Made by a program: the position numbers and the translations under genes. From Desulfuromonadaceae bacterium (GTDB lineage Bacteria; Desulfobacterota; Desulfuromonadia; Geobacterales; Pseudopelobacteraceae), in contig JAQTRC010000003.1 of the NCBI GenBank assembly GCA_028712665.1, positions 12,927 to 76,926 on the forward strand: a DNA stretch of 64,000 nucleotides, given 5' to 3'. The notes beneath the pieces were generated by a model, which did not search any database, had not been told where the DNA came from, and worked only from the letters and a program-made list of their open reading frames with translations. Shown here piece after piece: positions 1 through 64,000 of this stretch. How positions within the stretch are numbered: the first letter of the stretch is position 1; the number at the start of each line of letters is the position of its first letter.

Positions 1-1796
1 TAATCTGCCGGCTGGGACAGGAAGGTCTCAAGGCATGGTATCGATACAATGCGGGACTTTATACCGCTTGCCGACATAATTTCGGCGGCTTCAACCGCCA
101 TGTGCAGTTCTGAACCGCTGGCCATTACGACAACGTCAGGCGCTCCGTCCGGGGAAACGGCGATATAACCCCCTTTGAGCGCATCTGCCGGGGTAAACGA
201 TTCGACCCTGGCTATCATAGGCAATTTTTGACGGGTCAGTATCAGGGCGGTCGGACCGCTGTACTGCAGGGCTGCCTGCCAGGCCAGAGCGGTTTCTATC
301 CCGTCGGCAGGTCGGATCACCTGCAGCCCCGGAATCAAACGGAGAGAGGCAACATGCTCTACCGGTTGATGCGTAGGTCCATCTTCACCGACAAAAAATG
401 AGTCATGAGTGAAGATGAAGATAGATTGAAGTTTCATCAGGGCCGAGAGCCGAAGTGACGGACGGCAATAATCGGAGAACACCAGGAAGGTTGCGCCGTA
501 GGGTATGAAACAACCATAAAGCGCCATGCCGTTGACGGCAGCAGCCATGGCATGTTCACGAATCCCGAAGTGCAGATTGCGGCCGCCGAAAGCTCCGGCC
601 TGAATTGAAGCAGACCCTTTGATATCGCTGTTGTTGGAGGGGGAAAGATCGGCCGAACCACCTGCAAGAGACGGAATCAGGGCTGCCGCCTTTTGCAGGA
701 CAGCACCCGACAGGGCGCGCGTTGCGCCATCTTTACCGGCCACCGCCGCCAACAGTTCTTCGGAGAGGTTCAGAGGGAGGTGTTTGTGCCACATTTCATC
801 CCACAACTTGGACTTTTCCGGGTTGGCGGCATGCCAGACCGCAAAACCACGCTGCCAGGAAGAATAGTTCTGTTTCAATTCATCAATCCGCAACTGGCAG
901 GCATCACGCACATCGTTCGGAATTTCAAAGAGGCCGTGCTGCCACCCAAGATTGGCCCTGGTAGCCGCGATTTCGTCCTTTCCGAGCGGCGAGCCGTGTG
1001 CACCGGAAGAATCCTGACATTTGGGACTGCCGAAGGCTATATGGGTTGTGGCTATGATTATCGAAGGGCGCCCCTTATCCGCTTTGGCGGCGGCAATGGC
1101 GGCTATGATCTGCTCGTAATTGTGGCCATCGATCTCCTGAACCTGCCAGCCGCAAGCTCCAAATCGCCCGGCAATATTCTCCGACCAGGCCAGATCGGTC
1201 TTACCCTCAATCGTAATTCTGTTGCTGTCGTATATATACACCAGATTTCCCAGTTTCAAATGCCCGGCCAGCGCAGCCGCCTCGTAGCTGATACCCTCCT
1301 GCAGATCGCCATCACCCACCAGGGCATAGACCATGTGGTTGATCGGACTGAAATCGGCGGTGTTGAAGCGTTCTCCAGCCATTTTTGAGGCAATAGCCAT
1401 CCCTACGCCATTGGCAAAACCTTGCCCCAGCGGCCCGGTCGTCACCTCAACGCCAACGGTGTGACCAAACTCCGGATGTCCCGGCGTTTTACTGCCCCAC
1501 TGCCGAAAATTTTTCAGTTCGTCGAGCGTGAGATCATAGCCGAACAGGTGTAGCAGCGAATAGAGCAGCATCGAGCCATGGCCGGCCGAAAGTATGAAAC
1601 GGTCGCGATTGGGCCACTCCGGATCTTCCGGATTAAAGGAAAGAAAATTGCCCCAGAGAGCAAAGGCGCAATCTGCCGCACCCATCGGGAGGCCCGGATG
1701 GCCGGAATTGGCCTTTTCAACGCCGTCGACAGATAGGAAACGGATGGCATCGGCACATTGCCGGGCCTTGTCGGATGAAATCATGATGTGGTGCAT
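1..1796 (-). CDS. tkt: transketolase, first ~598 codons (3' end runs off the window edge; not in ORF track)
   Basis: Reverse translation from the ATG at 1796 gives [39 protein letters not shown], the canonical transketolase N-terminus. Further in are GDGDLQEG and other TPP-binding motifs. The frame stays open to position 1. Confidence 0.9.
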
Positions 1797-1826
1797 TTAA
1801 TTCTTCCTTTCAGATAAGCTAAGATT

Positions 1827-2882
1827 TTATATAAAGTGATTAAAACCCTGAATTTGTACATCGCATGGGCTACCATCCCCATTGACACCCTTCACTCCCG
1901 GCAAGTTTGTTACTATACCAACAGAGGCCGCCTCAATGCCACATTTTTTCATGAAGGCGACAATTATTTCATGGTTCGCTTTCGGGGCTGTATAACAGAG
2001 TTCGTAATCTTCACCTCCGGAAAGCGCCAGAATGCTGGAATCGATGCTGAGGCTTGGAGCAAGTGAACGGAATTGGCTGGAAAGCGGAAGATCGGCGAGA
2101 CGTATGACCCCTCCGACGCCCGATTGTTCGGCGATATGGCCAAAATCGGCCAGAAGCCCGTCACTGATGTCGATCATGGCTGTCACAAGGCCGGACTCGG
2201 CAAGGGCCAGACCGGCGGAGCGGCGAGGTGTCGGGTCGAGCAGGCGGGATACGAGATACTCTCTCCCTTCGATTTTGGTCAGGGAACTTTCCGGTGGCTG
2301 AGTCGAGTCGAAACCATTCTCCATCAACTTCAATCCAAGCGCCGCATCACCCAAAGTGCCGGTAACCCATATTTCATCATCTGGAAACGCGCCGGAGCGG
2401 CGCAGGATAAGGTCAGGAAACTGTTCCCCGATGATCGTAACCGAGACGGCAAGGCCGTTCCGCGACGCGCAGGTGTCTCCACCGATCAGGCTGACCCCAT
2501 GTTCGGCAGCCATGGAGAGGAAACCGCGGGTAAAGTTATCCAGGAAATCGAGAGAAAGGTCGGCTGGAATTGCCAGAGAGAGTGTCGCCCAGCGGGGGAT
2601 GCCGCCCATGGCGGCAATGTCCGAAATATTGACCGCCAGTGATTTGCGCCCCAGACGATACGGATCATGCCAGGCATGGCGGAAATGCACGTCCTCCAGA
2701 AGCATGTCGGTGGAGGTTAAAAGCTGCATGCCGGGTGAAGGAACCGTTACCGCGGCATCGTCGCCTATGCCGGTGATGACGCCTGCACCCTGTCTAGATG
2801 CGGATGCAATTCGGGATATAAAACCGAATTCACCGATGGCGGAGAGTTTTTTAAATGGCTGTTCTTCAAGTGATATTGGCAT
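1827..2882 (-). CDS. thiL: thiamine-monophosphate kinase
   Basis: 351 aa. AIR-synthase-like fold motifs GIGDDAAV and LAVNISDIAAMGG are typical of ThiL. Confidence 0.85.
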   Translation of the reverse strand: MPISLEEQPFKKLSAIGEFGFISRIASASRQGAGVITGIGDDAAVTVPSPGMQLLTSTDMLLEDVHFRHAWHDPYRLGRKSLAVNISDIAAMGGIPRWATLSLAIPADLSLDFLDNFTRGFLSMAAEHGVSLIGGDTCASRNGLAVSVTIIGEQFPDLILRRSGAFPDDEIWVTGTLGDAALGLKLMENGFDSTQPPESSLTKIEGREYLVSRLLDPTPRRSAGLALAESGLVTAMIDISDGLLADFGHIAEQSGVGGVIRLADLPLSSQFRSLAPSLSIDSSILALSGGEDYELCYTAPKANHEIIVAFMKKCGIEAASVGIVTNLPGVKGVNGDGSPCDVQIQGFNHFI

Positions 2883-2954
2883 GTTATTTTGGAAAATCCA
2901 TTTTAATCATGATACCGTAACATTGTCCCTTTATCACTTATGTTTTCCCGACCG

Positions 2955-5426
2955 CTACCCTCGCACCCCTGCCGGGATCCCCTTGCCGGGACGCTGTTGT
3001 ATTTTAGGGTTGGAGAGAGTGGTGCGAGACTTTTTCGGCTGTTCCCTGGGAACCTTCGGAGCTGGTGGCGGGAACTTTTCCAGGGCCAGCCTGAGAGCCT
3101 CTCCAACCTCGGAAACCGGCACTATTTTAACCTTCTTCAGAATTTCCGGCGGAATATCCTCCAGGTCCTTCCTGTTCTGTTCGGGAATAATTACCAGCCG
3201 CATCCGGGAACGGACGGCAGCCAGTATCTTTTCCTTTAACCCCCCTATCGGGAGTACCTTGCCGCGCAGCGTCACTTCTCCGGTCATTGCGACATCTTTT
3301 CTTACCGGGATACGGCAGAGGATCGAAACCAGAGCCGTCGTCATGGCAACGCCTGCAGAGGGTCCATCCTTTGGTATTGCACCGGCCGGAACATGAACAT
3401 GAATCTCATTATCCTTGAAGATGTCCGGTTTCAGATTCATGGTATCGGCATGGGCCCTGATAAACGATAGAGCCGCCTGTACCGATTCCTTCATTACATC
3501 GCCCAGTTGACCGGTCAGAGTCAGCCCGGCCTTGCCGCTCATCAGAGTGGCCTCGATATGCAGAATTTCGCCTCCAACCGGGGTCCAGGCCAGGCCGTTT
3601 ACGACTCCGATCTCGTTCTTGTCCAGATCTTCCTCGCGCACGAACTTGGGGGCGCCCAGGTAGTTATGCAAGGTTTTGGCGGTTACCTTTACGAGACGCT
3701 GGTTACCCTCTGCCACCTTGCGTGCTACCTTGCGGCATACTTTGCCTATCTCCCGTTCCAGGTTACGCAACCCGGCCTCGCGGGTGTACTTGCCGATTAT
3801 ATCGCTGATAGATTCATCGTCAAAGCAGATATGTTTGGGTTTGAGACCGTTTTCTTTCGTCTGGCGCGGCACCAGATAACGCTTGGCGATCTCAAGTTTC
3901 TCCTCCTCGGTGTAGCCGGCCAGATTTATGACCTCCATACGGTCGCGCAGGGCGGACGGGATCGGGTCAATCTGATTGGCGGTAGCAACGAACATTACAT
4001 TTGCAAGGCTGAAGGGCTGGTTGATGTAATGGTCGGAGAAAGAGTGATTCTGCTCCGGGTCGAGTACCTCCAGAAGCGCCGAAGAGGGATCCCCCTTGTA
4101 GTCGTAGCCTAGTTTGTCCAGCTCATCCAGCATGAAAACGGGGTTGTTTGCTCCGGCCTGCTTCATCCCCTGCAGTATGCGCCCCGGCAGGGCGCCGATG
4201 TAGGTGCGGCGATGGCCGCGAATCTCCGCCTCGTCACGGACACCCCCAAGAGAAATACGCACAAACTTGCGATTCATGGCGCGAGCGATAGATTTGCCCA
4301 AGGATGTTTTACCAACACCCGGCGGCCCGACAAAGCAGAGAATCGGACCTTTCATCTTCTTTTTAAGCTTTCGCACCGCCAGAAATTCCAGGATGCGTTC
4401 CTTTATTTTGTCCAGATAGAAGTGGTCATCGTCCAGAATTTGTTTGGCGCGGACAATGTCTAGACTGTCACGGGTCGACTTGCTCCAGGGAAGCTCCACC
4501 ATCCAGTCCAGATAGGTGCGTATGATCCCCGCTTCACCGGCATCCGGATGCATGTTTTCGAGGCGGCCCAGCTGTTTAAGCGCCTCTTTCTGTACCGTTT
4601 CCGGCATCTTGGCCGCTTCGATGGCCTTCCTTATTTCGGCCATTTCCTCTTTGCCTTCATTATCTCCCAGTTCACTCTGAATGGCCTTCATCTGCTCGCG
4701 AAGGTAGTATTCCTTATGGTTTTTACCCATCTCCTCGCGGGCCGCGTTCTGAATTTTTACCTGTACGCTTAAAAGTTCCACTTCGCGGTTCAAAAACTCA
4801 TTGACCTTGGTCAGACGCACGATCGGATCGTTGATTTCAAGCAGCAGTTGGGCGTCGGCAACTTTAAGACCCAGATTGCTGGAGATCAGATCGGCCATGC
4901 TGCCAGGGTCCTGGATATTCTCAAGAATAACCATGACTTCGGGAGAAACCTGCTTTCCAAGTTCCACCACCTTGGCCAGCTGCTCGCGCACGGTGCGAAC
5001 CAGCGCCTCGATTTCCAGGGAAATATCCCCCATAGGGGTATCATACTGCCGCTCGGAACGAACCAGATAAAACGGACTGTCGGAGACATACTCCGTGATA
5101 CGGGCTTTGGCCAATCCCTGTACAAGTATCTTTACCCGCCCATCCGGCAATTTGAGCATCCGCATGATCATCGCAACCGTGCCAAATTCATATATCTTTT
5201 CTGGAGGCGGATCCTCATCGCCGATATCGTGCTGGGTTGCGAGCAGTATCATCCGGTCGCCGGCCAGGGCGCTGTCAACCGCCTTGACCGACATCTCGCG
5301 CCCGACGAATAGAGGAATGATCATGAAAGGGTAGACAACCACATCCCTGATCGGTAAAAGTGGCAGCAGCTCTGGAATTTTCAGTTCTTCCGTACTCTGT
5401 TCGGTATCGTTCTCAATCTCGCTCAA
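2955..5426 (-). CDS. lon: ATP-dependent Lon protease
   Basis: 823 aa. Contains a LON N-domain, Walker A GPPGVGKTS and the C-terminal protease motif PKDGPSAG. Confidence 0.97.
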   Translation of the reverse strand: MSEIENDTEQSTEELKIPELLPLLPIRDVVVYPFMIIPLFVGREMSVKAVDSALAGDRMILLATQHDIGDEDPPPEKIYEFGTVAMIMRMLKLPDGRVKILVQGLAKARITEYVSDSPFYLVRSERQYDTPMGDISLEIEALVRTVREQLAKVVELGKQVSPEVMVILENIQDPGSMADLISSNLGLKVADAQLLLEINDPIVRLTKVNEFLNREVELLSVQVKIQNAAREEMGKNHKEYYLREQMKAIQSELGDNEGKEEMAEIRKAIEAAKMPETVQKEALKQLGRLENMHPDAGEAGIIRTYLDWMVELPWSKSTRDSLDIVRAKQILDDDHFYLDKIKERILEFLAVRKLKKKMKGPILCFVGPPGVGKTSLGKSIARAMNRKFVRISLGGVRDEAEIRGHRRTYIGALPGRILQGMKQAGANNPVFMLDELDKLGYDYKGDPSSALLEVLDPEQNHSFSDHYINQPFSLANVMFVATANQIDPIPSALRDRMEVINLAGYTEEEKLEIAKRYLVPRQTKENGLKPKHICFDDESISDIIGKYTREAGLRNLEREIGKVCRKVARKVAEGNQRLVKVTAKTLHNYLGAPKFVREEDLDKNEIGVVNGLAWTPVGGEILHIEATLMSGKAGLTLTGQLGDVMKESVQAALSFIRAHADTMNLKPDIFKDNEIHVHVPAGAIPKDGPSAGVAMTTALVSILCRIPVRKDVAMTGEVTLRGKVLPIGGLKEKILAAVRSRMRLVIIPEQNRKDLEDIPPEILKKVKIVPVSEVGEALRLALEKFPPPAPKVPREQPKKSRTTLSNPKIQQRPGKGIPAGVRG

Positions 5427-5857
5427 TCTGCAATCTCCTTTATAGACACCAGTCTTTCACCGCACTTGGGACATACCACCCGCAACACCCCCAGGCGGTA
5501 TTCCGCCGTGATAGCAGCCGGTTCAACATTTACAGGGATAAGTACCGCATGGTGAAAACTGCCGTAGCTTCGTTCTACACAGATAAACTTGCCGTTGTTC
5601 TGCTCTCTCGGCCTATGAGCTTCCAGCACCAAAGTCAGTCCGCACATTTTGAGTGAAATGCTCTCCAAGACAAACCCGGGGAGGTCGAACTCGATGATGA
5701 TCTCACTGCAGGTTTCATACATGTCCATCTTCGGACGGTTTTCATCCTCTTCAAAGATGTCCCGCAGCTCAAGTGCTTGTAGCAGGTTTCGCATTTCGCC
5801 AATATGACGGCTGAAAATTTCCTGTTGAAACGGCTTTCTGCCACTGAATCTGGGCAT
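5423..5857 (-). CDS. Hsp20/alpha-crystallin family small heat-shock protein
   Basis: 144 aa with an alpha-crystallin-like core (DMYETCSEIIIEFDLPGF ... AEYRLGVLRV). Its stop overlaps the lon start by 4 nt. Confidence 0.7.
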   Translation of the reverse strand: MPRFSGRKPFQQEIFSRHIGEMRNLLQALELRDIFEEDENRPKMDMYETCSEIIIEFDLPGFVLESISLKMCGLTLVLEAHRPREQNNGKFICVERSYGSFHHAVLIPVNVEPAAITAEYRLGVLRVVCPKCGERLVSIKEIAD

Positions 5858-5933
5858 GGGGGCACCTGTAATGTAAAGGTAGTGAAGCCTTTAGTGTAAA
5901 ACCAATTTAGTCTCCATACATAAAACCAATAAG

Positions 5934-5962
5934 AAAGTAAACATTCCATCCGGCAAAGTCAA
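5934..5962 (-). promoter_or_regulatory. candidate sigma70 promoter for hsp20-lon
   Basis: The minus strand reads TTGACT, 17 nt, TACTTT, about 75 nt upstream of the hsp20 ATG. Confidence 0.35.
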
Positions 5963-6094
5963 GGGAGGCAATTTGCTTAATTTCGACATCAATGCGAATC
6001 AATTTAAAATTGACATTGACCATCCTATGCAATAGATAGGATGATTCAGATTCATGCAATTTGGGTTTACCAACCGGGAAACGGGGTACCAGCC

Positions 6095-8002
6095 ATGGAA
6101 AAATGGACCATCAGCGAATCCGCAAAGATATACAACATAGACAACTGGGGCTCGGATCTCTTCTCTATCAATAAAAAAGGGAATATCTGCGTCCACCCCT
6201 CGTCCAACTCCAAGCAATCCATCGACCTGCGCGATCTGGTGAACGACCTTATCAAGCGCAAGATTAAACCTCCAATTCTGCTCCGATTCATGGACATACT
6301 TCAGGGGCGTATCGCCTCCATAAACCGCGTCTTTAAAAACGCCATCCAGGATAACGACTACCCGGCCAAATATCAGACCTTCTATCCGATCAAGGTAAAT
6401 CAGCAGCGGCAGGTGGTCGAAGCCATCGCGGGTTACGGCAAACGTTACAATATCGGGCTTGAAGTCGGATCTAAACCGGAGCTGGTGGCCGCCATCTCTA
6501 TCTCCACCGGCAATGGCCTCCCGATCATATGCAACGGCTACAAGGACGCCGAGTACATCGAGACCGTGCTCTTCGCCACCAAAATCGGCTATGACATAAC
6601 CCTTGTGGTGGAGAAGCTCTTCGAGCTTGAAAAGATCGTGGAACTCTCCAAAAAAACCGGTATCCAGCCCAAGCTGGGCATCCGGGTCAAGCTCTCCTCC
6701 AAGGGTACAGGTAAATGGGCCACCTCCGGCGGAGAAGACGCCAAGTTCGGACTCCGCATGTCGGAGATCATCGCCGCCATCCGCATACTGGACGAGCAGG
6801 GAATGCTCGGATGCGTCAAGCTGCTGCACTCCCACATCGGCAGCCAGATAACCAAGATAGACAAGATCAAGACCGCCCTGATAGAGGTCACCCGTATCTA
6901 CACCGAGATGAAGAAGCTGGGGGTCGGGATCGAATTTCTGGATATCGGAGGGGGACTGGGGGTCGATTACGACGGTTCCAAATCGAGCTATTTTTCCAGC
7001 GTCAACTACACTATAGAAGAATACGCCAATGACGTTATCTACCAGATCAAGAACATCTGTGATGAGGCCGGCGTGGAATGTCCCAACATAATTTCCGAGT
7101 CGGGACGGGCAACCGTCGCGCACTACTCGGTTCTGGTAACCAATGTCCTGAACACAAACACCCAGAATCTGATGCCGGACTTCGAGGCGATGCTGGCCCA
7201 ATCGGAGAAGGTGGCCCCAACCGTCAAGAAGCTGATGGACATCTACAAGAGCATCGACCGCTACTCGCTGCGCGAGGACTATCACGACACTCTGCAGCTG
7301 ATCAACGAGGCGGTCAGCCTGTTCAACCTGGGATATCTGACCTTGAACGACCGTGCTATCGCCGAATGGCTCTACGCCAAGATCATCAAGAAGATCAACA
7401 GCATTGTGGAGAAAATCAAACCGATCCCCGAGGAGTTGCAGAACTTTCAGCTGCACCTGCGCCAGACCTATTTCGCCAATTTTTCACTCTTCCAGTCCAT
7501 ACCCGACTCCTGGGCAATAGATCAACTCTTCCCGATCATGCCACTTCAGCGGCTTAACCAGAAACCGGAAGTGATGGCCTCGATCGCAGATATCACCTGC
7601 GATTCGGACGGCGAGATCACCAGCTTCGTGGGGGAGCACGGACGCACCAAATCCCTGCCGCTGCACAAGATCAGGAAAGACGAGGATTACTACATAGGCT
7701 TCTTCCTGATCGGCGCCTACCAGGAGATCCTGGGCGACCTGCACAACCTGTTCGGCGACACCAATGCCGTCCATATCACCTTTAACAAAAAAACAGGTTA
7801 TATGATCGACACTGTGATAAACGGCGACGCCACCTGGGAGACCCTGAAATACGTCCAGTACAAAGGGCCGGAAATTCTGAAGCATGTCCGCGACAACCTG
7901 GAAAAGAGCGTGGCTTCGCGGAAGATCTCCATTGAGGAGAGCAGCCACTTCATCGAGCTGCTGGATAAGACACTGCTTGGCTATACCTATCTGGGGGAGT
8001 AA
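6095..8002 (+). CDS. speA: biosynthetic arginine decarboxylase
   Basis: The ORF track starts at 6041. The ATG at 6095 gives MEKWTISESAKIYNIDNWG, the typical SpeA N-terminus. PLP-dependent Orn/Arg decarboxylase motifs run throughout. Confidence 0.93.
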   Translation: MEKWTISESAKIYNIDNWGSDLFSINKKGNICVHPSSNSKQSIDLRDLVNDLIKRKIKPPILLRFMDILQGRIASINRVFKNAIQDNDYPAKYQTFYPIKVNQQRQVVEAIAGYGKRYNIGLEVGSKPELVAAISISTGNGLPIICNGYKDAEYIETVLFATKIGYDITLVVEKLFELEKIVELSKKTGIQPKLGIRVKLSSKGTGKWATSGGEDAKFGLRMSEIIAAIRILDEQGMLGCVKLLHSHIGSQITKIDKIKTALIEVTRIYTEMKKLGVGIEFLDIGGGLGVDYDGSKSSYFSSVNYTIEEYANDVIYQIKNICDEAGVECPNIISESGRATVAHYSVLVTNVLNTNTQNLMPDFEAMLAQSEKVAPTVKKLMDIYKSIDRYSLREDYHDTLQLINEAVSLFNLGYLTLNDRAIAEWLYAKIIKKINSIVEKIKPIPEELQNFQLHLRQTYFANFSLFQSIPDSWAIDQLFPIMPLQRLNQKPEVMASIADITCDSDGEITSFVGEHGRTKSLPLHKIRKDEDYYIGFFLIGAYQEILGDLHNLFGDTNAVHITFNKKTGYMIDTVINGDATWETLKYVQYKGPEILKHVRDNLEKSVASRKISIEESSHFIELLDKTLLGYTYLGE

Positions 8003-8143
8003 AACTCCGGTCGTCGCAATCCTTCCGGCAGGTTTTGCACCAAGCGCAAAGCACAGCTCAGCACCAGGCATTCAAACTCTGTCTGTTCAATACCCCTGTC
8101 TTGCCCGTTTTTTTTCGGCATCAGCACCTGATTTTGCAGGAAC

Positions 8144-8824
8144 CTAACGCAGGAATCGTACCACCCCCACCAAATAGGCGAAACGCTGGTCGGGACTGCT
8201 CCAGATGGAAAGCGCCGTATTGCCGTACTTTGAATTCAAGGCCTTTTGGGGATACCAGGGGTCCTGCTGTACGGTGACCGGAAATACCGGTGAATGCTTG
8301 GCAACTTCGGGCATGAACCAGTTAAGATTCTCTCCTGGATCATAGACTTTCCATGCCATCTGGTCAGACTTGAAAACCACCTGCCCGTTGATATCAACCG
8401 CAATCAGCATAAACCCGAAACTCCCTCCGCGACGACCGCCGACGGTGAAAACATCCCCCTGCCGCAAGACCGCAGAAGCAGAAAACGCGGGGAGTGGCGC
8501 CTCATCGCCACGGCTTTTGAAGGATGGTTCGTAGCGGCGTAAAGGGCGTCCGTTCAAATACAGATCGGCATCGTCCGCCATATGCCAGTAAATGGTGACC
8601 GGCATGCCGGGACCGGAGAGGGTGGCCGGCATGGCGCCGTCGCTACCGCCGATCTCGATATTTTTAATGTAACCAGGATCTTGCTGCAACTGCATGGACT
8701 GGGTCACTCCATTCCGGTACGTCACCGTGATATCCCCCCCGTAGACGAGCGCGCTTGAAGCGGCACTGCAGATTGCAAGGCAAAATAGTGACAGATACAT
8801 CTTCAGACGGCTGAAAAATAGCAT
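8144..8824 (-). CDS. hypothetical secreted protein
   Basis: 226 aa with an N-terminal signal peptide (LSLFCLAICSAASSALVYG). I recognise no family. Confidence 0.6.
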   Translation of the reverse strand: MLFFSRLKMYLSLFCLAICSAASSALVYGGDITVTYRNGVTQSMQLQQDPGYIKNIEIGGSDGAMPATLSGPGMPVTIYWHMADDADLYLNGRPLRRYEPSFKSRGDEAPLPAFSASAVLRQGDVFTVGGRRGGSFGFMLIAVDINGQVVFKSDQMAWKVYDPGENLNWFMPEVAKHSPVFPVTVQQDPWYPQKALNSKYGNTALSIWSSPDQRFAYLVGVVRFLR

Positions 8825-9022
8825 GATGACCTCCCTGTAACAGGATTAACTCCAGTAGCAATGATAGCAGGTTAACATAATTTTGCAACGTACCCGACCC
8901 GGACTGCATCTCCCCCGGAGTATCGCGGTACATTCTCAAATCAATGTCAGCGGCGCCCCAATTCTTGCGCTGCCGGCATGACTGTGCTATATGAAAGCCA
9001 CACCAAACGGAAAGGTTGAGAC

Positions 9023-10219
<1,197 letters not shown>

Positions 10220-10266
10220 CAGCTCGCTATGCGAGCAGATAGAGGTTTTCGTCCGTTGCGCTCACA

Positions 10267-10312
10267 GGTTGAGTTTGAGGGTTTTTGAATCTTCTCAACC
10301 TCAACCTCAACC
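10267..10312. repeat. short-repeat hairpin (GGTTGAG-type left arm, TCAACC x3 right arm)
   Basis: GGTTGAGTTTGAGGGTT, loop, CTCAACCTCAACCTCAACC, lying between the CANSDH stop and the nspC start. Confidence 0.8.
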
Positions 10313-10328
10313 TTAAACTGAGTTAGTT

Positions 10329-11483
10329 ATGACCGGTATCGACATCCCAAAAATCCTCGAACTTGCCCCCTCCCCCGCTTACGTGGTGGATCTGGGGAGG
10401 TTGCGCCATAACCTCGCCATCCTTGACGAGGTTCAGCAGCGGAGCGGAGCAAAGATCCTGATGGCGCTGAAAGCCTTCGCCATGTGGAGCGTCTTCCCGA
10501 TCATCCGGGAAACACTGCATGGCGTCTGTGCCAGTTCCCCCTGGGAGGCGCGTCTGGGGCGGGAAGAGTTCGGGCGCGAGGTGCACAGTTTTGCCGCCGC
10601 CTTCAAGGAGAGCGACGTTGTCGAACTGCTGGGCATCTCCAATCATCTGGTATTCAACTCCTTTGGCCAGCTGGAGCGTTTCCGGCCACGATGGGAGAGG
10701 GAACGGGGACGAGTCTCCATCGGTCTGCGGGTCAACCCGGAACACTCCGAGGGAGAGACCGAGATCTACGATCCCTGCGCCGCGAATTCGCGCCTTGGAA
10801 TTCCCCGGAAAGAGTTCGAGGGACGTTCCCTGAGCGGAGTCGAGGGGCTGCACTTCCACACTCTCTGCGAGCAGCTCTTCGAGCCGCTGGAGCGGACTGC
10901 ACAGGTTTTTGAAGAGAAGTTCGGGGAATTCCTGCCGCAGATGAAATGGCTGAACCTCGGGGGTGGACACCACATAACCCGCGAAGGGTACGACATCGAT
11001 GGCCTGGTGGAACTGGTAAAGCACTTCAAGGGTAAATACGGTCTGGAACTCTATCTGGAACCGGGAGAGGCGATAGCCATAGGCACCGGCATCCTGGTCG
11101 GAGAGGTCCTGGACATAGTCAACAACAAAATGGAGATTGCCATTCTGGACGTCTCAGCCACCTGTCACATGCCGGATATTCTGGAGATGCCCTATCGGCC
11201 CGCTCTTCTGGGCGGATTCGACGCAGGCGATAAAGCTCACACCTACCGGCTGGGGGGTCCTTCCTGCCTGGCAGGGGACATCATCGGCGACTGGTCGTTT
11301 GAACAGCCGCTCCGGACCGGCGACCGCCTGGTCTTTCTAGACATGTCTCACTACACAATGGTCAAGACCACCACTTTTAACGGCATCCAGCTTCCGGCCA
11401 TATGCACCTTCGAACCGGAAACCGGAGAGCTGAAGGTGATTCGCAGCTTCGGGTATGAGGACTTTAAACAACGATTATCGTAG
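10329..11483 (+). CDS. nspC: carboxynorspermidine/carboxyspermidine decarboxylase
   Basis: 384 aa. Group IV PLP decarboxylase fold with the typical NspC N-terminus (PSPAYVVDLGRLRHN) and CHMPD motif. Confidence 0.9.
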   Translation: MTGIDIPKILELAPSPAYVVDLGRLRHNLAILDEVQQRSGAKILMALKAFAMWSVFPIIRETLHGVCASSPWEARLGREEFGREVHSFAAAFKESDVVELLGISNHLVFNSFGQLERFRPRWERERGRVSIGLRVNPEHSEGETEIYDPCAANSRLGIPRKEFEGRSLSGVEGLHFHTLCEQLFEPLERTAQVFEEKFGEFLPQMKWLNLGGGHHITREGYDIDGLVELVKHFKGKYGLELYLEPGEAIAIGTGILVGEVLDIVNNKMEIAILDVSATCHMPDILEMPYRPALLGGFDAGDKAHTYRLGGPSCLAGDIIGDWSFEQPLRTGDRLVFLDMSHYTMVKTTTFNGIQLPAICTFEPETGELKVIRSFGYEDFKQRLS

Positions 11484-11488
11484 GGGAC

Positions 11489-11704
11489 ATGATTATGGCG
11501 CTGAACACGAAAATATGGATGACGGGTGCCTTGGAGTGGGTTGCCATCATTGACGATGAAGAGGTTTATCTGGGGAAACGTGAGGTGCCGTCGCCGCTCG
11601 ATGACGGGGATTCCTGGACCAACGAGCTCGGCGATATGTTCAAGGTAATTGACGGCGAAATCAAACTGGTCGGCAAGACCGAGCCCCCCCGGAAGTTCTG
11701 GTGA
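11489..11704 (+). CDS. small hypothetical protein
   Basis: 71 aa. It starts 5 nt after the nspC stop and overlaps the priA ORF start by 4 nt. No family recognised. Confidence 0.45.
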   Translation: MIMALNTKIWMTGALEWVAIIDDEEVYLGKREVPSPLDDGDSWTNELGDMFKVIDGEIKLVGKTEPPRKFW

Positions 11705-13983
11705 CATCAGCCGATGCATCCCTGCAGACAACAGTTGTTCTCCGCATGACAGAACCGCCCCGCATCATCGAAGTCGCCATTCCACTTTATCTGGACAGGA
11801 CTTTTCACTATCTGGTGCCTGAGAGACTCCTGGCAGAGGCCCTGCCCGGCCGGCGCGCCCTGGTTCCGTTCGGGCGGCGAAAGCTGACCGGCTACATCCT
11901 GGGGAGTCCGGCAGAGTCACAGGTCGAGAAGCCGAAAGAAATTCTGGAAGTGTTGGACAGTGAGCCTCTCTGGACCGGGAATGAGTACGAGTTTTTCCGC
12001 TGGGTGGCGTCTTATTATATGCATCCTCTCGGAGAAGTTCTGAAGACGGCGCTGCCGGCAGGCATAAATGTGCAGAGCCGCAAAGGGAGCTCCGGAGAAA
12101 ATGCTGCGCTGACCGTCGGAAAATCTGCACGCCGCGAAAAATTCTATCTCCCTGGGCACGGCTTGGAGCCTGCCAGATCGCCCGGTTCGAAGGCGCTGGA
12201 AATACTGATGGTCATCCGCGAATCCGGCGACCTGCCGGCGGAGATACTGAGAAAGAGGTTCGGCAACCCTGCTCCACAGCTGAAGAGACTCTGCGAACTC
12301 GGATTGGTTTCGGTTGAAGAGCGGGAAGTATACCGCGATCCTTTCAAAAACCATACAGTGACTCGTGATGAACCTCGAATTCTGCATACACATCAAAAAA
12401 GAGCCCTTGAGGCCATTTCCTCCTCTCTTGACCTGAATAAGTTTATGCCATTTCTACTGTATGGAGTTACCGGCAGCGGCAAGACTGAAGTATATCTGCA
12501 AGCCATCTCTAACGCCCTTAACCATGGGAAAAGCGCCCTGGTGCTTGTGCCGGAGATTGCGTTGACACCGCAGCTGACCGGGCGTTTCCAGGCCCGCTTT
12601 GGAGGGGGTATCGCAATTTTGCACAGCGGTCTCTCCGATGGCGAGCGTTATGATGAATGGCGGCGCATCAGGCGCGGTCTGGCTCGGATTGTCATCGGCG
12701 CCCGTTCGGCCGTTTTCGCCCCCTTGGAAAAGATCGGCATCATCATTGTAGATGAAGAGCATGAAGCCTCCTTCAAACAATCGGACGGCTTACGCTACAA
12801 TGCCCGGGATCTCGCACTGCTGCGCGGCAGAATGGAGCGGGCTGCCGTAGTGCTCGGTTCGGCTACACCACTGGTCACCAGCATCCATGCTGCCGCCGAA
12901 GGGAGGCTGACGCTGCTGGAACTGCCGGAGCGGGTCGAGAAACGCCCGATGCCTTCGGTTGATCTGATTGATATGAAGGGGAGCAAGGAGACCATCTCGG
13001 CGCCGCTCGGATTATTACTGGCTCAAACGGTCGAAAGCGGCCAGCAGGCCATTGTATTTCTGAACCGGCGGGGATTCGCCACATTTCTGCTCTGTAACGA
13101 CTGCGGGAAGCTGCTGGCCTGTCCCAACTGCTCGGTCACACTCACCTATCATCGCCAGCGAGGCCAGAGCGTCTGTCATTACTGCGATTATTCCGTTCCT
13201 GCGCCAGGCACCTGTCCATCCTGTGCTGCTGCCGAACTCAAAGAGCTGGGCGCAGGTACTGAAAAACTGGAACAGAATCTGAGAGAACAGCTCCCCAATG
13301 CGCGGATACTCCGGATGGATAGCGACACTACCTCCGGCAAGGGAAGCCACGAGCGCCTCCTTTCAAAGATGAACGACGGCACGGCCGATATTCTGGTCGG
13401 CACTCAGATGATCGCCAAAGGGCATGATTTTCCCGGTGTGACCCTTGTCGGGGTTATCAACGCAGAGACGAGCCTGGGGATGCCTGACTTCAGGGCGGCA
13501 GAACGGACCTATCAGCTTCTCTCGCAGGTCATCGGTCGGGCCGGGCGCGGCGAGAAACCGGGCCGGGTGCTTCTCCAGGCTTATGACACGGAACATTACG
13601 CTATCCGCTCGGCCGCCTCGCATGACGCAGCCCGGTTTTACACCCAGGAGCTGGAATTTCGCCGTGAGGCCGGCTACCCACCGTTCACGTTTCTTGCTCT
13701 CCTCGGCATTTCAGGCCTTTCCGAACAGACGGTTTCCGAGCATGCAGAAGAGACAGCCAGACTTCTGGCTCGTATCAAACTGGATCTAAAGGTTCGTATC
13801 GAACTGCTCGGTCCGGCGCCCTCTCCAATCTATCGCCTTCGGGGGCGATACCGCCGCCAGATTCTTCTAAAAGCGGCGACACGCGCCGACCTGCATCGCC
13901 TGATTCTGACCTGGCGACAAAAATCATGCGCCGTTTCGACGATCCGGGTGACAGTTGATATCGATCCGGTTGATTTAATGTAA
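11701..13983 (+). CDS. priA: primosomal protein N' (replication restart helicase)
   Basis: 760 aa. Contains Walker A GVTGSGKTE, DEEH, Cys-rich zinc motifs (CNDCG..CPNCS..CHYC..CPSC) and a C-terminal domain. The start is uncertain (GTG at 11701 or ATG at 11746). Confidence 0.93.
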   Translation: MTSADASLQTTVVLRMTEPPRIIEVAIPLYLDRTFHYLVPERLLAEALPGRRALVPFGRRKLTGYILGSPAESQVEKPKEILEVLDSEPLWTGNEYEFFRWVASYYMHPLGEVLKTALPAGINVQSRKGSSGENAALTVGKSARREKFYLPGHGLEPARSPGSKALEILMVIRESGDLPAEILRKRFGNPAPQLKRLCELGLVSVEEREVYRDPFKNHTVTRDEPRILHTHQKRALEAISSSLDLNKFMPFLLYGVTGSGKTEVYLQAISNALNHGKSALVLVPEIALTPQLTGRFQARFGGGIAILHSGLSDGERYDEWRRIRRGLARIVIGARSAVFAPLEKIGIIIVDEEHEASFKQSDGLRYNARDLALLRGRMERAAVVLGSATPLVTSIHAAAEGRLTLLELPERVEKRPMPSVDLIDMKGSKETISAPLGLLLAQTVESGQQAIVFLNRRGFATFLLCNDCGKLLACPNCSVTLTYHRQRGQSVCHYCDYSVPAPGTCPSCAAAELKELGAGTEKLEQNLREQLPNARILRMDSDTTSGKGSHERLLSKMNDGTADILVGTQMIAKGHDFPGVTLVGVINAETSLGMPDFRAAERTYQLLSQVIGRAGRGEKPGRVLLQAYDTEHYAIRSAASHDAARFYTQELEFRREAGYPPFTFLALLGISGLSEQTVSEHAEETARLLARIKLDLKVRIELLGPAPSPIYRLRGRYRRQILLKAATRADLHRLILTWRQKSCAVSTIRVTVDIDPVDLM

Positions 13984-14008
13984 TTGTATTTTTACTGCCT
14001 CGGAACAG

Positions 14009-15214
14009 TTGCGGAAATTAATTTGTCTGTTAGAGTTTACAGCGCGGAATAATTTCGTCCTATGCGAGGTCTGCGTGTCTGCTCAAAACTCCCCGATCCA
14101 CACCGACATAACAATACTCTTCGTTGAGGACGAACCCGCGACACGGGAACAGGTTTCGCGGGTTCTCGCCACACTGGGTTATCATCTTGTTGTCGCTGAA
14201 AACGGCAAAGAAGGACTTGACTCCTATATCGAGAACCCCGCGGATATAATCCTGACCGACATCATGATGCCCAAGATGAACGGCCTCGAGATGGCACGCA
14301 GAATTCGCGCCATCTCTTCAGATGCCCAGATCGTATGCATGACCGCCTTTAGCGACACAAGCGATCTGATCGAAGCGATTGAAATCGGCGTGAACCAGTT
14401 CGTACTCAAACCGGTTGAATTCAGTCATCTGCTGACAGCTCTCGACCGCTGCCGGGAAGTGATCGAACTGAAAAAAAGACACCGCAATCTGGAAGCCGAA
14501 AAACTGCGTGCAAGAAAGATGGAAGCTATCGGCATTCTTGCCGGTGGCATGGCACATGATTTCAACAATCTGCTCCAGGTAATACTGGGATATGTATCAC
14601 TGGCACGGATGAATGCCGAACCGGGCAGCAAGACTTTCGAATTGCTCGGAATCGCCGAGAATGCTTCCGAAACGGCCCGGGAGCTTGGCAAGCGTCTTCT
14701 GATTTTTGCCAAGGGGGGCGATGCCCACACGCAGACAACCGACATTAAACCTCTCATCAGAACCGCAATAGATGAAGAGCTTAGCGGATCTGGAGTTAAT
14801 TACTCCATTGAGATGCAGGAGAACCTCCCTCCGCTCAGAGTCGACATAGAACAGATTAAGCAGGTTTTTGCGCAACTGGCAGCCAATGCCCGGGAAGCGA
14901 TGCATCAAGGAGGTTTGCTCCGGATATCGGCTTCGACCATAAGCATCTCCAGAGAAGACAGCCTGCCAATTGAACCGGGAGAATATCTGCACATCGTTTT
15001 CGAAGATTCCGGAGTCGGGATCAAACCCGAAGACCTTCCAAATATTTTTGACCCCTACTTCACTACCAAGGAGATGGGATGCCAGAAAGGAATGGGGCTC
15101 GGACTGGCCCTCAGCCATTCAATAATCAGACACCATAAAGGCCAGATACTGGCGGAATCAACACCGGGAGAAGGAACCCTTATGCATATCTACCTGCCGG
15201 TTTCCGCTCCATAA
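14009..15214 (+). CDS. response-regulator receiver / histidine kinase fusion protein
   Basis: Receiver domain (ILFVEDEP...LTDIMMPKMNG), then an H-box (GGMAHDFNNLL) and HATPase_c (G-box GMGLGLA). The start is more likely the GTG at 14075 than the TTG at 14009. Confidence 0.85.
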   Translation: MRKLICLLEFTARNNFVLCEVCVSAQNSPIHTDITILFVEDEPATREQVSRVLATLGYHLVVAENGKEGLDSYIENPADIILTDIMMPKMNGLEMARRIRAISSDAQIVCMTAFSDTSDLIEAIEIGVNQFVLKPVEFSHLLTALDRCREVIELKKRHRNLEAEKLRARKMEAIGILAGGMAHDFNNLLQVILGYVSLARMNAEPGSKTFELLGIAENASETARELGKRLLIFAKGGDAHTQTTDIKPLIRTAIDEELSGSGVNYSIEMQENLPPLRVDIEQIKQVFAQLAANAREAMHQGGLLRISASTISISREDSLPIEPGEYLHIVFEDSGVGIKPEDLPNIFDPYFTTKEMGCQKGMGLGLALSHSIIRHHKGQILAESTPGEGTLMHIYLPVSAP

Positions 15215-15247
15215 TATAAAACCCGCCGATTCATTTTCCGCCTTCAG

Positions 15248-15285
15248 ACAACAAAGGCCGCTCTGTTCAAAGCGGCCTTTGTTGT
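15248..15285 (+). terminator. 15-bp perfect hairpin, probable terminator
   Basis: ACAACAAAGGCCGCT, 8-nt loop, AGCGGCCTTTGTTGT. It lies between the kinase gene and the ABC exporter gene. Confidence 0.55.
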
Positions 15286-15351
15286 GACATCAGACCATAA
15301 TTCTGTTAAGGTGCTCAACATCATTTATTTGAATCGCACGGACATATTCTT

Positions 15352-17232
15352 ATGAATCACAGCGGCATCTACGAAGAAGAAATAACCGGCAAAGCCTATG
15401 ACGGCGCGCTGCTGAAGCGTTTCGCCGGATACGTAGCTCCATATCGGGCCTCTATCGCCCTTGTGGTCCTGATTCTGCCGCTGGTGGCGGCCTGCCGTCT
15501 TGCCCAGCCCTGGATTATCAAGCTGGCCATAGACGGCCACATCATGACAGGAAAACTGACCGGGTTGGAAACCATTGCGCTGGCCTTCCTCGGCATCCTG
15601 CTGATCGAATCTCTGCTCTCTTTTCTGGAGGTCTACCTGCTGCAGTCGGTCGGGCAGAGGGTTATGTCCGACATGCGCTCGGAACTCTACCGTCACGTAA
15701 TGCACCTTCCTGTCACCTGGTTCGACAGGGTACCGGTCGGCAGCGCAGTCACACGCCTGACAAGTGATGTCGAGGTGCTCGGCGAGATGTTTGCCTCCGG
15801 CATCATCACCATCATCGGCGACATCCTGTTACTGATAGGTATTATCTCGGTCATGCTCTGGATGAATCTGAAACTCTCCCTGGTAACATTTTCCATTCTG
15901 CCGGTCCTCTTTTATGTGGCCTACGTTTTCAGGCGCCGGATGCGCCAATCTTTTCGGGAAGTGCGGGCCCGCCTCGGCTCTCTTAACGCCTTCCTCAACG
16001 AGTGCATCTCAGGCATAAGCGTTATACAGACATTTAACTGCGAGCGGGATGAGGAACGGCGTTTCAGCGAATTGAACGCATCATACCGCGATGCCAACAT
16101 GCCGGTCATCTTCTGGGATGCCTCACTTTACGCAATGGTTGAGGCGCTCTCATCTATTGCCGTAGCCTTGATTATCTGGTACGGCGGCGGAGAGATCGTC
16201 CGGGGCGCCCTCACCTTCGGCGTTCTGGTTGCCTTTATCCAGTACATAGAAAAATTCTTTTCACCCATCCGCGACCTCTCCGCCAAATATTCGGTAATGC
16301 AGGGTGCAATGGCCGCTATGGAGAGGATATTTGCGCTCCTGGACACACCGGCTCTTAACCCACTCTCCCATTCCCCCCTTCAATCTTCCTCCCGCGAAGG
16401 GGGGAAGCAAGGCTTGCTCTCTCCATCCGGGAGAGAGTTGGAGAGAGGTGCGGAAAGGGTTGGGGTGAGGATGGAGCCCGGCGGCACTGATCCGCTCCAG
16501 ATTCCTCCCCTGATAGAATTTCGCAATGTCTCCTTCTCCTACCAGGAGGGGAACGATATCCTGAAAGAGTTCAATCTTTCCGTTAATCGCGGTGAGCGCG
16601 TAGCACTTGTCGGAGAAAGCGGCGGCGGCAAAACCACCATCACCCGCCTTCTGGCCAGGCTTTATGAAATCGAACGGGGCAATATCCTTATAAACGGAAA
16701 CAATATCCGCGACCTCTCGCTGGATGATGTCCGCAGACGCATAGGCGTAGTGCTCCAGGACCCCTGCCTCTTCGCAGGAACCATCGAATTCAATATCTGC
16801 CTTGGAGATGAACCGGCCCGCCGCAGGGTTCGTCAGGCAGCAACTGCGGTCGGTGCTGATCGCTTTATTGAGCTGTTACCGAATGGGTATGATGAAGAAG
16901 TGCGTGAACGGGGCAACAACTTCTCGGTCGGCGAAAAGCAATTGATCTCATTTGCCCGCGCGGTGGCATTCGATCCGGAGATACTTGTCCTGGATGAAGC
17001 CACCGCCAGTATCGATTCAGCCTCCGAGCAAATGATACAGGAGGGTATCAGGGGTATGATGCAGGGGCGTACATCGCTCATCATTGCACATCGACTCTCG
17101 ACTATCCAGAACGCTGATCGTATCGTTACGATCCATCACGGAATCAAGGTTGAAGAAGGTACTCATGAAGAGCTTATCAACGCCCAGGGAGTATATTACA
17201 AACTTCACCAGCTGCAGTTCAATGGGATATAA
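15352..17232 (+). CDS. ABC exporter, fused permease/ATPase (MsbA-like)
   Basis: 626 aa. Six-TM domain, then Walker A GESGGGKTT, signature FSVGEKQ and Walker B ILVLDEA. The TMD-NBD linker carries a repeat-derived insert. Confidence 0.9.
   Translation: MNHSGIYEEEITGKAYDGALLKRFAGYVAPYRASIALVVLILPLVAACRLAQPWIIKLAIDGHIMTGKLTGLETIALAFLGILLIESLLSFLEVYLLQSVGQRVMSDMRSELYRHVMHLPVTWFDRVPVGSAVTRLTSDVEVLGEMFASGIITIIGDILLLIGIISVMLWMNLKLSLVTFSILPVLFYVAYVFRRRMRQSFREVRARLGSLNAFLNECISGISVIQTFNCERDEERRFSELNASYRDANMPVIFWDASLYAMVEALSSIAVALIIWYGGGEIVRGALTFGVLVAFIQYIEKFFSPIRDLSAKYSVMQGAMAAMERIFALLDTPALNPLSHSPLQSSSREGGKQGLLSPSGRELERGAERVGVRMEPGGTDPLQIPPLIEFRNVSFSYQEGNDILKEFNLSVNRGERVALVGESGGGKTTITRLLARLYEIERGNILINGNNIRDLSLDDVRRRIGVVLQDPCLFAGTIEFNICLGDEPARRRVRQAATAVGADRFIELLPNGYDEEVRERGNNFSVGEKQLISFARAVAFDPEILVLDEATASIDSASEQMIQEGIRGMMQGRTSLIIAHRLSTIQNADRIVTIHHGIKVEEGTHEELINAQGVYYKLHQLQFNGI
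16355..16475. repeat. palindromic REP-like element inserted in frame in the ABC exporter linker
   Basis: Two hairpins: CTTCCTCCCGCGAAGGGGGGAAG and CTCTCTCCATCCGGGAGAGAG. They are followed by GGGTTGGGGTGAGG and encode SPLQSSSREGGKQGLLSPSGRELERGAERVGVRM. Confidence 0.7.
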
Positions 17233-17238
17233 ACCAGG

Positions 17239-17267
17239 CCGTATGCAACTAAAGTTGCATACGGTTT
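17239..17267 (+). terminator. rho-independent terminator after the ABC exporter
   Basis: CCGTATGCAACT, loop, AGTTGCATACGG, followed by TTT. Confidence 0.7.
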
Positions 17268-17350
17268 ACAAACCTGATATTTTTGCTCAATAAGTACCTT
17301 TAGTAATTATTTTTCGTACTTACCCATTTTATCTGAGCCAGGAGTTTCTC

Positions 17351-18250
17351 ATGTGCACAACCTGCGGCTGCCCTGCCGGCGAAGATCACCACCACGAAGA
17401 TCATCATCAGAGCCATAGTCATGACCATAATGACGAGCAGAGCCACGATCACGACCATGCCCACAATGGTGCGATTCACAGGCACCCCCATAAGCATGGG
17501 CATAGCCACGAACATCGTGAAAAGGGAGATCAAACGGCCCATCATCATGGACACGACCACCCCCATGACCATCATCACCATGAGAAAGAGAGCGTAGTAC
17601 GCACGGTTATCTCGATAGAAGAAGATATCCTCTCCAAAAACAACCGTCTGGCATCCTTTAATCGCGCCCTCTTCAAAGAAAAGGGAATTTTTGTCCTCAA
17701 CCTGGTAAGTTCCCCTGGATCCGGTAAAACAAGCATTCTGGAGCATACCTTGCGCGACCTGTCCGGAAAGCTTCGCTTTGCCGTCATAGAAGGAGATCAG
17801 CAGACCGATAACGACGCCAAGCGCATCGCCGCCACAGGTGTTCCGGTGCGCCAGATCAATACCGGCGCCGGATGCCATCTGGACGCCCACATGATCATGC
17901 ACGGCACAGAGAATTTTGATCTCGACAACCTGGACGTCCTGCTGATCGAAAATGTCGGCAATTTGGTCTGCCCGGCCGCATTCGATCTGGGAGAACATCA
18001 CAAGGTTGCCGTTCTTTCCGTCACGGAAGGTGAGGATAAACCTCTCAAATATCCGCATATGTTCCGTAATTCGACCGTCATGCTTTTGAATAAGATCGAC
18101 CTGCTGCCACATCTCGATTTTGATCTGGAAAAGTGTACTGAATACGCGCGCCGCATCAATCCGGGTATTGTCATCTTTGAACTCTCGGCCCGGAGTGGCG
18201 AGGGGATGGAGGCCTGGTACCAGTGGCTGACAGCCGGGACACGACACTGA
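17351..18250 (+). CDS. hypB: hydrogenase nickel-incorporation GTPase HypB
   Basis: N-terminal CTTCGC nickel site, a ~75-aa His-rich tract, then a G3E GTPase (SSPGSGKTS, ENVGNLVCP). Confidence 0.95.
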   Translation: MCTTCGCPAGEDHHHEDHHQSHSHDHNDEQSHDHDHAHNGAIHRHPHKHGHSHEHREKGDQTAHHHGHDHPHDHHHHEKESVVRTVISIEEDILSKNNRLASFNRALFKEKGIFVLNLVSSPGSGKTSILEHTLRDLSGKLRFAVIEGDQQTDNDAKRIAATGVPVRQINTGAGCHLDAHMIMHGTENFDLDNLDVLLIENVGNLVCPAAFDLGEHHKVAVLSVTEGEDKPLKYPHMFRNSTVMLLNKIDLLPHLDFDLEKCTEYARRINPGIVIFELSARSGEGMEAWYQWLTAGTRH

Positions 18251-20628
18251 CATATCGTCGGCTCGACACTATACAGGGCATCGTTCAGGGGGTCGGATTC
18301 CGTCCTTTTGTTTATCGCCTGGCGCATGAACTCGGCTTGACCGGCTGGGTACGCAACACTCCAGCCGGGGTACTGCTTGAGATACAAGGTCCCGAAAACC
18401 TGCTGACCGCATTTGATGATGCAGTGCAAAATTCTCTGCCACCCCTGGCGGTAATAACATCCCATACCAGCCGGGATATCCCAACTATTGAAGAGGACTC
18501 TTTCAGAATACTCCCAAGCGCCGAAGGTGAAGCCGACATACAGATCGCCCCGGACTCCGCAATTTGTTCCGACTGCCTGCGGGAACTTTTTGATCCGACC
18601 GACCGGCGCTTCCGTTACCCGTTCATAACCTGCACAAACTGCGGCCCACGTTACAGCATCATCACCGGGACACCCTACGACCGCCCCAAAACCACCATGG
18701 CGGATTTCCCGCTCTGCCCGGAATGTTTGCGTGAATACAATGATCCTCTGGATCGGCGCTTTCATGCCCAACCGATTGCGTGCCATAGCTGCGGGCCGCA
18801 GGTGCGACTGGTAAAATCCCCCTCCCCGACCCTCCCCCTCCTGGGGAGGGAGCATTGCTCCTCCACCCAGCGGGGGGAGGTCGGAAGGGGGGAAGACGCC
18901 ATCAACCAGGCCATTTCCCTGCTTCAGCAAGGCTCTATCCTGGCTATCAAGGGGATCGGCGGCTACCATCTGGCCGTAGATGCCTGCAACCACGACGCAG
19001 TCCGGCAATTGCGGTTGCGCAAGAAGCGCGATGAAAAGCCGTTCGCCGTGATGGCGCAATCCCTTGAAGAAGCCAGAAAACTGGCTTTGATGAACGAGAT
19101 GGAAGAGCGTCTGATCTGTTCTCCGGAAACCCCGATTGTCATTGTCAGAAAACGTTCCGGATCTCCCGTGTCGTCACTGGTGGCCCCCGATAACGGCTGG
19201 GTCGGAGTGATGCTGCCGTATGCGCCGCTGCACCATCTGCTTTTTATGGGTACAGAAAAGGTTTTGGATTTTCCCCTTCAACCTTCAACCTTGAACCTTC
19301 AACCTTCCTTCACCGCTCTCGTCATGACAAGCGGCAATATCTCCGACGAACCGGTTGCCTTCGAGGATCGTGATGCCCTGAATCGCTTGTCCGGAATCGC
19401 CGACTACTTCCTGATTCACGACCGGCCCATACATATTCGCAGCGATGATTCTGTTATGCGCGTTTTTCAGGGGAGGCCGCTTTTTTATCGCCGCGCCAGG
19501 GGGTATGCCCCGCGCGCAGTAAAGCTTCCATTTCAGGTCGAGCCATTACTGGCGGTCGGGGCAGAATTAAAGAACGCCGTCTGCATTGCCAAAGGTGACA
19601 GGGCGTTCCTCAGCCAGCACATCGGCGATCTTCAGAATATTTCATCATACGACTCATTCTGTCATACTATTGAACATTTGTCCTGCATTCTTGAGATCAG
19701 GCCGTCCATCATTGCGGCTGATCTCCATCCGGATTACCTCTCCTCTCGATTTGCCGAAGATAGCGGCCGGCCGTTCATCAAAGTGCAGCATCATCATGCC
19801 CATTTAGCTTCCTGCATGGCTGAGAACGGGCTGGATGGCGACGTGATCGGAGTCATATTCGACGGCACCGGTTACGGATCTGACGGCACAATATGGGGGG
19901 GAGAGTTTCTCGTGGGCGGTTATGATGGTTATTGCAGGGCTGCACATTTCCGGGAAACTCCACTACCTGGTGGAGATGCCGCTGTCCGGGAACCATGGCG
20001 CATGGCCATGTCATATCTTCACCAGGCGTACGGCGATGCCGCTTTCAGGCTGGATCATCCTGTAGCGCGTCAACTCCCCGCAGAGGAACAGGGGATTTTT
20101 ACAACCATGCTCTGTCGCGGCCTCAATTCGCCGATGACCTCCAGTTGTGGCCGACTTTTTGATGCTGTTGCCGCACTGTTAAACTTACGACATAAAGTGT
20201 CGTATGATGGGCAGGCTGCAATTGAACTTGAGGCGCTGGCGGAAACAGTTGAGGATGTGGTTGCAGTGAGTTATCGATACACAATTTTATTCCATGATGA
20301 AGGCCCTGCAGAGCTGGACTTTTCCCCGATGTTTCGGGAAATTTTAGCCGATATGAATGCCGGCATACCGATCACCATAATCGCACTACGTTTTCATACC
20401 ACAATTGCTTCCGCCACTACTGACATCTGTCTGAATATCTCCGGCTCTTCCGGCCTTGACCGGATTATTCTCTCCGGCGGTGTTTTTCAGAATCGTCTTT
20501 TGACTGAATTGGTGTATACTGCCTTGGTAAAAAGGGGTCTACAGGTATTCACCCACCGTCTGGTCCCGCCGAACGATGGCGGTATCGCGCTGGGTCAAAC
20601 TGCTATCGCAGGAAGGAGAAAAATCTGA
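18223..20628 (+). CDS. hypF: carbamoyltransferase HypF
   Basis: 801 aa. Acylphosphatase domain (VQGVGFRPFVYRLA), two CxxC zinc-finger pairs, YrdC-like domain (IKGIGGYHLA) and Kae1-like domain. Start uncertain (GTG at 18223). Confidence 0.95.
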   Translation: MADSRDTTLTYRRLDTIQGIVQGVGFRPFVYRLAHELGLTGWVRNTPAGVLLEIQGPENLLTAFDDAVQNSLPPLAVITSHTSRDIPTIEEDSFRILPSAEGEADIQIAPDSAICSDCLRELFDPTDRRFRYPFITCTNCGPRYSIITGTPYDRPKTTMADFPLCPECLREYNDPLDRRFHAQPIACHSCGPQVRLVKSPSPTLPLLGREHCSSTQRGEVGRGEDAINQAISLLQQGSILAIKGIGGYHLAVDACNHDAVRQLRLRKKRDEKPFAVMAQSLEEARKLALMNEMEERLICSPETPIVIVRKRSGSPVSSLVAPDNGWVGVMLPYAPLHHLLFMGTEKVLDFPLQPSTLNLQPSFTALVMTSGNISDEPVAFEDRDALNRLSGIADYFLIHDRPIHIRSDDSVMRVFQGRPLFYRRARGYAPRAVKLPFQVEPLLAVGAELKNAVCIAKGDRAFLSQHIGDLQNISSYDSFCHTIEHLSCILEIRPSIIAADLHPDYLSSRFAEDSGRPFIKVQHHHAHLASCMAENGLDGDVIGVIFDGTGYGSDGTIWGGEFLVGGYDGYCRAAHFRETPLPGGDAAVREPWRMAMSYLHQAYGDAAFRLDHPVARQLPAEEQGIFTTMLCRGLNSPMTSSCGRLFDAVAALLNLRHKVSYDGQAAIELEALAETVEDVVAVSYRYTILFHDEGPAELDFSPMFREILADMNAGIPITIIALRFHTTIASATTDICLNISGSSGLDRIILSGGVFQNRLLTELVYTALVKRGLQVFTHRLVPPNDGGIALGQTAIAGRRKI
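18816..18892. repeat. nested palindromic C/G-rich element inserted in frame in hypF
   Basis: ATCCCCCTCCCCGACCCTCCCCCTCCTGGGGAGGG...GGGGGGAGGTCGGAAGGGGGGAA. It encodes SPSPTLPLLGREHCSSTQRGEVGRGE between the zinc-finger and YrdC domains. Confidence 0.7.
19275..19309. repeat. CCTTCAA-type heptamer tandem repeat (5 units) inside hypF
   Basis: CCTTCAA CCTTCAA CCTTGAA CCTTCAA CCTTCCT, translated as FPLQPSTLNLQPSF just before the conserved VMTSGN motif. Confidence 0.8.
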
Positions 20629-20629
20629 C

Positions 20630-20860
20630 ATGTGTCTTGGCGTTCCGATGAAAATTCTGAGTAAAGAAGGTGACAGCGTCATTGCCGAAGTTGATGGCGT
20701 GCAGAGAGCGGCGAGCGTCATGCTGCTGGGTGAAGATGTAACCGTTGGGGACTATGTTATCGTTCATGCCGGTTTTGCTATTTCGAGGCTTGATGAAGAA
20801 TATGCCGTGGAGACACTGCGTCTGATGCGGGAAGTCTTTTTAAGCGAGGATATGGCATGA
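20630..20860 (+). CDS. hypC: hydrogenase assembly chaperone HypC
   Basis: The ATG at 20630 gives MCLGVPMKI, the invariant HypC N-terminus, with an AGGAGA ribosome-binding site upstream. The ORF-track start at 20576 is too early. Confidence 0.93.
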   Translation: MCLGVPMKILSKEGDSVIAEVDGVQRAASVMLLGEDVTVGDYVIVHAGFAISRLDEEYAVETLRLMREVFLSEDMA

Positions 20861-21948
20861 ATTTTCAGGACGAATTCCGGGATCGCGGGCTGGTTCAAAA
20901 CATGGCGGCCAATATCCGCCGGATGGCTGATCAGTTGAAATCTCCGGTCAACTTCATGGAGGTCTGCGGCACCCATACCATGTCGATCTATCAGTACGGC
21001 ATCCGCTCACTGCTTCCGGATAATGTCCGACTAGTTTCCGGACCAGGCTGTCCGGTCTGCGTGACACCGATCGGATATGTAGACAAGGCGGTGGCCTGCG
21101 CTGCCGATCCCCACAACATTGTCGCCACCTTTGGAGACATGCTGAGGGTTCCGGGGAGTTACTCATCCTTGATGGAGCAAAGGGCGGAGGGCGCCGACAT
21201 ACGCATCGTCTACTCTCCGCTTGATGCTGTTTCGTTGGCGAAGAACAATCCTGAACGGAGGGTCGTTTTTCTGGGGGTTGGATTCGAGACTACCGCCCCG
21301 ACGATTGCAGCCAGCATTCTGGAGGCTGCCCGTCAGAAACTGACCAACTACTGCGTGCTGGCCTCACACAAAACCATCCCGATACCGATGGAGATTCTGA
21401 GCGGCGATCCGGAACTAAATCTCAAGGGGTACCTCTGCCCGGCCCATGTCAGCACGGTTATCGGCGGGGTCGCATACAGGCCGCTGGCGGAGAATCACAA
21501 TATCCCCTGCGTTGTCACCGGTTTTGAACCGGCCGATGTCATGCAGGGGATTGAGATGCTTCTAGCCCAGCTGCTGAGCGGTAAAAGCAAGGTTGAGATT
21601 CAATACAGCCGTGCGGTTTCATGGAATGGGAATTTGAAAGCACAATCAATCCTGAACAAGCTTTTTGAACCGTGCGACGCCGCCTGGCGAGGTCTGGGCG
21701 TTTTACCCGGCACAGGTTTGGGGATCAGGGCTGAATATGCGCAGTTCGATGCCGAGCGGATTCTGACGCTGGACGTGCCGGAACCGATTGAAAACCCGGC
21801 CTGCCTCTGCGGGGAAGTATTAAAGGGTAAACTCCCACCCTTCGATTGCCCGCTGTTTTCAACACTCTGCACGCCTGAATCGCCGGTCGGCGCCTGCATG
21901 GTTTCCAGCGAAGGGACCTGCGCTGCGGCATATAAATATGGGAGATAA
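20857..21948 (+). CDS. hypD: hydrogenase maturation protein HypD
   Basis: 363 aa with motifs CGTHT, GPGCPVCV and GFETT. ATGA overlap with hypC. Confidence 0.95.
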   Translation: MNFQDEFRDRGLVQNMAANIRRMADQLKSPVNFMEVCGTHTMSIYQYGIRSLLPDNVRLVSGPGCPVCVTPIGYVDKAVACAADPHNIVATFGDMLRVPGSYSSLMEQRAEGADIRIVYSPLDAVSLAKNNPERRVVFLGVGFETTAPTIAASILEAARQKLTNYCVLASHKTIPIPMEILSGDPELNLKGYLCPAHVSTVIGGVAYRPLAENHNIPCVVTGFEPADVMQGIEMLLAQLLSGKSKVEIQYSRAVSWNGNLKAQSILNKLFEPCDAAWRGLGVLPGTGLGIRAEYAQFDAERILTLDVPEPIENPACLCGEVLKGKLPPFDCPLFSTLCTPESPVGACMVSSEGTCAAAYKYGR

Positions 21949-21952
21949 CGGC

Positions 21953-22852
21953 ATGATTACCATGCAGGAACTTCGTGACCATTACCGTTTCACCGATCAG
22001 GACGCCGAACTGCTCCGGTCGCTCCAACCACTGGCGGAACTGAACCGGGAGCGCTTTTCGATTGAATTTTATGACTATCTCTACAGCCTCCCGGAAACGG
22101 CGGCCATCCTCAACAACAGCAATCGCCCGCGTCTGCGGGAAATGCATATCAATTGGTTCATGGCCCTCTTTACCGGTACCTATGACAATCACTACATGAA
22201 TCATCTGACACGCATCGGCTATGCCCATGTCAAGGTCGGCCTCAGCGTCCACTTTGTTAATGCGGCCATGAACCAGATCCGGCACTTCCTGTTGGGGCTG
22301 ATTGATGACCATTATTCTGATCGCGAGCAACGCCGCATGCTGCGTGAAGCGGTCGAAAAAATCCTCGATATGAATCTTGATGTGATGAGTACCTCCTATC
22401 GTGATGAAGAGATGAAAAAGGTTTTCTTATCGCGCAAGGTCGAATCTTTGCTGATAAAGGCAACGGAGCGCTTCACCTATGGCCTGAACCTGGCTTTGGT
22501 ACTGGCGCTCGCCGGCGTTTCCATCTCGGTTGTCATCCTGTTTGTCTGGGATATTCTCCATATTTTCAAAGGGAATATGGAGAAAGGAATACTCTCGGCA
22601 CTTGGATCACTGTTGATTCTCTGGATGATGATCGAGCTGATGTACAACGAGATAAAAAACCTCAAAGGGGGCAAATTCAATATTCTGGTTTTCATCGGGG
22701 TAATTATTGTTGCGATGATCCGCGAGATACTTATTTCGACCCTGCGCAAAGACGACCTCACCACTCAGGTCTTTCTGGCCGGCACCCTGCTGATCCTGGG
22801 AGTGGTATACTACCTGGTGTCACTGGCCCATAAAGATCATTCAAAGGTTTGA
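21953..22852 (+). CDS. protoglobin-domain protein fused to a PsiE-like membrane domain
   Basis: The N-terminal ~150 aa resemble a globin-coupled-sensor/protoglobin domain (FTDQDAELLRSL...GYAHVKVGL). The C-terminal ~130 aa have four TM helices with a PsiE-like motif (LILWMMIELM...VIIVAMIREILI). The ATG at 21953 follows a GGGAGA ribosome-binding site inside the hypD end; an alternative ATG lies at 21938. Confidence 0.6.
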   Translation: MITMQELRDHYRFTDQDAELLRSLQPLAELNRERFSIEFYDYLYSLPETAAILNNSNRPRLREMHINWFMALFTGTYDNHYMNHLTRIGYAHVKVGLSVHFVNAAMNQIRHFLLGLIDDHYSDREQRRMLREAVEKILDMNLDVMSTSYRDEEMKKVFLSRKVESLLIKATERFTYGLNLALVLALAGVSISVVILFVWDILHIFKGNMEKGILSALGSLLILWMMIELMYNEIKNLKGGKFNILVFIGVIIVAMIREILISTLRKDDLTTQVFLAGTLLILGVVYYLVSLAHKDHSKV

Positions 22853-22855
22853 CCG

Positions 22856-23440
22856 GTGGGATCCTTCTCCCACATCCTGGCCGGTTTTTCACTCGGATTT
22901 CGTCATCGCCGCGAACTGCGGCGGCTGTTAGACAACACCCCGCATAATTTCTGCATCCTGGATCTCGACCCCGAGGCTTTACGCTCTTCGGGGGTCGCAA
23001 TACTTGCGCTCGATTTTGACGGCGTTCTCTCCCATCATGGCGCCCCTGCTCCACTTCCCGAGACTACCGCATGGTTGAAGCGCTGCGAAGCACTCTTCGG
23101 CGGCGGTCGGCTCTTCATTCTCTCCAATAAGCCGACCGACGGACGAAAACAGTGGTTTGCAAAACATTTTCCAAAAATCCGCTTCGTTTCCGATGTCCGG
23201 AAAAAACCGTATCCGGACGGCCTTAAAAAAGCGGCGGAACTCGCCGGAGTCCCACTCTCTTCAATCATGATGGTCGATGACCGCCTGCTGACCGGCTGCC
23301 TGGCCGCGCTGGTCGCAGGCGCTCTCCCCTGTTACATCAGGCGGCCATATGTATCGTTCCGTCATCGTACTTTTTCTGAACTCTTCTTTTCAACTCTTCG
23401 CATTCTTGAACGCTGCTTTGTAAAGACAATCACACCCTAA
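22856..23440 (+). CDS. HAD-superfamily phosphatase (YqeG-like, subfamily IIIA)
   Basis: 194 aa with motifs LDFDGVL, SNK and MVDDRLLTG. GTG start 3 nt after the preceding stop. Confidence 0.65.
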   Translation: MGSFSHILAGFSLGFRHRRELRRLLDNTPHNFCILDLDPEALRSSGVAILALDFDGVLSHHGAPAPLPETTAWLKRCEALFGGGRLFILSNKPTDGRKQWFAKHFPKIRFVSDVRKKPYPDGLKKAAELAGVPLSSIMMVDDRLLTGCLAALVAGALPCYIRRPYVSFRHRTFSELFFSTLRILERCFVKTITP

Positions 23441-23446
23441 TAATCT

Positions 23447-24931
23447 TCACTTCCCCAATGCCTTCTCGATCCGTTCGCAGAGAGTCTTCAGCACCTTGAT
23501 GCGGGCATAATACTTGTCATTGGCCTCGACCAGCGTCCAGGGGGCTATATCGGTGCTGGTGCGGTCAATCATGTCACAGACCGCCCGCTCATACTCGTCC
23601 CACTTCTCCCGGTTGCGCCAGTCTTCGTCGGTGATTTTGTAGCGTTTGAATCCGATCTTCTCCCGCTCCTTGAAGCGCCTTAACTGCTCTTCCTTCGTGA
23701 TGGAAAGCCAGAATTTTAGGACGACCGTTTTGTTACGGACCATCTGCTCTTCAAAATCGTTGATTTCACCGTAGGCCCTCATCCAGTCCTTGTGCTCGCA
23801 GTACCCCTCCACCCGCTCCACCAGAACGCGTCCGTACCAGGTGCGGTCAAAGATGGCAAAGCGGCTTCTACGTGGGATATTGCGCCAAAAACGCCACATA
23901 TAGGGCTGGGCGCGCTCTTCCTCGGTCGGAGCCGCCACCGGTATGACCCGGTATTGGCGGGCATCCAGCGCCTGGATGATGCGACGTATACTGCCACCCT
24001 TTCCGGCCGCGTCGTTCCCTTCAAAAGCCACCACAACCGCCAGTTTTTTAAAGTCGGGATGTCTTGTCAGCAGATTCAGCTTCCCCTGATATTTTTCCAG
24101 TTCACTTTCGAAATCGGCTTTCTTCAGTTTTTTCGACATGTCCAACGTTTGCAGTATCAGCAGGTTGTCAATGGTAGGCATTATGGGGGGAATCGGCTCC
24201 TCGTGGCGTGGGGCTTCAGGTGCGTCCAGGCGCTGGCGCATGGCATTGACGATGGCTTTGCCGATGGTCAGATAGCGGTAACGCGGGTCGGTTCCTTCGA
24301 CGATTGTCCATGGCGACTCAGCCGTACTGGTGGTACGCAGCATCCGTTCGGATACTTGCCGGAATTTGTCGTACTGTTTGTAATGATCCCAGTCCGTATC
24401 GGTAACTCTCCAACGGGTTTTGGGATCTTTTTCAAGAAGTTTCAGACGCTTTTTCTGCTCGCCTTGCGATAGGTGGAGCCAGAATTTCAGAACCAGCGCC
24501 CCTTCGTCGCAGAGCATCTTTTCGAAGCGGATGATCCGCTCCAACCGCTGATCCAGTTCTGCATTCTTGATCGTACCGTAGACATTTTCGACAAGCGGCG
24601 CGGAGTACCAGGTACCGATAAAGACGCCGACCTTGCCGCGCGGTGGAAGAACCCTCCAGTAACGCCACATCTGGGGCCGTTCCAGCTCCTCATCAGTCAG
24701 GTCGCGCAGGGCGTGAGTCTCGATGTGACGGGGGTCCATCCACTCGTTGAGAAGATTGACAGTTTCACCCTTCCCGGCGCAATCCACCCCGGCTACTAAA
24801 ATGATGACCGGGAACTTTTTGGACTGGAACAGGTCCAGCTGGGCATCCAGCAATCCCTCCCGCAATTCGGGGATCTCTTTCTTCCAGAGTTCCTTGCTTA
24901 TTTTGTGGCCCAGTTCTGCGGATTCAAACAT
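23447..24931 (-). CDS. ppk2: two-domain polyphosphate kinase 2 (polyphosphate:AMP phosphotransferase type)
   Basis: Two PPK2 repeats, each with a Walker A-like motif (GVDCAGKGE and GNDAAGKGG). The ATG at 24931 is preceded by GGGAGGG; the ORF-track start at 24973 is less likely. Confidence 0.88.
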   Translation of the reverse strand: MFESAELGHKISKELWKKEIPELREGLLDAQLDLFQSKKFPVIILVAGVDCAGKGETVNLLNEWMDPRHIETHALRDLTDEELERPQMWRYWRVLPPRGKVGVFIGTWYSAPLVENVYGTIKNAELDQRLERIIRFEKMLCDEGALVLKFWLHLSQGEQKKRLKLLEKDPKTRWRVTDTDWDHYKQYDKFRQVSERMLRTTSTAESPWTIVEGTDPRYRYLTIGKAIVNAMRQRLDAPEAPRHEEPIPPIMPTIDNLLILQTLDMSKKLKKADFESELEKYQGKLNLLTRHPDFKKLAVVVAFEGNDAAGKGGSIRRIIQALDARQYRVIPVAAPTEEERAQPYMWRFWRNIPRRSRFAIFDRTWYGRVLVERVEGYCEHKDWMRAYGEINDFEEQMVRNKTVVLKFWLSITKEEQLRRFKEREKIGFKRYKITDEDWRNREKWDEYERAVCDMIDRTSTDIAPWTLVEANDKYYARIKVLKTLCERIEKALGK

Positions 24932-24985
24932 GTTTCCCTCCCGGATGTACAGCCTGAACAACCTGGGAAGCATTATACCATCAAA

Positions 24986-25798
24986 TTACTTTCCCGCCAG
25001 TTCCTTTGATTTACGGCAGGCCGCCTCGACTGCATCCATCAGCAAGCCTCGAAAACCGCCTTTCTCCAGGGCATGGAGACCGGCAATTGTAGTGCCCCCC
25101 GGCGAGGTTACTTTTTCCTTCAGTAAAGCAGGATGTTCGCCCGTCTCCACGACCATCCGCGCCGAACCGAGAACAGTCTGTGCCGCCAGCCGGGCTGCGA
25201 CATCTCTGGGAAGACCGTTTTTTACCCCAGCATCGGACAGGGCTTCGATGAAGGTAAAGACATAGGCCGGGCCGCTGGCGGAAAGGGCGGTCACTGCGTC
25301 CATCTGTTTTTCTTCGACAGAGACGGCAGTACCTATCAGGGCAAAGATCTGCCTGACCAGATCAAGGTCATCCTCGGAGGAGTTTCGCCCGGCGCAGACT
25401 GCGGTCGCTCCGGCGCCTATCAGGGCCGGAGTATTGGGCATTGCCCTTACTACACGGCAACCGGGCGCCAGATTCCCCTCAATCTTTGAGCATTGTATGC
25501 CGGCCATGATCGATATGACCAGATTATCGATTGTGATACCCGGTTCAAGCTGGTCAAGGACGCCGTCCGCCTGTTGCGGCTTGACCGCCAGTACGATCAC
25601 TTCTCCCCACCGTGCAGCTTCAAGAACCCCCTCAACGACATGGACATTTGGAAAGCGGGCCATGATCTCATCCCGGCGCTTCGGGTTGATTTCGGCCACA
25701 CAGATGCCAACTCCCGCTTCTTCCCGCATCAGTCCCTGCATGATAGCTTCGGCCATGTTTCCACCGCCGATGAAGGCAATTTTAGCAACTTTCAACAT
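24986..25798 (-). CDS. proC: pyrroline-5-carboxylate reductase
   Basis: 270 aa with IAFIGGGNMAEA Rossmann motif and SPGGTT motif. Confidence 0.93.
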   Translation of the reverse strand: MLKVAKIAFIGGGNMAEAIMQGLMREEAGVGICVAEINPKRRDEIMARFPNVHVVEGVLEAARWGEVIVLAVKPQQADGVLDQLEPGITIDNLVISIMAGIQCSKIEGNLAPGCRVVRAMPNTPALIGAGATAVCAGRNSSEDDLDLVRQIFALIGTAVSVEEKQMDAVTALSASGPAYVFTFIEALSDAGVKNGLPRDVAARLAAQTVLGSARMVVETGEHPALLKEKVTSPGGTTIAGLHALEKGGFRGLLMDAVEAACRKSKELAGK

Positions 25799-25817
25799 TT
25801 AGTCCCCCTATACCGTT

Positions 25818-26198
25818 TCAGTTTACACTGCTTCTCGTGACCATAACCACACCAACACAGATCAAACAGATGCCTGCCCAGCGCATCGGGCTGACGTTCT
25901 CCCCCAGATACCACTGCGCCAAAAAGGCAACCACGATGTAACTGAGCGCCTGTAGCGGCAGGGCAACAGAGAGATCTTCCCACGACAGGACAGCCAACCA
26001 GAGGCCAAAGTAAACAGCCTGCATCGCTGTACCCAGTATCAGCCTCCAGTTGGTAAGCGCCTTTAAAGCCGTGTCGATGATTTGTCTGAGGCCCATCGTT
26101 GATATGTCACCGGAGCTTTTCATCCCCAGCGTCAGAAAAATATCGCCGACCGCTCCGGCAGTTATTGCTATAATCATGACGATCAACGTCTTCAGCAT
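25818..26198 (-). CDS. small EamA-like (DMT superfamily, 4-TM half-size) membrane protein
   Basis: 126 aa with four predicted TM helices, of the ArnE/ArnF-like size class. Overlaps the hpnK stop by 7 nt. Confidence 0.6.
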   Translation of the reverse strand: MLKTLIVMIIAITAGAVGDIFLTLGMKSSGDISTMGLRQIIDTALKALTNWRLILGTAMQAVYFGLWLAVLSWEDLSVALPLQALSYIVVAFLAQWYLGENVSPMRWAGICLICVGVVMVTRSSVN

Positions 26199-27052
26199 TT
26201 CACTTCTCCACGGTAATTTTGAACTGTTATCTGCAACTGTTTCAGTTTGCTTTTCACGGTTGAACTGGTGATGGCCGCCAGTTCCATTTCGTGCCTGTAA
26301 TCCGGCATCCGGCGGGATATCTCCGCATCCGGCAGAACGCCCGGATGGAAATATATCTCAGTCAATCCGTCGGATAAGTTATCTATGATGTTCAGGATGT
26401 AAGCTTCCGTCATCCTTCCGGAGTTGAACAATCCCTTGACCTCTTCGGCATAACTTATTCCAAGATTGTCGAGCTCTGGACCGGTTCTGTCAGCCAGAGT
26501 TCCAAATATGATCCGCTCAACAGTTTTTCCAAGCCGCCGCTCCCGGTCAAATTTCAGATTCTGGGAGAGTCGCTCCTGAGAGAGCCGAAAACTCTTGATG
26601 CCGTACTGCGGCATCAATTCCGCCAGAATCCGGAAGATGGTGGGATGCAGATGTATGTTCAAGTGGCCGTCAATGTGACTGAGAGGAATACCGGCATCAA
26701 CCACCTTTTCAATCTGTGCCTCAATCTCCCGTTTGAGTTGGCAGTAAAGCCCCCTGTCGAAAAAATAGCGCATACCGGAGGCCACCGGGTTGTCTCTGAA
26801 GTTGCCTGCAGCGTCCACCAGCCCCGGTATCTCTTTCCGGGTCAGTACCGACCTCCCCTGCAGAAGGGTCAGGTGGAGCCCGATCTGAAGCCCGGGGTTC
26901 CGTCTGGCGATAAGTAGTGCCTCATCAAAAGCTGCGGCGCCCGGCATGATCGAAGCACAGGTCAGAATGCCTTCCCGCCACCCCTTTTCAACTGCGAGAT
27001 TGACCCCTGGTGACAAACCGAAATCGTCGGAGGTGATTATTATCCGCTTCAT
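26192..27052 (-). CDS. hpnK: YdjC-family deacetylase, hopanoid-associated HpnK
   Basis: The ATG at 27052 gives MKRIIITSDDFGLSPGVN, the YdjC/ChbG signature. It starts 4 nt after the hpnJ stop. The ORF-track start at 27151 overlaps hpnJ and is unlikely. Confidence 0.75.
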   Translation of the reverse strand: MKRIIITSDDFGLSPGVNLAVEKGWREGILTCASIMPGAAAFDEALLIARRNPGLQIGLHLTLLQGRSVLTRKEIPGLVDAAGNFRDNPVASGMRYFFDRGLYCQLKREIEAQIEKVVDAGIPLSHIDGHLNIHLHPTIFRILAELMPQYGIKSFRLSQERLSQNLKFDRERRLGKTVERIIFGTLADRTGPELDNLGISYAEEVKGLFNSGRMTEAYILNIIDNLSDGLTEIYFHPGVLPDAEISRRMPDYRHEMELAAITSSTVKSKLKQLQITVQNYRGEVKC

Positions 27053-27056
27053 ATGA

Positions 27057-28490
27057 TTACTTGCAATCCGAGCAGGAATCCTTCCGTTTGCGCATATACG
27101 CGAGGTACTGCTTCCCTTCTTTGAGGAGCTTCCTCCGTTCCTCGCCATCAACTATCATCCGGCCGATGCTGCGCAGGATATATTTGGGGCGGAAATAGAA
27201 TTTGTCGTAGAATTCCTCGACCGAGTTGAAAATTTCTGAGTTGGAGAGATTCGGATAGTTGATGACACATTTCTGGTGGCCGGTGTCGTCGATGAAGTTG
27301 TCCGATGAAATCCAGCCATTCTCCTTGCAGAGATCGTAGAACTCGGTCCCTGGATAGGGAGAGGCAAGCGAGGCCTGGATCGAGTTAAGATCCATATCTT
27401 TCGCAAACTGGATGGTCTCACGGATGGTTTCTTTGGTCTCACCCGGAAGTCCCATGATAAAGGCGCCATGGATTGAGAGTCCGAGCTTCTTGCAGTCCCT
27501 CGTGAACTGAACAGCCTGCTCTTTTGTTACACCCTTCTTGATATTCTTCAGTATCTGAGCATTACCGCTCTCATAGCCGACCACCAGGTGACGCAGTCCG
27601 GCCTCGCGCATGATCCTCAAGGTTTCGTAATCGGTATTGGCCCTGGCGTTGATTGCCCAGGAAATTCCGAGAGGCTTGATAAGACGGGCAATTTCCTGTG
27701 CGTGCTGCCTGTTGGCGGTGAAGGTGTCGTCGTCGAAGGAGAGTTCCCGCATCTCGGGTATATTTTGAGTGATCCATTTTATCTCCTCAAAGACATTCTG
27801 GGGGGTCCGGGTGCGCATCCGTTGCCCGGAAAAGGTCTGGGGCCAGAGGCAGTAGATACATTTTGAAGGGCAGCCTCGACTGGAGTAGATCGATACATAG
27901 GGACTCTTGAAATGGGGTATGACGTATTCACTGATCGGCAGGTCGCGTTTGTAAATCGGGGCAACAAATGGCAACGCGTCCAGATCCTCTATCATTGGCC
28001 GATCAGCGGTGTGTATGATACTCCCCTCTTGCAGAAAGGTGATGCCGTCCACCTTGTTCCATGCGCGCCCTTCGCACAACTCTTTGGTGGAATAGTCGAA
28101 TTCGCCGCGGCAGACGATGTCAATGCACCCTTTTCCGGCTCGAAGTGATTCTTCGGGCAAAATGGTAACGTGCGGGCCGGTCAGAACAGTCACTATGCCC
28201 GGCTTTACCTCTTTTATACGGCGCGCGGTCTCAATGTCGATCATGAGGGTGGGTGTTGAGGTATACATTACCACCATATCGAAGTCACGGGCTATTTCAA
28301 GGCACTTTTCCAGATCGAATTTCTGTACCGGGGCGTCCACTACCCGGCTCCCTTCAATCATGGCGGCAGGAAAACAGAGCCAGGTGGGATACCAGAACGA
28401 GGTCACTTCACGGGAGGCCTGGTATCTTGCGCCGGCGCCACCGTCAAAGTCCTCGAAGGTAGGTGGATTTAAAAAAAGCGGTTTCATCAC
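27057..28490 (-). CDS. hpnJ: B12-binding radical SAM protein, hopanoid-associated HpnJ
   Basis: 477 aa. The N-terminus LFLNPPTFEDFDGGAGARYQASREVTSFWYPTWL is characteristic of HpnJ. Radical SAM cluster motif CPSKCIYC. Confidence 0.8.
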   Translation of the reverse strand: MMKPLFLNPPTFEDFDGGAGARYQASREVTSFWYPTWLCFPAAMIEGSRVVDAPVQKFDLEKCLEIARDFDMVVMYTSTPTLMIDIETARRIKEVKPGIVTVLTGPHVTILPEESLRAGKGCIDIVCRGEFDYSTKELCEGRAWNKVDGITFLQEGSIIHTADRPMIEDLDALPFVAPIYKRDLPISEYVIPHFKSPYVSIYSSRGCPSKCIYCLWPQTFSGQRMRTRTPQNVFEEIKWITQNIPEMRELSFDDDTFTANRQHAQEIARLIKPLGISWAINARANTDYETLRIMREAGLRHLVVGYESGNAQILKNIKKGVTKEQAVQFTRDCKKLGLSIHGAFIMGLPGETKETIRETIQFAKDMDLNSIQASLASPYPGTEFYDLCKENGWISSDNFIDDTGHQKCVINYPNLSNSEIFNSVEEFYDKFYFRPKYILRSIGRMIVDGEERRKLLKEGKQYLAYMRKRKDSCSDCK

Positions 28491-28582
28491 AACTCCTTAT
28501 CAGCAAATAGATAGAAACAAATAGCAGGTATCCTGCCGAAAAGTCAAGGTTTACCGGCTATGCCAGACAATAGATACTCAAT

Positions 28583-28611
28583 GAAAACGGGGTACCCGAT
28601 CCGGATACCCC
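28583..28611 (-). terminator. rho-independent terminator after the ComEA-like gene
   Basis: The minus strand reads CGGGGTA, loop, TACCCCG, followed by TTTTC. Confidence 0.65.
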
Positions 28612-28639
28612 GCGAGGTTAAGGCCGCCTTGAGGTGCCG

Positions 28640-29011
28640 CTATTTTTTTGCCTGCTTGGCTATGATCAAATCCTTGACCTTCTCATATACCGGTCCGGGC
28701 AGAATATTACGCGACTTGAGCTGGCTCTTGTTGGCATATGGCCGCCCTACGACAATCTTGGCGGCATACGCGTCGCCGAGGCCGGGGATAGCCTTCAGTT
28801 CCGCATCGGTGGCGCTGTTGATATCGACCAGAACGCCTTTGGCCGCTTTCTCCCCGACCGGTTTGGAATCTGCTTTCTTTTCTGCCGGTTTGGCGACTTC
28901 GGCCTTGGGAAGCGCCTTCTTGTCGGTCTTGGCATCGGCGGCAAAAGAGATGCTGGTGGCCAGGGTCAGTGCGATTACCGTCAAGAGCGTTCTAAAGATC
29001 TTATTTTTCAT
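28640..29011 (-). CDS. secreted helix-hairpin-helix (ComEA-like) DNA-binding protein
   Basis: 123 aa with a signal peptide, a Lys/Ala-rich linker and an HhH motif (INSATDAELKAIPGLGDAYAAKIV). Confidence 0.7.
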   Translation of the reverse strand: MKNKIFRTLLTVIALTLATSISFAADAKTDKKALPKAEVAKPAEKKADSKPVGEKAAKGVLVDINSATDAELKAIPGLGDAYAAKIVVGRPYANKSQLKSRNILPGPVYEKVKDLIIAKQAKK

Positions 29012-29192
29012 ATTCTCCTCCAGTTGAGTTTATTGGTGCCTGCTACTATCAGGAATCGGAGTTTTTGTCAACGCCACGAAGAACTGGCACCCCTCATTGC
29101 AAGAAGTTCTTTTCCAATGCCTGCCGGGTGTGGTAGGTAAGCGTATATAATTTTTCTGTTTCAATGAAACCGAATACTATTTAAAAAGGGGT

Positions 29193-29573
29193 ATGACCAT
29201 GAGCATCAAAAAACCGGAATTAACTTTCAAGTATGTCTTCAACTACGGCTACAACCCATCGTATGTGAACGGAGCCCAGGGTGGTTTTTCGCCCAGGGGT
29301 GAGATGGTGATCAACTTTTATCTCGAACGCCAGCCGCTTCCGGACTCCATGACTCACGAGATCACACCCGAAGGGGCAATAGGGCGCGAAACCGCCGTAG
29401 AGCCTAAAGATCTCTCCAGCAGCATGGTCCGCTTCATAGACACCGGCGTGGTTATGAGCTATGAAAACGCGCGCGTCTTTCATTCCTGGATGGGTGACAA
29501 GCTGCGCGAACTTGAAGAAATTCACAAAGCACAGGCAGCCTTTGAAAAAACCGAACATGGCGGACAGGCATAA
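29193..29573 (+). CDS. hypothetical protein (possibly DUF3467-like)
   Basis: 126 aa with a GGGG ribosome-binding site upstream. The motif YVNGAQGGFSPRGEMVINFYLE only weakly resembles DUF3467. Confidence 0.5.
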   Translation: MTMSIKKPELTFKYVFNYGYNPSYVNGAQGGFSPRGEMVINFYLERQPLPDSMTHEITPEGAIGRETAVEPKDLSSSMVRFIDTGVVMSYENARVFHSWMGDKLRELEEIHKAQAAFEKTEHGGQA

Positions 29574-29577
29574 AGAA

Positions 29578-29729
29578 GGTTGAGGGTTGAGGGTTCAAGG
29601 TTGAGGGTTCAAGGTTGAGGGTTCAAGGTTGAGGGTTGAGGGTTGAGGGTTGAGGGTTCAAGGTTGAAGGTTGAAGGTTGAAGGTTGGGAGTTGAGGGCT
29701 TTGATATTCTCAACTCTCAACTCTCAACT
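29578..29729. repeat. heptamer tandem-repeat array with a short inverted arm
   Basis: 17 contiguous 7-mers (GGTTGAG / GGTTCAA / GGTTGAA variants) at 29578..29696, a 12-nt spacer, then CTCAACT x3 at 29709..29729. Confidence 0.95.
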
Positions 29730-29755
29730 CTTATCGATTTTCGAGGTATTAGTGG

Positions 29756-30520
29756 ATGGCTGCAAAATTCTTCATAAACATAGCCCTTATGCTGTCGGTT
29801 GCAATATTTCTGCACGGTCTCGTCGCGACCGCAGCCGCCTTCCCGGTCCCGGAGCGCCTGGAGTTCGATATCTCCTACGCCGGCATTCCGGCCGGTCATG
29901 CCGTCCAGGAGGTAGAACAGGTCGGGAACGAACTGCATATAATCTCAACTGCAAAATCAGCCGAATGGCTCAGCATATTCTTTCCGGTCGATGACAGAAT
30001 CGAGTCCATCCTCGTTTCCGGCGCCCCCCCTTTGCATATCGGTGTTCCACGCTTGTACCGCGAACGCATTCGAGAAGGGGGGACACGTTTCAATAAGGAA
30101 GCGCTCTTTGACCGTCAGAAGCTTGAAGTCAATACACGGGATTTCATCAAGAAAAACGAAACGACATCGGCGATAACCCAAAAAACTTATGACACGCTCT
30201 CCAGCTTTTTTTACTTCCGCTCCATGCCGCTCCATGTTGGAACATCCTATTTTATAGAGATCTTCGATTGCAAAAAACTGTGGAACACCGAGGTGCAGGT
30301 GTTACGGCGCGAAGAGATAGAAACGGCACTCGGCAGGTTCAAGACCGTGGTTATCAAGCCACTCTTAAAATCGGAAGGGATCTTCGCCCGAACCGGCGAA
30401 ATGTACATCTGGCTGACCGACGACGAGCGACGAATTCCGATACTGATGAAATCCAAGGTCAAAATCGGAAGTATCACCGCCACCCTTGTTGGCGGCAGTT
30501 ACTGGAATGTCCGGAAATAA
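29756..30520 (+). CDS. DUF3108-like exported protein
   Basis: 254 aa with a signal peptide and the ERLEFDISYAGIPAG motif typical of DUF3108. Confidence 0.6.
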   Translation: MAAKFFINIALMLSVAIFLHGLVATAAAFPVPERLEFDISYAGIPAGHAVQEVEQVGNELHIISTAKSAEWLSIFFPVDDRIESILVSGAPPLHIGVPRLYRERIREGGTRFNKEALFDRQKLEVNTRDFIKKNETTSAITQKTYDTLSSFFYFRSMPLHVGTSYFIEIFDCKKLWNTEVQVLRREEIETALGRFKTVVIKPLLKSEGIFARTGEMYIWLTDDERRIPILMKSKVKIGSITATLVGGSYWNVRK

Positions 30521-30636
30521 TTTTTACTTCTTCAACGCCCCGCCATTGACCACTTTTCCACTTTGATGATGCTTCAAAACATGCTATACAGATGTCGCTT
30601 GCAAACTTCGCTTGATACATAATCTGTCAGGAGCTC

Positions 30637-31386
30637 ATGATGATCATCTTCAACGGCGTGCATAAATGGTTTAAGAGCCTGCACGTCCTCAACGACATCA
30701 ACCTTCATGTGACCCAGGGGGAGGTTCTGGTGGTCTGTGGCCCGTCCGGATCCGGGAAATCAACCCTGATTAGAACCATAAACCAACTGGAACCGATCAA
30801 TGAGGGTTCTTTGATTGTTGACGGCAATAACCTCTCCGATAAAAAGACCGACATTAACAAACTGCGGGCAGAGATAGGCTTCGTTTTCCAGCAGTTTAAC
30901 CTCTATCCGCATCTCTCGGTTATCAATAACATTACACTGGCGCCGATCAAGATTCGCAAAATCCCCAAGGCAGAGGCTGAAAAACAGGCTATGGCACTTC
31001 TGGAACGGGTCGGTCTGGCCGAAAAACGAGACGCATACCCGCTACAGCTCTCAGGTGGACAGCAGCAGCGGGTTGCAATTGCCCGCGGCCTGGCGATGAA
31101 ACCCCGCATCATGCTTTTCGACGAGCCGACTTCGGCTCTCGACCCGGAGATGATTGGCGAGGTTCTGGCGGTAATGAAAGACCTTGCCCTTTCCGGCATG
31201 ACGATGGTGGTCGTAACCCACGAAATGGGCTTTGCCCGTGAAGTATCCCACCGGGTAGTTTTCATGGATTATGGAGTCATACTGGAAGAGGCGACTCCCG
31301 AAGATTTTTTCATGAGACCCAAACACGAACGAGCACAGCAGTTTCTGCGCCAACTCTTGACGCCGATGCAGGCTGGGTGTCCCTGA
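30637..31386 (+). CDS. polar amino-acid ABC transporter ATP-binding protein
   Basis: Walker [10 protein letters not shown], signature LSGGQQQR and Walker [13 protein letters not shown]. GlnQ/HisP-like. Confidence 0.93.
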
Positions 31387-31432
31387 TTCCGGTTTTCCGG
31401 AAATCTCAACCATCACTAAAGGAGGAAGCAAA

Positions 31433-32239
31433 ATGAAAAAACTGGCAATGTTGTTTATGATCATGGTTCTTGCGGCATTCACGTCCAAAGCCGCTCTGGC
31501 CGGTGACACTCTGGCGGACGCAAAGAAGAAAGGGGTTCTTGTAGTCGGCTGCAAGGATTCACTCCCCCCCTTCGGCTACATCGATGAGAAAACCCGCAAG
31601 ATCGTTGGCTACGATATCGATTTTGTAAACGCAATTGCCAAAAAAATGGGGGTCAAAGTCGAACTGAAGCCGGTTACCTCCGCCAGTCGCATGCCCCAGC
31701 TGCAGGAGGGTCACATCGACATCATTGCCGCTACCATGACAAAGAATGCCGAGCGCGCCAAGGTCATCGACTTCAGCCATACCTACTTCTTCACCGGGCA
31801 GAAATTCATCACCAAAAAGGGAAGTGTCAAGAGTCTGAAGGATCTCGAAGGAAAACGAATCGGCACCGCCAAAGGCTCCACCTCCGAACAGAACGCCAAA
31901 AAGGCTATCCCTACTGCAACAATTCTCTCATTTGACGACTATCCCCAGGCTTTGCTGGCATTGGAGCAGGGCAAGGTTCAAGCTGTGACAACAGATGAAT
32001 CGATACTGATCGGTATTTTGGACAAGGCGCCGGATAAGAGCAAATATGAGATTCCAAACATCCAGATTTCCGATGAGCCTTACGGACTCGGCATGCGCAA
32101 GGGTGACAAGAACCTCGTCGACTTTGTCAACAAGACGATCCTGGATATGGAGAAGAGCGGCGAAGCTGCCAAGATTTTCAACAAGTGGTTCAGCCAATAC
32201 AATCTGCATCGTTCCTTCAAGATCACGGCAGACAAATAG
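31433..32239 (+). CDS. amino-acid ABC transporter substrate-binding protein (family 3)
   Basis: 268 aa with a signal peptide and the SBP_bac_3 pattern (PPFGYIDE...GYDIDF). Confidence 0.88.
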   Translation: MKKLAMLFMIMVLAAFTSKAALAGDTLADAKKKGVLVVGCKDSLPPFGYIDEKTRKIVGYDIDFVNAIAKKMGVKVELKPVTSASRMPQLQEGHIDIIAATMTKNAERAKVIDFSHTYFFTGQKFITKKGSVKSLKDLEGKRIGTAKGSTSEQNAKKAIPTATILSFDDYPQALLALEQGKVQAVTTDESILIGILDKAPDKSKYEIPNIQISDEPYGLGMRKGDKNLVDFVNKTILDMEKSGEAAKIFNKWFSQYNLHRSFKITADK

Positions 32240-32311
32240 AAAACAGCTGAAGAAGCAGGTAGAGATAGAGAATAAGTTTTTCACTCTATCTCTACCTCCG
32301 AAGGGCGTCCT

Positions 32312-33019
32312 GTGCTCAACTACAAATTCGACTGGTCGATTATAACCTCCGGCAAGTATTTTGACTGGCTTCTATCCGGACTGGTGACGACTCTCAAGCT
32401 GTCGGCCATCTCGATCGTACTGGCCTTCATCCTGGGGCTCATAATTGCCGTCATGCGTATGGCGCATAACAAACCGCTCCGCTGGTTCGCTCACGCCTAT
32501 CTGGAGTTTTTTCGTAATACCCCGCTACTGGTGCAGATTTTCTTCTGGTATTTCGGATCCTATAAAATTCTTCCGACCGTTGTTAATGACTGGCTTAACG
32601 AAACCGGATTTGAATTCGCCGCTGCCGCCATCGCACTGACCATTTACACATCGGCCTTTATCGCCGAGGACATCCGCTCCGGTGTTCTATCAATACCGAA
32701 GGAACAGATGGAAGCCTCACGCAGCGCCGGTTTCTCTTATTTGCGGTCAATGCAGTACATCGTACTGCCGCAGGCGGTCCGCATTACGATTCCGCCACTG
32801 GTCAACCAGTTCCTCAATCTGGCCAAGAACTCTTCTCTTGCGATGACTATCGGCGTCATGGAGATGACCTATCAGGCCCGCCAGGTTGAAAGTTACACTT
32901 TCAAGGGTTTCGAGGCTTTTACCGCAGCAACGGTTGTCTATCTGGTTCTGTCGATCGTCATCACCTCTCTGGTCAATCTCTACAACGAAAAAGTTTTGAA
33001 CGTACACAAGGCGGCCTGA
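32312..33019 (+). CDS. amino-acid ABC transporter permease
   Basis: 235 aa of HisM/GlnP type with an EAA loop (EASRSAGFSYLRSMQYIVLPQA). GTG start. Confidence 0.88.
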   Translation: MLNYKFDWSIITSGKYFDWLLSGLVTTLKLSAISIVLAFILGLIIAVMRMAHNKPLRWFAHAYLEFFRNTPLLVQIFFWYFGSYKILPTVVNDWLNETGFEFAAAAIALTIYTSAFIAEDIRSGVLSIPKEQMEASRSAGFSYLRSMQYIVLPQAVRITIPPLVNQFLNLAKNSSLAMTIGVMEMTYQARQVESYTFKGFEAFTAATVVYLVLSIVITSLVNLYNEKVLNVHKAA

Positions 33020-33020
33020 T

Positions 33021-33719
33021 ATGGAACCGTTCTTAAATTTTTCGGTCATCACCGACAATTTCACCTACTTCATGATCGGTCGCTTTCCACACGGGCCACT
33101 CGGAGGGGTTGGATTAACGCTTTACCTCGCTTTTGTTTCCTGCATCCTCTCATTCTTCGGTGGTTTGATTCTGGGACTCTTAAGCATCACCCGCTTCCCT
33201 CTTGTTCGATATCCGGCCCTGGCATTCATAAACCTTGTCCGCGGCATGCCGCTTCTGATGGTCATCTTCTGGATGTATTTTTTGCTTCCGGCCCTATTCG
33301 GCAAGGTCGCTGAAAATAATACGGTCATTATGGCTTTGACCCTCTTCACTTCGGCCTACATGTCACGCATAGTGATAGCGGGCATAGAAGGGATTCCCAA
33401 AGGACAGACGGAAGCAGCCCTCTCAACCGGTCTCAAATCATGGCAGGTCATGTTATACGTGGTTCTTCCGCAGGGCCTCCGCAACATGATCCCCTCTTTT
33501 GTCAACCAGTTCGTCTCGCTGATAAAGGATACCTCACTGGCCTTCATCGTCGGCGTTTCCGAACTGACTCACGTCGCGACCCAGATCAACAACCGGACCA
33601 TGGCTTTCCCGACCGAGATATTCATCTTCATCGCCATCGTTTACTTCATCCTCTGCTTCGCCTTCACTACTCTTTCCCGCTGGCTGGAACAGCGCCTCTC
33701 CTGGTCCAAAGCCATTTAG
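33021..33719 (+). CDS. amino-acid ABC transporter permease
   Basis: 232 aa. Second permease paralog with an EAA loop (EAALSTGLKSWQVMLYVVLPQG). Confidence 0.88.
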   Translation: MEPFLNFSVITDNFTYFMIGRFPHGPLGGVGLTLYLAFVSCILSFFGGLILGLLSITRFPLVRYPALAFINLVRGMPLLMVIFWMYFLLPALFGKVAENNTVIMALTLFTSAYMSRIVIAGIEGIPKGQTEAALSTGLKSWQVMLYVVLPQGLRNMIPSFVNQFVSLIKDTSLAFIVGVSELTHVATQINNRTMAFPTEIFIFIAIVYFILCFAFTTLSRWLEQRLSWSKAI

Positions 33720-33734
33720 GAAACAAAACCTACC

Positions 33735-34490
33735 GTGGCCTCTGAAATCCTCCTGCCTCTCCTCTTCGGAGCAGCCTTTATCGCCGGCCTGATCGATTCA
33801 ATCGCAGGCGGCGGCGGACTGATTACCGTCCCGGTCTTGATGGGTATCGGACTGCCGCCTCAAGTGGCTCTCGGCACCAACAAGCTCCAGGCATCTTTCG
33901 GCTCCGGCAGCGCCATGCTGCATTTTGTGCGTGCGGGCACAGTCCGGCTGAATGACTGCTGGTACGGCATTCTCTGGACGGCGATCGGGGCGGCTCTCGG
34001 CGTCTGGGCGGTACAACTCCTGGATGCTACACTGCTCAAACATCTGATTCCCTGGCTGTTGGCGGCCATAGCGCTCTATACCCTGCTTTCACCCCGTTTG
34101 GGTGCGGAAGATTCCCATTCCAGAATGAAGTCCGGCCTGTTTTACCTGCCGTTCGGACTTGCCATCGGTTTTTATGACGGTTTCTTCGGCCCGGGAACCG
34201 GTTCTTTCTGGACAATGGCGCTTATGATGCTGCTGGGCTACTCCATGATGCGAGCAACCGCAACCACCAAGGTAATGAACTTTACCAGCAACTTTGTGGC
34301 GCTGATCTTCTTTCTTTCGGTCGGGCAGGTACGATTCGTTGAGGGGATTGTAATGGGGGCAGGGCAGTTTATTGGGGCGCGGATCGGATCAAAACTGGTC
34401 ATCAAACGTGGCACAGCATTTATAAGGCCGGTGTTCATCACGATGGTACTGGCATTGGTCGTGCGGTTGATCTATCTAAACTTCAAATAA
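33735..34490 (+). CDS. TauE/SafE (TSUP) family anion exporter
   Basis: 251 aa, multi-TM, with a GGGGLITVP motif near the N-terminus. Confidence 0.8.
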   Translation: MASEILLPLLFGAAFIAGLIDSIAGGGGLITVPVLMGIGLPPQVALGTNKLQASFGSGSAMLHFVRAGTVRLNDCWYGILWTAIGAALGVWAVQLLDATLLKHLIPWLLAAIALYTLLSPRLGAEDSHSRMKSGLFYLPFGLAIGFYDGFFGPGTGSFWTMALMMLLGYSMMRATATTKVMNFTSNFVALIFFLSVGQVRFVEGIVMGAGQFIGARIGSKLVIKRGTAFIRPVFITMVLALVVRLIYLNFK

Positions 34491-34517
34491 AGCATATTCC
34501 AATTTCAAATCAGGGAT

Positions 34518-34832
34518 CTACTCGCCGGAAAAATATTCCCCCAGCACACCTCTGGAATGCTCGTCGTCATGGCAGTGAATACAAAGATTCTCCCAGTTCG
34601 ATCCGTCTGGCGGATTGTTCTGATGATTCCCATCCCTGTGATGTACCGTCAGCAGGTTCAGGCTGGCTGAGTCGAACTCCCGGCCGCACTTTGCACAGAC
34701 CGGGCCGTGAATTTTCAGGGATTTAGTCCGGTAGTTCGAGTTGCTGTCAACCTCGCCACGCATCCGTTTGAGAATTGCCGCTGCCTCATCGGCGCTGGGA
34801 AGGGTGACTGTTCTGGGGCCTCGTGATCTCAT
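34518..34832 (-). CDS. yajD: HNH-motif protein YajD
   Basis: CAKCGREF...LTVHHRDGNHQNNPPDGSNWENLCIHCHDDEH closely parallels E. coli YajD. Confidence 0.8.
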   Translation of the reverse strand: MRSRGPRTVTLPSADEAAAILKRMRGEVDSNSNYRTKSLKIHGPVCAKCGREFDSASLNLLTVHHRDGNHQNNPPDGSNWENLCIHCHDDEHSRGVLGEYFSGE

Positions 34833-34908
34833 CTGCTGTTCCCTTTTAATCTGTTGTTTTCTCCCTGTTGTCGCGGGGATTGCCTACTTAACCCACCGGT
34901 TCGGATCG

Positions 34909-36876
34909 TTAAGCCGCATATGAAGGATCCTGCCTCTCTTCAGTAACCGTATGGGAAGCCAGTTCTATCCTGAATTCGGCGCCCCCGTCAATATTCCTCG
35001 CTGTCAGCAGTCCCCCCATATTCTGTTCGATGATCACCTTGGACATGTACAATCCGATGCCGGTTCCCTTCCCGACCTCCTTGGTACTGAAGTATGGGTC
35101 AAATATTTTGGGAAGTATTTCTTCTTCAATCCCGCCACCATTGTCCCAGATCGTCAGAACGGCGCGACCCTCCTCACAGAAAGCCCTGACCCGGATGCAG
35201 GGAGCAGCTACCATCCGCTCCGTGAGGACATCTTTTGCATTGTTCAGAATGTTCAGTATCACTTGGGAGTATTCGTTAGGATAACCGAACGCGTTTATGG
35301 CGCCGCGCACTTCAATATCCGAGGATATCTTGAGGTGCCCGAAGTTGCCCGATACCAGGGCCAATGTTCTTTGCAGCAGATCAATAATCGAGATGCTTGT
35401 CTTTTGTTTGTCGTTGCGGAAAAAATAGCGGAAATCGTCAATTGTACGGGACATGAACAGGATAGTATCCATCGCCTTCTCATTTTCGACCGTCATCTCC
35501 TCCAAGGTGAGTTGCCCGGATTCATAACTTAACTTGATATTCTGAACTATCAAACCTATGTTATTCAAAGGCTGCCGCCATTGGTGGGCAATGCTGTTAA
35601 TCATCTCCCCCATAGCCGCATGGCGGCTCTGCTGGATCAGCATCTGATCCTTCTGCCTGATCTCGCGAAGTGAATTGGCAATACGTTCCTCCAGCGAATT
35701 GTTCAAGGCCTCAAGCTGCTGTTGCTTGGCCACCAGCGCCTCCTGCGCCATCTGCCGTTCCGCCATCTCCTCCTCAAGCATGACAGTCTGTTTATGCAAG
35801 TCTTCCTGCTGCTGGTCCAGAGTATTCAGCATATTATTGAACGTAGTTGCCAGGACCCCGATCTCGTCCTTGGTCTGTATCTTTATCAGCCGTTCATTCT
35901 CATATTTATTCGGCAGCTGCTCCATATGGAGTTTCACCGCTGCAAGGGGTCTCATAAGATGCTTCATGATGAACCAGGTGAGAAACAGCAGGGTGAACGT
36001 GCAAGCAACAGTTGCTATACCGAAATAGCGATTTGTCCTCTCAAGAGGTGCGTACACTTCCGATGTTGGGAAATTTGCAACCAGAATCCAGGAAGTCATG
36101 CTCAGACGCTTGGCGGAGGCGAGCATCGGAATACCGTACGAGGTTATTGTTTCGCCGCTTCCTTCGAAACCATTGAAGGCCTTGTCAAAAAACTTGTTAA
36201 CCCCCGGCGGAGCGGCAGGCTTCATGATTCTCGCCCTCTCGGGATGCACTATCATGGTACGATTGCTGTCGGTGATGTAGAGGTATCCCCCCTTGCCTAC
36301 TCTGGTAGTGGAGAGCTCCGCCAGAAAATTTCCACCCAACAGGTCGAGGCTACCGGTCATCATGCCGGTCAAATTCCCGCGCTTGTCAAAAATCGGCACA
36401 GTCATCACGATGGCGGGCTGGCCGGGAGTGTGGGTGGAAAAGTAGGGGTCGGATATGACCGGCTTTTGGCCGTTAACGGTTTTTTGGACCCACTCCCGGA
36501 ACCAGAGCTCTTTTCCCCGCCGATTTGGGCGATAGGGGCTTTCGACAATCAATCTCCCCTCTCTATTTATGAAGAAGATGCCGTTATCGAAGATCGAAAG
36601 CAGCCCGACATTTCCGTCGAGAAATCTCTGACCTTTGTCCGGATTAACGAATACATCGCCGGGAGCAACAGCGGCGACCGCGATCAGGGCGTTCTGAGCG
36701 ATCTTGAGTTTATCGTCGATATTGTGTGCCTGGCTCAAGACGAGGGAACGTTGCTGTGTCGCAATCGATTCCTTAAAAGAGCGTTCAAAGGAGGAGAGGG
36801 TAAAATAGGAAGCTGTAGTAACAAACAGGACGAACAGAAGGGAAACCGCAAGCGCAATTTTGGTCTTAAGACTCAT
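34909..36876 (-). CDS. sensor histidine kinase with periplasmic Cache-like domain
   Basis: 655 aa. TM helix, a ~260-aa periplasmic domain, second TM helix, HAMP, coiled coil, H-box (INSIAHQWRQPL) and HATPase_c. Confidence 0.88.
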   Translation of the reverse strand: MSLKTKIALAVSLLFVLFVTTASYFTLSSFERSFKESIATQQRSLVLSQAHNIDDKLKIAQNALIAVAAVAPGDVFVNPDKGQRFLDGNVGLLSIFDNGIFFINREGRLIVESPYRPNRRGKELWFREWVQKTVNGQKPVISDPYFSTHTPGQPAIVMTVPIFDKRGNLTGMMTGSLDLLGGNFLAELSTTRVGKGGYLYITDSNRTMIVHPERARIMKPAAPPGVNKFFDKAFNGFEGSGETITSYGIPMLASAKRLSMTSWILVANFPTSEVYAPLERTNRYFGIATVACTFTLLFLTWFIMKHLMRPLAAVKLHMEQLPNKYENERLIKIQTKDEIGVLATTFNNMLNTLDQQQEDLHKQTVMLEEEMAERQMAQEALVAKQQQLEALNNSLEERIANSLREIRQKDQMLIQQSRHAAMGEMINSIAHQWRQPLNNIGLIVQNIKLSYESGQLTLEEMTVENEKAMDTILFMSRTIDDFRYFFRNDKQKTSISIIDLLQRTLALVSGNFGHLKISSDIEVRGAINAFGYPNEYSQVILNILNNAKDVLTERMVAAPCIRVRAFCEEGRAVLTIWDNGGGIEEEILPKIFDPYFSTKEVGKGTGIGLYMSKVIIEQNMGGLLTARNIDGGAEFRIELASHTVTEERQDPSYAA

Positions 36877-36964
36877 ATCCGGTCCCCAAAATTTTCTAAC
36901 CGCAGTTGTATACCGTACAGTACAACCTGAAAAGAATCAAGAGAACATAAATACCTCTTTTTTG

Positions 36965-37567
36965 CTACCCGTTCAACAATTTAACCGTCGCCCGTCCATC
37001 GGCATAATAGTCGATGATATTCAGGCAACCATAGTTCTGCTCGATGTTGAACATCGCGGTCAGAGGCGCTCCTATCGCATTCAGCAGCACAATGCGGTTG
37101 ACCCCGCCATGCCCGACAACCAGAACTTCCTGCCCCTTGTGGCGATCTACAATCTCTTTAATGACCGGTATTACCCGCGCTTCTACGTCAAGCATACGTT
37201 CACCTTCCGGCACCCGATAGTTGACCAGGTCAGCAAGTCGAGCCCGCCACTCCTCAGGCCACTTCGCCTTGATTTCCAGCCAGGTCAAACCCTCCCAGAC
37301 GCCGATATTCAGCTCGCGCAGTTCACGCCTGGCAACCGGCTCTATGCCGAACTTCCGGCAGATGATCTCTGCACCGGTTGTACAACGCGACAGGTCGCTA
37401 CTGTAGCAAGCCGAAATTCCGGCGTCCAGGAGGCGCTCCTTCAGCATATGGTACTGTTCGACGCCGACATCGGTGAGCGCCACGTCAGCCTGGCCGTTGT
37501 AGCGGGGCTGATCGTATCCGGCGACCTGGCCATGGCGAATGAGGTAAATACGGGTATGAGGCGTCAT
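36965..37567 (-). CDS. cobC: alpha-ribazole phosphatase (histidine phosphatase family)
   Basis: 200 aa with the RHG motif (IYLIRHGQV). Context is directly downstream of cobS. Confidence 0.8.
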   Translation of the reverse strand: MTPHTRIYLIRHGQVAGYDQPRYNGQADVALTDVGVEQYHMLKERLLDAGISACYSSDLSRCTTGAEIICRKFGIEPVARRELRELNIGVWEGLTWLEIKAKWPEEWRARLADLVNYRVPEGERMLDVEARVIPVIKEIVDRHKGQEVLVVGHGGVNRIVLLNAIGAPLTAMFNIEQNYGCLNIIDYYADGRATVKLLNG

Positions 37568-37601
37568 TGTTTACTCCAATGCAAAGCGACACATCTTGGT
37601 A

Positions 37602-38336
37602 CTACAGCGTTGCCGAAATAACTATCAGAACAATAGCTTCGTTGAGCTCACTTATGCAGCCGACCGTATCGCCGGTTAATCCTCCCAGCTTGCGCTGAAA
37701 AAAGAGTCGGCCGGCGCCGGTGAAAAGGCAGAGTGCGGCCATGGCGAGCATCCCTTTGAAACCGAGCAGACAGGCGCTGGCAACTGCTGTTGTTAGCGCT
37801 GCAAGAATAAGTGTTACAGTCCCCGTTCCCCGGGCAAAAGTTGCGCCCAGGCCATCCTGCCGGGCATGGCGGGCTCCGGTCAGTACAAGCACCTGTCCAA
37901 AACGGGCCAGGGCCGGGAAGAGTAGCAGCGCCTGCCATTTGAGTTCGTTCGGCACCGCCAGCAGCGCCTGCCACTTCAAGAGCAGAACCAGCACCAGTCC
38001 GACCGCTCCGACCGCGCCCACCTGTGAATCCTTCATTACCGCCAGGAAGCGCTCCCTCCCGCCACGAGCCGCCAGTCCGTCGCAGACATCTGCCAGGCCG
38101 TCCAGATGCAACCCACCGGTCAGAGCCGCCAGAGCGGCGACCAGCAGTGCATCGCATAGCGGGCGGGTCAGCAAGGGAGAGATCAGCCAGTTCAACCCGG
38201 CCAGCAGGGCGCCAATCGTCAATCCGGCCAAAGGAAAGAGTGCGGTCGAACGTCCCAGATCCTCCTTTTCGCACCGGGTGTCGAAGGGGAGCGGGATGAT
38301 GGTCAAAAATTGAAAGGCGATCAAAAAATGGCGCAT
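37602..38336 (-). CDS. cobS: adenosylcobinamide-GDP ribazoletransferase (cobalamin synthase)
   Basis: 244 aa, polytopic. N-terminus FQFLTIIPLP and the GGLHLDGLADVCDG motif. Confidence 0.9.
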   Translation of the reverse strand: MRHFLIAFQFLTIIPLPFDTRCEKEDLGRSTALFPLAGLTIGALLAGLNWLISPLLTRPLCDALLVAALAALTGGLHLDGLADVCDGLAARGGRERFLAVMKDSQVGAVGAVGLVLVLLLKWQALLAVPNELKWQALLLFPALARFGQVLVLTGARHARQDGLGATFARGTGTVTLILAALTTAVASACLLGFKGMLAMAALCLFTGAGRLFFQRKLGGLTGDTVGCISELNEAIVLIVISATL

Positions 38337-38469
38337 GGCATATCAATTACCACAGGGGAGTGAACCGGAACAGTAAAAAGTGGCGAATAACCGTCAGATA
38401 GCGGCAAGAAACCTGGAGCATCGGCCTGTTGCCGGTGGGGAGGATCTTCATGATCATTGCATTATCCTG

Positions 38470-38612
38470 AAAACAGATTTTGCCACAGAGGCACAGAGTC
38501 ACGGAGTGAATCGATGGCAGAAAGTCTATAATGCTTTTTTGGCTTACCCCCAAAAGACTTTTGTTTTGTCTTCATGGTCTTTCTCTGTGCCTCCGTGTCT
38601 CTGCGGCAGACT
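38470..38612. repeat. MITE/REP-like element with inverted CTCTGTGCCTC/CTCCGTG motifs
   Basis: GCCACAGAGGCACAGAGTCACGGAG at 38482..38506 faces CTCTGTGCCTCCGTGTCTCTGCGGC at 38583..38607. It lies inside a 290-bp non-coding gap in the cob operon. Confidence 0.55.
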
Positions 38613-38626
38613 TCCGTTAATCAAGA

Positions 38627-39961
38627 TTAAATCTTGTCCCCCTTCAAATCTGCGGCAAACAACTTTCCCGCACCGCGAGAGGCGCAGAAATCGCCGCACA
38701 TGGTGCAGGTGGCCTCGTCCTCCGGTCTGCGACTCTCCCTGATGGCGAGGGCATCCTCCGGATAGAGCGCCAGCTCGAACTGCTTCTCCCAGTTCAGGTC
38801 GCGGCGCGCCTTGGACATCTCTTTATCACGCTGGCGCCCCTTCTCCGGATATTTGTTCATATCGCCGATGTAGGCCGCAATTTTGGCCGCCTTGACCCCC
38901 ATCCGCACGTCCTCCTCGTTCGGGAGAGCCAGGTGCTCGGACGGGGTTATGTAGCAGATCAGATCGGCCCCGAAACGACTCGATTGGGCAGCGCCAATAG
39001 CGGCGGTGATATGGTCGAAACCGGGGGCCACGTCGGTTGCGATCGGGCCGAGCATATAGTACGGCGCGCCGCCGCTCATCCTTTTTTGCAGCTGGATGTT
39101 CCCCTCGATCTCGTCCAGAGGCAGATGTCCCGGCCCTTCCACCAGCATCTGGCACCCCATCTCGCGGCCGATCTCTGCAAGTTCGCAATTGAAGATCAAC
39201 TCCTGGGTCTGGACCCGGTCCGATGAGTCGTGAATCGCTCCGGCCCTGAGGCCGTTACCGAGAGAGAGCACGGTGTCGTACTTTTTCAGGATTGAGACCA
39301 CCCTGTCAAATTTCTCGTAGAGCGGGTTTTCACGGTTGTTGGCGATCATCCAGGCCACCATGGAAACTCCCCCTTTGGAAACCAGTCCGCCGTAACGGTA
39401 CCCCTGCTTGCGCAGCCGCTCGATGGTGCAGAGGTTGATACCGCAGTGCACAGCCATGAAGGCCATGCCGTCTGCGCACTGCCTCTCGATGATGTCGAAC
39501 AGCATCTCCTCGTCCAGCTTGTTCGGGTCTCCGTATTTACGGGCCGCCTCGCAGAAAGCCTGATAGAGCGGCACGTTGCCGACCGGAAGATCGACAGCGG
39601 CGACTACCTCCCGCCTGACCCGATCGAGGTCGCCGCCGACGGAGAGTTCCATAAGGGTGTCGGCCCCGGATTCCTCTGCTGCGAGAGCCTTCCTGATCTC
39701 AGCCCCATAGTCGATGATATCCGAGGAGGTGCCGATGGAGGCGTTGACCTTGGTGGAAAGTCCCTTGCCGATCCCGGCGATGCGGCCCGGCTTGCGGTTC
39801 TGGTTCCAGGGGATGACTATCTTACCTTCAGCCACCATTTTACGGATGTATTCAACATCGAGCTCTTCGTTAACGGCTACTGTCTGCATCTGAGCGGTGA
39901 TGAAGCCCTGCCGGGCGGATTCGATCTGCGTCAACATCGGTTCATTCCTCTCATCTCTCAT
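38627..39961 (-). CDS. bzaF: ThiC-family radical SAM enzyme, predicted 5-hydroxybenzimidazole synthase
   Basis: 444 aa ThiC homolog with a C-terminal Cys motif CTMCGDFC. It is embedded between cobT and cobS, downstream of a cobalamin riboswitch. Confidence 0.7.
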   Translation of the reverse strand: MRDERNEPMLTQIESARQGFITAQMQTVAVNEELDVEYIRKMVAEGKIVIPWNQNRKPGRIAGIGKGLSTKVNASIGTSSDIIDYGAEIRKALAAEESGADTLMELSVGGDLDRVRREVVAAVDLPVGNVPLYQAFCEAARKYGDPNKLDEEMLFDIIERQCADGMAFMAVHCGINLCTIERLRKQGYRYGGLVSKGGVSMVAWMIANNRENPLYEKFDRVVSILKKYDTVLSLGNGLRAGAIHDSSDRVQTQELIFNCELAEIGREMGCQMLVEGPGHLPLDEIEGNIQLQKRMSGGAPYYMLGPIATDVAPGFDHITAAIGAAQSSRFGADLICYITPSEHLALPNEEDVRMGVKAAKIAAYIGDMNKYPEKGRQRDKEMSKARRDLNWEKQFELALYPEDALAIRESRRPEDEATCTMCGDFCASRGAGKLFAADLKGDKI

Positions 39962-39978
39962 CTCTCATCATCGCCTTT

Positions 39979-41046
39979 TCACCCCTGCGATACCCCGGCC
40001 TGCTCGAAGGTCGCCATCTCTTTCAACAGCTTCACTCCGGCATCGATCAGGGTCATGGCCAAAGCGGCGCCTGTTCCTTCGCCAAGGCGGAGTTTGAGAT
40101 CAAGGATCGGTTCAACACCGATCCGCTCCAGCATGAAGCTATGGCCGATTTCTACCGACTGGTGGGCGGCGAATATGTAATCACGCACATTGGGATGCAG
40201 CTCCGAAGCGATCAGGGCTCCGGCCGTGGAGATGAAGCCATCGATCACCACCGGAATCGAGTTGGCGGCACAACCAAGCACCAATCCTGCAATAGCGGCT
40301 ATTTCGAACCCGCCAACCTTGGAAAGAACGTCAAGAGGATCTTTAGGGTCCGGGTTATTGACGGCAAGTCCAAGTTCGATTACCCGTACCTTATTGAGCA
40401 GGGCTGCATCGCCTATACCGGTGCCGCGGTGTGTGACCTCCGACACTTTTTTGCCGGATATGGCCGCTATAATGGCAGATGACGGCGTGGTGTTGCCGAT
40501 CCCCATCTCGCCGGTGCCGACCAGCCCCACCCCTTCAGCATGGCACTTGTCAGCCAGCTCGATTCCGACAAAGAGTGCGGCCTGCATCTCTTCGCGGGTC
40601 ATGGCCGGCCCCTTTGCAAAATTTCGGGTACCTCGTGCAACTTTTTTGCGTATCAGTCCGGCTGTATCGGCAAAGTCATAATCGACCCCGACATCAACCA
40701 CCCGCACCTCGGCCCCTGCATGACGCGCGAGGACGTTGATCCCCGCGCCTCCCGCCAGGAAATTAAAAACCATCTGCGCTGTTACTTCCTTGGGAAATAG
40801 CGAGACCCCCTCTTCTACGACCCCATGGTCAGCGGCAAAGGTAAAAATAACTCTCTTCGAGATATCCGGCTGCCGGCTGCCTCTGATACCGACAATACGG
40901 CAGGCAAACTCTTCCAGCCTCCCAAGCGAGCCAAGCGGCTTGGTCTTGTTGTCCAGAAGAAGCTGGGCCTGCTGTAGAAGATCGGGGCTGACCGGTTTAA
41001 TGCGTTCGAGCGTGTTTTTTATTTTATCCATATAATTCCCTTTCAT
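39979..41046 (-). CDS. cobT: nicotinate-nucleotide--dimethylbenzimidazole phosphoribosyltransferase
   Basis: 355 aa with motifs GEMGIGNTT and EGTGA. ATGA overlap with the cobU stop. Confidence 0.93.
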
Positions 41047-41576
41047 TTCAGTTTTAACGGAATCCCGCTGATAACGACATGGACCTCCGTCGCCGACGCT
41101 GCCAGTATTTGATTGGTCTTGCCGGCAATATCCCGGAACAGTCGCGCAAGGTTATTTTCCGGCACGATACCCATTCCCAACTCGTTTGACACCATTATTA
41201 CCGGCGTAACCATCCCGTGCAGAGTCGTTTTCAGACGCTGCACATCTTCGAAAATGCTGGCCTCGATATCTTCGCCGGATTGTTCATACTTGAGCAGCAG
41301 ATTGGAAAGCCAGAGTGTGATGCAGTCCACCAGTACAGCCCGATACTGACCATCACAGCGTGCCAGGGCCTGAGCGAGGTGAATCGGCTCCTCGATCGTC
41401 CTCCACTCCGCTCCGCGCCGTTCTATATGTCTGCTTACGCGCTCATCCATCTCTATATCCAGAGCCTGCGCCGTTGCCAGATAAGCGAGCTGCGCGCCGA
41501 AATTACGCGTCACTTTTTCGGCAAAGGCGCTCTTGCCGCTGCGTGCTCCACCGGTTATGAAGATAGTGTGTGACAT
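41043..41576 (-). CDS. cobU: adenosylcobinamide kinase / adenosylcobinamide-phosphate guanylyltransferase
   Basis: 177 aa with P-loop [10 protein letters not shown]. Confidence 0.92.
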
Positions 41577-41643
41577 AGTAACCCTCCTGAACTTTGATAA
41601 ACTGAAATTATCTCCATCATGAAATTGCAGAGTGAAACTCAGC

Positions 41644-41731
41644 GTTGTCCGGTTTGGTATTTGCAGTTGCCTAAAAGTCCCACCTCCCCTTGCGGGAGGG
41701 GAGGCTTAATGCAAAGAGCAAACCGGACACT
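41644..41731. repeat. nested palindromic element in the cob leader
   Basis: Outer arms GTTGTCCGGTTTGG and CAAACCGGACAC enclose the inner hairpin CCTCCCCTTGCGGGAGGGGAGG. Confidence 0.65.
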
Positions 41732-41743
41732 GCAGAGTAAAAC

Positions 41744-41773
41744 TAAAAAACCCCTGTCCGTGGTGGACAAGGG
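41744..41773 (-). terminator. riboswitch expression-platform terminator
   Basis: The minus strand reads CCCTTGTCC, ACCACG, GACAGGG, followed by GTTTTTTAGTTTT. Confidence 0.8.
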
Positions 41774-41839
41774 CTCGAAGCAACGGGGAATATACAACCC
41801 GACCTCGGCCCCTCTTTCCACGGAGGTTCCAGAAAGCGT

Positions 41840-42000
41840 CGGAATGGCAGGTTTCCTGGCTTCAGGGTCATCTTACTAGCCGCGCCTTCCCAAAATTACT
41901 TTCAGTGGCCGCTGCGGTTTTCATCGCCTGTTACAGTTGCGGGACAGCGAGGGGGTCGCACCCTCTTCCCTATTATCCGTGCCTTGAGCGGCACGGCACC
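41840..42000 (-). ncRNA. cobalamin (B12) riboswitch
   Basis: The minus strand contains AAUAGGGAAGAGGGUGCGA...CCCGCAACUGUAA, then GCCACUG...GGGAAGGCG, then the B12 box AGCCAGGAAACCUGCC. Confidence 0.9.
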
Positions 42001-42033
42001 AAAACCGTGTGTGATGTAACAATTGTAAGGAGG

Positions 42034-42062
42034 TATGTAACAGGCAGGAGGCATAAAGTCAA
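42034..42062 (-). promoter_or_regulatory. candidate sigma70 promoter of the cob operon
   Basis: The minus strand reads TTGACT, 17 nt, TACATA, just upstream of the riboswitch. Confidence 0.35.
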
Positions 42063-42101
42063 AACCAAAAAGAATATCCGATATTTTTTTGCTTTTACCC
42101 C

Positions 42102-42130
42102 TTGATTTTTTAAAGTCGGCTGTTTATATT
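42102..42130 (+). promoter_or_regulatory. groESL sigma70 promoter
   Basis: TTGATT, 17 nt, TATATT, immediately upstream of CIRCE. Confidence 0.6.
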
Positions 42131-42137
42131 CCCGATG

Positions 42138-42164
42138 TTAGCACTCAGCCGACTTGAGTGCTAA
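42138..42164 (+). promoter_or_regulatory. CIRCE operator (HrcA binding site)
   Basis: TTAGCACTC-AGCCGACTT-GAGTGCTAA is a perfect match to the 9-N9-9 CIRCE consensus. Confidence 0.95.
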
Positions 42165-42212
42165 CATTGTCTCTACCAACACACCACCAAAAGATAGAAA
42201 GGAGAAGTAACG

Positions 42213-42500
42213 ATGAATTTAAGACCGCTCCAAGACCGCATCATTGTAAAGAGAGTAGAAGAAGAGACCAAAACGGCAGGAGGTCTTTTCATTCCTGAGA
42301 CCGCTAAAGAGAAGCCGCAGCGCGGCAAAATTGTTGCCGCCGGCAACGGCAAAAAAACGGAAGAGGGCAAAGTGTTGCCGCTCGATGTTAAGGTTGGCGA
42401 CGTAGTCTTGTTTGGAAAATATGCCGGCACAGAAGTTAAAGTTGATGGCGAAGAGTACTTGATGATGCGCGAAGACGACCTTCTGGCTGTTGTAGAATAG
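42213..42500 (+). CDS. groES: co-chaperonin GroES
   Basis: 95 aa starting [14 protein letters not shown]... Confidence 0.98.
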
Positions 42501-42528
42501 GGAAACATAAAATAAATAACCACTATAA

Positions 42529-44199
<1,671 letters not shown>

Positions 44200-44227
44200 C
44201 CCAATCAGCCATAAACCATTTACCATG

Positions 44228-44258
44228 AAAGGCCGGGAGCGTTATGCTTCCGGCCTTT
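44228..44258 (+). terminator. rho-independent terminator after groEL
   Basis: AAAGGCCGGGAGC, GTTAT, GCTTCCGGCCTTT, followed by ATATTT. Confidence 0.8.
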
Positions 44259-44337
44259 ATATTTCAAAACGGTTGCCACTTGGGCCCAAGCGGCACTATT
44301 ATGCAGTAGATCATACTATTTGAGAGTTAAGGAGGGG

Positions 44338-44658
44338 ATGATGGATTTAACAGGGAAAGCGCTGACAATGAGTGATCTGGTGGCCTATCAGGACGGTTCG
44401 GTGGTAAGCAAGACATTGATCGACAAAAAAATCGGGACCTTGACAATGTTTTCTTTCGGCGAGGGGCAAGGGCTTTCGGAGCACACCGCACCATTTGACG
44501 CATTCGTTCAGATTGTTGATGGGGAGGCTGAAGTAATCATTAACGGAGAAGGGCAAACAGTTTCAACCGGTCAGATGATCATCATGCCGGCCAACATCCC
44601 CCATGAGCTGAAAGCGGTTAAGCCGTTCAAGATGCTGCTGGTCATGATAAGGGCGTAG
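44338..44658 (+). CDS. cupin-domain protein
   Basis: About 106 aa. AAGGAGG ribosome-binding site before the ATG at 44338. Cupin motifs (GLSEHTAPFDAFVQIVDGEAEV...MPANIPH). Confidence 0.75.
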   Translation: MMDLTGKALTMSDLVAYQDGSVVSKTLIDKKIGTLTMFSFGEGQGLSEHTAPFDAFVQIVDGEAEVIINGEGQTVSTGQMIIMPANIPHELKAVKPFKMLLVMIRA

Positions 44659-44701
44659 CGGAAGGGGTTCGGATCGGCTCTTTCACTCCAGAGTGAGACC
44701 A

Positions 44702-46645
44702 TCACTCCGCCTGCTGCATGACCCTCGATAATTCCGCCTCAAGCAGATTCATGCTGTACGGTTTCCGGATTAATCCGGAAGGGGCTTGACCGGTGGTGGT
44801 GCGCCCACCCAGTTCCTCTTCATTGAAGCCGCTGGCAAGGATTACCTTTGTGTCCGGCCTGATATTGTAAATTTCGTTCATCGCAGCTATTCCATCCATG
44901 TTCGGCATGGTCAGATCCATCAGAACGACAGCAATATCGTCCGAATGTTCACGGAATTTAGCGACCGCATCGACGCCGTCATGGGCGGTAATAACCCTGA
45001 AGCCGCAGAGCTTGACCATCTTGGTACAGACTTTAAGGACGGACTTTTCATCATCCACCACCAGGGCCAGACCGGAATGCGTGGTCAAAGGCATGGTGTC
45101 TATAACCGATGCAGACGTAACCTGTTCTTGATCCGTGGCAGGGAGTGAGGATTCCGAAACCGGGAACAGCGCCCTGAAGGTTGTCCCCTTGCCAGGTTTG
45201 CTCTCCACAAACAGGGCTCCGCGGTGTGTCCTCATTATCCCCATGACCGCCGACATTCCAAGTCCACGTCCGGTAAACTTCGTTGTAAAGAAGGGGTCGA
45301 AGATCAGTTTTATCGTTTCCTTGCTCATGCCGCAGCCGTTATCGCTGACCTCCAGGTACGCAAAGCGCCCCGGCAACGGTTTCTCCTCCAGCAGACTGGA
45401 GGCCAGAAAAGTTTGGTCGCAATCCTGGATGCCGGTGGTGAGCTTTATAATGCCCGGCTGCTCTTCAATCGATTCGGCGGCGTTGGTGATCAGATTCATC
45501 ACCACCTGCTGAATTTGGGCTTCACATGCCAAAATGGTCGGCAGTTCCGGAGAGAGGGACAGTTTCATCGAAGCGCCTGCCAGGACTACCGTATTAAGCA
45601 TTTCAGTATTATCCATGACCAGATGATTCAGGTTCACTTCCTCTTTGGTAATAAATCCGACGCCCACATAGGTCAGCATCAAGCTGGTAAGATGAGCTGC
45701 ATGCCTGCCCGAGTTCAAAGCATTTGCGAGATACTTTTGGGACTTCGAACTTGGAGCAAGCCCCATCGAGGCCAGCTCAATATTGCCGAGAATAGACTGC
45801 AAAAGGTTGTTGAAATCGTGGGCAATACCTCCCGCCATAACTCCCAGACTCTCCAGTTTCTGTGTTTGCAACATCTGACGTTCAAGATTCAAACGCTCTT
45901 CCTGGAGGCGGGAATTCTCCTCGCTTCGTTGTTGCAATTCGGTAGCCAGGTTATTGACGGCAACAGCCGCCCGACCCGGTTCATCATTGGTTACAATGTT
46001 GATCCGGGAGGTAAAGTCACCGTTATGCACGGCCTCTATTCCCTTCATAAGGGCATTAAAAGAGCCGGTGACCTGACGTAATACAATATGGCAGAACAGG
46101 GATACCGTCAGCCAGAAGAGAAAGGAAATGCTGACGGAGAATATAATCACATTGCGGACAGCAGCTGACAGGTCGGCCGTTCCACGCACAATTCGCACGG
46201 TTCCGATCTTGGTTCTGGAAGCTTCATGGCCACCGGTAAAGGATGAATCGACCGAATAGGTCAGGGGGTTACTGAACACTTCCACCGTTTGGCTTATCAA
46301 CCCGATTGATTTGGAATCGTCCGGCGAACCGACGAAGGCCAGGAGTTTGCCATCCGGATCGTTGATTACTACCGCGCTGATTTCCGGAGCCTGAGCCGCC
46401 CTCTCTGCCAACTGCCTCAGCAGATCGCGATTTCCGGCATACAGCGGAAGCCTGGCGGACTCGCCCAATTGCTCCGTACGCAGCTTGAGCTGTTCGTTAG
46501 CTGCGAGTCGTTTTTCTTGAATTACAGAGACAATGTACAGAAAGCACAACGTGCAGGCGATCAGAAAGGTCAGCAGGGAAAATATCGAGAAGAGTTTGAA
46601 TTGAAAACTGGATCGAAAGCTTGACGATCGTTCTGGTGGTGACAT
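44702..46645 (-). CDS. hybrid sensor histidine kinase (TM, periplasmic domain, TM, HAMP, HisKA, HATPase_c, REC)
   Basis: 647 aa. Two TM helices flank a ~140-aa periplasmic segment. H-box GGIAHDFNNLL, G-box GRGLGMS and a C-terminal receiver (LVVDDE...LMDLTMPNMDG). Confidence 0.9.
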   Translation of the reverse strand: MSPPERSSSFRSSFQFKLFSIFSLLTFLIACTLCFLYIVSVIQEKRLAANEQLKLRTEQLGESARLPLYAGNRDLLRQLAERAAQAPEISAVVINDPDGKLLAFVGSPDDSKSIGLISQTVEVFSNPLTYSVDSSFTGGHEASRTKIGTVRIVRGTADLSAAVRNVIIFSVSISFLFWLTVSLFCHIVLRQVTGSFNALMKGIEAVHNGDFTSRINIVTNDEPGRAAVAVNNLATELQQRSEENSRLQEERLNLERQMLQTQKLESLGVMAGGIAHDFNNLLQSILGNIELASMGLAPSSKSQKYLANALNSGRHAAHLTSLMLTYVGVGFITKEEVNLNHLVMDNTEMLNTVVLAGASMKLSLSPELPTILACEAQIQQVVMNLITNAAESIEEQPGIIKLTTGIQDCDQTFLASSLLEEKPLPGRFAYLEVSDNGCGMSKETIKLIFDPFFTTKFTGRGLGMSAVMGIMRTHRGALFVESKPGKGTTFRALFPVSESSLPATDQEQVTSASVIDTMPLTTHSGLALVVDDEKSVLKVCTKMVKLCGFRVITAHDGVDAVAKFREHSDDIAVVLMDLTMPNMDGIAAMNEIYNIRPDTKVILASGFNEEELGGRTTTGQAPSGLIRKPYSMNLLEAELSRVMQQAE

Positions 46646-46749
46646 GATCAGTCTCTCAGGCAGCTTATGGTTTGTAAATCAGGCCCGCACAAATATTATA
46701 CATTGCATGGTTCTAACGATTGGTATCACGACCTGATTGTCTATTGCAA

Positions 46750-47616
46750 CTAAAAACCATCCCCTTCGACTGATTGTCCCAGACGCTTCAACACAACGGG
46801 ATTGCTCCTGGGTATAATATTTTTCGGAAAAGCAAGCGGTATGCTGCCAATAGGGTCGCCGTTCAGAATCGCCGAGACCATGGCGCTGGCCTGACGCCCC
46901 AGGCTGATTCGGTCTATTTCAAGGACGACCGCCGCACCCAGCCCCAGATAATTGCCGGCAAAAGAGACGACCGGTATGGCCTGATCCTGTCCGAAACGGA
47001 AATATGCCTCGGTTGTTTCCCTGGTCACCGCTGTGCTGTCCGGCAGCATCCAGAGAGCATCCACCTTGCGGTCCAGCGTCGAAAGCCGTTCTATTGTCTC
47101 ACGGGGTTCGGATATTTCGCGGGTCACCAGTTCGATTCCGGTCGCTTCGGCGGCCTTGCGGGCCAGATGAAGGTACCAGCCGCTCCTGGCCGGATTGTAG
47201 ATTACGCCTACGCGTCTGGTTTTCATGGCCTGGAACATTCTGATACTGCGTTCCGGATGAACGAACATACCGATGCCGGTCAGGTTGGGGTGTAAAGCCT
47301 TCCGGCCATGGATGCCGAGCGACATTACGGTTACCACCGGAGTCTGCGGAACCTTGCGGGCCACTGTCAGGGCGGCGTCCCCCACGGCGAGTATCAGCGT
47401 CGGACGATCCTCGCGCACAATCCGGACAATATCCACCTCGGCATAGTCGGAGAGCACGATCACCCGACGTGAGACGGCACTATCGGCGCGGAAGCCCTTC
47501 AGCACCTCATCGTAGGCCTGATCGCGGCGACTCTGGAGCACCAGGACGTCATAGGCCTGGGCCAGAGAGGGGAGCAGGGTCGCCAGGGCGAGTATCAGAG
47601 AGACAAGGTATCTCAT
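46750..47616 (-). CDS. orphan periplasmic binding protein, ABC_sub_bind (PF04392/COG2984)-like, copy 1
   Basis: 288 aa with a signal peptide. Motifs NLTGIG, RRVGVIYNP, VDALWMLPD and IPVVSF match the ABC_sub_bind pattern. There is no permease or ATPase nearby. 1-nt overlap (TGATG) with the receptor gene. Confidence 0.75.
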   Translation of the reverse strand: MRYLVSLILALATLLPSLAQAYDVLVLQSRRDQAYDEVLKGFRADSAVSRRVIVLSDYAEVDIVRIVREDRPTLILAVGDAALTVARKVPQTPVVTVMSLGIHGRKALHPNLTGIGMFVHPERSIRMFQAMKTRRVGVIYNPARSGWYLHLARKAAEATGIELVTREISEPRETIERLSTLDRKVDALWMLPDSTAVTRETTEAYFRFGQDQAIPVVSFAGNYLGLGAAVVLEIDRISLGRQASAMVSAILNGDPIGSIPLAFPKNIIPRSNPVVLKRLGQSVEGDGF

Positions 47617-49451
47617 CAGAAGCTCACCCTCATTCCGCCTTCGAACCAGCGGCCGGGATTCGGAACCATATCATACTGGTACTGACCGTTGCTGAAGAGG
47701 TTCCGGCCGGAGAAGAACAGTTCCAGCGAACTGTTCTCGCGCTTGAAGAGGATCGCCCCCAGGTGCAGATCCCACAGCAGACCGCCGTAACGAGGGTTGT
47801 CTCCCGGCATGGAGTTCCAGTTGATATGGCTGCCGGTCAAGAGGGCGCGATAGGTTTTGTCGTCATACCGCAGGGAGAGTTTGACGGTGTGACGCGGGGC
47901 ATAATTGACCTGCGCGCCGTCGCTGCTGCGGGTGGTGTCTACGAAGGTGTATCCGGCCCCTAGTGAGGTATTCCAGAGCGGGGTGGTGCGGAGTTCGGCC
48001 TCAGCCCCCAAGGCTTCGTGCCGTTCCACATCCTTCCCCCATGTCTCATTGCGGAAGACGGTTCCCTTCAGCCAGAGATAGGGTACTGAGGTGCTCTCCA
48101 TGCCGATCTGGGTGGTCCAGATCTTCTCCGATGGCTTGTCCACGTCAAGAAACTGAGGCACGCCATAGCCACGGGCGGCATAGGCCCGCAGCATGGTAGT
48201 CTCGCTGGCCTGCCAGGTGCCCCCCAAAGAGTAGCTGTACTGGTCCCCTGCGGTCTGGGTGTGGTCGAAGCGGACTCCGGGGGTGACGCTGAAGCTCCCC
48301 AGCGTGACGGTGTCGTTCAGGTAGGCGCCCCAACGATCGGCAGCCCTGCTGAAAGGACTGTAGGTTGAACCGTCCATGGTGTTGCTGTTATTCTCCAGAT
48401 GGCTGTAGTCGCCACCCGTCACCAGCAGGTCATTATCCCCGCGCCGGACCAGTTTGATACTGGCGCCGCTGACCTGGTTGCTGAAACTGCCGGTGGGGAG
48501 ATCGGGCTGCCAAGTGAGGCCATCGCTGATGTTGAACCAGGAAGTATCGCCTTTCAGAAATGAGTGGCGAGCGCTGAATTCCAATTCCAGCCGCTCGCTG
48601 AGCGGCTGGCGCAGGCCGATGTTGGCGAAGAGCAGGCTTTTGTCCTGATTCTCCTTCAGATCATAGGCCGGGATGAAGAGATCCCCCTGCCTGATCTGGC
48701 TGCGGTTGAAGGTGGCGTAGAGCCGGCCGCTGCCGGGGAGATCCCAGGTCAGTCGGGCATGGGCGTTGGTGGAGGCGTTCTGGGTATTGGGGAGGATGCC
48801 GTTGCTCCCCAGGAAACCGCCCGATAGGTAGTACCCCAGTCTTCCGCTGCTGCCGGAGAGTTCCAGGGAACTGTCGGCGGTGGTCCGCTCGCCGATGGAG
48901 GCGCTGGCAGTGCCGGAGAGGGTGCGGTCTTGCACCGGAGCCTTGGTGATAACGTTGATCACCCCGGCCAGGGCCGAGCCCCAGGCCGCAGAAGCAGCTC
49001 CTTTGACGATCTCGACCCGCTCGATGATCCGGGCCGGAATCAGGGTGGTTTCGGAGTAATTGTCCCCAAGATTGGTTATTGAGAGCCCGTCCACAAAGAC
49101 CTGGACGTGTTGGAAGCTGGAACTTTGGATAAAAGTGTAGGCGGTGATGCCGGGACCGCCGTTGTGCAAAACCTGGATGCCGGGGATTGTATCGAGAATG
49201 TCGGCCAGGGTATGGGCGTTCATGGCCGCGATGTCGGCGAAGGTTATAACGGTGACGTTCTCGGCGGTCTGGGAGAGCGGCTTGGGGGCGCGGCTGGCTG
49301 TGGAGGCGCTCTCCTGCCAGGCGCTGAACAGTTCGAGGGTATCCTCGTCGTCCGGCTCGGCGGCTAAAACCGTACAGGGCAGGAGCACGATCATCAACCA
49401 GATGACAGAAAACAATCCCCGCAGGGTATGTAAAGGTGAGAAATTTGACAT
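47616..49451 (-). CDS. TonB-dependent outer-membrane receptor, copy 1
   Basis: 611 aa with a signal peptide, a plug domain (ENVTVIT...IERVEIVKGAASAAWGS), a beta-barrel and a terminal Phe. Confidence 0.9.
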   Translation of the reverse strand: MSNFSPLHTLRGLFSVIWLMIVLLPCTVLAAEPDDEDTLELFSAWQESASTASRAPKPLSQTAENVTVITFADIAAMNAHTLADILDTIPGIQVLHNGGPGITAYTFIQSSSFQHVQVFVDGLSITNLGDNYSETTLIPARIIERVEIVKGAASAAWGSALAGVINVITKAPVQDRTLSGTASASIGERTTADSSLELSGSSGRLGYYLSGGFLGSNGILPNTQNASTNAHARLTWDLPGSGRLYATFNRSQIRQGDLFIPAYDLKENQDKSLLFANIGLRQPLSERLELEFSARHSFLKGDTSWFNISDGLTWQPDLPTGSFSNQVSGASIKLVRRGDNDLLVTGGDYSHLENNSNTMDGSTYSPFSRAADRWGAYLNDTVTLGSFSVTPGVRFDHTQTAGDQYSYSLGGTWQASETTMLRAYAARGYGVPQFLDVDKPSEKIWTTQIGMESTSVPYLWLKGTVFRNETWGKDVERHEALGAEAELRTTPLWNTSLGAGYTFVDTTRSSDGAQVNYAPRHTVKLSLRYDDKTYRALLTGSHINWNSMPGDNPRYGGLLWDLHLGAILFKRENSSLELFFSGRNLFSNGQYQYDMVPNPGRWFEGGMRVSF

Positions 49452-49539
49452 GGCGTTAGCGTTAGCGTTGTAGTATACATATTTCAGTCCGGTTGTCCAC
49501 CGGTTATGTTATGTAAATCCACACGCAAGGGGGGTGAAC

Positions 49540-49644
49540 ATGATGCAGGAAACACACGAGGAACTGTTGGTGCTGGAAGAGGGCCACGAGGTTGGTGTTG
49601 TAAATTCGTGCTGCTCGGCAGCGCAAAATGCAAAGCTCAAGTAG
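49540..49644 (+). CDS. candidate RiPP precursor peptide (34 aa, not in ORF track)
   Basis: Ribosome-binding site AAGGGGGG ends 5 nt before the ATG. Translation: MMQETHEELLVLEEGHEVGVVNSCCSAAQNAKLK, i.e. an acidic leader-like half and a Cys-Cys core-like half. It is divergent from receptor copy 1 and on the same strand as the rSAM/SPASM gene. Confidence 0.5.
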   Translation: MMQETHEELLVLEEGHEVGVVNSCCSAAQNAKLK

Positions 49645-49653
49645 TCGTCACGA

Positions 49654-49676
49654 CCGGGAGGGCGTGTCCCTCCCGG
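49654..49676 (+). terminator. GC-rich hairpin 10 nt after the peptide stop (possible terminator or stabiliser, no U-tract)
   Basis: CCGGGAGGG, CGTGT, CCCTCCCGG. Confidence 0.4.
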
Positions 49677-49787
49677 CTGCCCCATCGAAATATCCCCGCC
49701 GGTTTATCCGCGACATCCATAATCGTGCCAAAATACAAAATGCACAAAGAAGGTATCAGCATTTCATGGGGGGGGTGAGTATGTTTT

Positions 49788-50093
49788 TTATGCGGCTTTC
49801 ATCGGGTGTTCCTTCAAGTATGTCCGCAGCGCCTCATTCATGCGAGTCTGCCAGCCTTTGCCGGTAGACTTGAAAGTCGTGAGAATATCCCGGTCAAGCC
49901 GAACTGTCTGCAGCTCTTTAACGCCGCTGCCCAGCTTGCGGCCTGATTTGGGCGCCAGCATCCCGTCCGCAACTTCTTTGCCTAAAATCTCATGCAGCAC
50001 TTCCCGTGCAGGCCGGGCATTTTTGAAATCCTCGGCAGTCCATTCCGGGTTTTCGTCATCAATCAAGCATGGATTCGGTTTGGTTGTTGCCAT
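49788..50093 (-). CDS. brnA: BrnA-family antitoxin
   Basis: 101 aa. The C-terminus VRLDRDILTTFKSTGKGWQTRMNEALRTYL matches the BrnA RHH-like pattern. Confidence 0.8.
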   Translation of the reverse strand: MATTKPNPCLIDDENPEWTAEDFKNARPAREVLHEILGKEVADGMLAPKSGRKLGSGVKELQTVRLDRDILTTFKSTGKGWQTRMNEALRTYLKEHPMKAA

Positions 50094-50346
50094 GTTCTTT
50101 TACCTCTCTATTGTTAGCTTTTCTAAGACTTATGACGTGAATCCCGCCGTTTCTGGGAGTTATCACCGCAACATGCAGACGCTCACCAATATAACCAAAA
50201 ACCCTGAAGCGTCTTTCGCCATAATCCTTTCGGGTGTCTTCTCTGACTACGGAATTATCCCAGTCGATACTTGCAAACAGCTCGAAAGAAAGGCCGCGCT
50301 CTTCAATGTTTCTGCTGTTTTTGACTTCATTATAAGTAATCTTCAC
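50059..50346 (-). CDS. brnT: BrnT-family (DUF497) ribonuclease toxin
   Basis: 95 aa. The pattern N..ERGLSFE...DYGERRF...HVISLRKAN is typical of BrnT. Overlaps brnA by 35 nt. Confidence 0.8.
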   Translation of the reverse strand: MKITYNEVKNSRNIEERGLSFELFASIDWDNSVVREDTRKDYGERRFRVFGYIGERLHVAVITPRNGGIHVISLRKANNREVKEHGNNQTESMLD

Positions 50347-50375
50347 AACAATATTTGTAACAACATATTCAACTC

Positions 50376-51740
50376 ATGTCAATGGAGAAAACCCGGGCTG
50401 CAACCCGTTGCAACCCATCATTACCACCGATCGAAAGGGCATCGTCCATGGAACTTACCCACTACCACAAAATCTACCCCATACCTGACAAACCGGGGCG
50501 GCTGCTGCTGGTCGCCACCCGTCGCTGCTCTCTTCTTGAGCTTTCCGAGGCGCTGTGGGACAAGCTCTGCAACGGCGGCGAGCTGACCCAAAAGGAACTG
50601 GAGACTTTTATCCGCCTGGGGGTGCTGGTGGAAAGCCGCGCCGACGAACGGGAAGAGATGCGGGGCACCTTTGACACCATAAACAGCTCAAGCCGACGCT
50701 TTGAGGTGACGGCGGCCCTGACCCTGGAGTGCAATCTGGCCTGCCCCTACTGTTTCGAAGATCCCTTCCGGGGGCGTTTCGTGATGAGCGCGGAGACCGC
50801 CGGCCTTCTGGTGCAGCTCCTCTGCGAGCGGATGTCCGCCGGTCTGGATGTATTGGTGGATTTCTACGGCGGCGAGGCTTTGATGCGGCTCGATCTGCTG
50901 CGGGGGATCGCCGCGCGCTTGAAGGATGCAGCCAGCCTCCACGGAGTAACCTTTGCCTTCAACCTCTTCTCCAACGGTGTCCTGCTGACCCGCAACGTGG
51001 TGGAGGAACTGCTGCCGCTGGGGCTGGCGGCGGTGCGGACAACCCTGGACGGCCCCCCCGACATCCACGACGCCCAGCGTCCGTTCGTCTCCGGCAAGGG
51101 GAGTTTTGACGTTATCCTGAAAAACCTGGTCTCGGTGCATGATATAGTGGCGCTGGATCTTGGGGGGAACTACACCTGCGAGAATTACCGCCGCTTCCCC
51201 GAGCTGCTGGATATCATGTTGGAGGCGGGAATCGACCCAGCACGGCTGAAAGGGGTCGATTTTTCGCCGGTCATGCCGAAGGCGGACGGCAGCGTGTCCG
51301 GCGATTTCGGTTCCGCCTGCGCATGTACGGGAGAGGCATGGGTAATTGAGGCCAACCTGTTTCTGCGGGATGAAATCATCCGGCGTGGCTTCCCGACTTC
51401 AAAGCTTCAGGCGAGCGCCTGCATGATCGAGTTCGCCAACGATATCGTGGTGGGATATGATGGTTCGTTCTATAAATGCCCGGTGTTCATGGGAGACCAG
51501 GAGATGCGGGTAGGGAGTCTGGCCGAGGGGATAGGCGACTACCGCCAATCCCACAACATGGACGTCTGGAAGAGCGACGAATGCCTGGAGTGCGCCTATC
51601 TGCCGCTCTGCTTCGGCGGCTGCCGATTCTTTCGCAAGTTGAAGAGCGGAGCGATCGATGGTGTTGACTGTCGCCGAACGATGCTGGACGCCTCGCTGGA
51701 GCGGATCGTCCGGCAGGATCTGTCGTTGAAGCGGCAGTAG
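50376..51740 (+). CDS. radical SAM/SPASM-domain peptide maturase
   Basis: CNLACPYC (CX3CX2C). SPASM motifs CX13GX4C (CMIEFANDIVVGYDGSFYKC) and CX2CX5CX3C (CLECAYLPLCFGGC). About 70 aa of RRE/PqqD-like N-terminal domain. The likely true start is the ATG at 50448 (MELTHYHKIYP). Confidence 0.88.
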   Translation: MSMEKTRAATRCNPSLPPIERASSMELTHYHKIYPIPDKPGRLLLVATRRCSLLELSEALWDKLCNGGELTQKELETFIRLGVLVESRADEREEMRGTFDTINSSSRRFEVTAALTLECNLACPYCFEDPFRGRFVMSAETAGLLVQLLCERMSAGLDVLVDFYGGEALMRLDLLRGIAARLKDAASLHGVTFAFNLFSNGVLLTRNVVEELLPLGLAAVRTTLDGPPDIHDAQRPFVSGKGSFDVILKNLVSVHDIVALDLGGNYTCENYRRFPELLDIMLEAGIDPARLKGVDFSPVMPKADGSVSGDFGSACACTGEAWVIEANLFLRDEIIRRGFPTSKLQASACMIEFANDIVVGYDGSFYKCPVFMGDQEMRVGSLAEGIGDYRQSHNMDVWKSDECLECAYLPLCFGGCRFFRKLKSGAIDGVDCRRTMLDASLERIVRQDLSLKRQ

Positions 51741-51877
51741 TTTGTTCAGCGATTCCCTTATAGAAGAATTCCATCTCTGGCCGGTTGTCCGGAGCGCTCG
51801 TTCCCGGGATTCTACATTTGTATGACTTTAACGAATTGGTATCATGGCCTGATTGCCCGCTGCAACTAAAAACCACC

Positions 51878-52735
51878 CTACTCGACTGATTGCCGGAGGC
51901 GCTTCAATACAACGGGATTACCTTTGGGCATTATGTTTTTTGGAAAAGCAAGCGGTCTGCTGCCGATAGGATCGTCCTCAAAAATTGCCGAGATCAGGGC
52001 GTTGGCCTGACGCCCCAGGCCGATTCGGTCTATTTCTAGCACGGCAGCTGCGCCAAGTTCCAGATAAGTTGCTGCAAAGGATACCACCGGCACACCCAGA
52101 TCCTGACCGAATCGGAAATAGGCCTCGGTTGTTTCCCGGGTAATGGCGGTAGTGTCAGGGATCATCCAGAGCGCATCCACTTTGTCCGCCAGGGAAGAGA
52201 TTTGGGCCAGCGTCTCGGATGATCTTGAGACCTCGCGGGTCACCAGTGTTATTCCGGCCGCCTGTGCCGCATTTTGAGCAAGCCGCAGGTACCAGCCGCT
52301 TTTGGCTGGATCGTAGATAAGGCCAACCCGCCTGGCTTTCATGCTCTTGAAAATGCTGATGTAGCGTTCCGGCGAAACGAACATACCGATGCCGGTCAGA
52401 TTGGAACGTGAAGACTTTTTGTCATGAATTCCGAGCGCCATAAGAGCGACCACCGGGATATGCTGTACCTTGCAGGCCTCTTTCAAGGCGGCGTCCCCCA
52501 AGGCCAGGATTAGCCTGGGGCGATCCTCGCGCACAATCCTGGATACGTCCAGATAGGAGTAATCGGAGAGCACCATCAGGCGGTAGCTGGCACTGTTCCC
52601 GGCACGGAAGCCTTTCAGCGCCTCCTCGTAACCGGTGTCGCGCCGACTCTGCAGCACCAGCACGTCGTAAGCCTGGGCAATGGTGGGGAGCAGGGTCGCC
52701 ATGGCGAGTATGATATAGATTAAGAGGGCTCGCAT
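51878..52735 (-). CDS. orphan periplasmic binding protein, ABC_sub_bind-like, copy 2
   Basis: The ATG at 52735 gives MRALLIYIILAMATLLPTIAQA, a signal peptide, with the same 1-nt TGATG overlap as copy 1. Collinear with copy 1 along the whole length, roughly two-thirds identical by eye. Confidence 0.75.
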   Translation of the reverse strand: MRALLIYIILAMATLLPTIAQAYDVLVLQSRRDTGYEEALKGFRAGNSASYRLMVLSDYSYLDVSRIVREDRPRLILALGDAALKEACKVQHIPVVALMALGIHDKKSSRSNLTGIGMFVSPERYISIFKSMKARRVGLIYDPAKSGWYLRLAQNAAQAAGITLVTREVSRSSETLAQISSLADKVDALWMIPDTTAITRETTEAYFRFGQDLGVPVVSFAATYLELGAAAVLEIDRIGLGRQANALISAIFEDDPIGSRPLAFPKNIMPKGNPVVLKRLRQSVE

Positions 52736-54606
52736 CAGAACTTCACCCTTAATCCGCCTTCGAACCATCGGGGAGCATTTACGCGGTAATCATCTGTGTA
52801 TTGAGCGTTATTGAAGAGATTGCGCCCGGAGAAAAACAGTTCCGACTCCACGCCTGCGCAATTTGGGAGCTTTTGCGAGATGTGAAGATCCCACTCCATC
52901 TGCCTGTCGTGGACGCTGTTCCCGGCATCGGACGGCCAGTTGACATGCGAACCGGTAATGTTTGCCTGAAACCCTCTCCTGACATTGTCATAGTGGAGGG
53001 CAATCCTTGTGGAACTGATCGGGATATACGGAATGCGGAGATCGGTTTTTTTGTCCCGAACGTCACTGTAAGTGTAGCCTGCTCTAAGGGAGAAGTCATA
53101 AAAGGGGACTGTGCGCCCTTCGATTTCAAATCCCCGTCTTACCTCCTTGGTTTCGGCGCTGCCAATCGCTGACATAGGGTAGTCCGACGGGACAACGAAG
53201 CTCTGAATGTTCCAGGTGTAACTGTAAAAGAGAGTCCCTTTCAGCCAGAGCAACGGGATGTCACTGGTTTCAATCCCGGACTGCAAGGTAAAGATATTCT
53301 GCAGGCTGTCCTTAAAGTTAGTCATGGGGAGGCTGTATCCCCTCGCAGCATAGGCACGGAGCAGAGTCTTCTCCGTAAACTGCCAGGTTGCCCCAAGATG
53401 GTAACTGGTTGCAACTTGTTCATTATCTCCGATATGGTCTAACCGTACCCCCGTCAGCAAGGTCAGATCGCCGATGGAATAGCTTCCATTAACATATGTC
53501 CCGTAGCGATTCATGTCCCGGTTGAAATTCATGTAGGAAAATCCGAGTAGCGGTTCACTGACGGAGACTTTGTCATGCAGATACTCAAACCCGGCAGCCA
53601 GATTGGTTCTGCGGTCTCCCCAGGTGAGTTTGGCGGCAACCTGTTCCGAATCGGTCCGATTCTTTGCATCAACTATCGTGATGGCTTCAGACATGATGTA
53701 CTTTCGCCAGATATCTTTCCTCATTACAGAAGAAAAGAGTTCCAGGTTGAGCCGGTCATTTATCGGGTATTCGAATCTAAGATACGCGGACGCATAGCGT
53801 GAACCGGTCGGAACAAGAGTATCAGGCATTATAGACGCATTATCGTAACCATAGTTGAACTCCCTGTCGCGGTAGTCGGCGGCAAATGTCAGCCTCCCCT
53901 TGTTAGGCAAGTCATAGGTTAACTTGCCAATGCCGTGATTAAGGGTAACCATGTTCCCCGGACGCAACCCGTTGGAGTTGAAACGACCGCCATCTATATA
54001 ATAACCCAGCCTCCCCTTTTTACCGCTTACTCCGCCACGCAGATCCGAAGTTCCGAGATCCCCGTAAGAGGCCGAAGCGATCCCTTTCAGATTTGCGTTC
54101 TCCGGATCACGCGTGATAACATTTACCGCACCTCCAAGCGCCGGGCCCCAGGCGACAGACGCAGCACCCTTGACAATCTCGATCCGTTCTATCCGCTGGA
54201 CCGGGATCATCCCGAGATCGGGGCTGTCATCCACCCCGAAGAGGTTCTGTGGAACACCATCGATCAGAAGCAGAACCTGATTGTTCATCGCGCCGTTAAT
54301 TGTAAATGCTACCGCACTACCCGGCGTCCTCATCTGGAAAAGCTGGATACCGGAGACCGTCTGCAGCACCTCATCCAGGGTATGGGCATTTATGCGGGCT
54401 ATGTCGTCCGCTGTGATTACCGTGACGTTTTCGGCGATTAAAGACGCGGGGCGGGGGATTTTGTAAGAAGGAATGTTTGTATCTTTACCATCACCGTCAA
54501 GGCCAAGGGCGCTTTCCACGGCATTATCTTCTCCCCGGGCCGGAAAAGCAGTCAATGCCGGGCAGAGCAGCAGAAACAACAGCAGCAGCCTTGTGGGAAA
54601 TCTCAT
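52735..54606 (-). CDS. TonB-dependent outer-membrane receptor, copy 2
   Basis: About 623 aa from the ATG at 54606 (the ORF track uses TTG at 54612). Signal peptide, plug (ENVTVIT...IERIEIVKGAASVAWG), barrel and terminal Phe. Confidence 0.9.
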   Translation of the reverse strand: MRFPTRLLLLFLLLCPALTAFPARGEDNAVESALGLDGDGKDTNIPSYKIPRPASLIAENVTVITADDIARINAHTLDEVLQTVSGIQLFQMRTPGSAVAFTINGAMNNQVLLLIDGVPQNLFGVDDSPDLGMIPVQRIERIEIVKGAASVAWGPALGGAVNVITRDPENANLKGIASASYGDLGTSDLRGGVSGKKGRLGYYIDGGRFNSNGLRPGNMVTLNHGIGKLTYDLPNKGRLTFAADYRDREFNYGYDNASIMPDTLVPTGSRYASAYLRFEYPINDRLNLELFSSVMRKDIWRKYIMSEAITIVDAKNRTDSEQVAAKLTWGDRRTNLAAGFEYLHDKVSVSEPLLGFSYMNFNRDMNRYGTYVNGSYSIGDLTLLTGVRLDHIGDNEQVATSYHLGATWQFTEKTLLRAYAARGYSLPMTNFKDSLQNIFTLQSGIETSDIPLLWLKGTLFYSYTWNIQSFVVPSDYPMSAIGSAETKEVRRGFEIEGRTVPFYDFSLRAGYTYSDVRDKKTDLRIPYIPISSTRIALHYDNVRRGFQANITGSHVNWPSDAGNSVHDRQMEWDLHISQKLPNCAGVESELFFSGRNLFNNAQYTDDYRVNAPRWFEGGLRVKF

Positions 54607-54772
54607 CTGCAAGGAAAAACCTCTAAGTTTTGATTACTTGATTGATATGACCTAACACAACTGGTGGCAAGTTGTCCAGTGCATATGATATTATTCAAAA
54701 AATTGGTGCTACTGCTGCGTAAAGAATATAATGGCGATACTAATCTTTCTGCAAGCATGATATATAATCCTG

Positions 54773-54895
54773 GAAGTCAGGAGCCGGAATTTGAGGAGTC
54801 AGAATAAACAGGGCAGCAACTAAGATATTTATGGCACAAAAACAGTGGAATTGTAGCAGCGGCCCCATCTTTTCTTCTGACTTCTGACTTCTGAA
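54773..54895. repeat. heptamer-repeat inverted arms (GAAGTCAG / GAGTCAGAA versus TTCTGAC x3)
   Basis: TTCTGAC TTCTGAC TTCTGAA at 54875..54895. Complementary GAAGTCAG and GAGTCAGAA lie at 54773..54804. Confidence 0.55.
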
Positions 54896-54917
54896 TACAT
54901 TTACAATGGAGTTTGTC

Positions 54918-55865
54918 ATGAACAAAACCGCCGTGCTGCTGCTCCAGATGGGGGGGCCGGATTCGCTCGACGCCATAGAGCCTTTTCTGTTTAATCTCTT
55001 CTCCGACCGGGATATCATCCGGATCGGACCGGCTTTTCTGCAACCGCTGATCGCACGTTTCATCTCCCGCCGCCGCAGTGATAAAGTCAAAAAATATTAC
55101 AGTCAGATCGGCGGCAGATCCCCAATCCGTGAGCTTACCGAGCAACAGGCCGCCGAGTTGGAGAAAGTTCTGGGTGATGGCTATCGTTGTTTCGTGGCTA
55201 TGCGATATTCCAGGCCCGATACAAGCGAAGCCTTGGCCTCCATACGACGTGAAGGGATCAGCAAGGTAATTGTCCTCTCGCTTTACCCGCATTTCTCCAG
55301 GGCGACTACAGGCTCCAGTATAAATGAACTGGAGCGGGTTCTGGCTCGATCTAATACTAAAACTGACCTGACCTACATACGCCACTATTACGACCACCCC
55401 GCCTATATCGCTGCCCTGTCAGAAAAAATCGAGCGGGGGTTGGCCGGCTTTGCCGATCGCAGCAAAGTTCCGCTTCTCTTCTCGGCCCATGGATTGCCGC
55501 AATCATTCATCGACTCGGGCGATCCCTACCTCGATCATATCCGGACCACCGTGCGATTGACCATGGAGAACTTTGGCGGTGTCTCGCACCACATCTCCTT
55601 CCAATCCCGCGCCGGTCCGGTCAAGTGGCTGGAGCCATCCACCGAAGCCAAAATAGCCGAGCTGGCCGCTGCCGGCTGCAAACAACTACTGATGGTGCCA
55701 ATCTCTTTTGTCTCGGACCATATCGAAACGCTCTACGAAATTGATATTCAATACCGTGACGAGGCTGCGGCTCTCGGCGTTACCGATTTTCGGCGCACCG
55801 AAGCTCTTAACAGCTCACCGGCCTTTATTTCCTGCCTGGCGGGACTGGTTCGCCCGGCGCAATAA
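54918..55865 (+). CDS. hemH: ferrochelatase
   Basis: The ATG at 54918 gives [14 protein letters not shown]. Motifs SAHGLP and FVSDHIETL. Confidence 0.93.
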
Positions 55866-55950
55866 AATATTTTTCGGCGGTTGGACATTATAAATGGAGG
55901 GGTGCAATGGCGGTTCCTGCGGCAGCAGTTAGTACCGGTTTTCACCCCGG

Positions 55951-55979
55951 TTGATTTCAGATCTGTTTTGTCGTATAGT
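55951..55979 (+). promoter_or_regulatory. candidate sigma70 promoter for the cyclophilin gene
   Basis: TTGATT, 17 nt, TATAGT, about 40 nt before the ATG at 56019. Confidence 0.5.
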
Positions 55980-56018
55980 CGCCCCCTCTTTTTGTACCGA
56001 CACTATCTGGAGGATGTC

Positions 56019-56609
56019 ATGCTGAAAAAACTGTTGTTTGCCGTCCTGGCGTTATTACTGGCAACCGGAATCGCCTTCGCAGAAGAGAATATTAATCCTG
56101 TTGTAAATATGGATACTTTAGTCATTATGGAGACTACTCTGGGTAATATCAAAATTGAACTCTTCGATAAGGAAGCCCCGATAAGCGTCAGAAACTTTCT
56201 GGAGTACTCCAAAAACGGTTTTTACAACGACACTATATTCCACCGTGTCATCCCCGGTTTCATGGTTCAGGGTGGTGGATTTACTTCGGATCGCAAACAG
56301 AAGCCGACCAGGGGCCCCATCAAGAACGAGGCTGCCAACGGTCTCAAGAACGACCGCGGCACAGTTGCAATGGCCAGAACTCCTTTCCCTGACAGCGCCA
56401 CATCCCAGTTTTTTATCAATGTTGTGAATAATAAAATGCTTAATCGCCCTAATCCTGACGGCGCCGGATATGCCGTTTTTGGAAAAGTTGTCGAAGGAAT
56501 GGACGTGGTCGACAAAATCGTCAATCTCAAGACACGGAATATGGGCGCGGGTTTCCAGAACTGGCCGGAAACTCCGGTCTTCATCAGGTTGGTCAAGGTT
56601 TTAAAATAG
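56019..56609 (+). CDS. periplasmic cyclophilin-type peptidyl-prolyl isomerase
   Basis: The ATG at 56019 (GGAGGA ribosome-binding site) gives a signal peptide MLKKLLFAVLALLLATGIAFA. Motifs FHRVIPGFMVQGG and SQFFIN. Confidence 0.92.
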   Translation: MLKKLLFAVLALLLATGIAFAEENINPVVNMDTLVIMETTLGNIKIELFDKEAPISVRNFLEYSKNGFYNDTIFHRVIPGFMVQGGGFTSDRKQKPTRGPIKNEAANGLKNDRGTVAMARTPFPDSATSQFFINVVNNKMLNRPNPDGAGYAVFGKVVEGMDVVDKIVNLKTRNMGAGFQNWPETPVFIRLVKVLK

Positions 56610-56627
56610 AGGCGTACCGGAGGTTTT

Positions 56628-57281
56628 ATGAGCTTGACTGAAGAACTCGTCTGCTGGTCTCACGAGCAGAAATGCAGGAAAGCGGTTGAATCGTTGTGCA
56701 ATCACGGTTTTACCGCTCTGTTCTGTCCAACTCCCCAGGATGCCGCCGATTATATCATCGCCACGGCGGCGGATTCCGGGACTGTCGGCTTTGGCGGTTC
56801 AATGTCCGTAGCCGGTCTGGGAGTTGAGGCGCGCCTGAAGGAACTTGGCAAGGAGATACTGAACCACGGCAACCCTGGCCTGACCATCGAGCAGCGACTT
56901 GAGATCATGCGCCGCCAACTGACCTGCGACCTCTTCCTGTCCGGCTGTAATGCAGTGACTTTGAATGGGGAGTTGATCAATATCGATGCAACCGGCAACC
57001 GGGTGGCATCAATGTTCTTCGGTCCGCGCAGGGTGATAGTTGTCGCCGGGCGGAATAAACTTGTGGATGGCACTGTCCAGGATGCCATCGTCCGTGTCAA
57101 GAGTTGGGCCACCCCTCCCAACTCCAAGAGACTCGGTTTCAAAACCCCCTGTGCCAGCACCGGCTTTTGCAACGATTGCAACTCACCCGAAAGGCTCTGC
57201 CGGGTAACTACCATAATCGATCGCAAGCCCCGTTTTACTGATGTTAGAGTGCTGGTGGTCAATGCCGATATGGGTTTTTAG
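56628..57281 (+). CDS. LUD-domain (LutC/YkgG-like, DUF162) protein
   Basis: 217 aa with a G-rich nucleotide-like motif GFGGSMS and a C-terminal Cys cluster CASTGFCNDCNSPERLC. Confidence 0.6.
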   Translation: MSLTEELVCWSHEQKCRKAVESLCNHGFTALFCPTPQDAADYIIATAADSGTVGFGGSMSVAGLGVEARLKELGKEILNHGNPGLTIEQRLEIMRRQLTCDLFLSGCNAVTLNGELINIDATGNRVASMFFGPRRVIVVAGRNKLVDGTVQDAIVRVKSWATPPNSKRLGFKTPCASTGFCNDCNSPERLCRVTTIIDRKPRFTDVRVLVVNADMGF

Positions 57282-57317
57282 TATTATGAGCCTGCTCCCT
57301 GACATTTAACCCAGTTT

Positions 57318-58085
57318 TTGCCCTTAAATCAGGCAGCTTTTTCGACTCTGAAAGAGATAAACGTGAAGCCGTTTATTCAAGCCGTTCTCGATTTTCTATC
57401 CCCTCCGCTCTGTCACATCTGCCGCTCGTTTATTCAGGGTGCCGGTGAACTACATATCTGTACGGAGTGCCGTGACCGCTTGCCGCTGGTCAAACCTCCG
57501 CTCTGTAAGATCTGTGGAATCCCGTTTATTGGTGCGGGGGGGAACCATATCTGTGGACAATGTCAAACCGAGCCACCGCACTTTGACTCTGCGCTGGCGC
57601 ACCTCCTCTATGAAGAGTCGGCCCGTGACCTGATACACAGTTTCAAGTACAGTCACAAAACACACCTGCGGCGACCACTGGCCCTGCTGGCTCTGGAAGG
57701 TTTGACTGAATTCATATCCGACCGTACGCCGGATGTAATAATTCCGGTTCCTTTGCACCGATCCCGTCTGAGGAGCAGGGGCTTCAACCAGGCGGTTCTG
57801 CTGGGGGAACTCTTCTCATCGCGACTATCGGTACCGATGTTGATTGACGGACTCAGAAGGACCAGACAGACTGAACCGCAGATAGAACTTTCGGCGGATG
57901 ATCGCAGGATCAATGTAAAGGGTGCATTCGCAATTAACAGGCTTGGCGGTATATTGGAGAAACGGATTCTGTTACTGGATGATGTAATGACCACCGGCAG
58001 CACCGTCAATGAATGCGCCAAGGTTCTAAAAAAAGCCGGCGCCGATTCAGTAATTGTCGTTACTCTGGCCCGCACTGCAAAATAG
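57318..58085 (+). CDS. comF: ComF-family phosphoribosyltransferase-domain protein
   Basis: N-terminal double CxxC zinc motifs and a C-terminal PRTase motif LLLDDVMTTGST. The GTG at 57363 is the more likely start. Confidence 0.85.
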   Translation: MPLNQAAFSTLKEINVKPFIQAVLDFLSPPLCHICRSFIQGAGELHICTECRDRLPLVKPPLCKICGIPFIGAGGNHICGQCQTEPPHFDSALAHLLYEESARDLIHSFKYSHKTHLRRPLALLALEGLTEFISDRTPDVIIPVPLHRSRLRSRGFNQAVLLGELFSSRLSVPMLIDGLRRTRQTEPQIELSADDRRINVKGAFAINRLGGILEKRILLLDDVMTTGSTVNECAKVLKKAGADSVIVVTLARTAK

Positions 58086-58203
58086 ACCGCTTTCTCACAA
58101 CAGATTCATTGTTTAATGATCCATAACATGGTTTATCTTCTTGACAGTTTAAGTATGATTAAGTAAACGTCGTCAAGTATATATTCCGCACTGGAGGAAC
58201 GTT

Positions 58204-58680
58204 ATGCGCCTTTCAACAAAAAGCAGATATGGTCTGCGGGCTCTGTTTGACATCGCCTACAACTGCGGCAGCACCCCGACCCAAATACAGGACATTTCAC
58301 GTCGCCAGCAGATTTCACCCCGCTATCTGGAACAGATTTTCCAAAACCTGAAACGCGCCGGGATATTAAAGAGCAAGCGCGGACCTCAAGGTGGTTATGC
58401 CCTCGCCAGAGATCCGGGTGAGATTACCGTTCTTGAAATATTGAACGCTACAGAACAGGATGTACTGCTGGTAGAGTGCGCCGGCACTACCCCAAAGAAA
58501 CGAAAACGGAAGACGGAATGCCCTTTTGAGGGTCAATGCGTCACCCAGAGCGTTTGGGAAGAGGCCAGCACTCTTCTTAACACTCTCTTTAAAGGAATAA
58601 CTCTGCAGACCCTCTGCCAGAGAGGACACGATATGGGAATGAAAAAAGAGCAGGACCCACGCGTAATGTACTACATATAA
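58204..58680 (+). CDS. Rrf2-family transcriptional regulator
   Basis: MRLSTKSRYGLRALFDIA... with a wHTH and Cys residues (CAG...C..QC) that could bind an Fe-S cluster. Confidence 0.88.
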   Translation: MRLSTKSRYGLRALFDIAYNCGSTPTQIQDISRRQQISPRYLEQIFQNLKRAGILKSKRGPQGGYALARDPGEITVLEILNATEQDVLLVECAGTTPKKRKRKTECPFEGQCVTQSVWEEASTLLNTLFKGITLQTLCQRGHDMGMKKEQDPRVMYYI

Positions 58681-58711
58681 TAGAGATGATAACTTTTCAT
58701 CTGTTCGGATT

Positions 58712-58740
58712 ACGCCCCTTTCGGGGCGTTTTGTCGTTTG
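58712..58740 (+). terminator. rho-independent terminator after the Rrf2 gene
   Basis: ACGCCCC, TTTC, GGGGCGT, followed by TTTGTCGTTT. Confidence 0.85.
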
Positions 58741-58765
58741 GCGGGAACACGAGGAAATAATATAA

Positions 58766-59587
58766 ATGAACTCACAAGAACGAAAATATGAAAAACTTAA
58801 ACAAATCCTGAATGAGATGGGATCCGTACTGGTGGCCTATTCCGGTGGAGTGGATTCGACTCTGCTTTTAAAAGCGGCATTTGATGAACTTGCAGGAGAT
58901 GCCGCTGCAATAACTATCGATGCTCCGTTTCACAGCCGCCGGGAGATATCCGAGGCGCGCAAGATAGCAACTTTGATTGGCGTAGGGCACATTGTACATG
59001 ACGCCCGCCTTATCGATATGACCCCGCTGGAGCATAATCCCACGGATCGCTGCTATATCTGCAAGAAGATCGTATTTAAAATCTGCCGGGAACTCGCAGA
59101 ACAAAATGGCTTCTCCTTCCTGGTTGACGGCAGCAATGCCGACGACCTTCTCGACTACCGTCCAGGCCGGCGCGCCCTGATTGAACTCGGAGTAAGAAGC
59201 CCATTGCAGGAGGCGGGGTTGTCAAAAGCAGAGATAAGGGATTTGAGCCGAACCCTTGGATTGAATACATGGGACAAACCTGCCCTGGCCTGTCTGCTGA
59301 CCCGCTTTCCTCACGGCGTTCAAATCAATACCGCAAAGTTGGCGATGGTTGAAAAGGGAGAGGATTTTCTGAGAGAGATTGGTTTCGGGCAACTCCGGGT
59401 AAGATTTCATGGAGAGAGTGCGCTGATCGAACTTGAGCAAAACGAGATGCCGAGATTTATGGCGGAAGAAATCAGACTAAAAGTGGCGGCAAATTTTCAT
59501 TCATTCGGTTTTAAACGTATAGCGCTTGACCTTGAAGGTTACCGATGCGGCTCGATGAACCCTGAATCTGATAAAATAGACACTTAA
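58766..59587 (+). CDS. larE: PP-loop ATP pyrophosphatase, LarE-like sulfur transferase
   Basis: 273 aa with PP-loop AYSGGVDS and a conserved Cys in CYICK. Confidence 0.7.
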
Positions 59588-59608
59588 TTCCAATTTCAAA
59601 TTGCGGAA

Positions 59609-60058
59609 TTACAGGTCCAGAATCATCGCGTTCTCGTCACAATCGGGAAACTTGACACATTTGATGCAATCCCCCCAGACCTTGTGGGGCAGTTCAGATT
59701 TGTCCACCAGCTGGAAACCGAATTTAGCAAAGAAATCAGGTTTATAGGTCAGGCAGAATAACCGCCCGAGTCCTATTTCGCGAGCCTCGGCTATGCAGGC
59801 CTGCACCAGCCGGCTACCGATTCCCTTTCGGCCGGCATCTTCGGATACAGCCACCGAACGAACTTCCGCCAGGTCATCCCAGACGATATGCAGAGCGGCC
59901 GTTCCGAGCAGCCTGTCACCTTCCACGGCAACGTAGAAATCGCGAAGAGATTCATACAACTCCGACAATGAACGGGAGAGCATATCCCCCCTGTTTGCAT
60001 AGTTAGTCAGCAGTTTTTGGATATCTTTCACATCTCCCATCTCTGCTTTTCGGATCAT
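59609..60058 (-). CDS. GNAT-family N-acetyltransferase (ArgA-like short form)
   Basis: 149 aa with acetyl-CoA motif RKGIGSRLV. Confidence 0.8.
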   Translation of the reverse strand: MIRKAEMGDVKDIQKLLTNYANRGDMLSRSLSELYESLRDFYVAVEGDRLLGTAALHIVWDDLAEVRSVAVSEDAGRKGIGSRLVQACIAEAREIGLGRLFCLTYKPDFFAKFGFQLVDKSELPHKVWGDCIKCVKFPDCDENAMILDL

Positions 60059-60072
60059 GATAATCTCCCTGT

Positions 60073-60558
60073 CTAAGGTATGCCGACCGTTACCATCAAG
60101 GGCTTCAGCACCCTGATCAGTTCTGACGGTTTCATGCCGACCAGATAACCCCGCTTGCCGCCGTTGATGTAGATATATTCCAGGCTGGCGATGCTTTCTT
60201 CAATATAGACCGGCATCCGGCGACGCGTACCGAAGGGAGAGGTTCCCCCGACCAGATAACCGGTATGCTTTTGTGCAGTATCAGGCGAGCAGGGTGAAAC
60301 CTGCTTTACACAAATGATGCGGGCAAGCTCCTTCGTCGATACCTGCCTGTCGCCATGCATCAGAATGATCAGCGGCTGCCTGGCATCATCCTCCATCACG
60401 AGGGTCTTGATAACGGAATGTTCGTCGAGCCCCAGCTCACGGGAGGAAACCGACGTTCCCCCTTTTTCTTCGTAGGCGTAGAGATGATCCGTGAAATCAA
60501 CTTTTTCGGACCGTAACTGTCGCACAGCAGCGGTGATTGGTGGTTTTTCTTTTGCCAT
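60073..60558 (-). CDS. ybaK: Cys-tRNA(Pro)/Cys-tRNA(Cys) deacylase YbaK
   Basis: 161 aa of the YbaK/EbsC family (KTLVM...GGTSPFG). Confidence 0.85.
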   Translation of the reverse strand: MAKEKPPITAAVRQLRSEKVDFTDHLYAYEEKGGTSVSSRELGLDEHSVIKTLVMEDDARQPLIILMHGDRQVSTKELARIICVKQVSPCSPDTAQKHTGYLVGGTSPFGTRRRMPVYIEESIASLEYIYINGGKRGYLVGMKPSELIRVLKPLMVTVGIP

Positions 60559-60559
60559 A

Positions 60560-61603
60560 TCAACAAATTCTGGGGAGTTGTTCTCCCGTCAGCATCTCGA
60601 CCGACCGCATCCCGCCAATGCTGGTTTCCATTCTTACCCTTCCTGCCGGAGCGGCCTCAACTGAACCTATAATGGCGGCATTGGCGCCTAGCGGGTGACT
60701 TCTGATTGTCGCCAAAGCTGCTTCGGCAGCGTCTGCGGCCACAAAGGCCAGCAGCTTCCCCTCGTTTGCTACAAAAAGAGGGTCGAGCCCGAGGATCGAA
60801 CAGACACCGCGCACAGCCGTTTTGATCGGCAACGCCTCCTCGCGCAGGGTAATCGAAACCTCCGACTGTTGAGCTATCTCTTTTATTGTAGTAGCCACGC
60901 CCCCCCTGGTCGGATCGCGCAGGACATGCAGAGCATTGCCGCAAGCGCCGATTATTTGCGACACCAGGCCGTTCAACGCGGCAGAATCACTGATAACATC
61001 CGTGCCGACATCAAGACCTTCGCGAGCGGCCATGACGGCTATACCGTGGTCGCCAACAGTCCCGTTGATGATTACGGCATCTCCCGGGCGGGCATTGGCG
61101 CCGTGGATCGTAAAGTCATGCTCTATAACACCGATACCGGAAGTGGTTATGAATATCTTGTCGGCCTTGCCGCGCGGAACGACCTTCGTATCGCCGGTGA
61201 CTATTTTCAGACCGGCCGCGTCTGCGGCCCCTCTCATATCCTCGAGAATTCTCTTCAGATCCGTTTTGCCGAAGCCTTCCTCTATTATGAGACCTACACT
61301 GAGCCAAAGCGGTCTGGCTCCCATCATTGCAAGGTCGTTCACCGTACCGTGTACCGCCAGACTTCCGATGGTGCCCCCCGGAAAAAAGATCGGGTCGACT
61401 ACAAAAGAATCGGTGGTAAATGTCAGTCGTCCGGCAACAGGCTCCAAAATTGCCGCGTCGTTCTGTGCGGATTGTACCGCTCCACTGACAATCGGGATTA
61501 TCAGTTCATTCAGGAGTTGGTGTGAAAGCCTGCCTCCACTACCGTGACCAAGGAGAATCAGGTCTTTATTCACGCTCATTTTTGTCTCCGATATTACTGT
61601 CAA
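60560..61603 (-). CDS. hypE: hydrogenase maturation protein HypE
   Basis: 347 aa with a PurM-like fold, N-terminal GHGSGG and the diagnostic C-terminal PRIC. Confidence 0.95.
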   Translation of the reverse strand: MTVISETKMSVNKDLILLGHGSGGRLSHQLLNELIIPIVSGAVQSAQNDAAILEPVAGRLTFTTDSFVVDPIFFPGGTIGSLAVHGTVNDLAMMGARPLWLSVGLIIEEGFGKTDLKRILEDMRGAADAAGLKIVTGDTKVVPRGKADKIFITTSGIGVIEHDFTIHGANARPGDAVIINGTVGDHGIAVMAAREGLDVGTDVISDSAALNGLVSQIIGACGNALHVLRDPTRGGVATTIKEIAQQSEVSITLREEALPIKTAVRGVCSILGLDPLFVANEGKLLAFVAADAAEAALATIRSHPLGANAAIIGSVEAAPAGRVRMETSIGGMRSVEMLTGEQLPRIC

Positions 61604-62631
61604 CCGGCCAGGAGTTCGTTGACTTTAGCCATTACCTGAAACGCATCCGCTACATACAGCACATCAGCCTTACCTTGAGCCCATCCGCAGCTCGCATCGG
61701 TATTGATCGCCCGGCGTTCGTTGATGAAACGCCATCCGACAGCATGCGGCTCTTCGCCGTGGCAGCAGGTAGCCAGACCCTTGGGGTGACGCGGCGTGGA
61801 ACCGGTCTGGCCGACCTGGTTCAGGTGACTCATGAAGGGGAGGACCGGCACCCCTTCCACCGACTGGTCAACCAGTGATTTACTACTGCCGAGTGATGAA
61901 TTGCAGTTTGCCAGAAAACCAAGTATCCGCTCTCCGGCTTCATTTAGATGCAGCTCTCCGTCGGCCTGTTTTTTTGTCCAGCCTGCACCCGCGACAAAAA
62001 GTACATCGGCATTTGGACGAATAGTCCGGGCATTGGTTGAAGGCGCCTGAATACCAATGACCTTTGTGCGAAGAAGGTTCTCACCGAGCTCAACCGCCAG
62101 GTTTTCCAGAGTGGTTGTGCCAGGTTCTCCCTGCCAGGCTGGGAAGACCCCGCCATCTAACAGTAAAAACCAGGGGCGCTGCATACGGGTGAGGGTTGCC
62201 ATCATTCGCTGCCGGTAGTACCAGCGCTGGATGGAAAGCTTCCCGTCGGCAGCGTCCATACCGGTGACATGGGTTTCTATGCGTCCCTTCAGTCGCTGGA
62301 CAACGCCCGGAAGCGAGCGGGAAAACCGTAATGTAGCAGGCGCAATGACAATAGTGGCCTCGGCGCTCCTCGCAATGGCCTCGACCGCCGCAGCGTCGGA
62401 TGCGTAGCGGGAAACCTCAAATTCCGCCCCTGCAACGGAGAGAAAGCGGGTTGCCCCGCACGTCGCGACACTCTCTGCCGCGGGTTTGACATTCTGGCCG
62501 ATGAGACCGACCGAGAGGGTCGCACCATCAAGTTGCTGAACAAGGCGGACGGCTGCGCCCAGGGCCTCGAGAGCCACGCTAGGCAGATTACCGTCAGGTT
62601 GCGTATGGGCGATGCACAGTATCTTTTCCAT
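61600..62631 (-). CDS. etfA: electron transfer flavoprotein alpha subunit (FixB-like)
   Basis: 343 aa. C-terminal FAD-binding region (VGQTGSTP...INTDA...ADVLYVAD). Its stop overlaps the hypE start by 4 nt. Confidence 0.8.
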   Translation of the reverse strand: MEKILCIAHTQPDGNLPSVALEALGAAVRLVQQLDGATLSVGLIGQNVKPAAESVATCGATRFLSVAGAEFEVSRYASDAAAVEAIARSAEATIVIAPATLRFSRSLPGVVQRLKGRIETHVTGMDAADGKLSIQRWYYRQRMMATLTRMQRPWFLLLDGGVFPAWQGEPGTTTLENLAVELGENLLRTKVIGIQAPSTNARTIRPNADVLFVAGAGWTKKQADGELHLNEAGERILGFLANCNSSLGSSKSLVDQSVEGVPVLPFMSHLNQVGQTGSTPRHPKGLATCCHGEEPHAVGWRFINERRAINTDASCGWAQGKADVLYVADAFQVMAKVNELLAG

Positions 62632-62657
62632 CAGATTCCTCCATCAAAATATTAATA

Positions 62658-63467
62658 CTATCCCTTGATCCAATCTACAATTTCACGGGCTATTTCGTCG
62701 GGAGGCATATCCCTTACTATCCTGGTTTCCCGCCGTTGCTTCGGAAGTTCTACGGAGAGGAAGGATACTCCCTCCGCCCCTACCTTTGCCGGCAAGGCTT
62801 TCTGCAGGGCCGGCATGACAGTGCGCATGTTCGCCATCCCGATTTGCGGATTATTGGGGGGCTCCGGAAGGTTTCCGGTTGCCCAGGCGAGCAGAGCCGG
62901 AGCGGCGGCGCAGACCGACACCTGATACTGTCCCCCTTCGCTCCGTTCGAGGATCTTCAGAGTTCCGTCCGGCTGAACCACGAGTTCGTCAACACCGAGG
63001 AACTGATCCGTTATTCCGAGCTGCTCTCCGACCATCTGCATTGTTACGCCGGCATCCCTCGAAGCAGAGGCGCAGCCGCCGAATAGCAATAGACGTGAAC
63101 GGTCAAGACCTTGAATGGTTTCAATCCCTCCTGCCAGAACGGAAGCAACTTCACAGGGATCGGTGAATCCCCCTGCCGGCCCGTCAAGCACCACCAGTTC
63201 GAAAGAGACCTTCTGGGCGATCGACATCATCAATTGCTGCAGTTTCTGTTTAGGGCCGAGACTGACCAGCCAAACCTTGCTGCCCGGCATGTTTTTAGCC
63301 AGGTGTGCCGCCTCGTACAGCGCATGGCCGGCCCAGGGATCGAGAACCGCCGGCAGCATCATTTCGTTTTTCAGTGACGGACCTGTCGGCCCCTCAACCG
63401 GGGCCAGGGTTTGCAGCGGGTCGGGGACGATGCTCCCGCAGACAACAATGTGATATCCTCCGTCCAT
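62658..63467 (-). CDS. etfB: electron transfer flavoprotein beta subunit (FixA-like)
   Basis: 269 aa with an ETF beta-type fold pattern (IVVCGSIVPD...LLLFGG). Confidence 0.75.
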   Translation of the reverse strand: MDGGYHIVVCGSIVPDPLQTLAPVEGPTGPSLKNEMMLPAVLDPWAGHALYEAAHLAKNMPGSKVWLVSLGPKQKLQQLMMSIAQKVSFELVVLDGPAGGFTDPCEVASVLAGGIETIQGLDRSRLLLFGGCASASRDAGVTMQMVGEQLGITDQFLGVDELVVQPDGTLKILERSEGGQYQVSVCAAAPALLAWATGNLPEPPNNPQIGMANMRTVMPALQKALPAKVGAEGVSFLSVELPKQRRETRIVRDMPPDEIAREIVDWIKG

Positions 63468-63500
63468 TCCGTTATCTCCTTGTAATGTAAATCAGGTATT

Positions 63501-63586
63501 GAGGCTGAAGGCTGAAGGTTGTTAGGAAAAACAAAAATATGTAAATATTATACAGGTTTTTACCTTCAGCCTTCACTCTTCAGCCT
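63501..63586. repeat. heptamer-repeat hairpin (GGCTGAA x2 versus TTCAGCC-type arm)
   Basis: GAGGCTGAAGGCTGAAGGTTG, about 40-nt AT-rich loop, ACCTTCAGCCTTCACTCTTCAGCC. It lies between the ETF-QO and etfB genes. Confidence 0.85.
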
Positions 63587-63610
63587 GTTCATTTGTATTT
63601 TCATAATTCG

Positions 63611-64000
63611 TCAGTTTTCGGCGGAGTGCAGTCCTCCCGCACCCGCCCGAAAATCGATATTGCAGCGTTCACCGTCCGCTTCGAGCGGTTTGGTGCAGTT
63701 CCAGATGCAGGCGCCGCAATGCACGCACTTTTCCCGGTCGAACTGCGGCGCTCCCCCTCCCTCTCTGTACGTAAGGGCTTGGCCGGAACAGATCTCCACG
63801 CATAGTTGCGGGCAACAGCTATCACACAGTTTCGGGTCAATAACCACTACGTGATCGGCATAGCCGGGAGCAGCCTGAACCTTTCCCCCCATCAGCAGGG
63901 CATCCTGCTGGGAGATGAGGAGTTTGCCGTCAAGAGGGATTTGAGGCCAGCCGAGCTGGTCCATTACGGTGTCAGAGAGGGAAGTCCCCTTGGTAACGGC
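63611..64000 (-). CDS. ETF:quinone oxidoreductase (FixC/FixX-like), C-terminal part; 5' end outside the window
   Basis: The frame is open to the window edge. C-terminal ferredoxin-like Cys motifs CDSCCPQLCVEIC and CVHCGACIWNC. Confidence 0.75.
   Translation of the reverse strand, partial: AVTKGTSLSDTVMDQLGWPQIPLDGKLLISQQDALLMGGKVQAAPGYADHVVVIDPKLCDSCCPQLCVEICSGQALTYREGGGAPQFDREKCVHCGACIWNCTKPLEADGERCNIDFRAGAGGLHSAEN

Follow-up and report, generated by a model that had tools for sequence, protein, structure and literature searches.

A locus that encodes a 34-aa peptide and a radical SAM/SPASM enzyme was found between genes for TonB-dependent receptors, periplasmic binding proteins and a hybrid histidine kinase. 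In the reading that we prefer, and to which we give a probability of about one in two, the locus is one unit with producer and receiver modules, in which a modified peptide is released, re-imported, bound and reported to the kinase. This reading draws on what the analysis showed: the gene families present, the conservation of their linkage, the existence of a peptide family and a binding protein that co-evolves with the kinase sensor. The features below are numbered within the window, i.e., the whole stretch of 64,000 nucleotides that was analyzed. The gene set, order and strands given in the preliminary description were all confirmed at these positions.

44702-46645, minus strand: hybrid sensor histidine kinase (Pfam HAMP, HisKA, HATPase_c and Response_reg [REC])
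46750-47616, minus strand: binding protein SBP1, PF04392 (ABC_sub_bind; Pfam, 57.3 bits against a cutoff of 25.9)
47616-49451, minus strand: TonB-dependent receptor TBDR1 (Pfam Plug and TonB_dep_Rec_b-barrel)
49452-49539, no strand: divergent control region of 88 bp (promoter-like site, repeats)
49540-49644, plus strand: geopeptide-type precursor, 34 aa (sole motif match in the window; homologs adjoin maturases)
49654-49676, plus strand: GC-rich 9-bp hairpin (fold prediction, family-wide trend)
49788-50093, minus strand: BrnA (PF14384, 80.5 bits)
50059-50346, minus strand: BrnT (PF04365, 70.6 bits)
50376-51740 (ORF; annotated start, 50448), plus strand: radical SAM/SPASM maturase (TIGR04280)
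51878-52735 (or to 52768), minus strand: binding protein SBP2, PF04392 (Pfam)
52735-54612, minus strand: TonB-dependent receptor TBDR2 (Pfam)

The locus is flanked on the left by a cob operon with a cobalamin riboswitch and by groEL, and on the right by ferrochelatase. As these are unrelated housekeeping genes, the limits of the list are the true limits of the locus. The arrangement of the geopeptide cassette is far beyond chance, because it was found in more than 80 independent loci. It had been claimed that the window contains no ABC permease or ATPase; this holds for the locus but not for the whole window, which at 30637-33719 encodes an ABC importer made up of an ATPase, two PF00528 permeases and a PF00497 binding protein. 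This importer lies 11 kb from the cassette, comes with a binding protein of its own and is not kept beside the cassette in other genomes; the locus itself is therefore without a transporter. The brnT and brnA genes form a type II toxin-antitoxin pair that is inserted between precursor and maturase and stands outside the system. A BLAST screen found no brnTA in 45 genome loci and 80 metagenome loci, and the gap between precursor and maturase is 804 bp in the window versus 94 bp in the closest relative (L019); the pair is a window-specific insertion. That it splits precursor from maturase in the window is a point against self-sensing.

The precursor (MMQETHEELLVLEEGHEVGVVNSCCSAAQNAKLK, preceded by the ribosome-binding site AAGGGGGG) was the only motif match when the window was translated in all six frames. 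A peptide of 27 to 38 aa lies beside the maturase in about 80 related loci, bearing out the expectation that the small ORF would be conserved there. These peptides have a common architecture, φxφφ(E/D)(E/Q)G followed by a spacer of 7 to 13 aa, CC and a tail of 7 to 10 aa, and each has a strong ribosome-binding site and a GC hairpin past the stop codon. The Cys-Cys pair is invariant; spacer and tail differ in sequence from peptide to peptide but keep their length. The 34-aa ORF of the window is a genuine precursor and a positional and architectural homolog of the TIGR04229 geopeptides. The locus shares with the geopeptide system (TIGR04229 and TIGR04280) a full-length maturase, the architecture and position of the precursor and a Geobacter-type taxonomy, and differs in that its class-A precursor falls below the cutoff of the TIGR04229 HMM, which class-B relatives pass. 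The geopeptide family exists in databases as a prediction alone. In the searchable literature we found no paper naming "geopeptide" or TIGR04280, no product structure or function, and no description of conserved receptor, binding-protein or kinase partners, in agreement with the earlier view that the linkage is undescribed. The peptide has neither a recognizable signal peptide nor a double-glycine site, and neither is conserved across loci; nor is an exporter or leader peptidase conserved near the peptide-maturase loci. This lack of an evident means of release counts against self-sensing.

The maturase (430 aa from the annotated start, M25) scored 637 bits against TIGR04280 (cutoff, 400) and 51 bits against the SPASM model TIGR04085, and the earlier guess that it is a geopeptide maturase was right. 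A public protein 100% identical to it, from a Desulfuromonadaceae metagenome-assembled genome, is named "geopeptide radical SAM maturase." The motifs CNLACPYC and CX2CX5CX3C are invariant. The nearest solved structure is that of CteB (5wgg; E = 1e-25), and the nearest relatives are the thioether formers of the CteB, PapB, CefB and SCIFF families. The sactipeptide and ranthipeptide SPASM maturases CteB (SCIFF), PapB (freyrasin) and CefB, nearest by both HMM and solved structure, likewise act on short Cys-containing substrates. However, identity is 25 to 30%, their substrates have repeated Cys motifs where that of the window has a single Cys-Cys, and no TonB receptor, binding protein or kinase goes with their systems. 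Judged from these relatives, the chemistry is most likely thioether-type cross-linking; the enzyme probably recognizes the N-terminal φxφφEEG, and the invariant Cys-Cys or its vicinity is the probable site of modification. In the maturase N terminus, neither an RRE nor a PqqD domain was detectable by sequence, a further point against self-sensing.

Conservation of the neighborhood was assessed in 45 radical SAM-anchored genome loci, 29 of which have at least 6.5 kb of flank. In these 29, a receptor was present in 28, a binding protein in 27 (29 by clustering) and a kinase in 22 (24 with Pfam). The only recurrent neighbors among the 45 were these three and an NtrC-type regulator (about 9 loci). 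A reciprocal search of metagenome loci from the binding protein revealed an adjacent receptor in 57/60, a maturase in 38/44 and a kinase in 47/57, with kinase orthologs downstream of the binding protein in 47 to 49 of the 57. Maturase orthologs thus do sit beside receptor, binding protein and kinase genes, as the preliminary description had supposed. No ABC permease was conserved near the cassette in the loci examined. Gene orders were divergent, convergent or single stranded. About 14% of the triads (L080, L085, L106, L111, L126 and L160) have neither maturase nor peptide nearby, an observation that does not favor self-sensing.

Two co-evolving blocks were apparent, one of binding protein and kinase sensor and one of receptor, maturase and peptide. 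Binding protein and kinase sensor correlated at r = 0.91 (partial r, 0.81 to 0.88 when controlling for receptor, maturase or kinase core), and receptor and maturase at r = 0.84 (partial r, 0.69). The peptide-receptor correlation was lost after controlling for the maturase (partial r = 0.06, P = 0.09), so that receptor specificity for the peptide is inseparable from shared ancestry. The binding-protein/kinase block does not follow peptide class and is common to loci of different classes, which, like the loss of the peptide-receptor correlation, speaks against self-sensing. This independence, like the triads without any peptide, would fit an alternative that we regard as possible, if unlikely: the triad would detect an unrelated compound from outside, one whose size or scarcity makes porins inadequate, and regulate the divergent peptide-maturase operon, while the modified peptide acts elsewhere (e.g., as an antimicrobial or intracellular factor) and is never the ligand. 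Divergent promoters within 88 bp are a typical regulator-target layout, the peptide has no export signal, and the known ligands of the binding-protein family are free aromatic amino acids. However, within this binding-protein subfamily the triad occurs almost exclusively beside geopeptide maturases (the 38/44 above), and the orphan triads have no alternative partner gene in common. The receptor follows the maturase more closely than it follows the binding protein (r = 0.71), with which its gene overlaps. L030, which has two peptide classes, carries a separate receptor/binding-protein pair for each, and in two Nitrospirota genomes the receptor, peptide, maturase, binding protein, kinase and a REC-GerE regulator lie in one compact co-directional run.

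TBDR1 is 611 aa long, with a signal peptide, a TonB-box-like AENVTVIT, a plug and a barrel that, inferred from its BtuB-like size, has 22 strands; it has no N-terminal signaling extension. Its orthologs in class-A peptide loci are 55 to 77% identical. TBDR2 is only 37% identical to TBDR1 and has no precursor gene upstream; among its relatives, the L085 receptor is closest (69%), and L085 is one of the triads that have no maturase or peptide nearby. Within both window pairs, the binding-protein and receptor genes share 1 nt (in the first, the SBP1 start overlaps the TBDR1 stop), and two such pairs per kinase occur in the window, L030 and L161. The receptors might be ordinary cobalamin (BtuB) or siderophore receptors of the nearby cob genes, with the peptide as an accidental neighbor; both match BtuB best in NCBIfam and the PDB, and the cob operon with its riboswitch lies 3 to 7 kb leftward. 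We give this almost no credence. The BtuB match is mainly to the plug (105 bits for TBDR1, which reached no NCBIfam equivalog cutoff [600 for BtuB]; 105 and 92 bits versus 600 to 836 for the two receptors), and the sole riboswitch (41829-42018) precedes cobU, leaving neither receptor with one. The cob genes are not kept beside the cassette, in contrast to the receptor. The conservation data refute this assignment, and the expectation that the receptors belong to no known uptake system held.

SBP1 has a signal peptide (cut between LAQA and YDV), is periplasmic and lacks a partner permease or ATPase; it did not reach the TrpX equivalog (36 versus 390). Its AF2 model (pLDDT 86) gave 3lft (Trp bound), 3lkv and 6hni/6hnj as top Foldseek matches. 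SBP2 (the public 285-aa protein P0164 lies on the same contig) is 69% identical to SBP1, its nearest relative among the sampled proteins, and lacks a separate kinase. The ligands of solved PF04392 proteins are single aromatic amino acids, and the mature protein is only about 265 aa, which tells against self-sensing; such a protein is unlikely to enclose a 3-kDa peptide. Given these ligands and the indifference of the binding-protein/kinase block to peptide class, the sensed ligand may be a small conserved moiety or terminus and not the whole peptide.

The kinase has the topology TM1, periplasmic domain (about 125 aa), TM2, HAMP, HisKA, HATPase and REC. An AF2 model of residues 1 to 240 (pLDDT 79) has two TM helices on either side of one PDC/PAS-like sensor, which Foldseek matched to the WalK/YycG extracellular domain, the periplasmic domain of the LapD-like CdgS9 and CitA; the fold resembles that of the periplasmic domains by which WalK and LapD-type proteins bind proteins. 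In LuxP/LuxQ (AI-2), TorT/TorS and ChvE/VirA, a binding protein without a transporter signals its occupancy to a membrane hybrid kinase. The window has the same class-I binding protein plus hybrid kinase, with a PAS/PDC-type sensor fold as in LuxQ, although LuxQ has a tandem PDC pair and no sequence relationship to it. Ligands of LuxP, TorT and ChvE enter via porins; in the window, by contrast, a gene for a TonB-dependent gate lies upstream and is translationally coupled. TonB-dependent import followed by periplasmic two-component sensing is found with PfeA and PfeS/PfeR of Pseudomonas and with SusC-type receptors and hybrid two-component sensors of Bacteroides (e.g., BT1754). Their ligands, however, are a siderophore or sugars, where the one proposed here is a peptide of the cell's own making; PfeS works without a binding-protein co-receptor, and in BT1754 a binding-protein fold is fused to the kinase.

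Methanobactin loci comprise MbnA, MbnB/C, the receptor MbnT, the binding protein MbnE, the exporter MbnM and the sigma/anti-sigma pair MbnI/R. The parallel drawn earlier with these loci stands as an analogy only, in that both combine a ribosomal peptide product with a dedicated TonB receptor, a periplasmic binding protein and uptake-linked regulation. The TonB-receptor superfamily is the sole common component. Maturation of methanobactin relies on a DUF692/MNIO enzyme, where the window has a radical SAM enzyme; the locus has no MbnB/C or exporter; MbnE is a large PF00496 peptide binder, whereas the binding protein here is a small class-I PF04392 protein; and methanobactin signaling runs through a receptor extension and sigma factor instead of binding protein and kinase. 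Methanobactin (MbnA/MbnT/MbnE) and PqqA/PqqE/PqqU are nonetheless precedents for a salvage role, which we consider rather doubtful. The modified peptide or a small Cys-Cys-derived product would chelate metal or act as a redox cofactor, a public good recaptured via the receptor; the binding protein would pass it to an unlinked ABC importer or keep it periplasmic, and the kinase would do no more than switch on uptake genes upon arrival of the loaded compound, in the manner of PfeS/PfeR with enterobactin. Receptor and binding protein are a classical uptake pair, the binding-protein family takes small ligands, and the binding protein is retained whatever the peptide class. Orphan receptor modules are reminiscent of xenosiderophore piracy, and the invariant Cys-Cys between parts constant only in length also fits. 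However, conservation does not extend to an inner-membrane transporter, a reductase, an esterase or any additional tailoring enzyme; the control regions, inspected by eye, showed no evident Fur-like box or metal-responsive regulator; and homologous maturases turn thiols into thioethers, which would remove the obvious metal ligands. The tight co-evolution of binding protein and kinase sensor favors signaling over transport.

The control region contains a sigma70-like promoter for the TBDR1 operon, a promoter-like site on the minus strand (49499..49472; TGGACA-16-TATACT, 10/12). The presumed peptide promoter in the same 88 bp shares a GTATAC palindrome with it, and 2.8 copies of a GCGTTA direct repeat lie at 49452-49468. 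TGTCCA and TATAC are conserved among class-A relatives, and another promoter-like site precedes the maturase (50342-50369). No sigma54 element was found in the control region or in the loci, which also weighs against self-sensing. The hairpin directly 3' of the peptide stop codon (centroid, -19.3 kcal/mol; z = -0.74) is not significant alone and lacks a U-tract; across 71 unique peptide loci, the 70 nt after the stop fold at -20 kcal/mol or below in 94%, versus 39% of control windows, and the arm sequences vary from locus to locus. It could be an attenuator or an mRNA-stabilizing element.

For the unit that we favor, we infer the following working, from chemistry and export to ligand identity, docking and output. 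The producer module would be the precursor and the TIGR04280 enzyme; the receiver module would be the TonB-dependent receptor, the PF04392 binding protein without an ABC transporter and the kinase with its small PDC-type sensor. The modified peptide, or a fragment of it, would exit the cell, be returned across the outer membrane by its cognate receptor with TonB energy and be captured in the periplasm by the binding protein. The loaded binding protein would then dock onto the kinase sensor domain and switch a phosphorelay through the fused receiver here, or through an NtrC-type or NarL-type regulator in other lineages. The second receptor/binding-protein pair may be an extra input channel to the same kinase. 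In Geobacter-type bacteria, a tiny Cys-Cys peptide and its radical SAM enzyme nearly always lie beside a receptor, a binding protein and a kinase, and this linkage suggests that the cell takes back and senses the modified peptide that it makes.

ORF listing and HMM scans agreed exactly with the gene list of the preliminary description, which had placed a small peptide gene, brnA and brnT, and a radical SAM/SPASM maturase beside two TonB-dependent receptors (TBDR1 and TBDR2), two PF04392 periplasmic binding proteins (SBP1 and SBP2) and a hybrid kinase.

Gene layout of the locus at 44702-54612 (coordinates in the window, strand, content).
44702-46645, minus strand: hybrid kinase with HAMP, HisKA, HATPase_c and REC domains
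46750-47616, minus strand: SBP1, binding protein (PF04392, 57 bits)
47616-49451, minus strand: TBDR1, receptor (Plug and barrel)
49540-49644, plus strand: precursor ORF of 34 codons, MMQETHEELLVLEEGHEVGVVNSCCSAAQNAKLK, with the ribosome-binding site AAGGGGGG upstream
49788-50093, minus strand: brnA (PF14384)
50059-50346, minus strand: brnT (PF04365)
50376-51740, plus strand: radical SAM/SPASM enzyme (ORF; the public record starts at M25, 50448)
51878-52735, minus strand: SBP2, binding protein (PF04392)
52735-54612, minus strand: TBDR2, receptor (Plug and barrel)

The stop of each receptor gene shares 1 base with the start of its paired binding-protein gene. The left flank is a cobU-cobT-ThiC-like-cobS operon with an upstream cobalamin riboswitch, followed by groEL, and the right flank is ferrochelatase; the limits of the locus are therefore those originally proposed. 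The operon (37602-42018, minus strand) encodes the cobalamin lower-ligand/nucleotide-loop functions CobU, CobT/DBI_PRT, a ThiC-family radical SAM protein and CobS, and its riboswitch (41829-42018) is full length (114 bits). The ThiC paralog within this operon suggests an anaerobic benzimidazole (BzaF-type) synthase. The statement that the window lacks an ABC transporter had to be corrected, as the window does contain an ABC importer (30637-33719), an unrelated one for polar amino acids. It is part of a cluster (29756-36876) encoding a DUF3108 protein, the importer (ATPase, PF00497 binding protein and two permeases) and a TauE exporter and, from the other strand, a dCache-HAMP histidine kinase.

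The maturase scored 637 bits against TIGR04280 (geopeptide radical SAM maturase; cutoff, 400), matching model positions 1-427 of 428, and a public protein 100% identical to it, from a Desulfuromonadaceae MAG, carries that name. It also matched the SPASM model TIGR04085 (51.4 bits versus 27) and PF04055 (39.7 versus 29.5). Its radical SAM CX3CX2C motif, CNLACPYC, is invariant in 16 homologs, as are the SPASM cysteines CX2CX5CX3C (C379-C392). The next-best families, all below cutoff (CefB, TIGR04463, Clo7bot, PapB and SCIFF; E values of 1e-28 to 1e-37), are all thioether-type peptide maturases, and the nearest solved structure is CteB (E=1e-25). This homology suggests that the chemistry is probably of the thioether (sactipeptide/ranthipeptide) type. 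The PDB profile match to CteB begins only at position 73, and no PqqD/RRE domain was found by Pfam in residues 1-94 at E<=10.

A small ORF was found upstream of the maturase and on the same strand in nearly every related locus, as in the window. These precursors are 27 to 38 aa long, with an N-terminal [LIVM]x[LIVM][LIVMF](E/D)(E/Q)G motif, a spacer of 7 to 13 residues, Cys-Cys and, in nearly all, a tail of 7 to 10 residues. The window peptide (LLVLEEG, 8 aa, CC, 9 aa) shares its layout with approximately 80 homologs. No signal peptide or double-glycine site is present in any of the precursors, and the window yielded no second precursor, either ahead of TBDR2 or at any other position. The Cys-Cys pair is replaced by CKC in three loci (L127, L128 and L039, these handles denoting related genome or metagenome loci; e.g., LMVLEEGVSCDVEMACKCTKGPIKVN) and by Cys-Phe in one (L037), natural variants that could help to show what the maturase requires. 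The precursors fall into four classes.

Classes of precursor peptide.
Class A (window): ...VLEEG-x8-CC-xxxxSAK[LIV]
Class B: IEVLDEGVE..EMVSACCTGG..SARK
Class C: LVIIEEGTD...CCW.AF.F, with hydrophobic aromatic tails
Class D: LVVLEKGNDCAFEGPLGACC...

The geopeptide model TIGR04229, which has 22 positions and a cutoff of 30 bits, recognized a class B peptide (MEIEVLNQGVEECQMVAACCTGG..., 36.8 bits) and a Geotalea peptide (40.5 bits). It gave only 11 bits to the class A peptide of L019, the nearest relative of the window, and no match to the window peptide even at E<=10. Since the model accepts peptides of related loci and scores the nearest relative so low, we regard the window peptide as a divergent member missed by the model.

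A strong ribosome-binding site precedes each precursor gene, and a GC-rich hairpin comes after it. The 70 nt beyond the stop codon had a median folding energy of -26 kcal/mol across 71 unique loci and reached -20 kcal/mol or lower in 94% of them, versus 39% of control windows; the arm sequences vary between loci. The window hairpin by itself (49654-49676) gave a nonsignificant z of -0.74, the informative comparison being the family-wide one. In L034, a class A locus, an ORF of approximately 210 aa resembling methyltransferases lies between precursor and maturase (9171-10001); beyond the maturase come a GGDEF protein and a receiver protein. In that lineage, these genes may provide added tailoring of the peptide and an output through c-di-GMP.

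The precursor and maturase genes are 804 bp apart in the window, versus approximately 50 to 110 bp in most relatives and 94 bp in L019, because brnTA (49788-50346, minus strand) has been inserted precisely in the gap that separates the maturase from the hairpin of the precursor. BrnT (PF04365, 70.6 versus 34.5) and BrnA (PF14384, 80.5 versus 26.1) are encoded by genes that overlap by 35 nt. Used as BLAST queries, they found no matches in the other loci screened, and we rejected brnTA as a component of the system: the insertion is specific to this lineage. Its presence may mean that the maturase is no longer transcribed from the peptide promoter; the maturase, which is intact, has its own promoter-like site (50342-50369). 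An ORF after the maturase of L014 (11371-11916) showed a weak, subthreshold match to IS200/Y1 transposases (E=8e-4, 20 bits; cutoff, 23); together with brnTA, it may indicate that the intergenic spaces tolerate insertion of mobile elements.

To establish which genes accompany the maturase, 16 maturase homologs were used to collect 79 genome loci, of which 45 contained true family members (>=40% identity). Two approaches, BLAST searches of all ORFs with the window proteins and unsupervised clustering of these ORFs, agreed in outcome. The recurrent neighbors in the 45 loci were the receptor (36), the PF04392 binding protein (31) and a HAMP kinase (at least 23), with an NtrC-type sigma54 regulator accompanying REC-less kinases in approximately nine. 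Beyond same-species synteny nothing further recurred in these 45 loci, whether exporter, C39 or other peptidase, ABC permease or tailoring enzyme. Where at least 6.5 kb of upstream flank was available, the receptor was present in 28 of 29 loci, the binding protein in 27 (29 by clustering) and the kinase in 22 (24 when Pfam was applied to L040 and L041).

The reciprocal search, seeded with an alignment of nine binding-protein sequences, yielded 80 metagenome loci; these were screened for cassette genes only, and neighbor clustering covers the 45 genome loci. The receptor was adjacent to the binding protein in 57/60, the maturase lay beyond the receptor in 38/44, and the kinase was downstream in 47/57. 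In the canonical order, the kinase, binding protein and receptor run leftward, and the peptide and maturase run divergently, rightward. In six loci (L014, L016, L017, L021, L025 and L028), the receptor is instead convergent and downstream of the maturase, in some cases together with a second binding protein. Two Nitrospirota MAGs have a single codirectional run in the order receptor, peptide, maturase, binding protein, kinase and REC-GerE regulator. As the association is conserved across gene orders and in two phyla, we are confident, with a probability of roughly 0.9, that receptor, binding protein, kinase, precursor and maturase form one functional cassette.

Both receptors contain PF07715 and PF00593, and a signal peptide and the TonB-box-like AENVTVIT were read from the sequence of TBDR1. 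A cobalamin (BtuB) receptor was considered: the BtuB scores were 105 and 89-92 bits versus 600-836, the likeness is confined to the plug, and no riboswitch precedes either receptor. The locus contains no riboswitch or other known RNA, the sole one being the cob riboswitch outside it. The cobalamin reading is refuted. A FecA-type transducer was also rejected, as the receptors have no domains beyond Plug and barrel, such as an N-terminal STN signaling extension, and no sigma/anti-sigma gene occurs in the conserved set. Membership in the methanobactin group was dismissed, since no MbnB/MbnC, PF00496 MbnE or MATE exporter is found in the window locus or among its conserved neighbors.

SBP1 and SBP2 matched PF04392 (ABC_sub_bind) with 57.3 and 54.8 bits (gathering threshold, 25.9) and have cleavable signal peptides. 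The AF2 model of SBP1 (pLDDT of 86) predicts a class I fold, for which Foldseek returned 3lft, 3lkv and 6hni (E values of about 1e-15), all Trp/Tyr/Phe-binding PF04392 structures; aromatic amino acids of this kind are the only ligands reported for the family. A TrpX-like role in an ABC importer was not supported (equivalog score of 36 versus 390), and a permease or ATPase is neither present in the window locus nor conserved across the 45 clustered genome loci. Modeling of the kinase N terminus gave TM1, a long helix, four strands, TM2 and HAMP, i.e., a predicted single PDC/PAS-like periplasmic domain, which Foldseek related to the periplasmic domains of WalK/YycG, LapD-type proteins (CdgS9) and CitA. 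A homolog search with the sensor region alone returned only eight sequences. The kinase scored 73 versus 1200 for the LuxQ equivalog. Co-variation, gene adjacency and the PDC fold are indirect evidence that the binding protein may dock on the kinase sensor in the manner of LuxP on LuxQ.

Co-evolution was assessed with pairwise identity matrices from 41 nonredundant complete cassettes and partial Mantel tests. The strongest correlation was between binding protein and kinase sensor (r of 0.91; partial r of 0.81 to 0.88 when controlling for receptor, maturase or kinase core), followed by receptor and maturase (0.84; 0.69 controlling for binding protein) and peptide and maturase (0.76; 0.50 to 0.62 controlling for receptor or binding protein). 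Receptor and binding protein, whose genes nonetheless overlap, gave 0.71, falling to 0.36 when the maturase was controlled. For peptide and receptor, the r of 0.65 fell to a nonsignificant 0.06 (P = 0.09) with the maturase controlled, and we do not claim receptor specificity for the peptide from co-evolution. This pattern therefore separates two blocks: peptide, maturase and receptor in one, and binding protein and kinase sensor in the other. SBP1 is 64 to 74% identical, and the hybrid-kinase core 68 to 73% identical, to those of class B loci L084, L010, L012 and L027, whose receptors are only 36 to 38% identical to TBDR1. Several class A loci have a different kinase type despite receptors that are 57 to 65% identical. 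Within the window, SBP1 and SBP2 share 69% identity versus 37% for TBDR1 and TBDR2; two receptor/binding-protein pairs per kinase occur here and in L030 and L161.

Triads of receptor, binding protein and kinase also occur without maturase or peptide in unrelated contexts (L080, L085, L106, L111, L126 and L160), and the closest relative of TBDR2 is the receptor of one of them (L085, 69%). The L080 (6280-12900) and L085 (6204-12852) triads share the same synteny in two metagenomes, lack geopeptide genes and lie directly downstream, on the same strand, of genes for a radical SAM protein of 336 to 343 aa and PCMT (isoaspartyl methyltransferase). Locus L030 (5413-17539) of Geomesophilobacter sediminis Red875 contains a tandem pair of complete producer/receptor cassettes with differing peptide classes, and one kinase and one NtrC-type regulator at or between them; this cultured strain would be good material for tests of channel specificity.

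In the 88-bp divergent region of the window, the receptor operon has a good sigma70-like promoter (TGGACA-16-TATACT, 49499..49472); class A relatives conserve its -35 (TGTCCA when read on the plus strand) together with a GTATAC palindrome. Class B loci have in common CTAGCA(A/G)A, 15 to 16 nt and T(A/G)T(A/C)TA. Within the divergent region of the window, a direct repeat, GCGTTA x2.8 (49452-49468), abuts the TBDR1 start codon; it is not conserved in L019. Because NtrC-type regulators adjoin some cassettes, sigma54 promoters were sought with a threshold of at least 10 of the 11 consensus positions; none turned up ahead of the peptide genes, nor at any other place in 21 loci. The window kinase has a fused receiver, with no Hpt or DNA-binding regulator nearby.

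The preliminary description had proposed that a modified peptide enters through the receptor and is read by the binding protein and kinase, and this stands as the simplest reading. The modified peptide or a derivative would leave the cell, the cognate receptor would bring the product back in, and the binding protein would bind it and report to the kinase; on this view, orphan triads and surplus receptor/binding-protein pairs would provide additional or eavesdropping channels. We give this sequence of events an even chance. It is restrained by three observations: no export route is visible, the binding protein, a member of a small-ligand family, does not follow peptide class, and the co-variation of receptor and peptide is inseparable from shared ancestry. 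These keep two rivals alive, namely, that the receptor and binding protein salvage a metallophore or cofactor and that the sensor controls production of the peptide. The re-import reading can be extended, more tentatively and with the odds somewhat against it, to TonB-gated peptide signaling in Gram-negative bacteria, in which a self-made, radical-SAM-modified signal of cell density or kin recognition would pass an energy-dependent cognate gate and be read in the periplasm by an orphan binding protein docked on a kinase with a PDC sensor; the gates, co-inherited with each peptide class, would be exchangeable before a common reader composed of binding protein and kinase. If so, one kinase could integrate several peptide channels, and orphan triads could eavesdrop on neighbors.

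The producer pair is catalogued as two database models, TIGR04229 and TIGR04280, and is uncharacterized. The literature searched contained no paper mentioning geopeptide or TIGR04280, no report of a product, chemistry or biology for geopeptides, and no description of the triad of TonB receptor, PF04392 binding protein and kinase. TonB transporters are known from other RiPP clusters (e.g., ItfF in Bacteroides), and the general idea of joining the two thus has precedent; what is new here is the combination of a RiPP with dedicated uptake and binding-protein-dependent kinase signaling. The producer pair is half of a conserved five- or six-gene cassette, which gives geopeptides a testable biological context and defines an envelope signaling architecture of TonB receptor, transporterless binding protein and PDC kinase. 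Since the cassette occurs in cultured organisms (Geomonas, Geotalea, Geomesophilobacter and Pelobacter propionicus), it is open to genetics and mass spectrometry, and the value of follow-up is high. The system has a wide distribution among metal-reducing, biofilm-forming Geobacterales that extends to Nitrospirota, and its carriers include Geobacter and relatives, whose biofilm and electroactive behavior is of practical interest. If the product is instead a metallophore or cofactor, it would represent a new class of public good in anaerobic metal reducers. If the peptide is the ligand, the cassette would be a Gram-negative peptide autoinducer circuit that needs active outer membrane import, different from acyl-homoserine lactone or AI-2 sensing.

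Follow-up and report, generated by a model that had tools for sequence, protein, structure and literature searches.

The window, i.e. the whole 64-kb stretch of DNA that was analysed, harbors two gene pairs, each encoding a TonB-dependent receptor (TBDR) and a periplasmic binding protein (SBP) of the PF04392 family. The pairs and the features around them are as follows.

44702..46645, minus strand: hybrid sensor histidine kinase with TM1, periplasmic domain, TM2, HAMP, HisKA, HATPase and REC (Pfam)
46750..47616, minus strand: SBP1 (PF04392), periplasmic binding protein of 288 aa
47616..49451, minus strand: TBDR1, 611 aa, Plug and barrel domains (Pfam)
49472..49499, minus strand: promoter-like site of the TBDR1 operon, TGGACA-16-TATACT (consensus scan)
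49540..49644, plus strand: geopeptide-type precursor of 34 aa, translation MMQETHEELLVLEEGHEVGVVNSCCSAAQNAKLK
49788..50093, minus strand: BrnA antitoxin (Pfam PF14384/PF04365 assignment of the BrnA/BrnT pair)
50059..50346, minus strand: BrnT toxin (same Pfam assignment of the pair)
50376..51740, plus strand: radical-SAM/SPASM geopeptide maturase (TIGR04280, 637 bits, cutoff 400)
51818..51877, minus strand: remnant of an SBP-kinase spacer downstream of SBP2 (three-way alignment of the regions downstream of SBP1, SBP2 and the SBP of the related locus L088, and blastn)
51878..52735, minus strand: SBP2 (PF04392), 285 aa, no kinase behind it
52735..54606, minus strand: TBDR2, Plug and barrel domains (Pfam), 1-nt overlap with SBP2
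54650..54680, minus strand: promoter-like motif upstream of TBDR2, CTGGACAAC...TGTTAGGTC, of the same type as at TBDR1

The two overlapping pairs described in the initial annotation are real, and all four genes are intact. At the pair 1 junction, which reads ...TTCTGATGAGA..., one base is common to the TGA stop of TBDR1 and the ATG start of SBP1, and the same TGATG overlap joins TBDR2 and SBP2. The identity of the two overlaps is no independent coincidence, as TGATG occurs at 56 of 84 related TBDR/SBP junctions and is an inherited feature. For TBDR2, the ORF lister runs to a TTG at 54612; the ATG at 54606 given in the initial annotation, with AGAGG ~13 nt upstream of it, is the better start. 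In a survey of promoter-like motifs, CTGGACAA-N15-17-TGYTA was found ~45-55 nt upstream of the TBDR gene in ~30 of 66 loci. The collinear motifs quoted earlier for the binding proteins were recovered as well, and SBP1 and SBP2 share 69% identity in an ungapped alignment of 281 residues (E 8e-146; dS = 0.78), as compared to 37% for the two receptors (E 1e-110; dS ~1.9, i.e. saturated). The pairwise dN/dS comparison that had been proposed yielded 0.26 for the SBPs and 0.32 for the TBDRs, showing that both pairs are under purifying selection.

A single geopeptide-type precursor ORF is present in the window. It possesses the LxVLEEG leader and the invariant CC that are common to 43 precursors located beside maturases in related loci. 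The TIGR04229 model gave no match to this precursor, and the class-b peptide of locus L011 scores 38.3 bits (cutoff 30). As leader and CC motif are shared with the TIGR04229-matching class, the window precursor represents a diverged class outside the reach of that model. The maturase is a clear member of TIGR04280, whose match starts at residue 25 of the ORF; the true start is likely the ATG at 50448. The nearest other families are thioether-forming SPASM maturases, e.g. CefB, PapB and the SCIFF maturase. In other loci the precursor is positioned directly upstream of the maturase; here BrnA/BrnT is an insertion between the two genes, outside the system. The geopeptide models name peptide and enzyme only, so that the receptor, binding protein and kinase, the polymorphism of the classes and the precursor class of the window go beyond them, and the literature searched contained no mention of TIGR04229 or TIGR04280.

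Both receptors contain the TBDR domains PF07715 and PF00593. Several known receptor types were considered and rejected. FecA/FpvA-type transducers are a poor match, as Plug and barrel were the only domains detected at E<=0.01, an STN-type signalling extension was absent, and the adjacent genes encode an SBP and a histidine kinase instead of ECF sigma and anti-sigma factors. The BtuB model TIGR01779 reached 105 bits for TBDR1, where mainly the plug is covered, and 89 bits for TBDR2, against a cutoff of 600, and the window contains a single cobalamin riboswitch (41829..42018), which is part of the cobU operon. The NCBIfam siderophore receptor models remained far under their cutoffs.

Both SBPs belong to PF04392 (57.3 bits for SBP1 and 54.8 bits for SBP2, cutoff 25.9); the match is weak when compared to the 251 bits of a canonical ABC-linked member. 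The characterised proteins of the family mediate ABC import of free aromatic amino acids (PMC6816091, PMC9382623), and two specificity residues of the pocket have been named (PMC6816091). The AlphaFold2 model of SBP1 (pLDDT 84.6) adopts a type I periplasmic binding fold, with CD0873, 3LFT and 3LKV as best Foldseek matches (E 2.5e-16 to 6HNJ); profile searches similarly returned 3LKV, 6HNI and 3LFT. Family and fold are those of TrpX (Streptococcus), CD0873 (C. difficile) and VC_1101. Unlike these, SBP1 carries a Sec signal peptide (..SLAQA/YD) without a lipobox Cys, and the window SBPs are predicted to be secreted and soluble, not lipoproteins; they are, moreover, always paired with a TBDR, with no BPD_transp_2 permease or ATPase alongside. 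The SBP1 model also matches LuxP (1ZHH, 1JX6) and XylFII (5XSD), both of which are known kinase co-sensors.

In agreement with the initial annotation, neither pair has a cognate ABC importer in the 64-kb window. BPD_transp_2, the permease type that partners PF04392 binding proteins, is absent from it, and the sole ABC importer present (30637..33719) is of another type, SBP_bac_3/BPD_transp_1, with its own binding protein. Across ~88 related loci, too, sharing an operon with such a permease and an ABC ATPase is no feature of these SBPs; only two of the loci have an ABC ATPase less than 4 kb away.

The hybrid kinase noted downstream of pair 1 was confirmed, with a periplasmic stretch of ~125 aa between two TM helices, and it is the sole sensor of its type in the window, with no second copy. 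Modeling of residues 1-240 (AlphaFold2, pLDDT 75, on a shallow alignment of 6 sequences) suggested one long helix and a four-strand PDC/PAS-like sheet. By Foldseek the periplasmic domain matches the WalK extracellular domain and the periplasmic domain of the LapD-like CdgS9, and a remote homologue of the sensor gave a weak sCache_4 hit. WalK and LapD-type domains bind partner proteins.

A search across genomes for the combination of receptor, PF04392 protein and kinase, as had been suggested in the initial annotation, revealed that this triad recurs widely. In ~95 related loci we observe one cassette, in which precursor and TIGR04280 maturase are divergent from TBDR, SBP and sensor kinase; gene content, order and coupling are directly apparent. 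The TBDR gene is located directly upstream of the SBP gene in 61 of 67 loci, with the two genes overlapping in four more. Of the 73 loci with enough sequence, 51 have a sensor with the conserved N-terminal periplasmic domain behind the SBP, and another six have it divergently upstream (57/73 adjacent); the maturase is divergent and adjacent in 37/58. The N-terminal domain of the sensor is retained across loci, and its output part varies. In Oryzomonas sagensis (L093) the SBP gene shares 4 nt with the kinase gene, and L094 has a tight TBDR-SBP-HK-RR operon. The triad persists at SBP identities of 29-37%, there without a maturase or other peptide genes; at L013, L033, L034, L041 and L087 the TBDR-SBP pair has no adjacent sensor. 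No SBP-sensor fusion was detected among the top 150 representatives; close homologues of SBP1 number 554. A receptor/SBP/kinase cassette beside a gene for a small modified peptide is widespread among bacteria and has remained undescribed.

This distribution bears on the role of the binding proteins, which the initial annotation regarded as co-sensors and not as transport components. An alternative, which we regard as rather unlikely, is a methanobactin-like uptake, in which the peptide would be a secreted metallophore or cofactor precursor that is passed from the TBDR via the SBP to an ABC importer whose genes lie at another site; the kinase would only regulate the genes, and pair 2 would pirate a foreign variant. 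The characterised PF04392 proteins are, as outlined above, ABC importer components, the invariant Cys-Cys of the precursor could bind metal, and an adjacent sensor is missing at some loci. In addition, methanobactin operons pair the TBDT MbnT with the binding protein MbnE, for which a partner in the inner membrane is not known, so that there, too, a RiPP cluster has both components and no ABC partner in the operon (PMC7558416). MbnE, however, is OppA-like, maturation in that system is carried out by MbnBC instead of a radical-SAM/SPASM enzyme, its regulation does not involve an adjacent SBP-coupled kinase, and a metal link of this kind was not found here. At L047, a TBDR2-type pair is directly followed by a complete PF04392-type importer consisting of binding protein, BPD_transp_2 permease and ABC ATPase. 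This importer, however, has its own canonical SBP (251 bits versus ~57 bits for the TBDR-linked subfamily). The scarcity of nearby ABC ATPases, the lack of a BPD_transp_2 permease in the window and the translational coupling of SBP and kinase genes in some genomes also argue against uptake, as does the finding that the SBP co-evolves with the sensor domain and not with TBDR or peptide.

Pairwise identities show that the cassette comprises two co-evolving units. In the close group, TBDR identity follows that of the maturase (r=0.92), and SBP identity follows that of the sensor N-terminal domain (r=0.86; r=0.81 over all loci), whereas TBDR and SBP are uncoupled (r=0.21), as are core peptide and SBP (r=0.21). 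As the SBP does not track the peptide, it would have to recognize a feature common to all peptide classes, or would not bind the peptide. Closely related genomes exchange maturase, precursor and TBDR as one allele: this block is ~40-60% identical between L046 and L051 and between L011 and L012, although the flanks are 94-99.8% and ~90% identical in DNA, respectively. The right breakpoint falls into the final ~100 nt of the TBDR gene, and in five locus pairs the SBPs are at least 80% identical at a TBDR identity of at most 42%. Conversely, one TBDR/maturase type is found on differing SBP/kinase backgrounds. The tail class of the precursor goes with the TBDR clade, and does so on different species backgrounds; the clade of TBDR1 accompanies CC..AKL-type precursors, and at L006, L020 and L093, which have similar precursors, the receptors share 60-65% identity with TBDR1. 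It should be noted that TBDR, precursor and maturase adjoin, so that part of their co-inheritance follows from linkage alone. TBDRs are often hypervariable for other causes, such as phage or bacteriocin pressure.

The same data address a further alternative, namely that the triad detects an unrelated environmental small molecule, e.g. one resembling an aromatic amino acid or a metal chelate, and controls peptide production; the peptide would then act elsewhere, and co-replacement of TBDR, precursor and maturase would reflect linkage only. The peptide is evidently not needed where the triad occurs without a maturase, fold and family of the SBP suggest amino-acid-type ligands, and the SBP does not covary with the peptide class. 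We nevertheless consider this as improbable as uptake, since the recombination boundaries repeatedly enclose exactly maturase, precursor and TBDR, leaving out the overlapping SBP gene, and since receptor clades coincide with precursor tail classes on different species backgrounds, a pattern as expected of a signal and its receptor and comparable to known pherotype loci.

We therefore favor, at a probability of roughly 0.5, a reading in which both pairs function within a conserved signalling cassette that has so far not been characterised, with the TBDR as peptide-specific gate, the SBP as co-sensor of the kinase and pair 2 as a second gate for a non-self ligand. Of the initial interpretation, the resemblance of the SBPs to sensor partners rather than to parts of an ABC transporter holds, given the adjacent sensors, the joint variation of SBP and sensor domain independent of the TBDR, the rarity of ABC ATPases and the fold matches to LuxP and XylFII; simple tandem duplication does not. 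The core is formed by the LxVLEEG/Cys-Cys precursor and its radical-SAM/SPASM maturase, divergent from the TBDR, PF04392 SBP and sensor kinase operon; the periplasmic domain of the kinase is small and PDC/sCache-like. Either the matured peptide itself or a derivative of it may leave the cell; secretion is assumed here, as the cassette has no conserved gene for an exporter or a leader peptidase. The cognate TBDR would then recapture this molecule and, as the gate, determine specificity. Having entered the periplasm, the ligand would be bound by the SBP, which would dock on the periplasmic domain of the kinase and switch the phosphorelay as LuxP does on LuxQ, with an ABC importer playing no part.

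Periplasmic binding proteins that serve as co-sensors of histidine kinases are known, as in LuxP/LuxQ, XylFII/LytS, TorT/TorS and ChvE/VirA. As in LuxP/LuxQ, the window SBP has a (modeled) type I fold and no transporter of its own, its gene adjoins that of a membrane kinase whose periplasmic domain is small and PAS/PDC-like, and we find conserved coupling of an orphan SBP with the kinase along with joint evolution of the two. In contrast to LuxP/LuxQ, contact with the kinase is a prediction here, the binding protein stems from a family described solely in amino-acid ABC importers, and a ribosomal peptide with its maturase is associated with the system. A further difference is the dedicated TBDR gene that is translationally coupled upstream of the SBP gene, so that the ligand presumably exceeds the size that porins admit.

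With regard to pair 2, the term tandem duplication is imprecise. The difference between 69% identity of the SBPs and 37% of the receptors is accompanied by placement of the TBDRs in different old clades, TBDR1 in clade D and TBDR2 in clade A. Behind SBP2, ~55 nt of the SBP-kinase spacer are retained, after which homology to the SBP1-kinase spacer stops; pair 2 is therefore a copy of an alternative-type triad that lacks the kinase. At L088, a receptor 93% identical to TBDR2 occupies the regular triad position, ahead of an SBP gene and the beginning of the orthologous kinase gene, and the recombination breakpoint between pair 2 and L088 lies 50-80 nt into the SBP gene. The SBP of this locus (P0010/L088, 79%) is the only one among 5.8e9 proteins that is nearer to SBP2 than SBP1 is. 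The window genome, hence, possesses a second receptor pair that is of another type and has no kinase. Pair 1 would constitute the resident gate and co-sensor for the genome's own peptide, and pair 2, taken up or retained without a kinase, would most likely feed the single resident kinase and allow a response to a second, non-self class of ligand. Earlier it had been proposed that the two copies recognise apo versus loaded or self versus non-self peptide. The former is unsupported; the latter fits better, as TBDR2 groups in clade A with the receptors of L007, L009 and L047, three loci without precursor or maturase, and only one precursor occurs in the window.

It is quite improbable that pair 2 is a functionless, decaying leftover of a recombination event, even though it lacks a kinase and ends within the former SBP-kinase spacer, no second TBDR-SBP pair was found within 10 kb at any other of the ~95 loci, and the SBP2 branch of the tree is longer than that of SBP1. 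Both ORFs are full-length and uninterrupted, with the low dN/dS values given above, SBP2 retains 54 of the 54 invariant columns of the subfamily alignment, and the 1-nt coupling and the promoter-like motif are kept. The 93-100% DNA identity of TBDR2 to the copy at L088 further indicates that this receptor is maintained.

A polymorphic block of precursor, modifying enzyme and specificity-determining receptor is known from staphylococcal agrBDC and Bacillus comQXP. Precursor, maturase and receptor similarly covary here as alleles, and the block is replaced as a single allele within conserved surroundings and recurs on several species backgrounds. Unlike in agrBDC and comQXP, the polymorphic receptor is an outer-membrane TBDR and not the sensor domain of the kinase itself, and kinase and binding protein reside outside the variable block. 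Thus, it might be speculated, tentatively and with less confidence than for the favored reading, that we are dealing with a Gram-negative peptide pheromone system that follows a novel principle: a radical-SAM-modified peptide that would be sensed only once it has passed, powered by TonB, through a type-specific outer-membrane receptor, and that would be relayed by a periplasmic PF04392 protein to a kinase, with signal, maturase and receptor forming interchangeable pherotype cassettes within populations. Pair 2 would then eavesdrop on a pherotype that the cell does not produce, and the peptide-free triads at 29-37% identity might constitute a large class of TonB-gated two-component sensors that has gone unrecognised.

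If the favored reading is true, it would add a new input route for two-component systems, in which large ligands excluded by porins are actively admitted by a dedicated TBDR and presented to a kinase by an SBP from a family thought to serve ABC importers only. Exchange of signal, maturase and receptor alleles on a fixed sensor background is a signature of strain-level recognition systems; to our knowledge, such swapping is not known for kinase-coupled TBDRs. The reading would also suggest what the 'geopeptide' RiPP family may do, a family named in databases without a known role. The cassette is common in Geobacter-type metal-reducing bacteria, its carriers include the cultured Oryzomonas sagensis, and the peptides are short enough for synthesis.

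Both gene pairs of the initial annotation, each consisting of a TonB-dependent receptor (TBDR) gene and a PF04392 binding protein (SBP) gene with a 1-nt stop/start overlap, were recovered as described: at the TBDR1/SBP1 junction one base belongs to both the stop codon TGA and the start codon ATG, and TBDR2 and SBP2 are likewise joined by TGATG. The pairs and the small genes between them are as follows.

47616..49451, minus strand: TBDR1, 611 aa, with Plug and barrel domains
46750..47616, minus strand: SBP1, 288 aa, PF04392
52735..54606, minus strand: TBDR2, receptor of pair 2
51878..52735, minus strand: SBP2, binding protein of pair 2
49540..49644: 34-aa ORF MMQETHEELLVLEEGHEVGVVNSCCSAAQNAKLK, the precursor, between the pairs
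49788..50346, minus strand: BrnA antitoxin/BrnT toxin pair, between the precursor gene and the maturase gene

The radical-SAM/SPASM enzyme encoded between the pairs scores 637 bits (cutoff, 400) on TIGR04280, 'geopeptide radical SAM maturase', and thus belongs to this family; pair 1 is followed by a HAMP-HisKA-HATPase-REC hybrid kinase with ~125 residues between its two membrane helices. By sequence, the receptors belong to the TBDR superfamily and the SBPs to PF04392, but the latter lie outside any ABC importer operon. The sole ABC importer in the 64-kb window, located at 30637..33719, belongs to the SBP_bac_3/BPD_transp_1 type and includes its own binding protein, in agreement with the earlier statement that a cognate transporter is lacking. 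Only one sensor of the pair-1-kinase type and one precursor occur in the window; a search for a second precursor near pair 2 found none. With regard to gene starts, the ATG at 54606 is preferable for TBDR2 to the TTG at 54612 of the ORF listing. The annotated TBDR1 start codon is directly preceded by three head-to-tail copies of GCGTTA (49453..49470) and has no obvious ribosome-binding site ahead of it, and the true start may therefore be located further downstream. The BrnA/BrnT insertion places ~0.8 kb on the opposite strand between the precursor and maturase genes, whereas in other loci the precursor is directly upstream of the maturase; thus, the window maturase probably needs its own promoter, and a promoter-like site is located at 50342..50369. 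A BtuB role was rejected for both receptors; the cobalamin riboswitch of the window (41829..42018, minus strand, 114 bits), located upstream of a cobU/cobT/ThiC-like radical-SAM operon (41576 down to 38627), is unrelated to them. FecA-type transducers were rejected because an STN domain is missing.

Close homologues of SBP1 (554 in number) derive chiefly from Desulfuromonadaceae and Geobacteraceae metagenome bins. We collected ~95 related loci (L-numbers), a scan of genome contigs with a single SBP contributing only 3 and a metagenome scan with an alignment 80. Relatives of the window proteins within these loci were identified by tblastn, which replaced a word-indexed search that had returned only 5 proteins for the N-terminal 196 residues of the kinase, an insufficient number for surveying the family. 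The order TBDR-SBP-sensor, for which a search across genomes had been proposed, recurs in this set. A TBDR gene is directly upstream of the SBP gene in 61 of the 67 loci with enough sequence, four further loci having been scored as TBDR-absent solely on account of the gene overlap. At 56 of 84 junctions the sequence is TGATG (the remaining overlaps are 4 or 13 nt); the identical overlap is thus a trait that the family has inherited. Of 73 loci, 51 have behind the SBP a sensor that is similar to the window kinase over its first ~195 residues; in 6 others this sensor is encoded upstream of the TBDR in divergent orientation, and some loci have no sensor next to the pair. The cytoplasmic output of the sensor varies between hybrid, plain and PAS-containing kinases. 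An adjacent, divergent TIGR04280 maturase is present at 37/58 loci, and an ABC ATPase within 4 kb at only 2. The entire cassette, i.e. the triad of TBDR, SBP and kinase together with the divergent precursor and maturase genes, was also identified in the cultured species Oryzomonas sagensis, assembly GCA_008802355.1, where 4 nt are shared by the SBP and kinase genes and a neighbouring gene encodes a sigma-54 response regulator. Neither an exporter nor a leader peptidase belongs to the conserved part of the cassette. In L094 and L095-97, SBP relatives at 29-37% identity reside beside a homologous TBDR and kinase without a maturase. Thus, the triad is the older and wider unit, and the peptide genes are attached to one of its branches.

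Beside the maturases we found 44 small ORFs (41 distinct) built to a common plan: the leader LxV(L/I)xEG is joined by a short linker to an invariant Cys-Cys motif (rarely CxC), after which 7-12 residues make up the tail. By their tails they can be sorted into three classes, CC..(T/S)..AK(L/I), CC.GG..S(A/T)RK and CC with a hydrophobic tail, and these classes go with TBDR clades. The 'geopeptide' model TIGR04229 matches the second class (38 bits) and misses the window peptide. As the closest families of the maturase are thioether-forming SPASM enzymes, the mature product is likely to be thioether-bridged.

The main argument on function comes from how these components evolve relative to each other. 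When pairwise identities were compared across the close group (loci with an SBP at least 55% identical to SBP1), TBDR identity followed that of the maturase (r=0.92) and SBP identity that of the sensor N-terminal domain (r=0.86), whereas TBDR and SBP were hardly correlated (r=0.21) despite their overlapping genes; these correlations are uncorrected for shared ancestry and include a contribution of physical linkage. Breakpoints repeatedly split the two overlapping genes. In the locus pairs L046/L051 and L011/L012, both flanks are 94-99.8% and ~90% identical at the DNA level, respectively, compared to only ~40-60% for the segment of maturase, precursor and TBDR, and homology returns within ~100 nt of the 3' end of the TBDR gene; the SBPs of these pairs are 94-96% and the TBDRs 38-39% identical. 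Five locus pairs combine an SBP identity of at least 80% with a TBDR identity of at most 42%, and one TBDR/maturase type can occur on differing SBP/kinase backgrounds (L011/L046, L012/L051). In this pattern, signal and receptor behave as one exchangeable allele, and the transduction module behind them stays constant. This suggests that it is the TBDR which receives the peptide product, and that the SBP is a functional partner of the kinase. The suggestion in the initial annotation that the binding proteins act as co-sensors thereby gains comparative support, both from the co-variation of SBP and sensor domain and from their adjacency. Agr and comQXP are polymorphic pherotype systems, which the polymorphism of this cassette resembles. 

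Structural modeling of SBP1 (pLDDT 84.6) yielded a type I periplasmic binding protein closest to solved PF04392 proteins holding Tyr, Trp or Phe (6HNJ, 3LFT, 3LKV). Further matches of the model are LuxP and XylFII, in their complexes with LuxQ and LytS, respectively; both are binding proteins that serve as kinase co-sensors. SBP1 carries a Sec signal peptide but lacks a lipobox, and its subfamily scores only ~57 bits against PF04392, compared to 251 bits for a canonical ABC-linked member. For the N-terminal region of the kinase (pLDDT 75, from a shallow alignment), one long helix plus a PAS/PDC-like sheet of four strands are predicted, with the best matches to the WalK extracellular domain and to a periplasmic domain from a LapD orthologue; both of these engage partner proteins. 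A remote sensor orthologue shows a weak sCache_4 match. Fusions of SBP and sensor were not detected among the top 150 representatives, and the single long SBP match, the protein P0172, consists of four tandem PF04392 domains and is not a sensor.

Based on these findings, it might be hypothesized that the matured peptide exits the cell, is recaptured by the type-matched TBDR with energy from TonB and is bound in the periplasm by the SBP, which would then dock onto the PDC-like domain of the kinase. Pair 1 would handle the cell's own peptide, and pair 2 would provide a second gate for a peptide class not made by the cell, feeding the same kinase. We assign this model a probability of roughly 0.5. 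Points that weigh against it are the absence of a conserved exporter or leader peptidase, the loci in which no sensor adjoins the pair, the importer behind the pair in L047 (see below) and the lack of co-variation between SBP and peptide class; the SBP must thus see either a common feature or something else. That the triad senses an unrelated cue appears unlikely to us. Co-sensing would be as in LuxP/LuxQ, here set behind a TonB-dependent gate, and the cassette is a new combination of known kinds of system. In the paper library searched, no publication on the geopeptide system or on the TBDR-SBP-kinase triad was found. In methanobactin operons, a TBDT is paired with an orphan binding protein (PMC7558416), and the likeness to our pairs lies in this pairing. 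A methanobactin-like uptake through an unlinked ABC importer is an unlikely alternative. At L047:3983-6799, and at no other locus, a TBDR-SBP pair (of the TBDR2 type) is immediately followed by a complete canonical PF04392 importer (a 251-bit SBP, a BPD_transp_2 permease and an ABC ATPase); this adjacency could be due to chance or could hint at an importer being supplied by some of the pairs.

The origin of pair 2 differs from the tandem duplication assumed initially. In the pairwise alignment proposed with that annotation, SBP1 and SBP2 are 69% identical without gaps (E 8e-146), TBDR1 and TBDR2 only 37% (E 1e-110); dS is 0.78 for the SBPs and ~1.9 for the TBDRs, with dN/dS of 0.26 and 0.32, respectively. 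The TBDR of L088, a 2.4-kb contig, has 93% protein identity and 93-100% DNA identity to TBDR2. At 50-80 nt into the SBP gene, identity to the window falls to 70-85%. In L088 this gene is followed by an SBP1-like spacer and a kinase start, MSPPE, like that of the window kinase. Thus, the TBDR2 type holds the normal triad position in a relative. In the window, ~55 nt past the SBP2 stop are homologous to the SBP1-kinase spacer before homology ends. Thus, pair 2 is not a tandem copy of pair 1: besides a resident cassette, the window carries a triad of an alternative receptor type that was copied, or retained, with the kinase left out. No other locus among the ~95 has a second pair within 10 kb, and the clade-mates of TBDR2 in L007, L009 and L047 have no maturase upstream. 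After L088, the nearest relative of SBP2 is SBP1; a recent gene conversion between the two is unsupported, since their dS is similar to that of SBP1 and its orthologues (0.70-0.80). That pair 2 is a relic is very unlikely given the purifying selection on it, and SBP2 has kept every invariant position of the subfamily. Upstream of both window TBDRs we found a promoter-like motif, CTGGACAA-N15-17-TGYTA (49472..49499 and 54650..54680), which in ~30 of 66 related loci lies ~45-55 nt before the TBDR start; a suspected shared operator, GGACAAC, resolved to this -35/-10 motif, with no clear regulator site.

Several loci show additional features. A 336-aa radical-SAM gene and a PCMT-type methyltransferase gene, absent from the window, are located upstream of the triad in L007 (6280-7946), L009, L020, L089 and L003, with 79-100% identity to the L007 genes, and are markers of a chromosomal site that these loci have in common; in L020 the geopeptide genes are located between this pair and the TBDR, and in L007 and L089 they are missing. 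Just past the kinase, L095 (8980-10460), L096 and L097 carry ABC2_membrane and ABC_tran genes, and L089 (7736-10418) and L020 a gene for a 497-aa protein without a Pfam match and an ABC_tran gene; these exporter-like genes are candidate ligand exporters, not family-wide. The SBP match of L078, on a short contig, is in two pieces (606-692 and 733-1239) and may reflect a frameshift or deletion, i.e. a pseudogenised SBP. About 9 kb upstream of the Oryzomonas sagensis cassette (L093:1-1162, VZRA01000003.1), a 612-aa histidine kinase has a 'faint' PF04392 match in its N-terminal part and may be a binding-domain/kinase fusion whose N-terminus extends beyond the stretch analysed. Finally, a single TBDR-SBP-sensor operon in L039 (1568-5966) is preceded by two maturase genes of the TIGR04280 type in tandem, whose products share 65% and 60% identity with the window enzyme.

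Follow-up and report, generated by a model that had tools for sequence, protein, structure and literature searches.

The 34-codon open reading frame (ORF) at 49540..49644 on the plus strand of the window, the whole 64,000-nt stretch of Desulfuromonadaceae bacterium DNA analysed here, is a real, conserved gene that standard annotation has missed, and it probably encodes a geopeptide-family RiPP precursor whose Cys pair is the target of the maturase encoded beside it. The ORF comprises 34 codons and a TAG stop codon, and its direct translation gives MMQETHEELLVLEEGHEVGVVNSCCSAAQNAKLK, in exact agreement with the reading given in the first-pass annotation, which had been made from the sequence alone. 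Two start codons are possible, at 49540 and 49543; the single Met of the closest ortholog aligns with the second ATG, and 49543 is perhaps the true start. The ribosome-binding site claimed 5 nt before the ATG ATG was found as a Shine-Dalgarno sequence, AAGGGGGG, at 49527-49534 of the plus strand, separated from the first ATG by the 5-nt spacer TGAAC and lying 8 nt before the second. As to the translation signal, which the first-pass annotation had named as a check, a AAGGAGGTGA- or AAGGGGGTGA-like Shine-Dalgarno sequence occupies the corresponding position in each of the 23 orthologs that were examined. Gene calling on an independent Logan contig also recovered the precursor, and no signal sequence was seen in the translated peptide.

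Since 148 ORFs of at least 25 aa overlap 12 kb here, the size of the ORF by itself is within chance, and the significance of the precursor ORF lies in its conservation rather than in its size. A homologous ATG-to-stop ORF, directly 5′ of the orthologous maturase gene and on the same strand, was found in ~41 of 44 Geobacterales/Desulfuromonadales loci, the orthologous maturases of the compared loci being 47-79% identical, and the positions of the ATG and the stop codon are kept among these precursor orthologs. Comparison of the orthologs gave differences of 0.40/0.35/0.63 at the three codon positions, with the third position most variable, and a pN of 0.38 versus a pS of 0.72. Thus, small ORFs beside orthologous maturases and codon periodicity among the orthologs, both of which the first-pass annotation had proposed to look for, were indeed observed. 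A profile built from all orthologs without the window matched the precursor with E=4e-13, the sole match among the 2127 ORF segments of the window, and when the peptide, padded to 40 aa, was looked up in a word index of 5.8 billion proteins, only an identical Logan peptide came back. Other database matches were discarded as spurious: phmmer, run with the 34-aa sequence on 1.84 billion representatives, gave a single match (P0002), a translated tandem repeat of 961 aa in which residues 17-28 were matched fourteen times, and the lone match in the Pfam/NCBIfam scan of the peptide is an ornithine carbamoyltransferase fragment. The probability that the ORF is a chance intergenic ORF and no gene is negligible: although G+C-rich DNA such as this yields many ORFs of similar size by chance and the peptide has no Pfam or NCBIfam match, the conservation, synteny, codon periodicity, and kept ATG, stop codon and Shine-Dalgarno sequence effectively refute it.

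The encoded peptide consists of a leader region, M1-S23 (49540..49608, plus strand), which includes a VLEEG motif at V11-G15 (49570-49584), and a core region, CCSAAQNAKLK (49609..49641, plus strand), which is made up of the Cys pair C24-C25 (49609-49614) and a 9-residue basic tail ending in AKLK. In the ortholog alignment, L12 and G15 of the leader and C24 of the core are invariant, and V11, E14 and C25 are at least 90% conserved. The acidic leader and the Cys-Cys core claimed earlier are real, and the division holds across the family: in each of the 42 peptides a [VI][LI]x[ED]G motif is followed after 6-9 residues by a Cys pair (CC in 37 peptides and CxC in 5) and then by a basic tail of 6-10 residues; in the window peptide, VLEEG is followed by 8 residues, CC, and then the 9-residue tail with 2 Lys. 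Same-strand pairing with a TIGR04280 maturase, by which geopeptides are recognized, was found as well, with the peptide gene ending at 49644 and the maturase gene starting at 50448. Judged by its sequence, the peptide is therefore a member of the already catalogued geopeptide family (TIGR04229/TIGR04280), with which it shares the (V/I)(L/I)xEG...CC architecture and the place directly upstream of the maturase.

The TIGR04229 model (22 positions, cutoff 30 bits), however, missed the window peptide, giving no match even at E<=10, whereas homologs in the same alignment scored above its cutoff (L064, 38.7 bits; L026 and L036, 32.7 bits each). When a profile was built from the type C (TIGR04229-like) peptides only, the window ORF ranked first among the 2127 window ORF segments with E=0.004. 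The window peptide belongs to a subclade with the leader LxVLEEGxExGVVxxCC and a tail of the form ...AK[ILV][KR], and it goes unannotated because this subclade escapes the TIGR04229 model; peptides of this type, with the AK[ILV][KR] tail, were not found in the NCBI protein set. A literature search found no paper on geopeptide, TIGR04280 or TIGR04229, or on the chemistry or function of the family, nor one treating the system under another name, and "geopeptide" as a substring matched solely the unrelated gageopeptides.

The maturase gene (50448..51740, plus strand) encodes a 430-aa geopeptide radical SAM/SPASM enzyme with an N-terminal domain resembling a RiPP recognition element (RRE), a CX3CX2C motif and a seven-Cys SPASM region. 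Its start at 50448 agrees among the TIGR04280 model start, a 100%-identical 430-aa NCBI protein and the gene on an independent Logan contig, and it lies on the same strand as the precursor gene, 803 nt beyond the peptide stop codon, consistent with the 0.8 kb given earlier. The enzyme scored 637 bits against TIGR04280, "geopeptide radical SAM maturase" (cutoff 400), and the alignment of residues 25-451 to model positions 1-427 of 428 makes it a full-length member; the identical NCBI protein bears the same name. Homologs of the maturase number roughly 840, and cultivated carriers include Geobacter sp. AOG1, AOG2 and SVR and Pelobacter propionicus. The Cys residues invariant in 40 sequences are C95/C99/C102, C291, C325, C344, C379, C382, C388, C392 and C408, the last seven of which are those of the SPASM region (TIGR04085 SPASM match, E=1e-13). 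Its nearest NCBIfam relatives are Cys-peptide maturases, namely CefB, TIGR04463, Clo7bot, PapB, SCIFF and QhpD. In the AlphaFold2 model of the enzyme (pLDDT 83), an N-terminal three-strand sheet with helices (pLDDT ~90) has the beta3-helix appearance of an RRE, and CteB is the best PDB match both in the sequence comparison (E=3e-20) and in the fold comparison (TM 0.68 over 459 columns), the latter running over the full length and taking in this N-terminal domain. The model thus indicates that the maturase is a CteB-like radical SAM/SPASM enzyme with an N-terminal domain resembling an RRE, and a CteB/PapB/SCIFF-type maturase with such a domain, as predicted here, is what characterizes ranthipeptide and sactipeptide systems.

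These features suggest how the peptide may be processed. The precursor would be translated from its strong Shine-Dalgarno site, the RRE-like domain at the N-terminus of the maturase would bind the acidic leader, centred on VLEEG, and this binding would position the Cys pair, which stands at a set distance of 8-9 residues from VLEEG, in the active site. The maturase would then modify Cys24/Cys25, most likely introducing one or two intramolecular thioethers, because the closest characterized relatives (CteB, PapB and QhpD type) make such cross-links; resting on enzyme relatedness, the thioether chemistry has about an even chance of being the right one. The RRE, radical SAM and SPASM domains of the maturase are common to CteA-CteB (SCIFF/thermocellin), PapA-PapB and QhpC-QhpD, in which a Cys-containing core likewise stands behind an acidic leader. 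Compared with ranthipeptides and sactipeptides, however, the window peptide lacks an Asp, Glu or Thr acceptor conserved at a fixed spacing: no CX3D or C...T type arrangement was seen, the positions after CC vary freely among orthologs, and Asp and Glu are absent from the core region. Geopeptides further differ from them in having only two adjacent Cys residues, in their Gram-negative hosts, and in being tied to a TonB-dependent receptor, a binding protein and a kinase instead of a protease or an ABC exporter. An N-x-x-C (NxxcB-type) reading of N22-S-C-C25 was rejected because N22 is replaced by Q, G, A, S, M or C in orthologs. A double-glycine leader was also rejected, as the motif ends in E-G and not in GG, GA or GS, and neither an ABC transporter, such as one with a C39 peptidase, nor a peptidase is conserved near the module.

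A 9-bp G+C hairpin follows the precursor gene on the plus strand (49654..49676), where it had been claimed 10 nt past the stop codon; it begins at +10 with the stem arm CCGGGAGGG (49654-49662), followed by the loop CGTGT and the arm CCCTCCCGG (49668-49676), and it is likely a transcript-end, attenuator or stabilizer element. Its free energy is unremarkable for this G+C-rich stretch (z = -0.74, window alone). Conservation nevertheless sets it apart: 17 of 23 orthologous loci carry, in the 55 nt after the stop codon, a perfect stem of 7 bp or longer, versus 2.6% of random 55-nt windows. Many orthologs carry a T-rich tail after the hairpin; here only 2 T are present in the next 10 nt, and without a T-run the hairpin is not a canonical intrinsic terminator in this genome. 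It would mark the usual high-expression end of the precursor transcript. An Rfam search found nothing at the precursor locus; the sole Rfam match is a cobalamin riboswitch 7.5 kb away.

The 0.8-kb gap between precursor and maturase, whose content had been overlooked, is occupied on the minus strand by a BrnA antitoxin gene (49788..50093; Pfam PF14384, E=1e-22) and the gene of its partner, the BrnT ribonuclease toxin (50059..50346; Pfam PF04365, E=1e-19). The arrangement is repeated on the Logan contig L080, whereas at the other loci precursor and maturase are 18-270 nt apart without BrnT/BrnA; a BrnT/BrnA toxin-antitoxin pair has therefore been inserted between precursor and maturase in this genome, which sets the window pair apart within the geopeptide family. 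This bears on whether the small ORF could be a regulatory uORF, an attenuation leader peptide without a function of its own whose hairpin controls transcription of the maturase gene, since a short ORF followed by a conserved hairpin, often with a T-run, ahead of an enzyme gene would fit such a device. In the window, however, 0.7 kb of antisense genes follow the hairpin, so that classic attenuation cannot operate, yet the ORF is intact. VLEEG and the Cys pair are moreover conserved at the amino-acid level while third positions are saturated, and the maturase belongs to peptide-maturase families and has an RRE-like peptide-recognition domain, leaving a regulatory uORF highly improbable.

On the other side of the precursor gene, three minus-strand genes encode a TonB-dependent receptor, TBDR1 (47616..49451; Pfam Plug and beta-barrel domains), a periplasmic PF04392 substrate-binding protein, SBP1 (46750..47616; Pfam PF04392, signal peptide), and a hybrid sensor histidine kinase/response regulator (44702..46645; Pfam HAMP, HisKA, HATPase and REC), whose N-terminus has two transmembrane segments around a ~120-aa loop before HAMP. 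The receptor gene is divergent from the precursor gene and starts at 49451, leaving the 88 bp between start codons that the first-pass annotation had reported. A divergent TonB-dependent receptor and a PF04392 binding protein were found at every orthologous locus with enough flank, and a kinase follows the binding protein in about two thirds of the loci; the kinases of L004 and L013 are recognizably conserved by eye in the N-terminal sensor and HAMP part and differ in their transmitter parts. Thus, the precursor–maturase pair is accompanied by a TonB-dependent receptor and a PF04392 protein, usually followed by a sensor kinase, an association newly found here. In the neighbourhood ORF list, no ABC permease or ATPase lies near SBP1. 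Downstream of the maturase, no protease, leader peptidase or exporter is conserved, the largest downstream cluster covering 4 loci and being of housekeeping type. The window also holds a second, orphan pair, TBDR2/SBP2, which resembles a xenosiderophore-type receptor.

In the intergenic region, an inverted repeat, CCGGTTGTCCACCGG (49489..49503, no strand assigned), holds a conserved TTGTCCA, which recurs in most loci at a distance of ~40-50 nt from the start codon of the receptor gene; read on the minus strand, it is the -35-like TGGACA of a TBDR promoter predicted with TATACT in the promoter/terminator scan. A consensus scan gave no plus-strand sigma-70-like promoter upstream of the peptide, and no convincing sigma-54 -24/-12 element or Fur-like box was recognized by eye in the aligned intergenic regions.

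Mantel tests, which ignore shared ancestry, indicated that leader distance tracks maturase distance (r=0.76). In the same tests core and receptor distances were correlated at r=0.48, with a partial r of 0.28 given the maturase (p=0.0005), whereas core versus maturase given the receptor was 0.07 and not significant. Tails ending in [KR][ILV] were found at 14 of 15 loci with receptor clade 1 and at 1 of 23 with clade 2, a Fisher count that likewise ignores shared ancestry, and L037 and L016 are exceptions to the tail/receptor pairing. In a single maturase subclade, the receptor of L008 (tail SAKV) is of clade 1, and those of L004-7/L017 (tails ARSA, TKS and TRS) are of clade 2. The binding-protein tree does not follow receptor type. 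These comparisons revealed that the leader follows the maturase and the C-terminal tail follows the receptor clade, although the tail/receptor co-variation may reflect only two or three independent events. Because the receptor clade switches with the tail inside one maturase subclade, the pattern is hard to explain without physical recognition, and TBDR1 is accordingly proposed as a candidate receptor for the mature peptide, an assignment drawn from sequence to which we give a little less than an even chance.

The same switch bears on whether the modified peptide could instead be an intracellular cofactor or regulator of the PQQ or mycofactocin kind, with receptor adjacency as mere co-regulation or a shared island. 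By analogy this would suit a biosynthetic unit of only two genes, a peptide lacking a signal sequence and a module in which no exporter or protease is conserved. However, the PQQ and mycofactocin pathways require several more dedicated enzymes, none of which is present here, the receptor clade changes with the peptide tail even within one maturase subclade, and the adjacency is kept over 47-79% maturase divergence while all downstream genes change. An intracellular role is therefore distinctly unlikely.

A parallel to the module as a whole is offered by methanobactin operons, in which MbnA is encoded with MbnB/C, the TonB-dependent receptor MbnT and the periplasmic binding protein MbnE. There, as with TBDR1/SBP1 here, a small Cys-containing RiPP precursor lies beside a dedicated TonB-dependent receptor and binding protein, but the maturase here is a radical SAM/SPASM enzyme and not MbnB/MbnC (DUF692/MNIO), for which the module has no ORF, and a sensor kinase stands in place of the sigma/anti-sigma pair, with no MATE exporter. 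By the same analogy, the maturase might oxidize Cys to a sulfur heterocycle or another metal-binding group, giving a metallophore that is recaptured via the receptor and binding protein. The Cys pair is the sole invariant feature of the core, the receptor and binding protein are always adjacent at loci with enough flank, the receptor co-varies with the peptide, and the orphan second receptor/binding-protein pair resembles a xenosiderophore-type receptor, all of which would fit such a product. It would also have a precedent in hosts of the same lineage, as SbtM of Geobacter, a SPASM radical SAM enzyme, forms thio/selenooxazoles from Cys/Sec on a short co-localized peptide with the motif GG(U/C)G (PMC9204691). 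SbtM nevertheless belongs to a different NCBIfam family, which is not within the top 25 NCBIfam matches of the maturase, and the geopeptide motif is CC, not GG(U/C)G, while the nearest families and structures of the maturase are thioether formers. Furthermore, there is no ABC permease or ATPase to carry a metal complex into the cytoplasm, the sensor kinase points to sensing and not to nutrition, and no metal-regulator box was recognized by eye in the intergenic region. A heterocyclic metallophore thus appears unlikely.

In the proposed explanation, of a precursor modified at its Cys pair by the maturase next door, these two genes form the biosynthetic half of a conserved divergent module. The TonB-dependent receptor, the PF04392 protein and usually the sensor kinase make up its second half, whose most likely task would be uptake and sensing of the mature peptide. 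Export of the peptide and removal of its leader are presumed. Tentatively, and with the balance somewhat against it, geopeptides may be diffusible type-specific ligands, serving either as a peptide signal or as a metallophore or cofactor that is shared. The mature peptide would then cross the outer membrane via its own co-evolving TonB-dependent receptor, which would read the C-terminal tail, would be passed to the PF04392 periplasmic binding protein, which has no ABC transporter partner, and would finally be sensed by the hybrid histidine kinase. LuxP-LuxQ, TorT-TorS and ChvE-VirA are binding-protein-dependent sensor kinases, and like them the window encodes an ABC-permease-less binding protein beside a membrane kinase with a periplasmic loop; in contrast to them, an outer-membrane TonB-dependent receptor precedes the pair here, and the ligand proposed is a ribosomal peptide produced by the neighbouring genes.

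The maturase was already labelled "geopeptide radical SAM maturase" in this genome while its substrate gene was missing from the annotation. Subclades with AK[ILV][KR] tails and with ARSA/TKS tails are missing likewise because TIGR04229 is too narrow, and a broader profile, from the 42 sequences, would recover the missed geopeptide subclades. Geopeptides are a RiPP class of Geobacter, Pelobacter and Desulfuromonas relatives that are important in metal and electrode respiration, and the coupling to receptor, binding protein and kinase, the split co-variation and the orphan receptors turn an unknown RiPP into a specific, testable hypothesis. If geopeptides are indeed such ligands, the receptor, peptide and maturase would together act as a specificity cassette that can be exchanged and exists in at least two types, a cell could use orphan pairs such as TBDR2/SBP2 to detect, or pirate, the other type, and the module would give Gram-negative metal reducers a RiPP-based means of communication or uptake that is gated by a receptor.

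The 34-codon ORF at 49540..49644 (+), which reads ATG ATG CAG ... AAG TAG and translates to MMQETHEELLVLEEGHEVGVVNSCCSAAQNAKLK, follows a Shine-Dalgarno sequence AAGGGGGG (49527-49534, +) lying 5 nt ahead of the first of two tandem ATGs, either of which may be the start codon. A perfect 9-bp stem (CCGGGAGGG / CCCTCCCGG, loop CGTGT) was found behind the stop at 49654-49676 (+), and the divergent TonB-dependent receptor gene (TBDR1, 47616..49451, -) starts at 49451 with a spacing of 88 bp. Reading of the window DNA thus confirmed these features as the first-pass annotation had described them. That annotation had also put the maturase 0.8 kb downstream, and the distance to its gene at 50448..51740 (+) holds (803 nt), but the gap is not empty: a BrnT (PF04365)/BrnA (PF14384) type II toxin-antitoxin pair lies antisense at 49788..50346 (-), with Pfam E values of 1e-19 and 1e-22. 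Among 44 orthologous loci this insertion is confined to the window, and the same arrangement recurs on an independent Logan contig (L080). The size of the ORF is by itself not beyond chance, with 148 ORFs of 25 aa or longer overlapping the 12 kb around it. The hairpin alone shows no stability beyond that of shuffled sequence (z = -0.74) and has no T-run after it.

Related loci were fetched using the 430-aa maturase as query, one genome per species, which gave 44 loci, all of Geobacterales/Desulfuromonadales, with maturases 47-79% identical. Small ORFs were then searched by tblastn with the window peptide and subsequently by running a profile over every six-frame ORF. A homologous small ORF was present in about 41 of the 44 loci on the same strand as the maturase gene, ending 18-270 nt before its start in most; loci without this placement were contigs cut at the spot or carried an insertion (L009, L012, L044). 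In each of 23 genes inspected closely, the start was ATG, the stop fell at the aligned position, and a Shine-Dalgarno sequence like AAGGAGGTGA or AAGGGGGTGA was present. A perfect stem of 7 bp or longer was observed no farther than 55 nt past the stop at 17 of these 23 loci versus 2.6% of random windows, with a T-rich tail behind the hairpin in many orthologs. Codon periodicity was seen in the pairwise differences by codon position (0.40, 0.35, and 0.63), and pN was 0.38, with pS saturated at 0.72. When the window peptide was left out of the profile, it was still recovered at E=4e-13, and when its three closest relatives were left out too, at E=7e-12; it was the sole significant match among 2127 window ORF segments, and the gene is identical in the independent Logan assembly. 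By synteny, codon pattern, Shine-Dalgarno sequences, and profile results, the refuting conditions named in the first-pass annotation, among them a lack of homologs beside orthologous maturases or of codon periodicity, were answered in favor of a gene. These results demonstrated that the small ORF is a real, conserved gene co-located with the maturase gene.

The acidic leader and Cys-Cys core proposed for the window peptide proved to be family-wide. In all 42 peptides collected (27-44 aa), the leader is acidic and bears the motif (V/I)(L/I)x(E/D)G, and the Cys pair follows the motif Gly at a distance of 6-9 residues, in most cases 8-9. Each peptide also has a hydrophobic residue three positions ahead of the first Cys and a 6-10-residue tail that consists of small residues and includes one or more Lys or Arg. 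The pair is CC in 37 peptides, two of them with CCC (…FRFCCCMNMTRA; L034 5877..5972 (+) and L038 5867..5962 (+)), and CxC in five (CTC or CKC; L010, L015, L020, L021, and L040); at least two Cys are always present in the core, but strict adjacency is not needed. No acceptor-like residue after the pair is conserved among the 42 peptides. Two core rules were rejected: N-x-x-C, as N22 of the window peptide is not conserved, and a C-x3-D type rule, as nothing acceptor-like is conserved behind the pair.

The maturase scored 637 bits on TIGR04280, the NCBIfam geopeptide radical SAM maturase model (cutoff 400), and an identical NCBI protein from a Desulfuromonadaceae MAG is named "geopeptide radical SAM maturase". 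It carries a CX3CX2C motif (C95/C99/C102) and seven invariant SPASM Cys, and its next-best NCBIfam families, CefB, TIGR04463, Clo7bot, PapB, SCIFF, and QhpD, are all Cys-peptide maturases. In an AlphaFold2 model (pLDDT 83, pTM 0.83), an N-terminal three-strand sheet with helices comes first, then the radical SAM barrel and SPASM region. Among PDB entries the maturase is matched best, along its full length, by CteB (TM 0.68; E=3e-20 by sequence), the thioether-forming SCIFF maturase. The maturase was shown to be a CteB-like enzyme with RiPP recognition element (RRE)-like, radical SAM, and SPASM regions. Whereas the maturase passes its curated cutoff, the window peptide and its whole subclade gave no match even at E<=10 to TIGR04229, the narrow geopeptide model (22 positions, cutoff 30 bits), which the peptides of L064, L026, and L036 exceed. 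NCBI's protein set includes the L064 and L036 peptides, that of the window is recorded from Logan only, and those of Geobacter sp. AOG1 (L005) and Oryzomonas (L013) are absent from the protein collection, both loci being RefSeq-prefixed records, which is consistent with TIGR04229 overlooking the window subclade. Although the narrow model failed, the window peptide is a geopeptide as judged by homology in independent profiles and by shared synteny and architecture. The window ORF is therefore the substrate gene that was lacking from a geopeptide system which already had its name, in a subclade overlooked by the curated model.

In L039, the gap between geopeptide gene and maturase gene holds a 212-aa ORF (5339..5977, +) whose glycine motif VLVDVGCGKGRV resembles that of class-I SAM methyltransferases, and which may encode a tailoring enzyme.

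Wherever a locus includes enough upstream DNA, a TonB-dependent receptor gene runs divergently from the peptide gene and is followed by one for a PF04392 periplasmic binding protein (window SBP1, 46750..47616, -). A sensor kinase gene comes next (window 44702..46645, -) in about two thirds of loci. The kinase's N-terminal part comprises two transmembrane segments, a ~120-aa loop, and HAMP, and is recognizably conserved by eye in the L004 and L013 kinases, whose transmitter parts differ. Since no ABC permease or ATPase is near, the binding protein looks more like a partner in sensing than a part of a transport system. In the window a second, orphan pair, TBDR2 52735..54612 and PF04392 SBP2 51878..52768 (-), is convergent with the maturase gene and is accompanied by neither a peptide gene nor a kinase; equivalent extra pairs occur in L034 and L038 (at 7.3-10.1 kb there). 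A TTGTCCA motif ~40-50 nt from the receptor start codon is conserved in most loci (L001-L040). In the window it lies inside an inverted repeat (CCGGTTGTCCACCGG, 49489..49503) and on the minus strand gives a -35-like TGGACA followed 16 nt downstream by TATACT; in several loci it falls within the palindrome TGTCCA-N6-8-(T)GGACA, whose second arm is shortened in L013. This element could be a promoter or operator. Immediately upstream of the receptor start codon is a direct repeat, GCGTTA GCGTTA GCGTT (49452..49475, plus strand), and the receptor gene lacks an obvious Shine-Dalgarno sequence. A cobalamin riboswitch (Rfam RF00174, 114 bits, 41829..42018, -) upstream of cobU/cobT (41043..41576, 39979..41046) is unrelated to the peptide finding, and neither receptor has one.

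Distance matrices were compared over 33 complete loci, without phylogenetic correction of the statistics. Leader and maturase correlated at r 0.76 (0.45 given the receptor), core and receptor at r 0.48 (0.28 given the maturase, p=0.0005), and core and maturase, given the receptor, at an insignificant r 0.07; values were 0.78 for receptor versus maturase and 0.43-0.46 for binding protein versus either. The receptor tree has two deep clades. Tails ending [KR][ILV] (AKLK, AKIR, AKV, and similar) were found in 14 of 15 clade-1 loci and 1 of 23 clade-2 loci (Fisher p=2e-8, uncorrected for ancestry), and clade-2 tails end AR[SNA], TKS, or TRS. The strongest example comes from a single maturase subclade, where L008 (CCSGNSAKV) has a clade-1 receptor, whereas L004-6 (CCSGNTARSA) and L007/L017 have clade-2 receptors. 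These comparisons showed that the leader co-varies with the maturase and the tail with the receptor. TBDR2 falls in clade 2, elsewhere alongside AR[SNA]/TKS-tailed geopeptides. The binding-protein tree mixes both receptor types. In seven loci (L022-L024, L026, L035, L041, and L042), kinase and binding protein share 57-70% identity with those of the window, a level also seen in its nearest relatives L001 and L002, but the receptor (about 39%) and the maturase (49-55%) belong to the other type. This pattern suggests recombination in which a cassette of receptor, peptide, and maturase is swapped against a backbone of binding protein and kinase that stays conserved.

A literature search found no paper on the chemistry or function of the geopeptide family. 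We propose that window peptide and maturase would work like a ranthipeptide/SCIFF-type precursor-maturase pair: the RRE-like domain would bind the VLEEG leader, the fixed 8-9-residue spacer would bring the Cys pair to the active site, and one or two thioethers would be formed. In CteB, a peptide Cys ligates the open auxiliary-cluster site, and by analogy one Cys may do so here. The main chemical alternative to thioether formation is oxidation of Cys to thiooxazole, as by SbtM (PMC9204691). More speculatively, the mature peptide might exit the cell, be taken up by the receptor in a type-specific way, and be sensed by the binding protein and kinase. Against export, uptake, and sensing, the binding protein does not co-vary with receptor type, and no gene downstream of the maturase is conserved across loci, therefore the module holds no dedicated protease or exporter. 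The likeness to methanobactin loci is limited to a dedicated receptor and binding protein, MbnB/C being absent. If uptake and sensing are true, the orphan receptor would permit detection of the other peptide type. A specialist would expect such an ORF beside a gene that already bears the name "geopeptide radical SAM maturase"; the gap in annotation, the coupling to receptor, binding protein, and kinase, and the tail-receptor co-variation together give a concrete, testable handle on an uncharacterized RiPP class.
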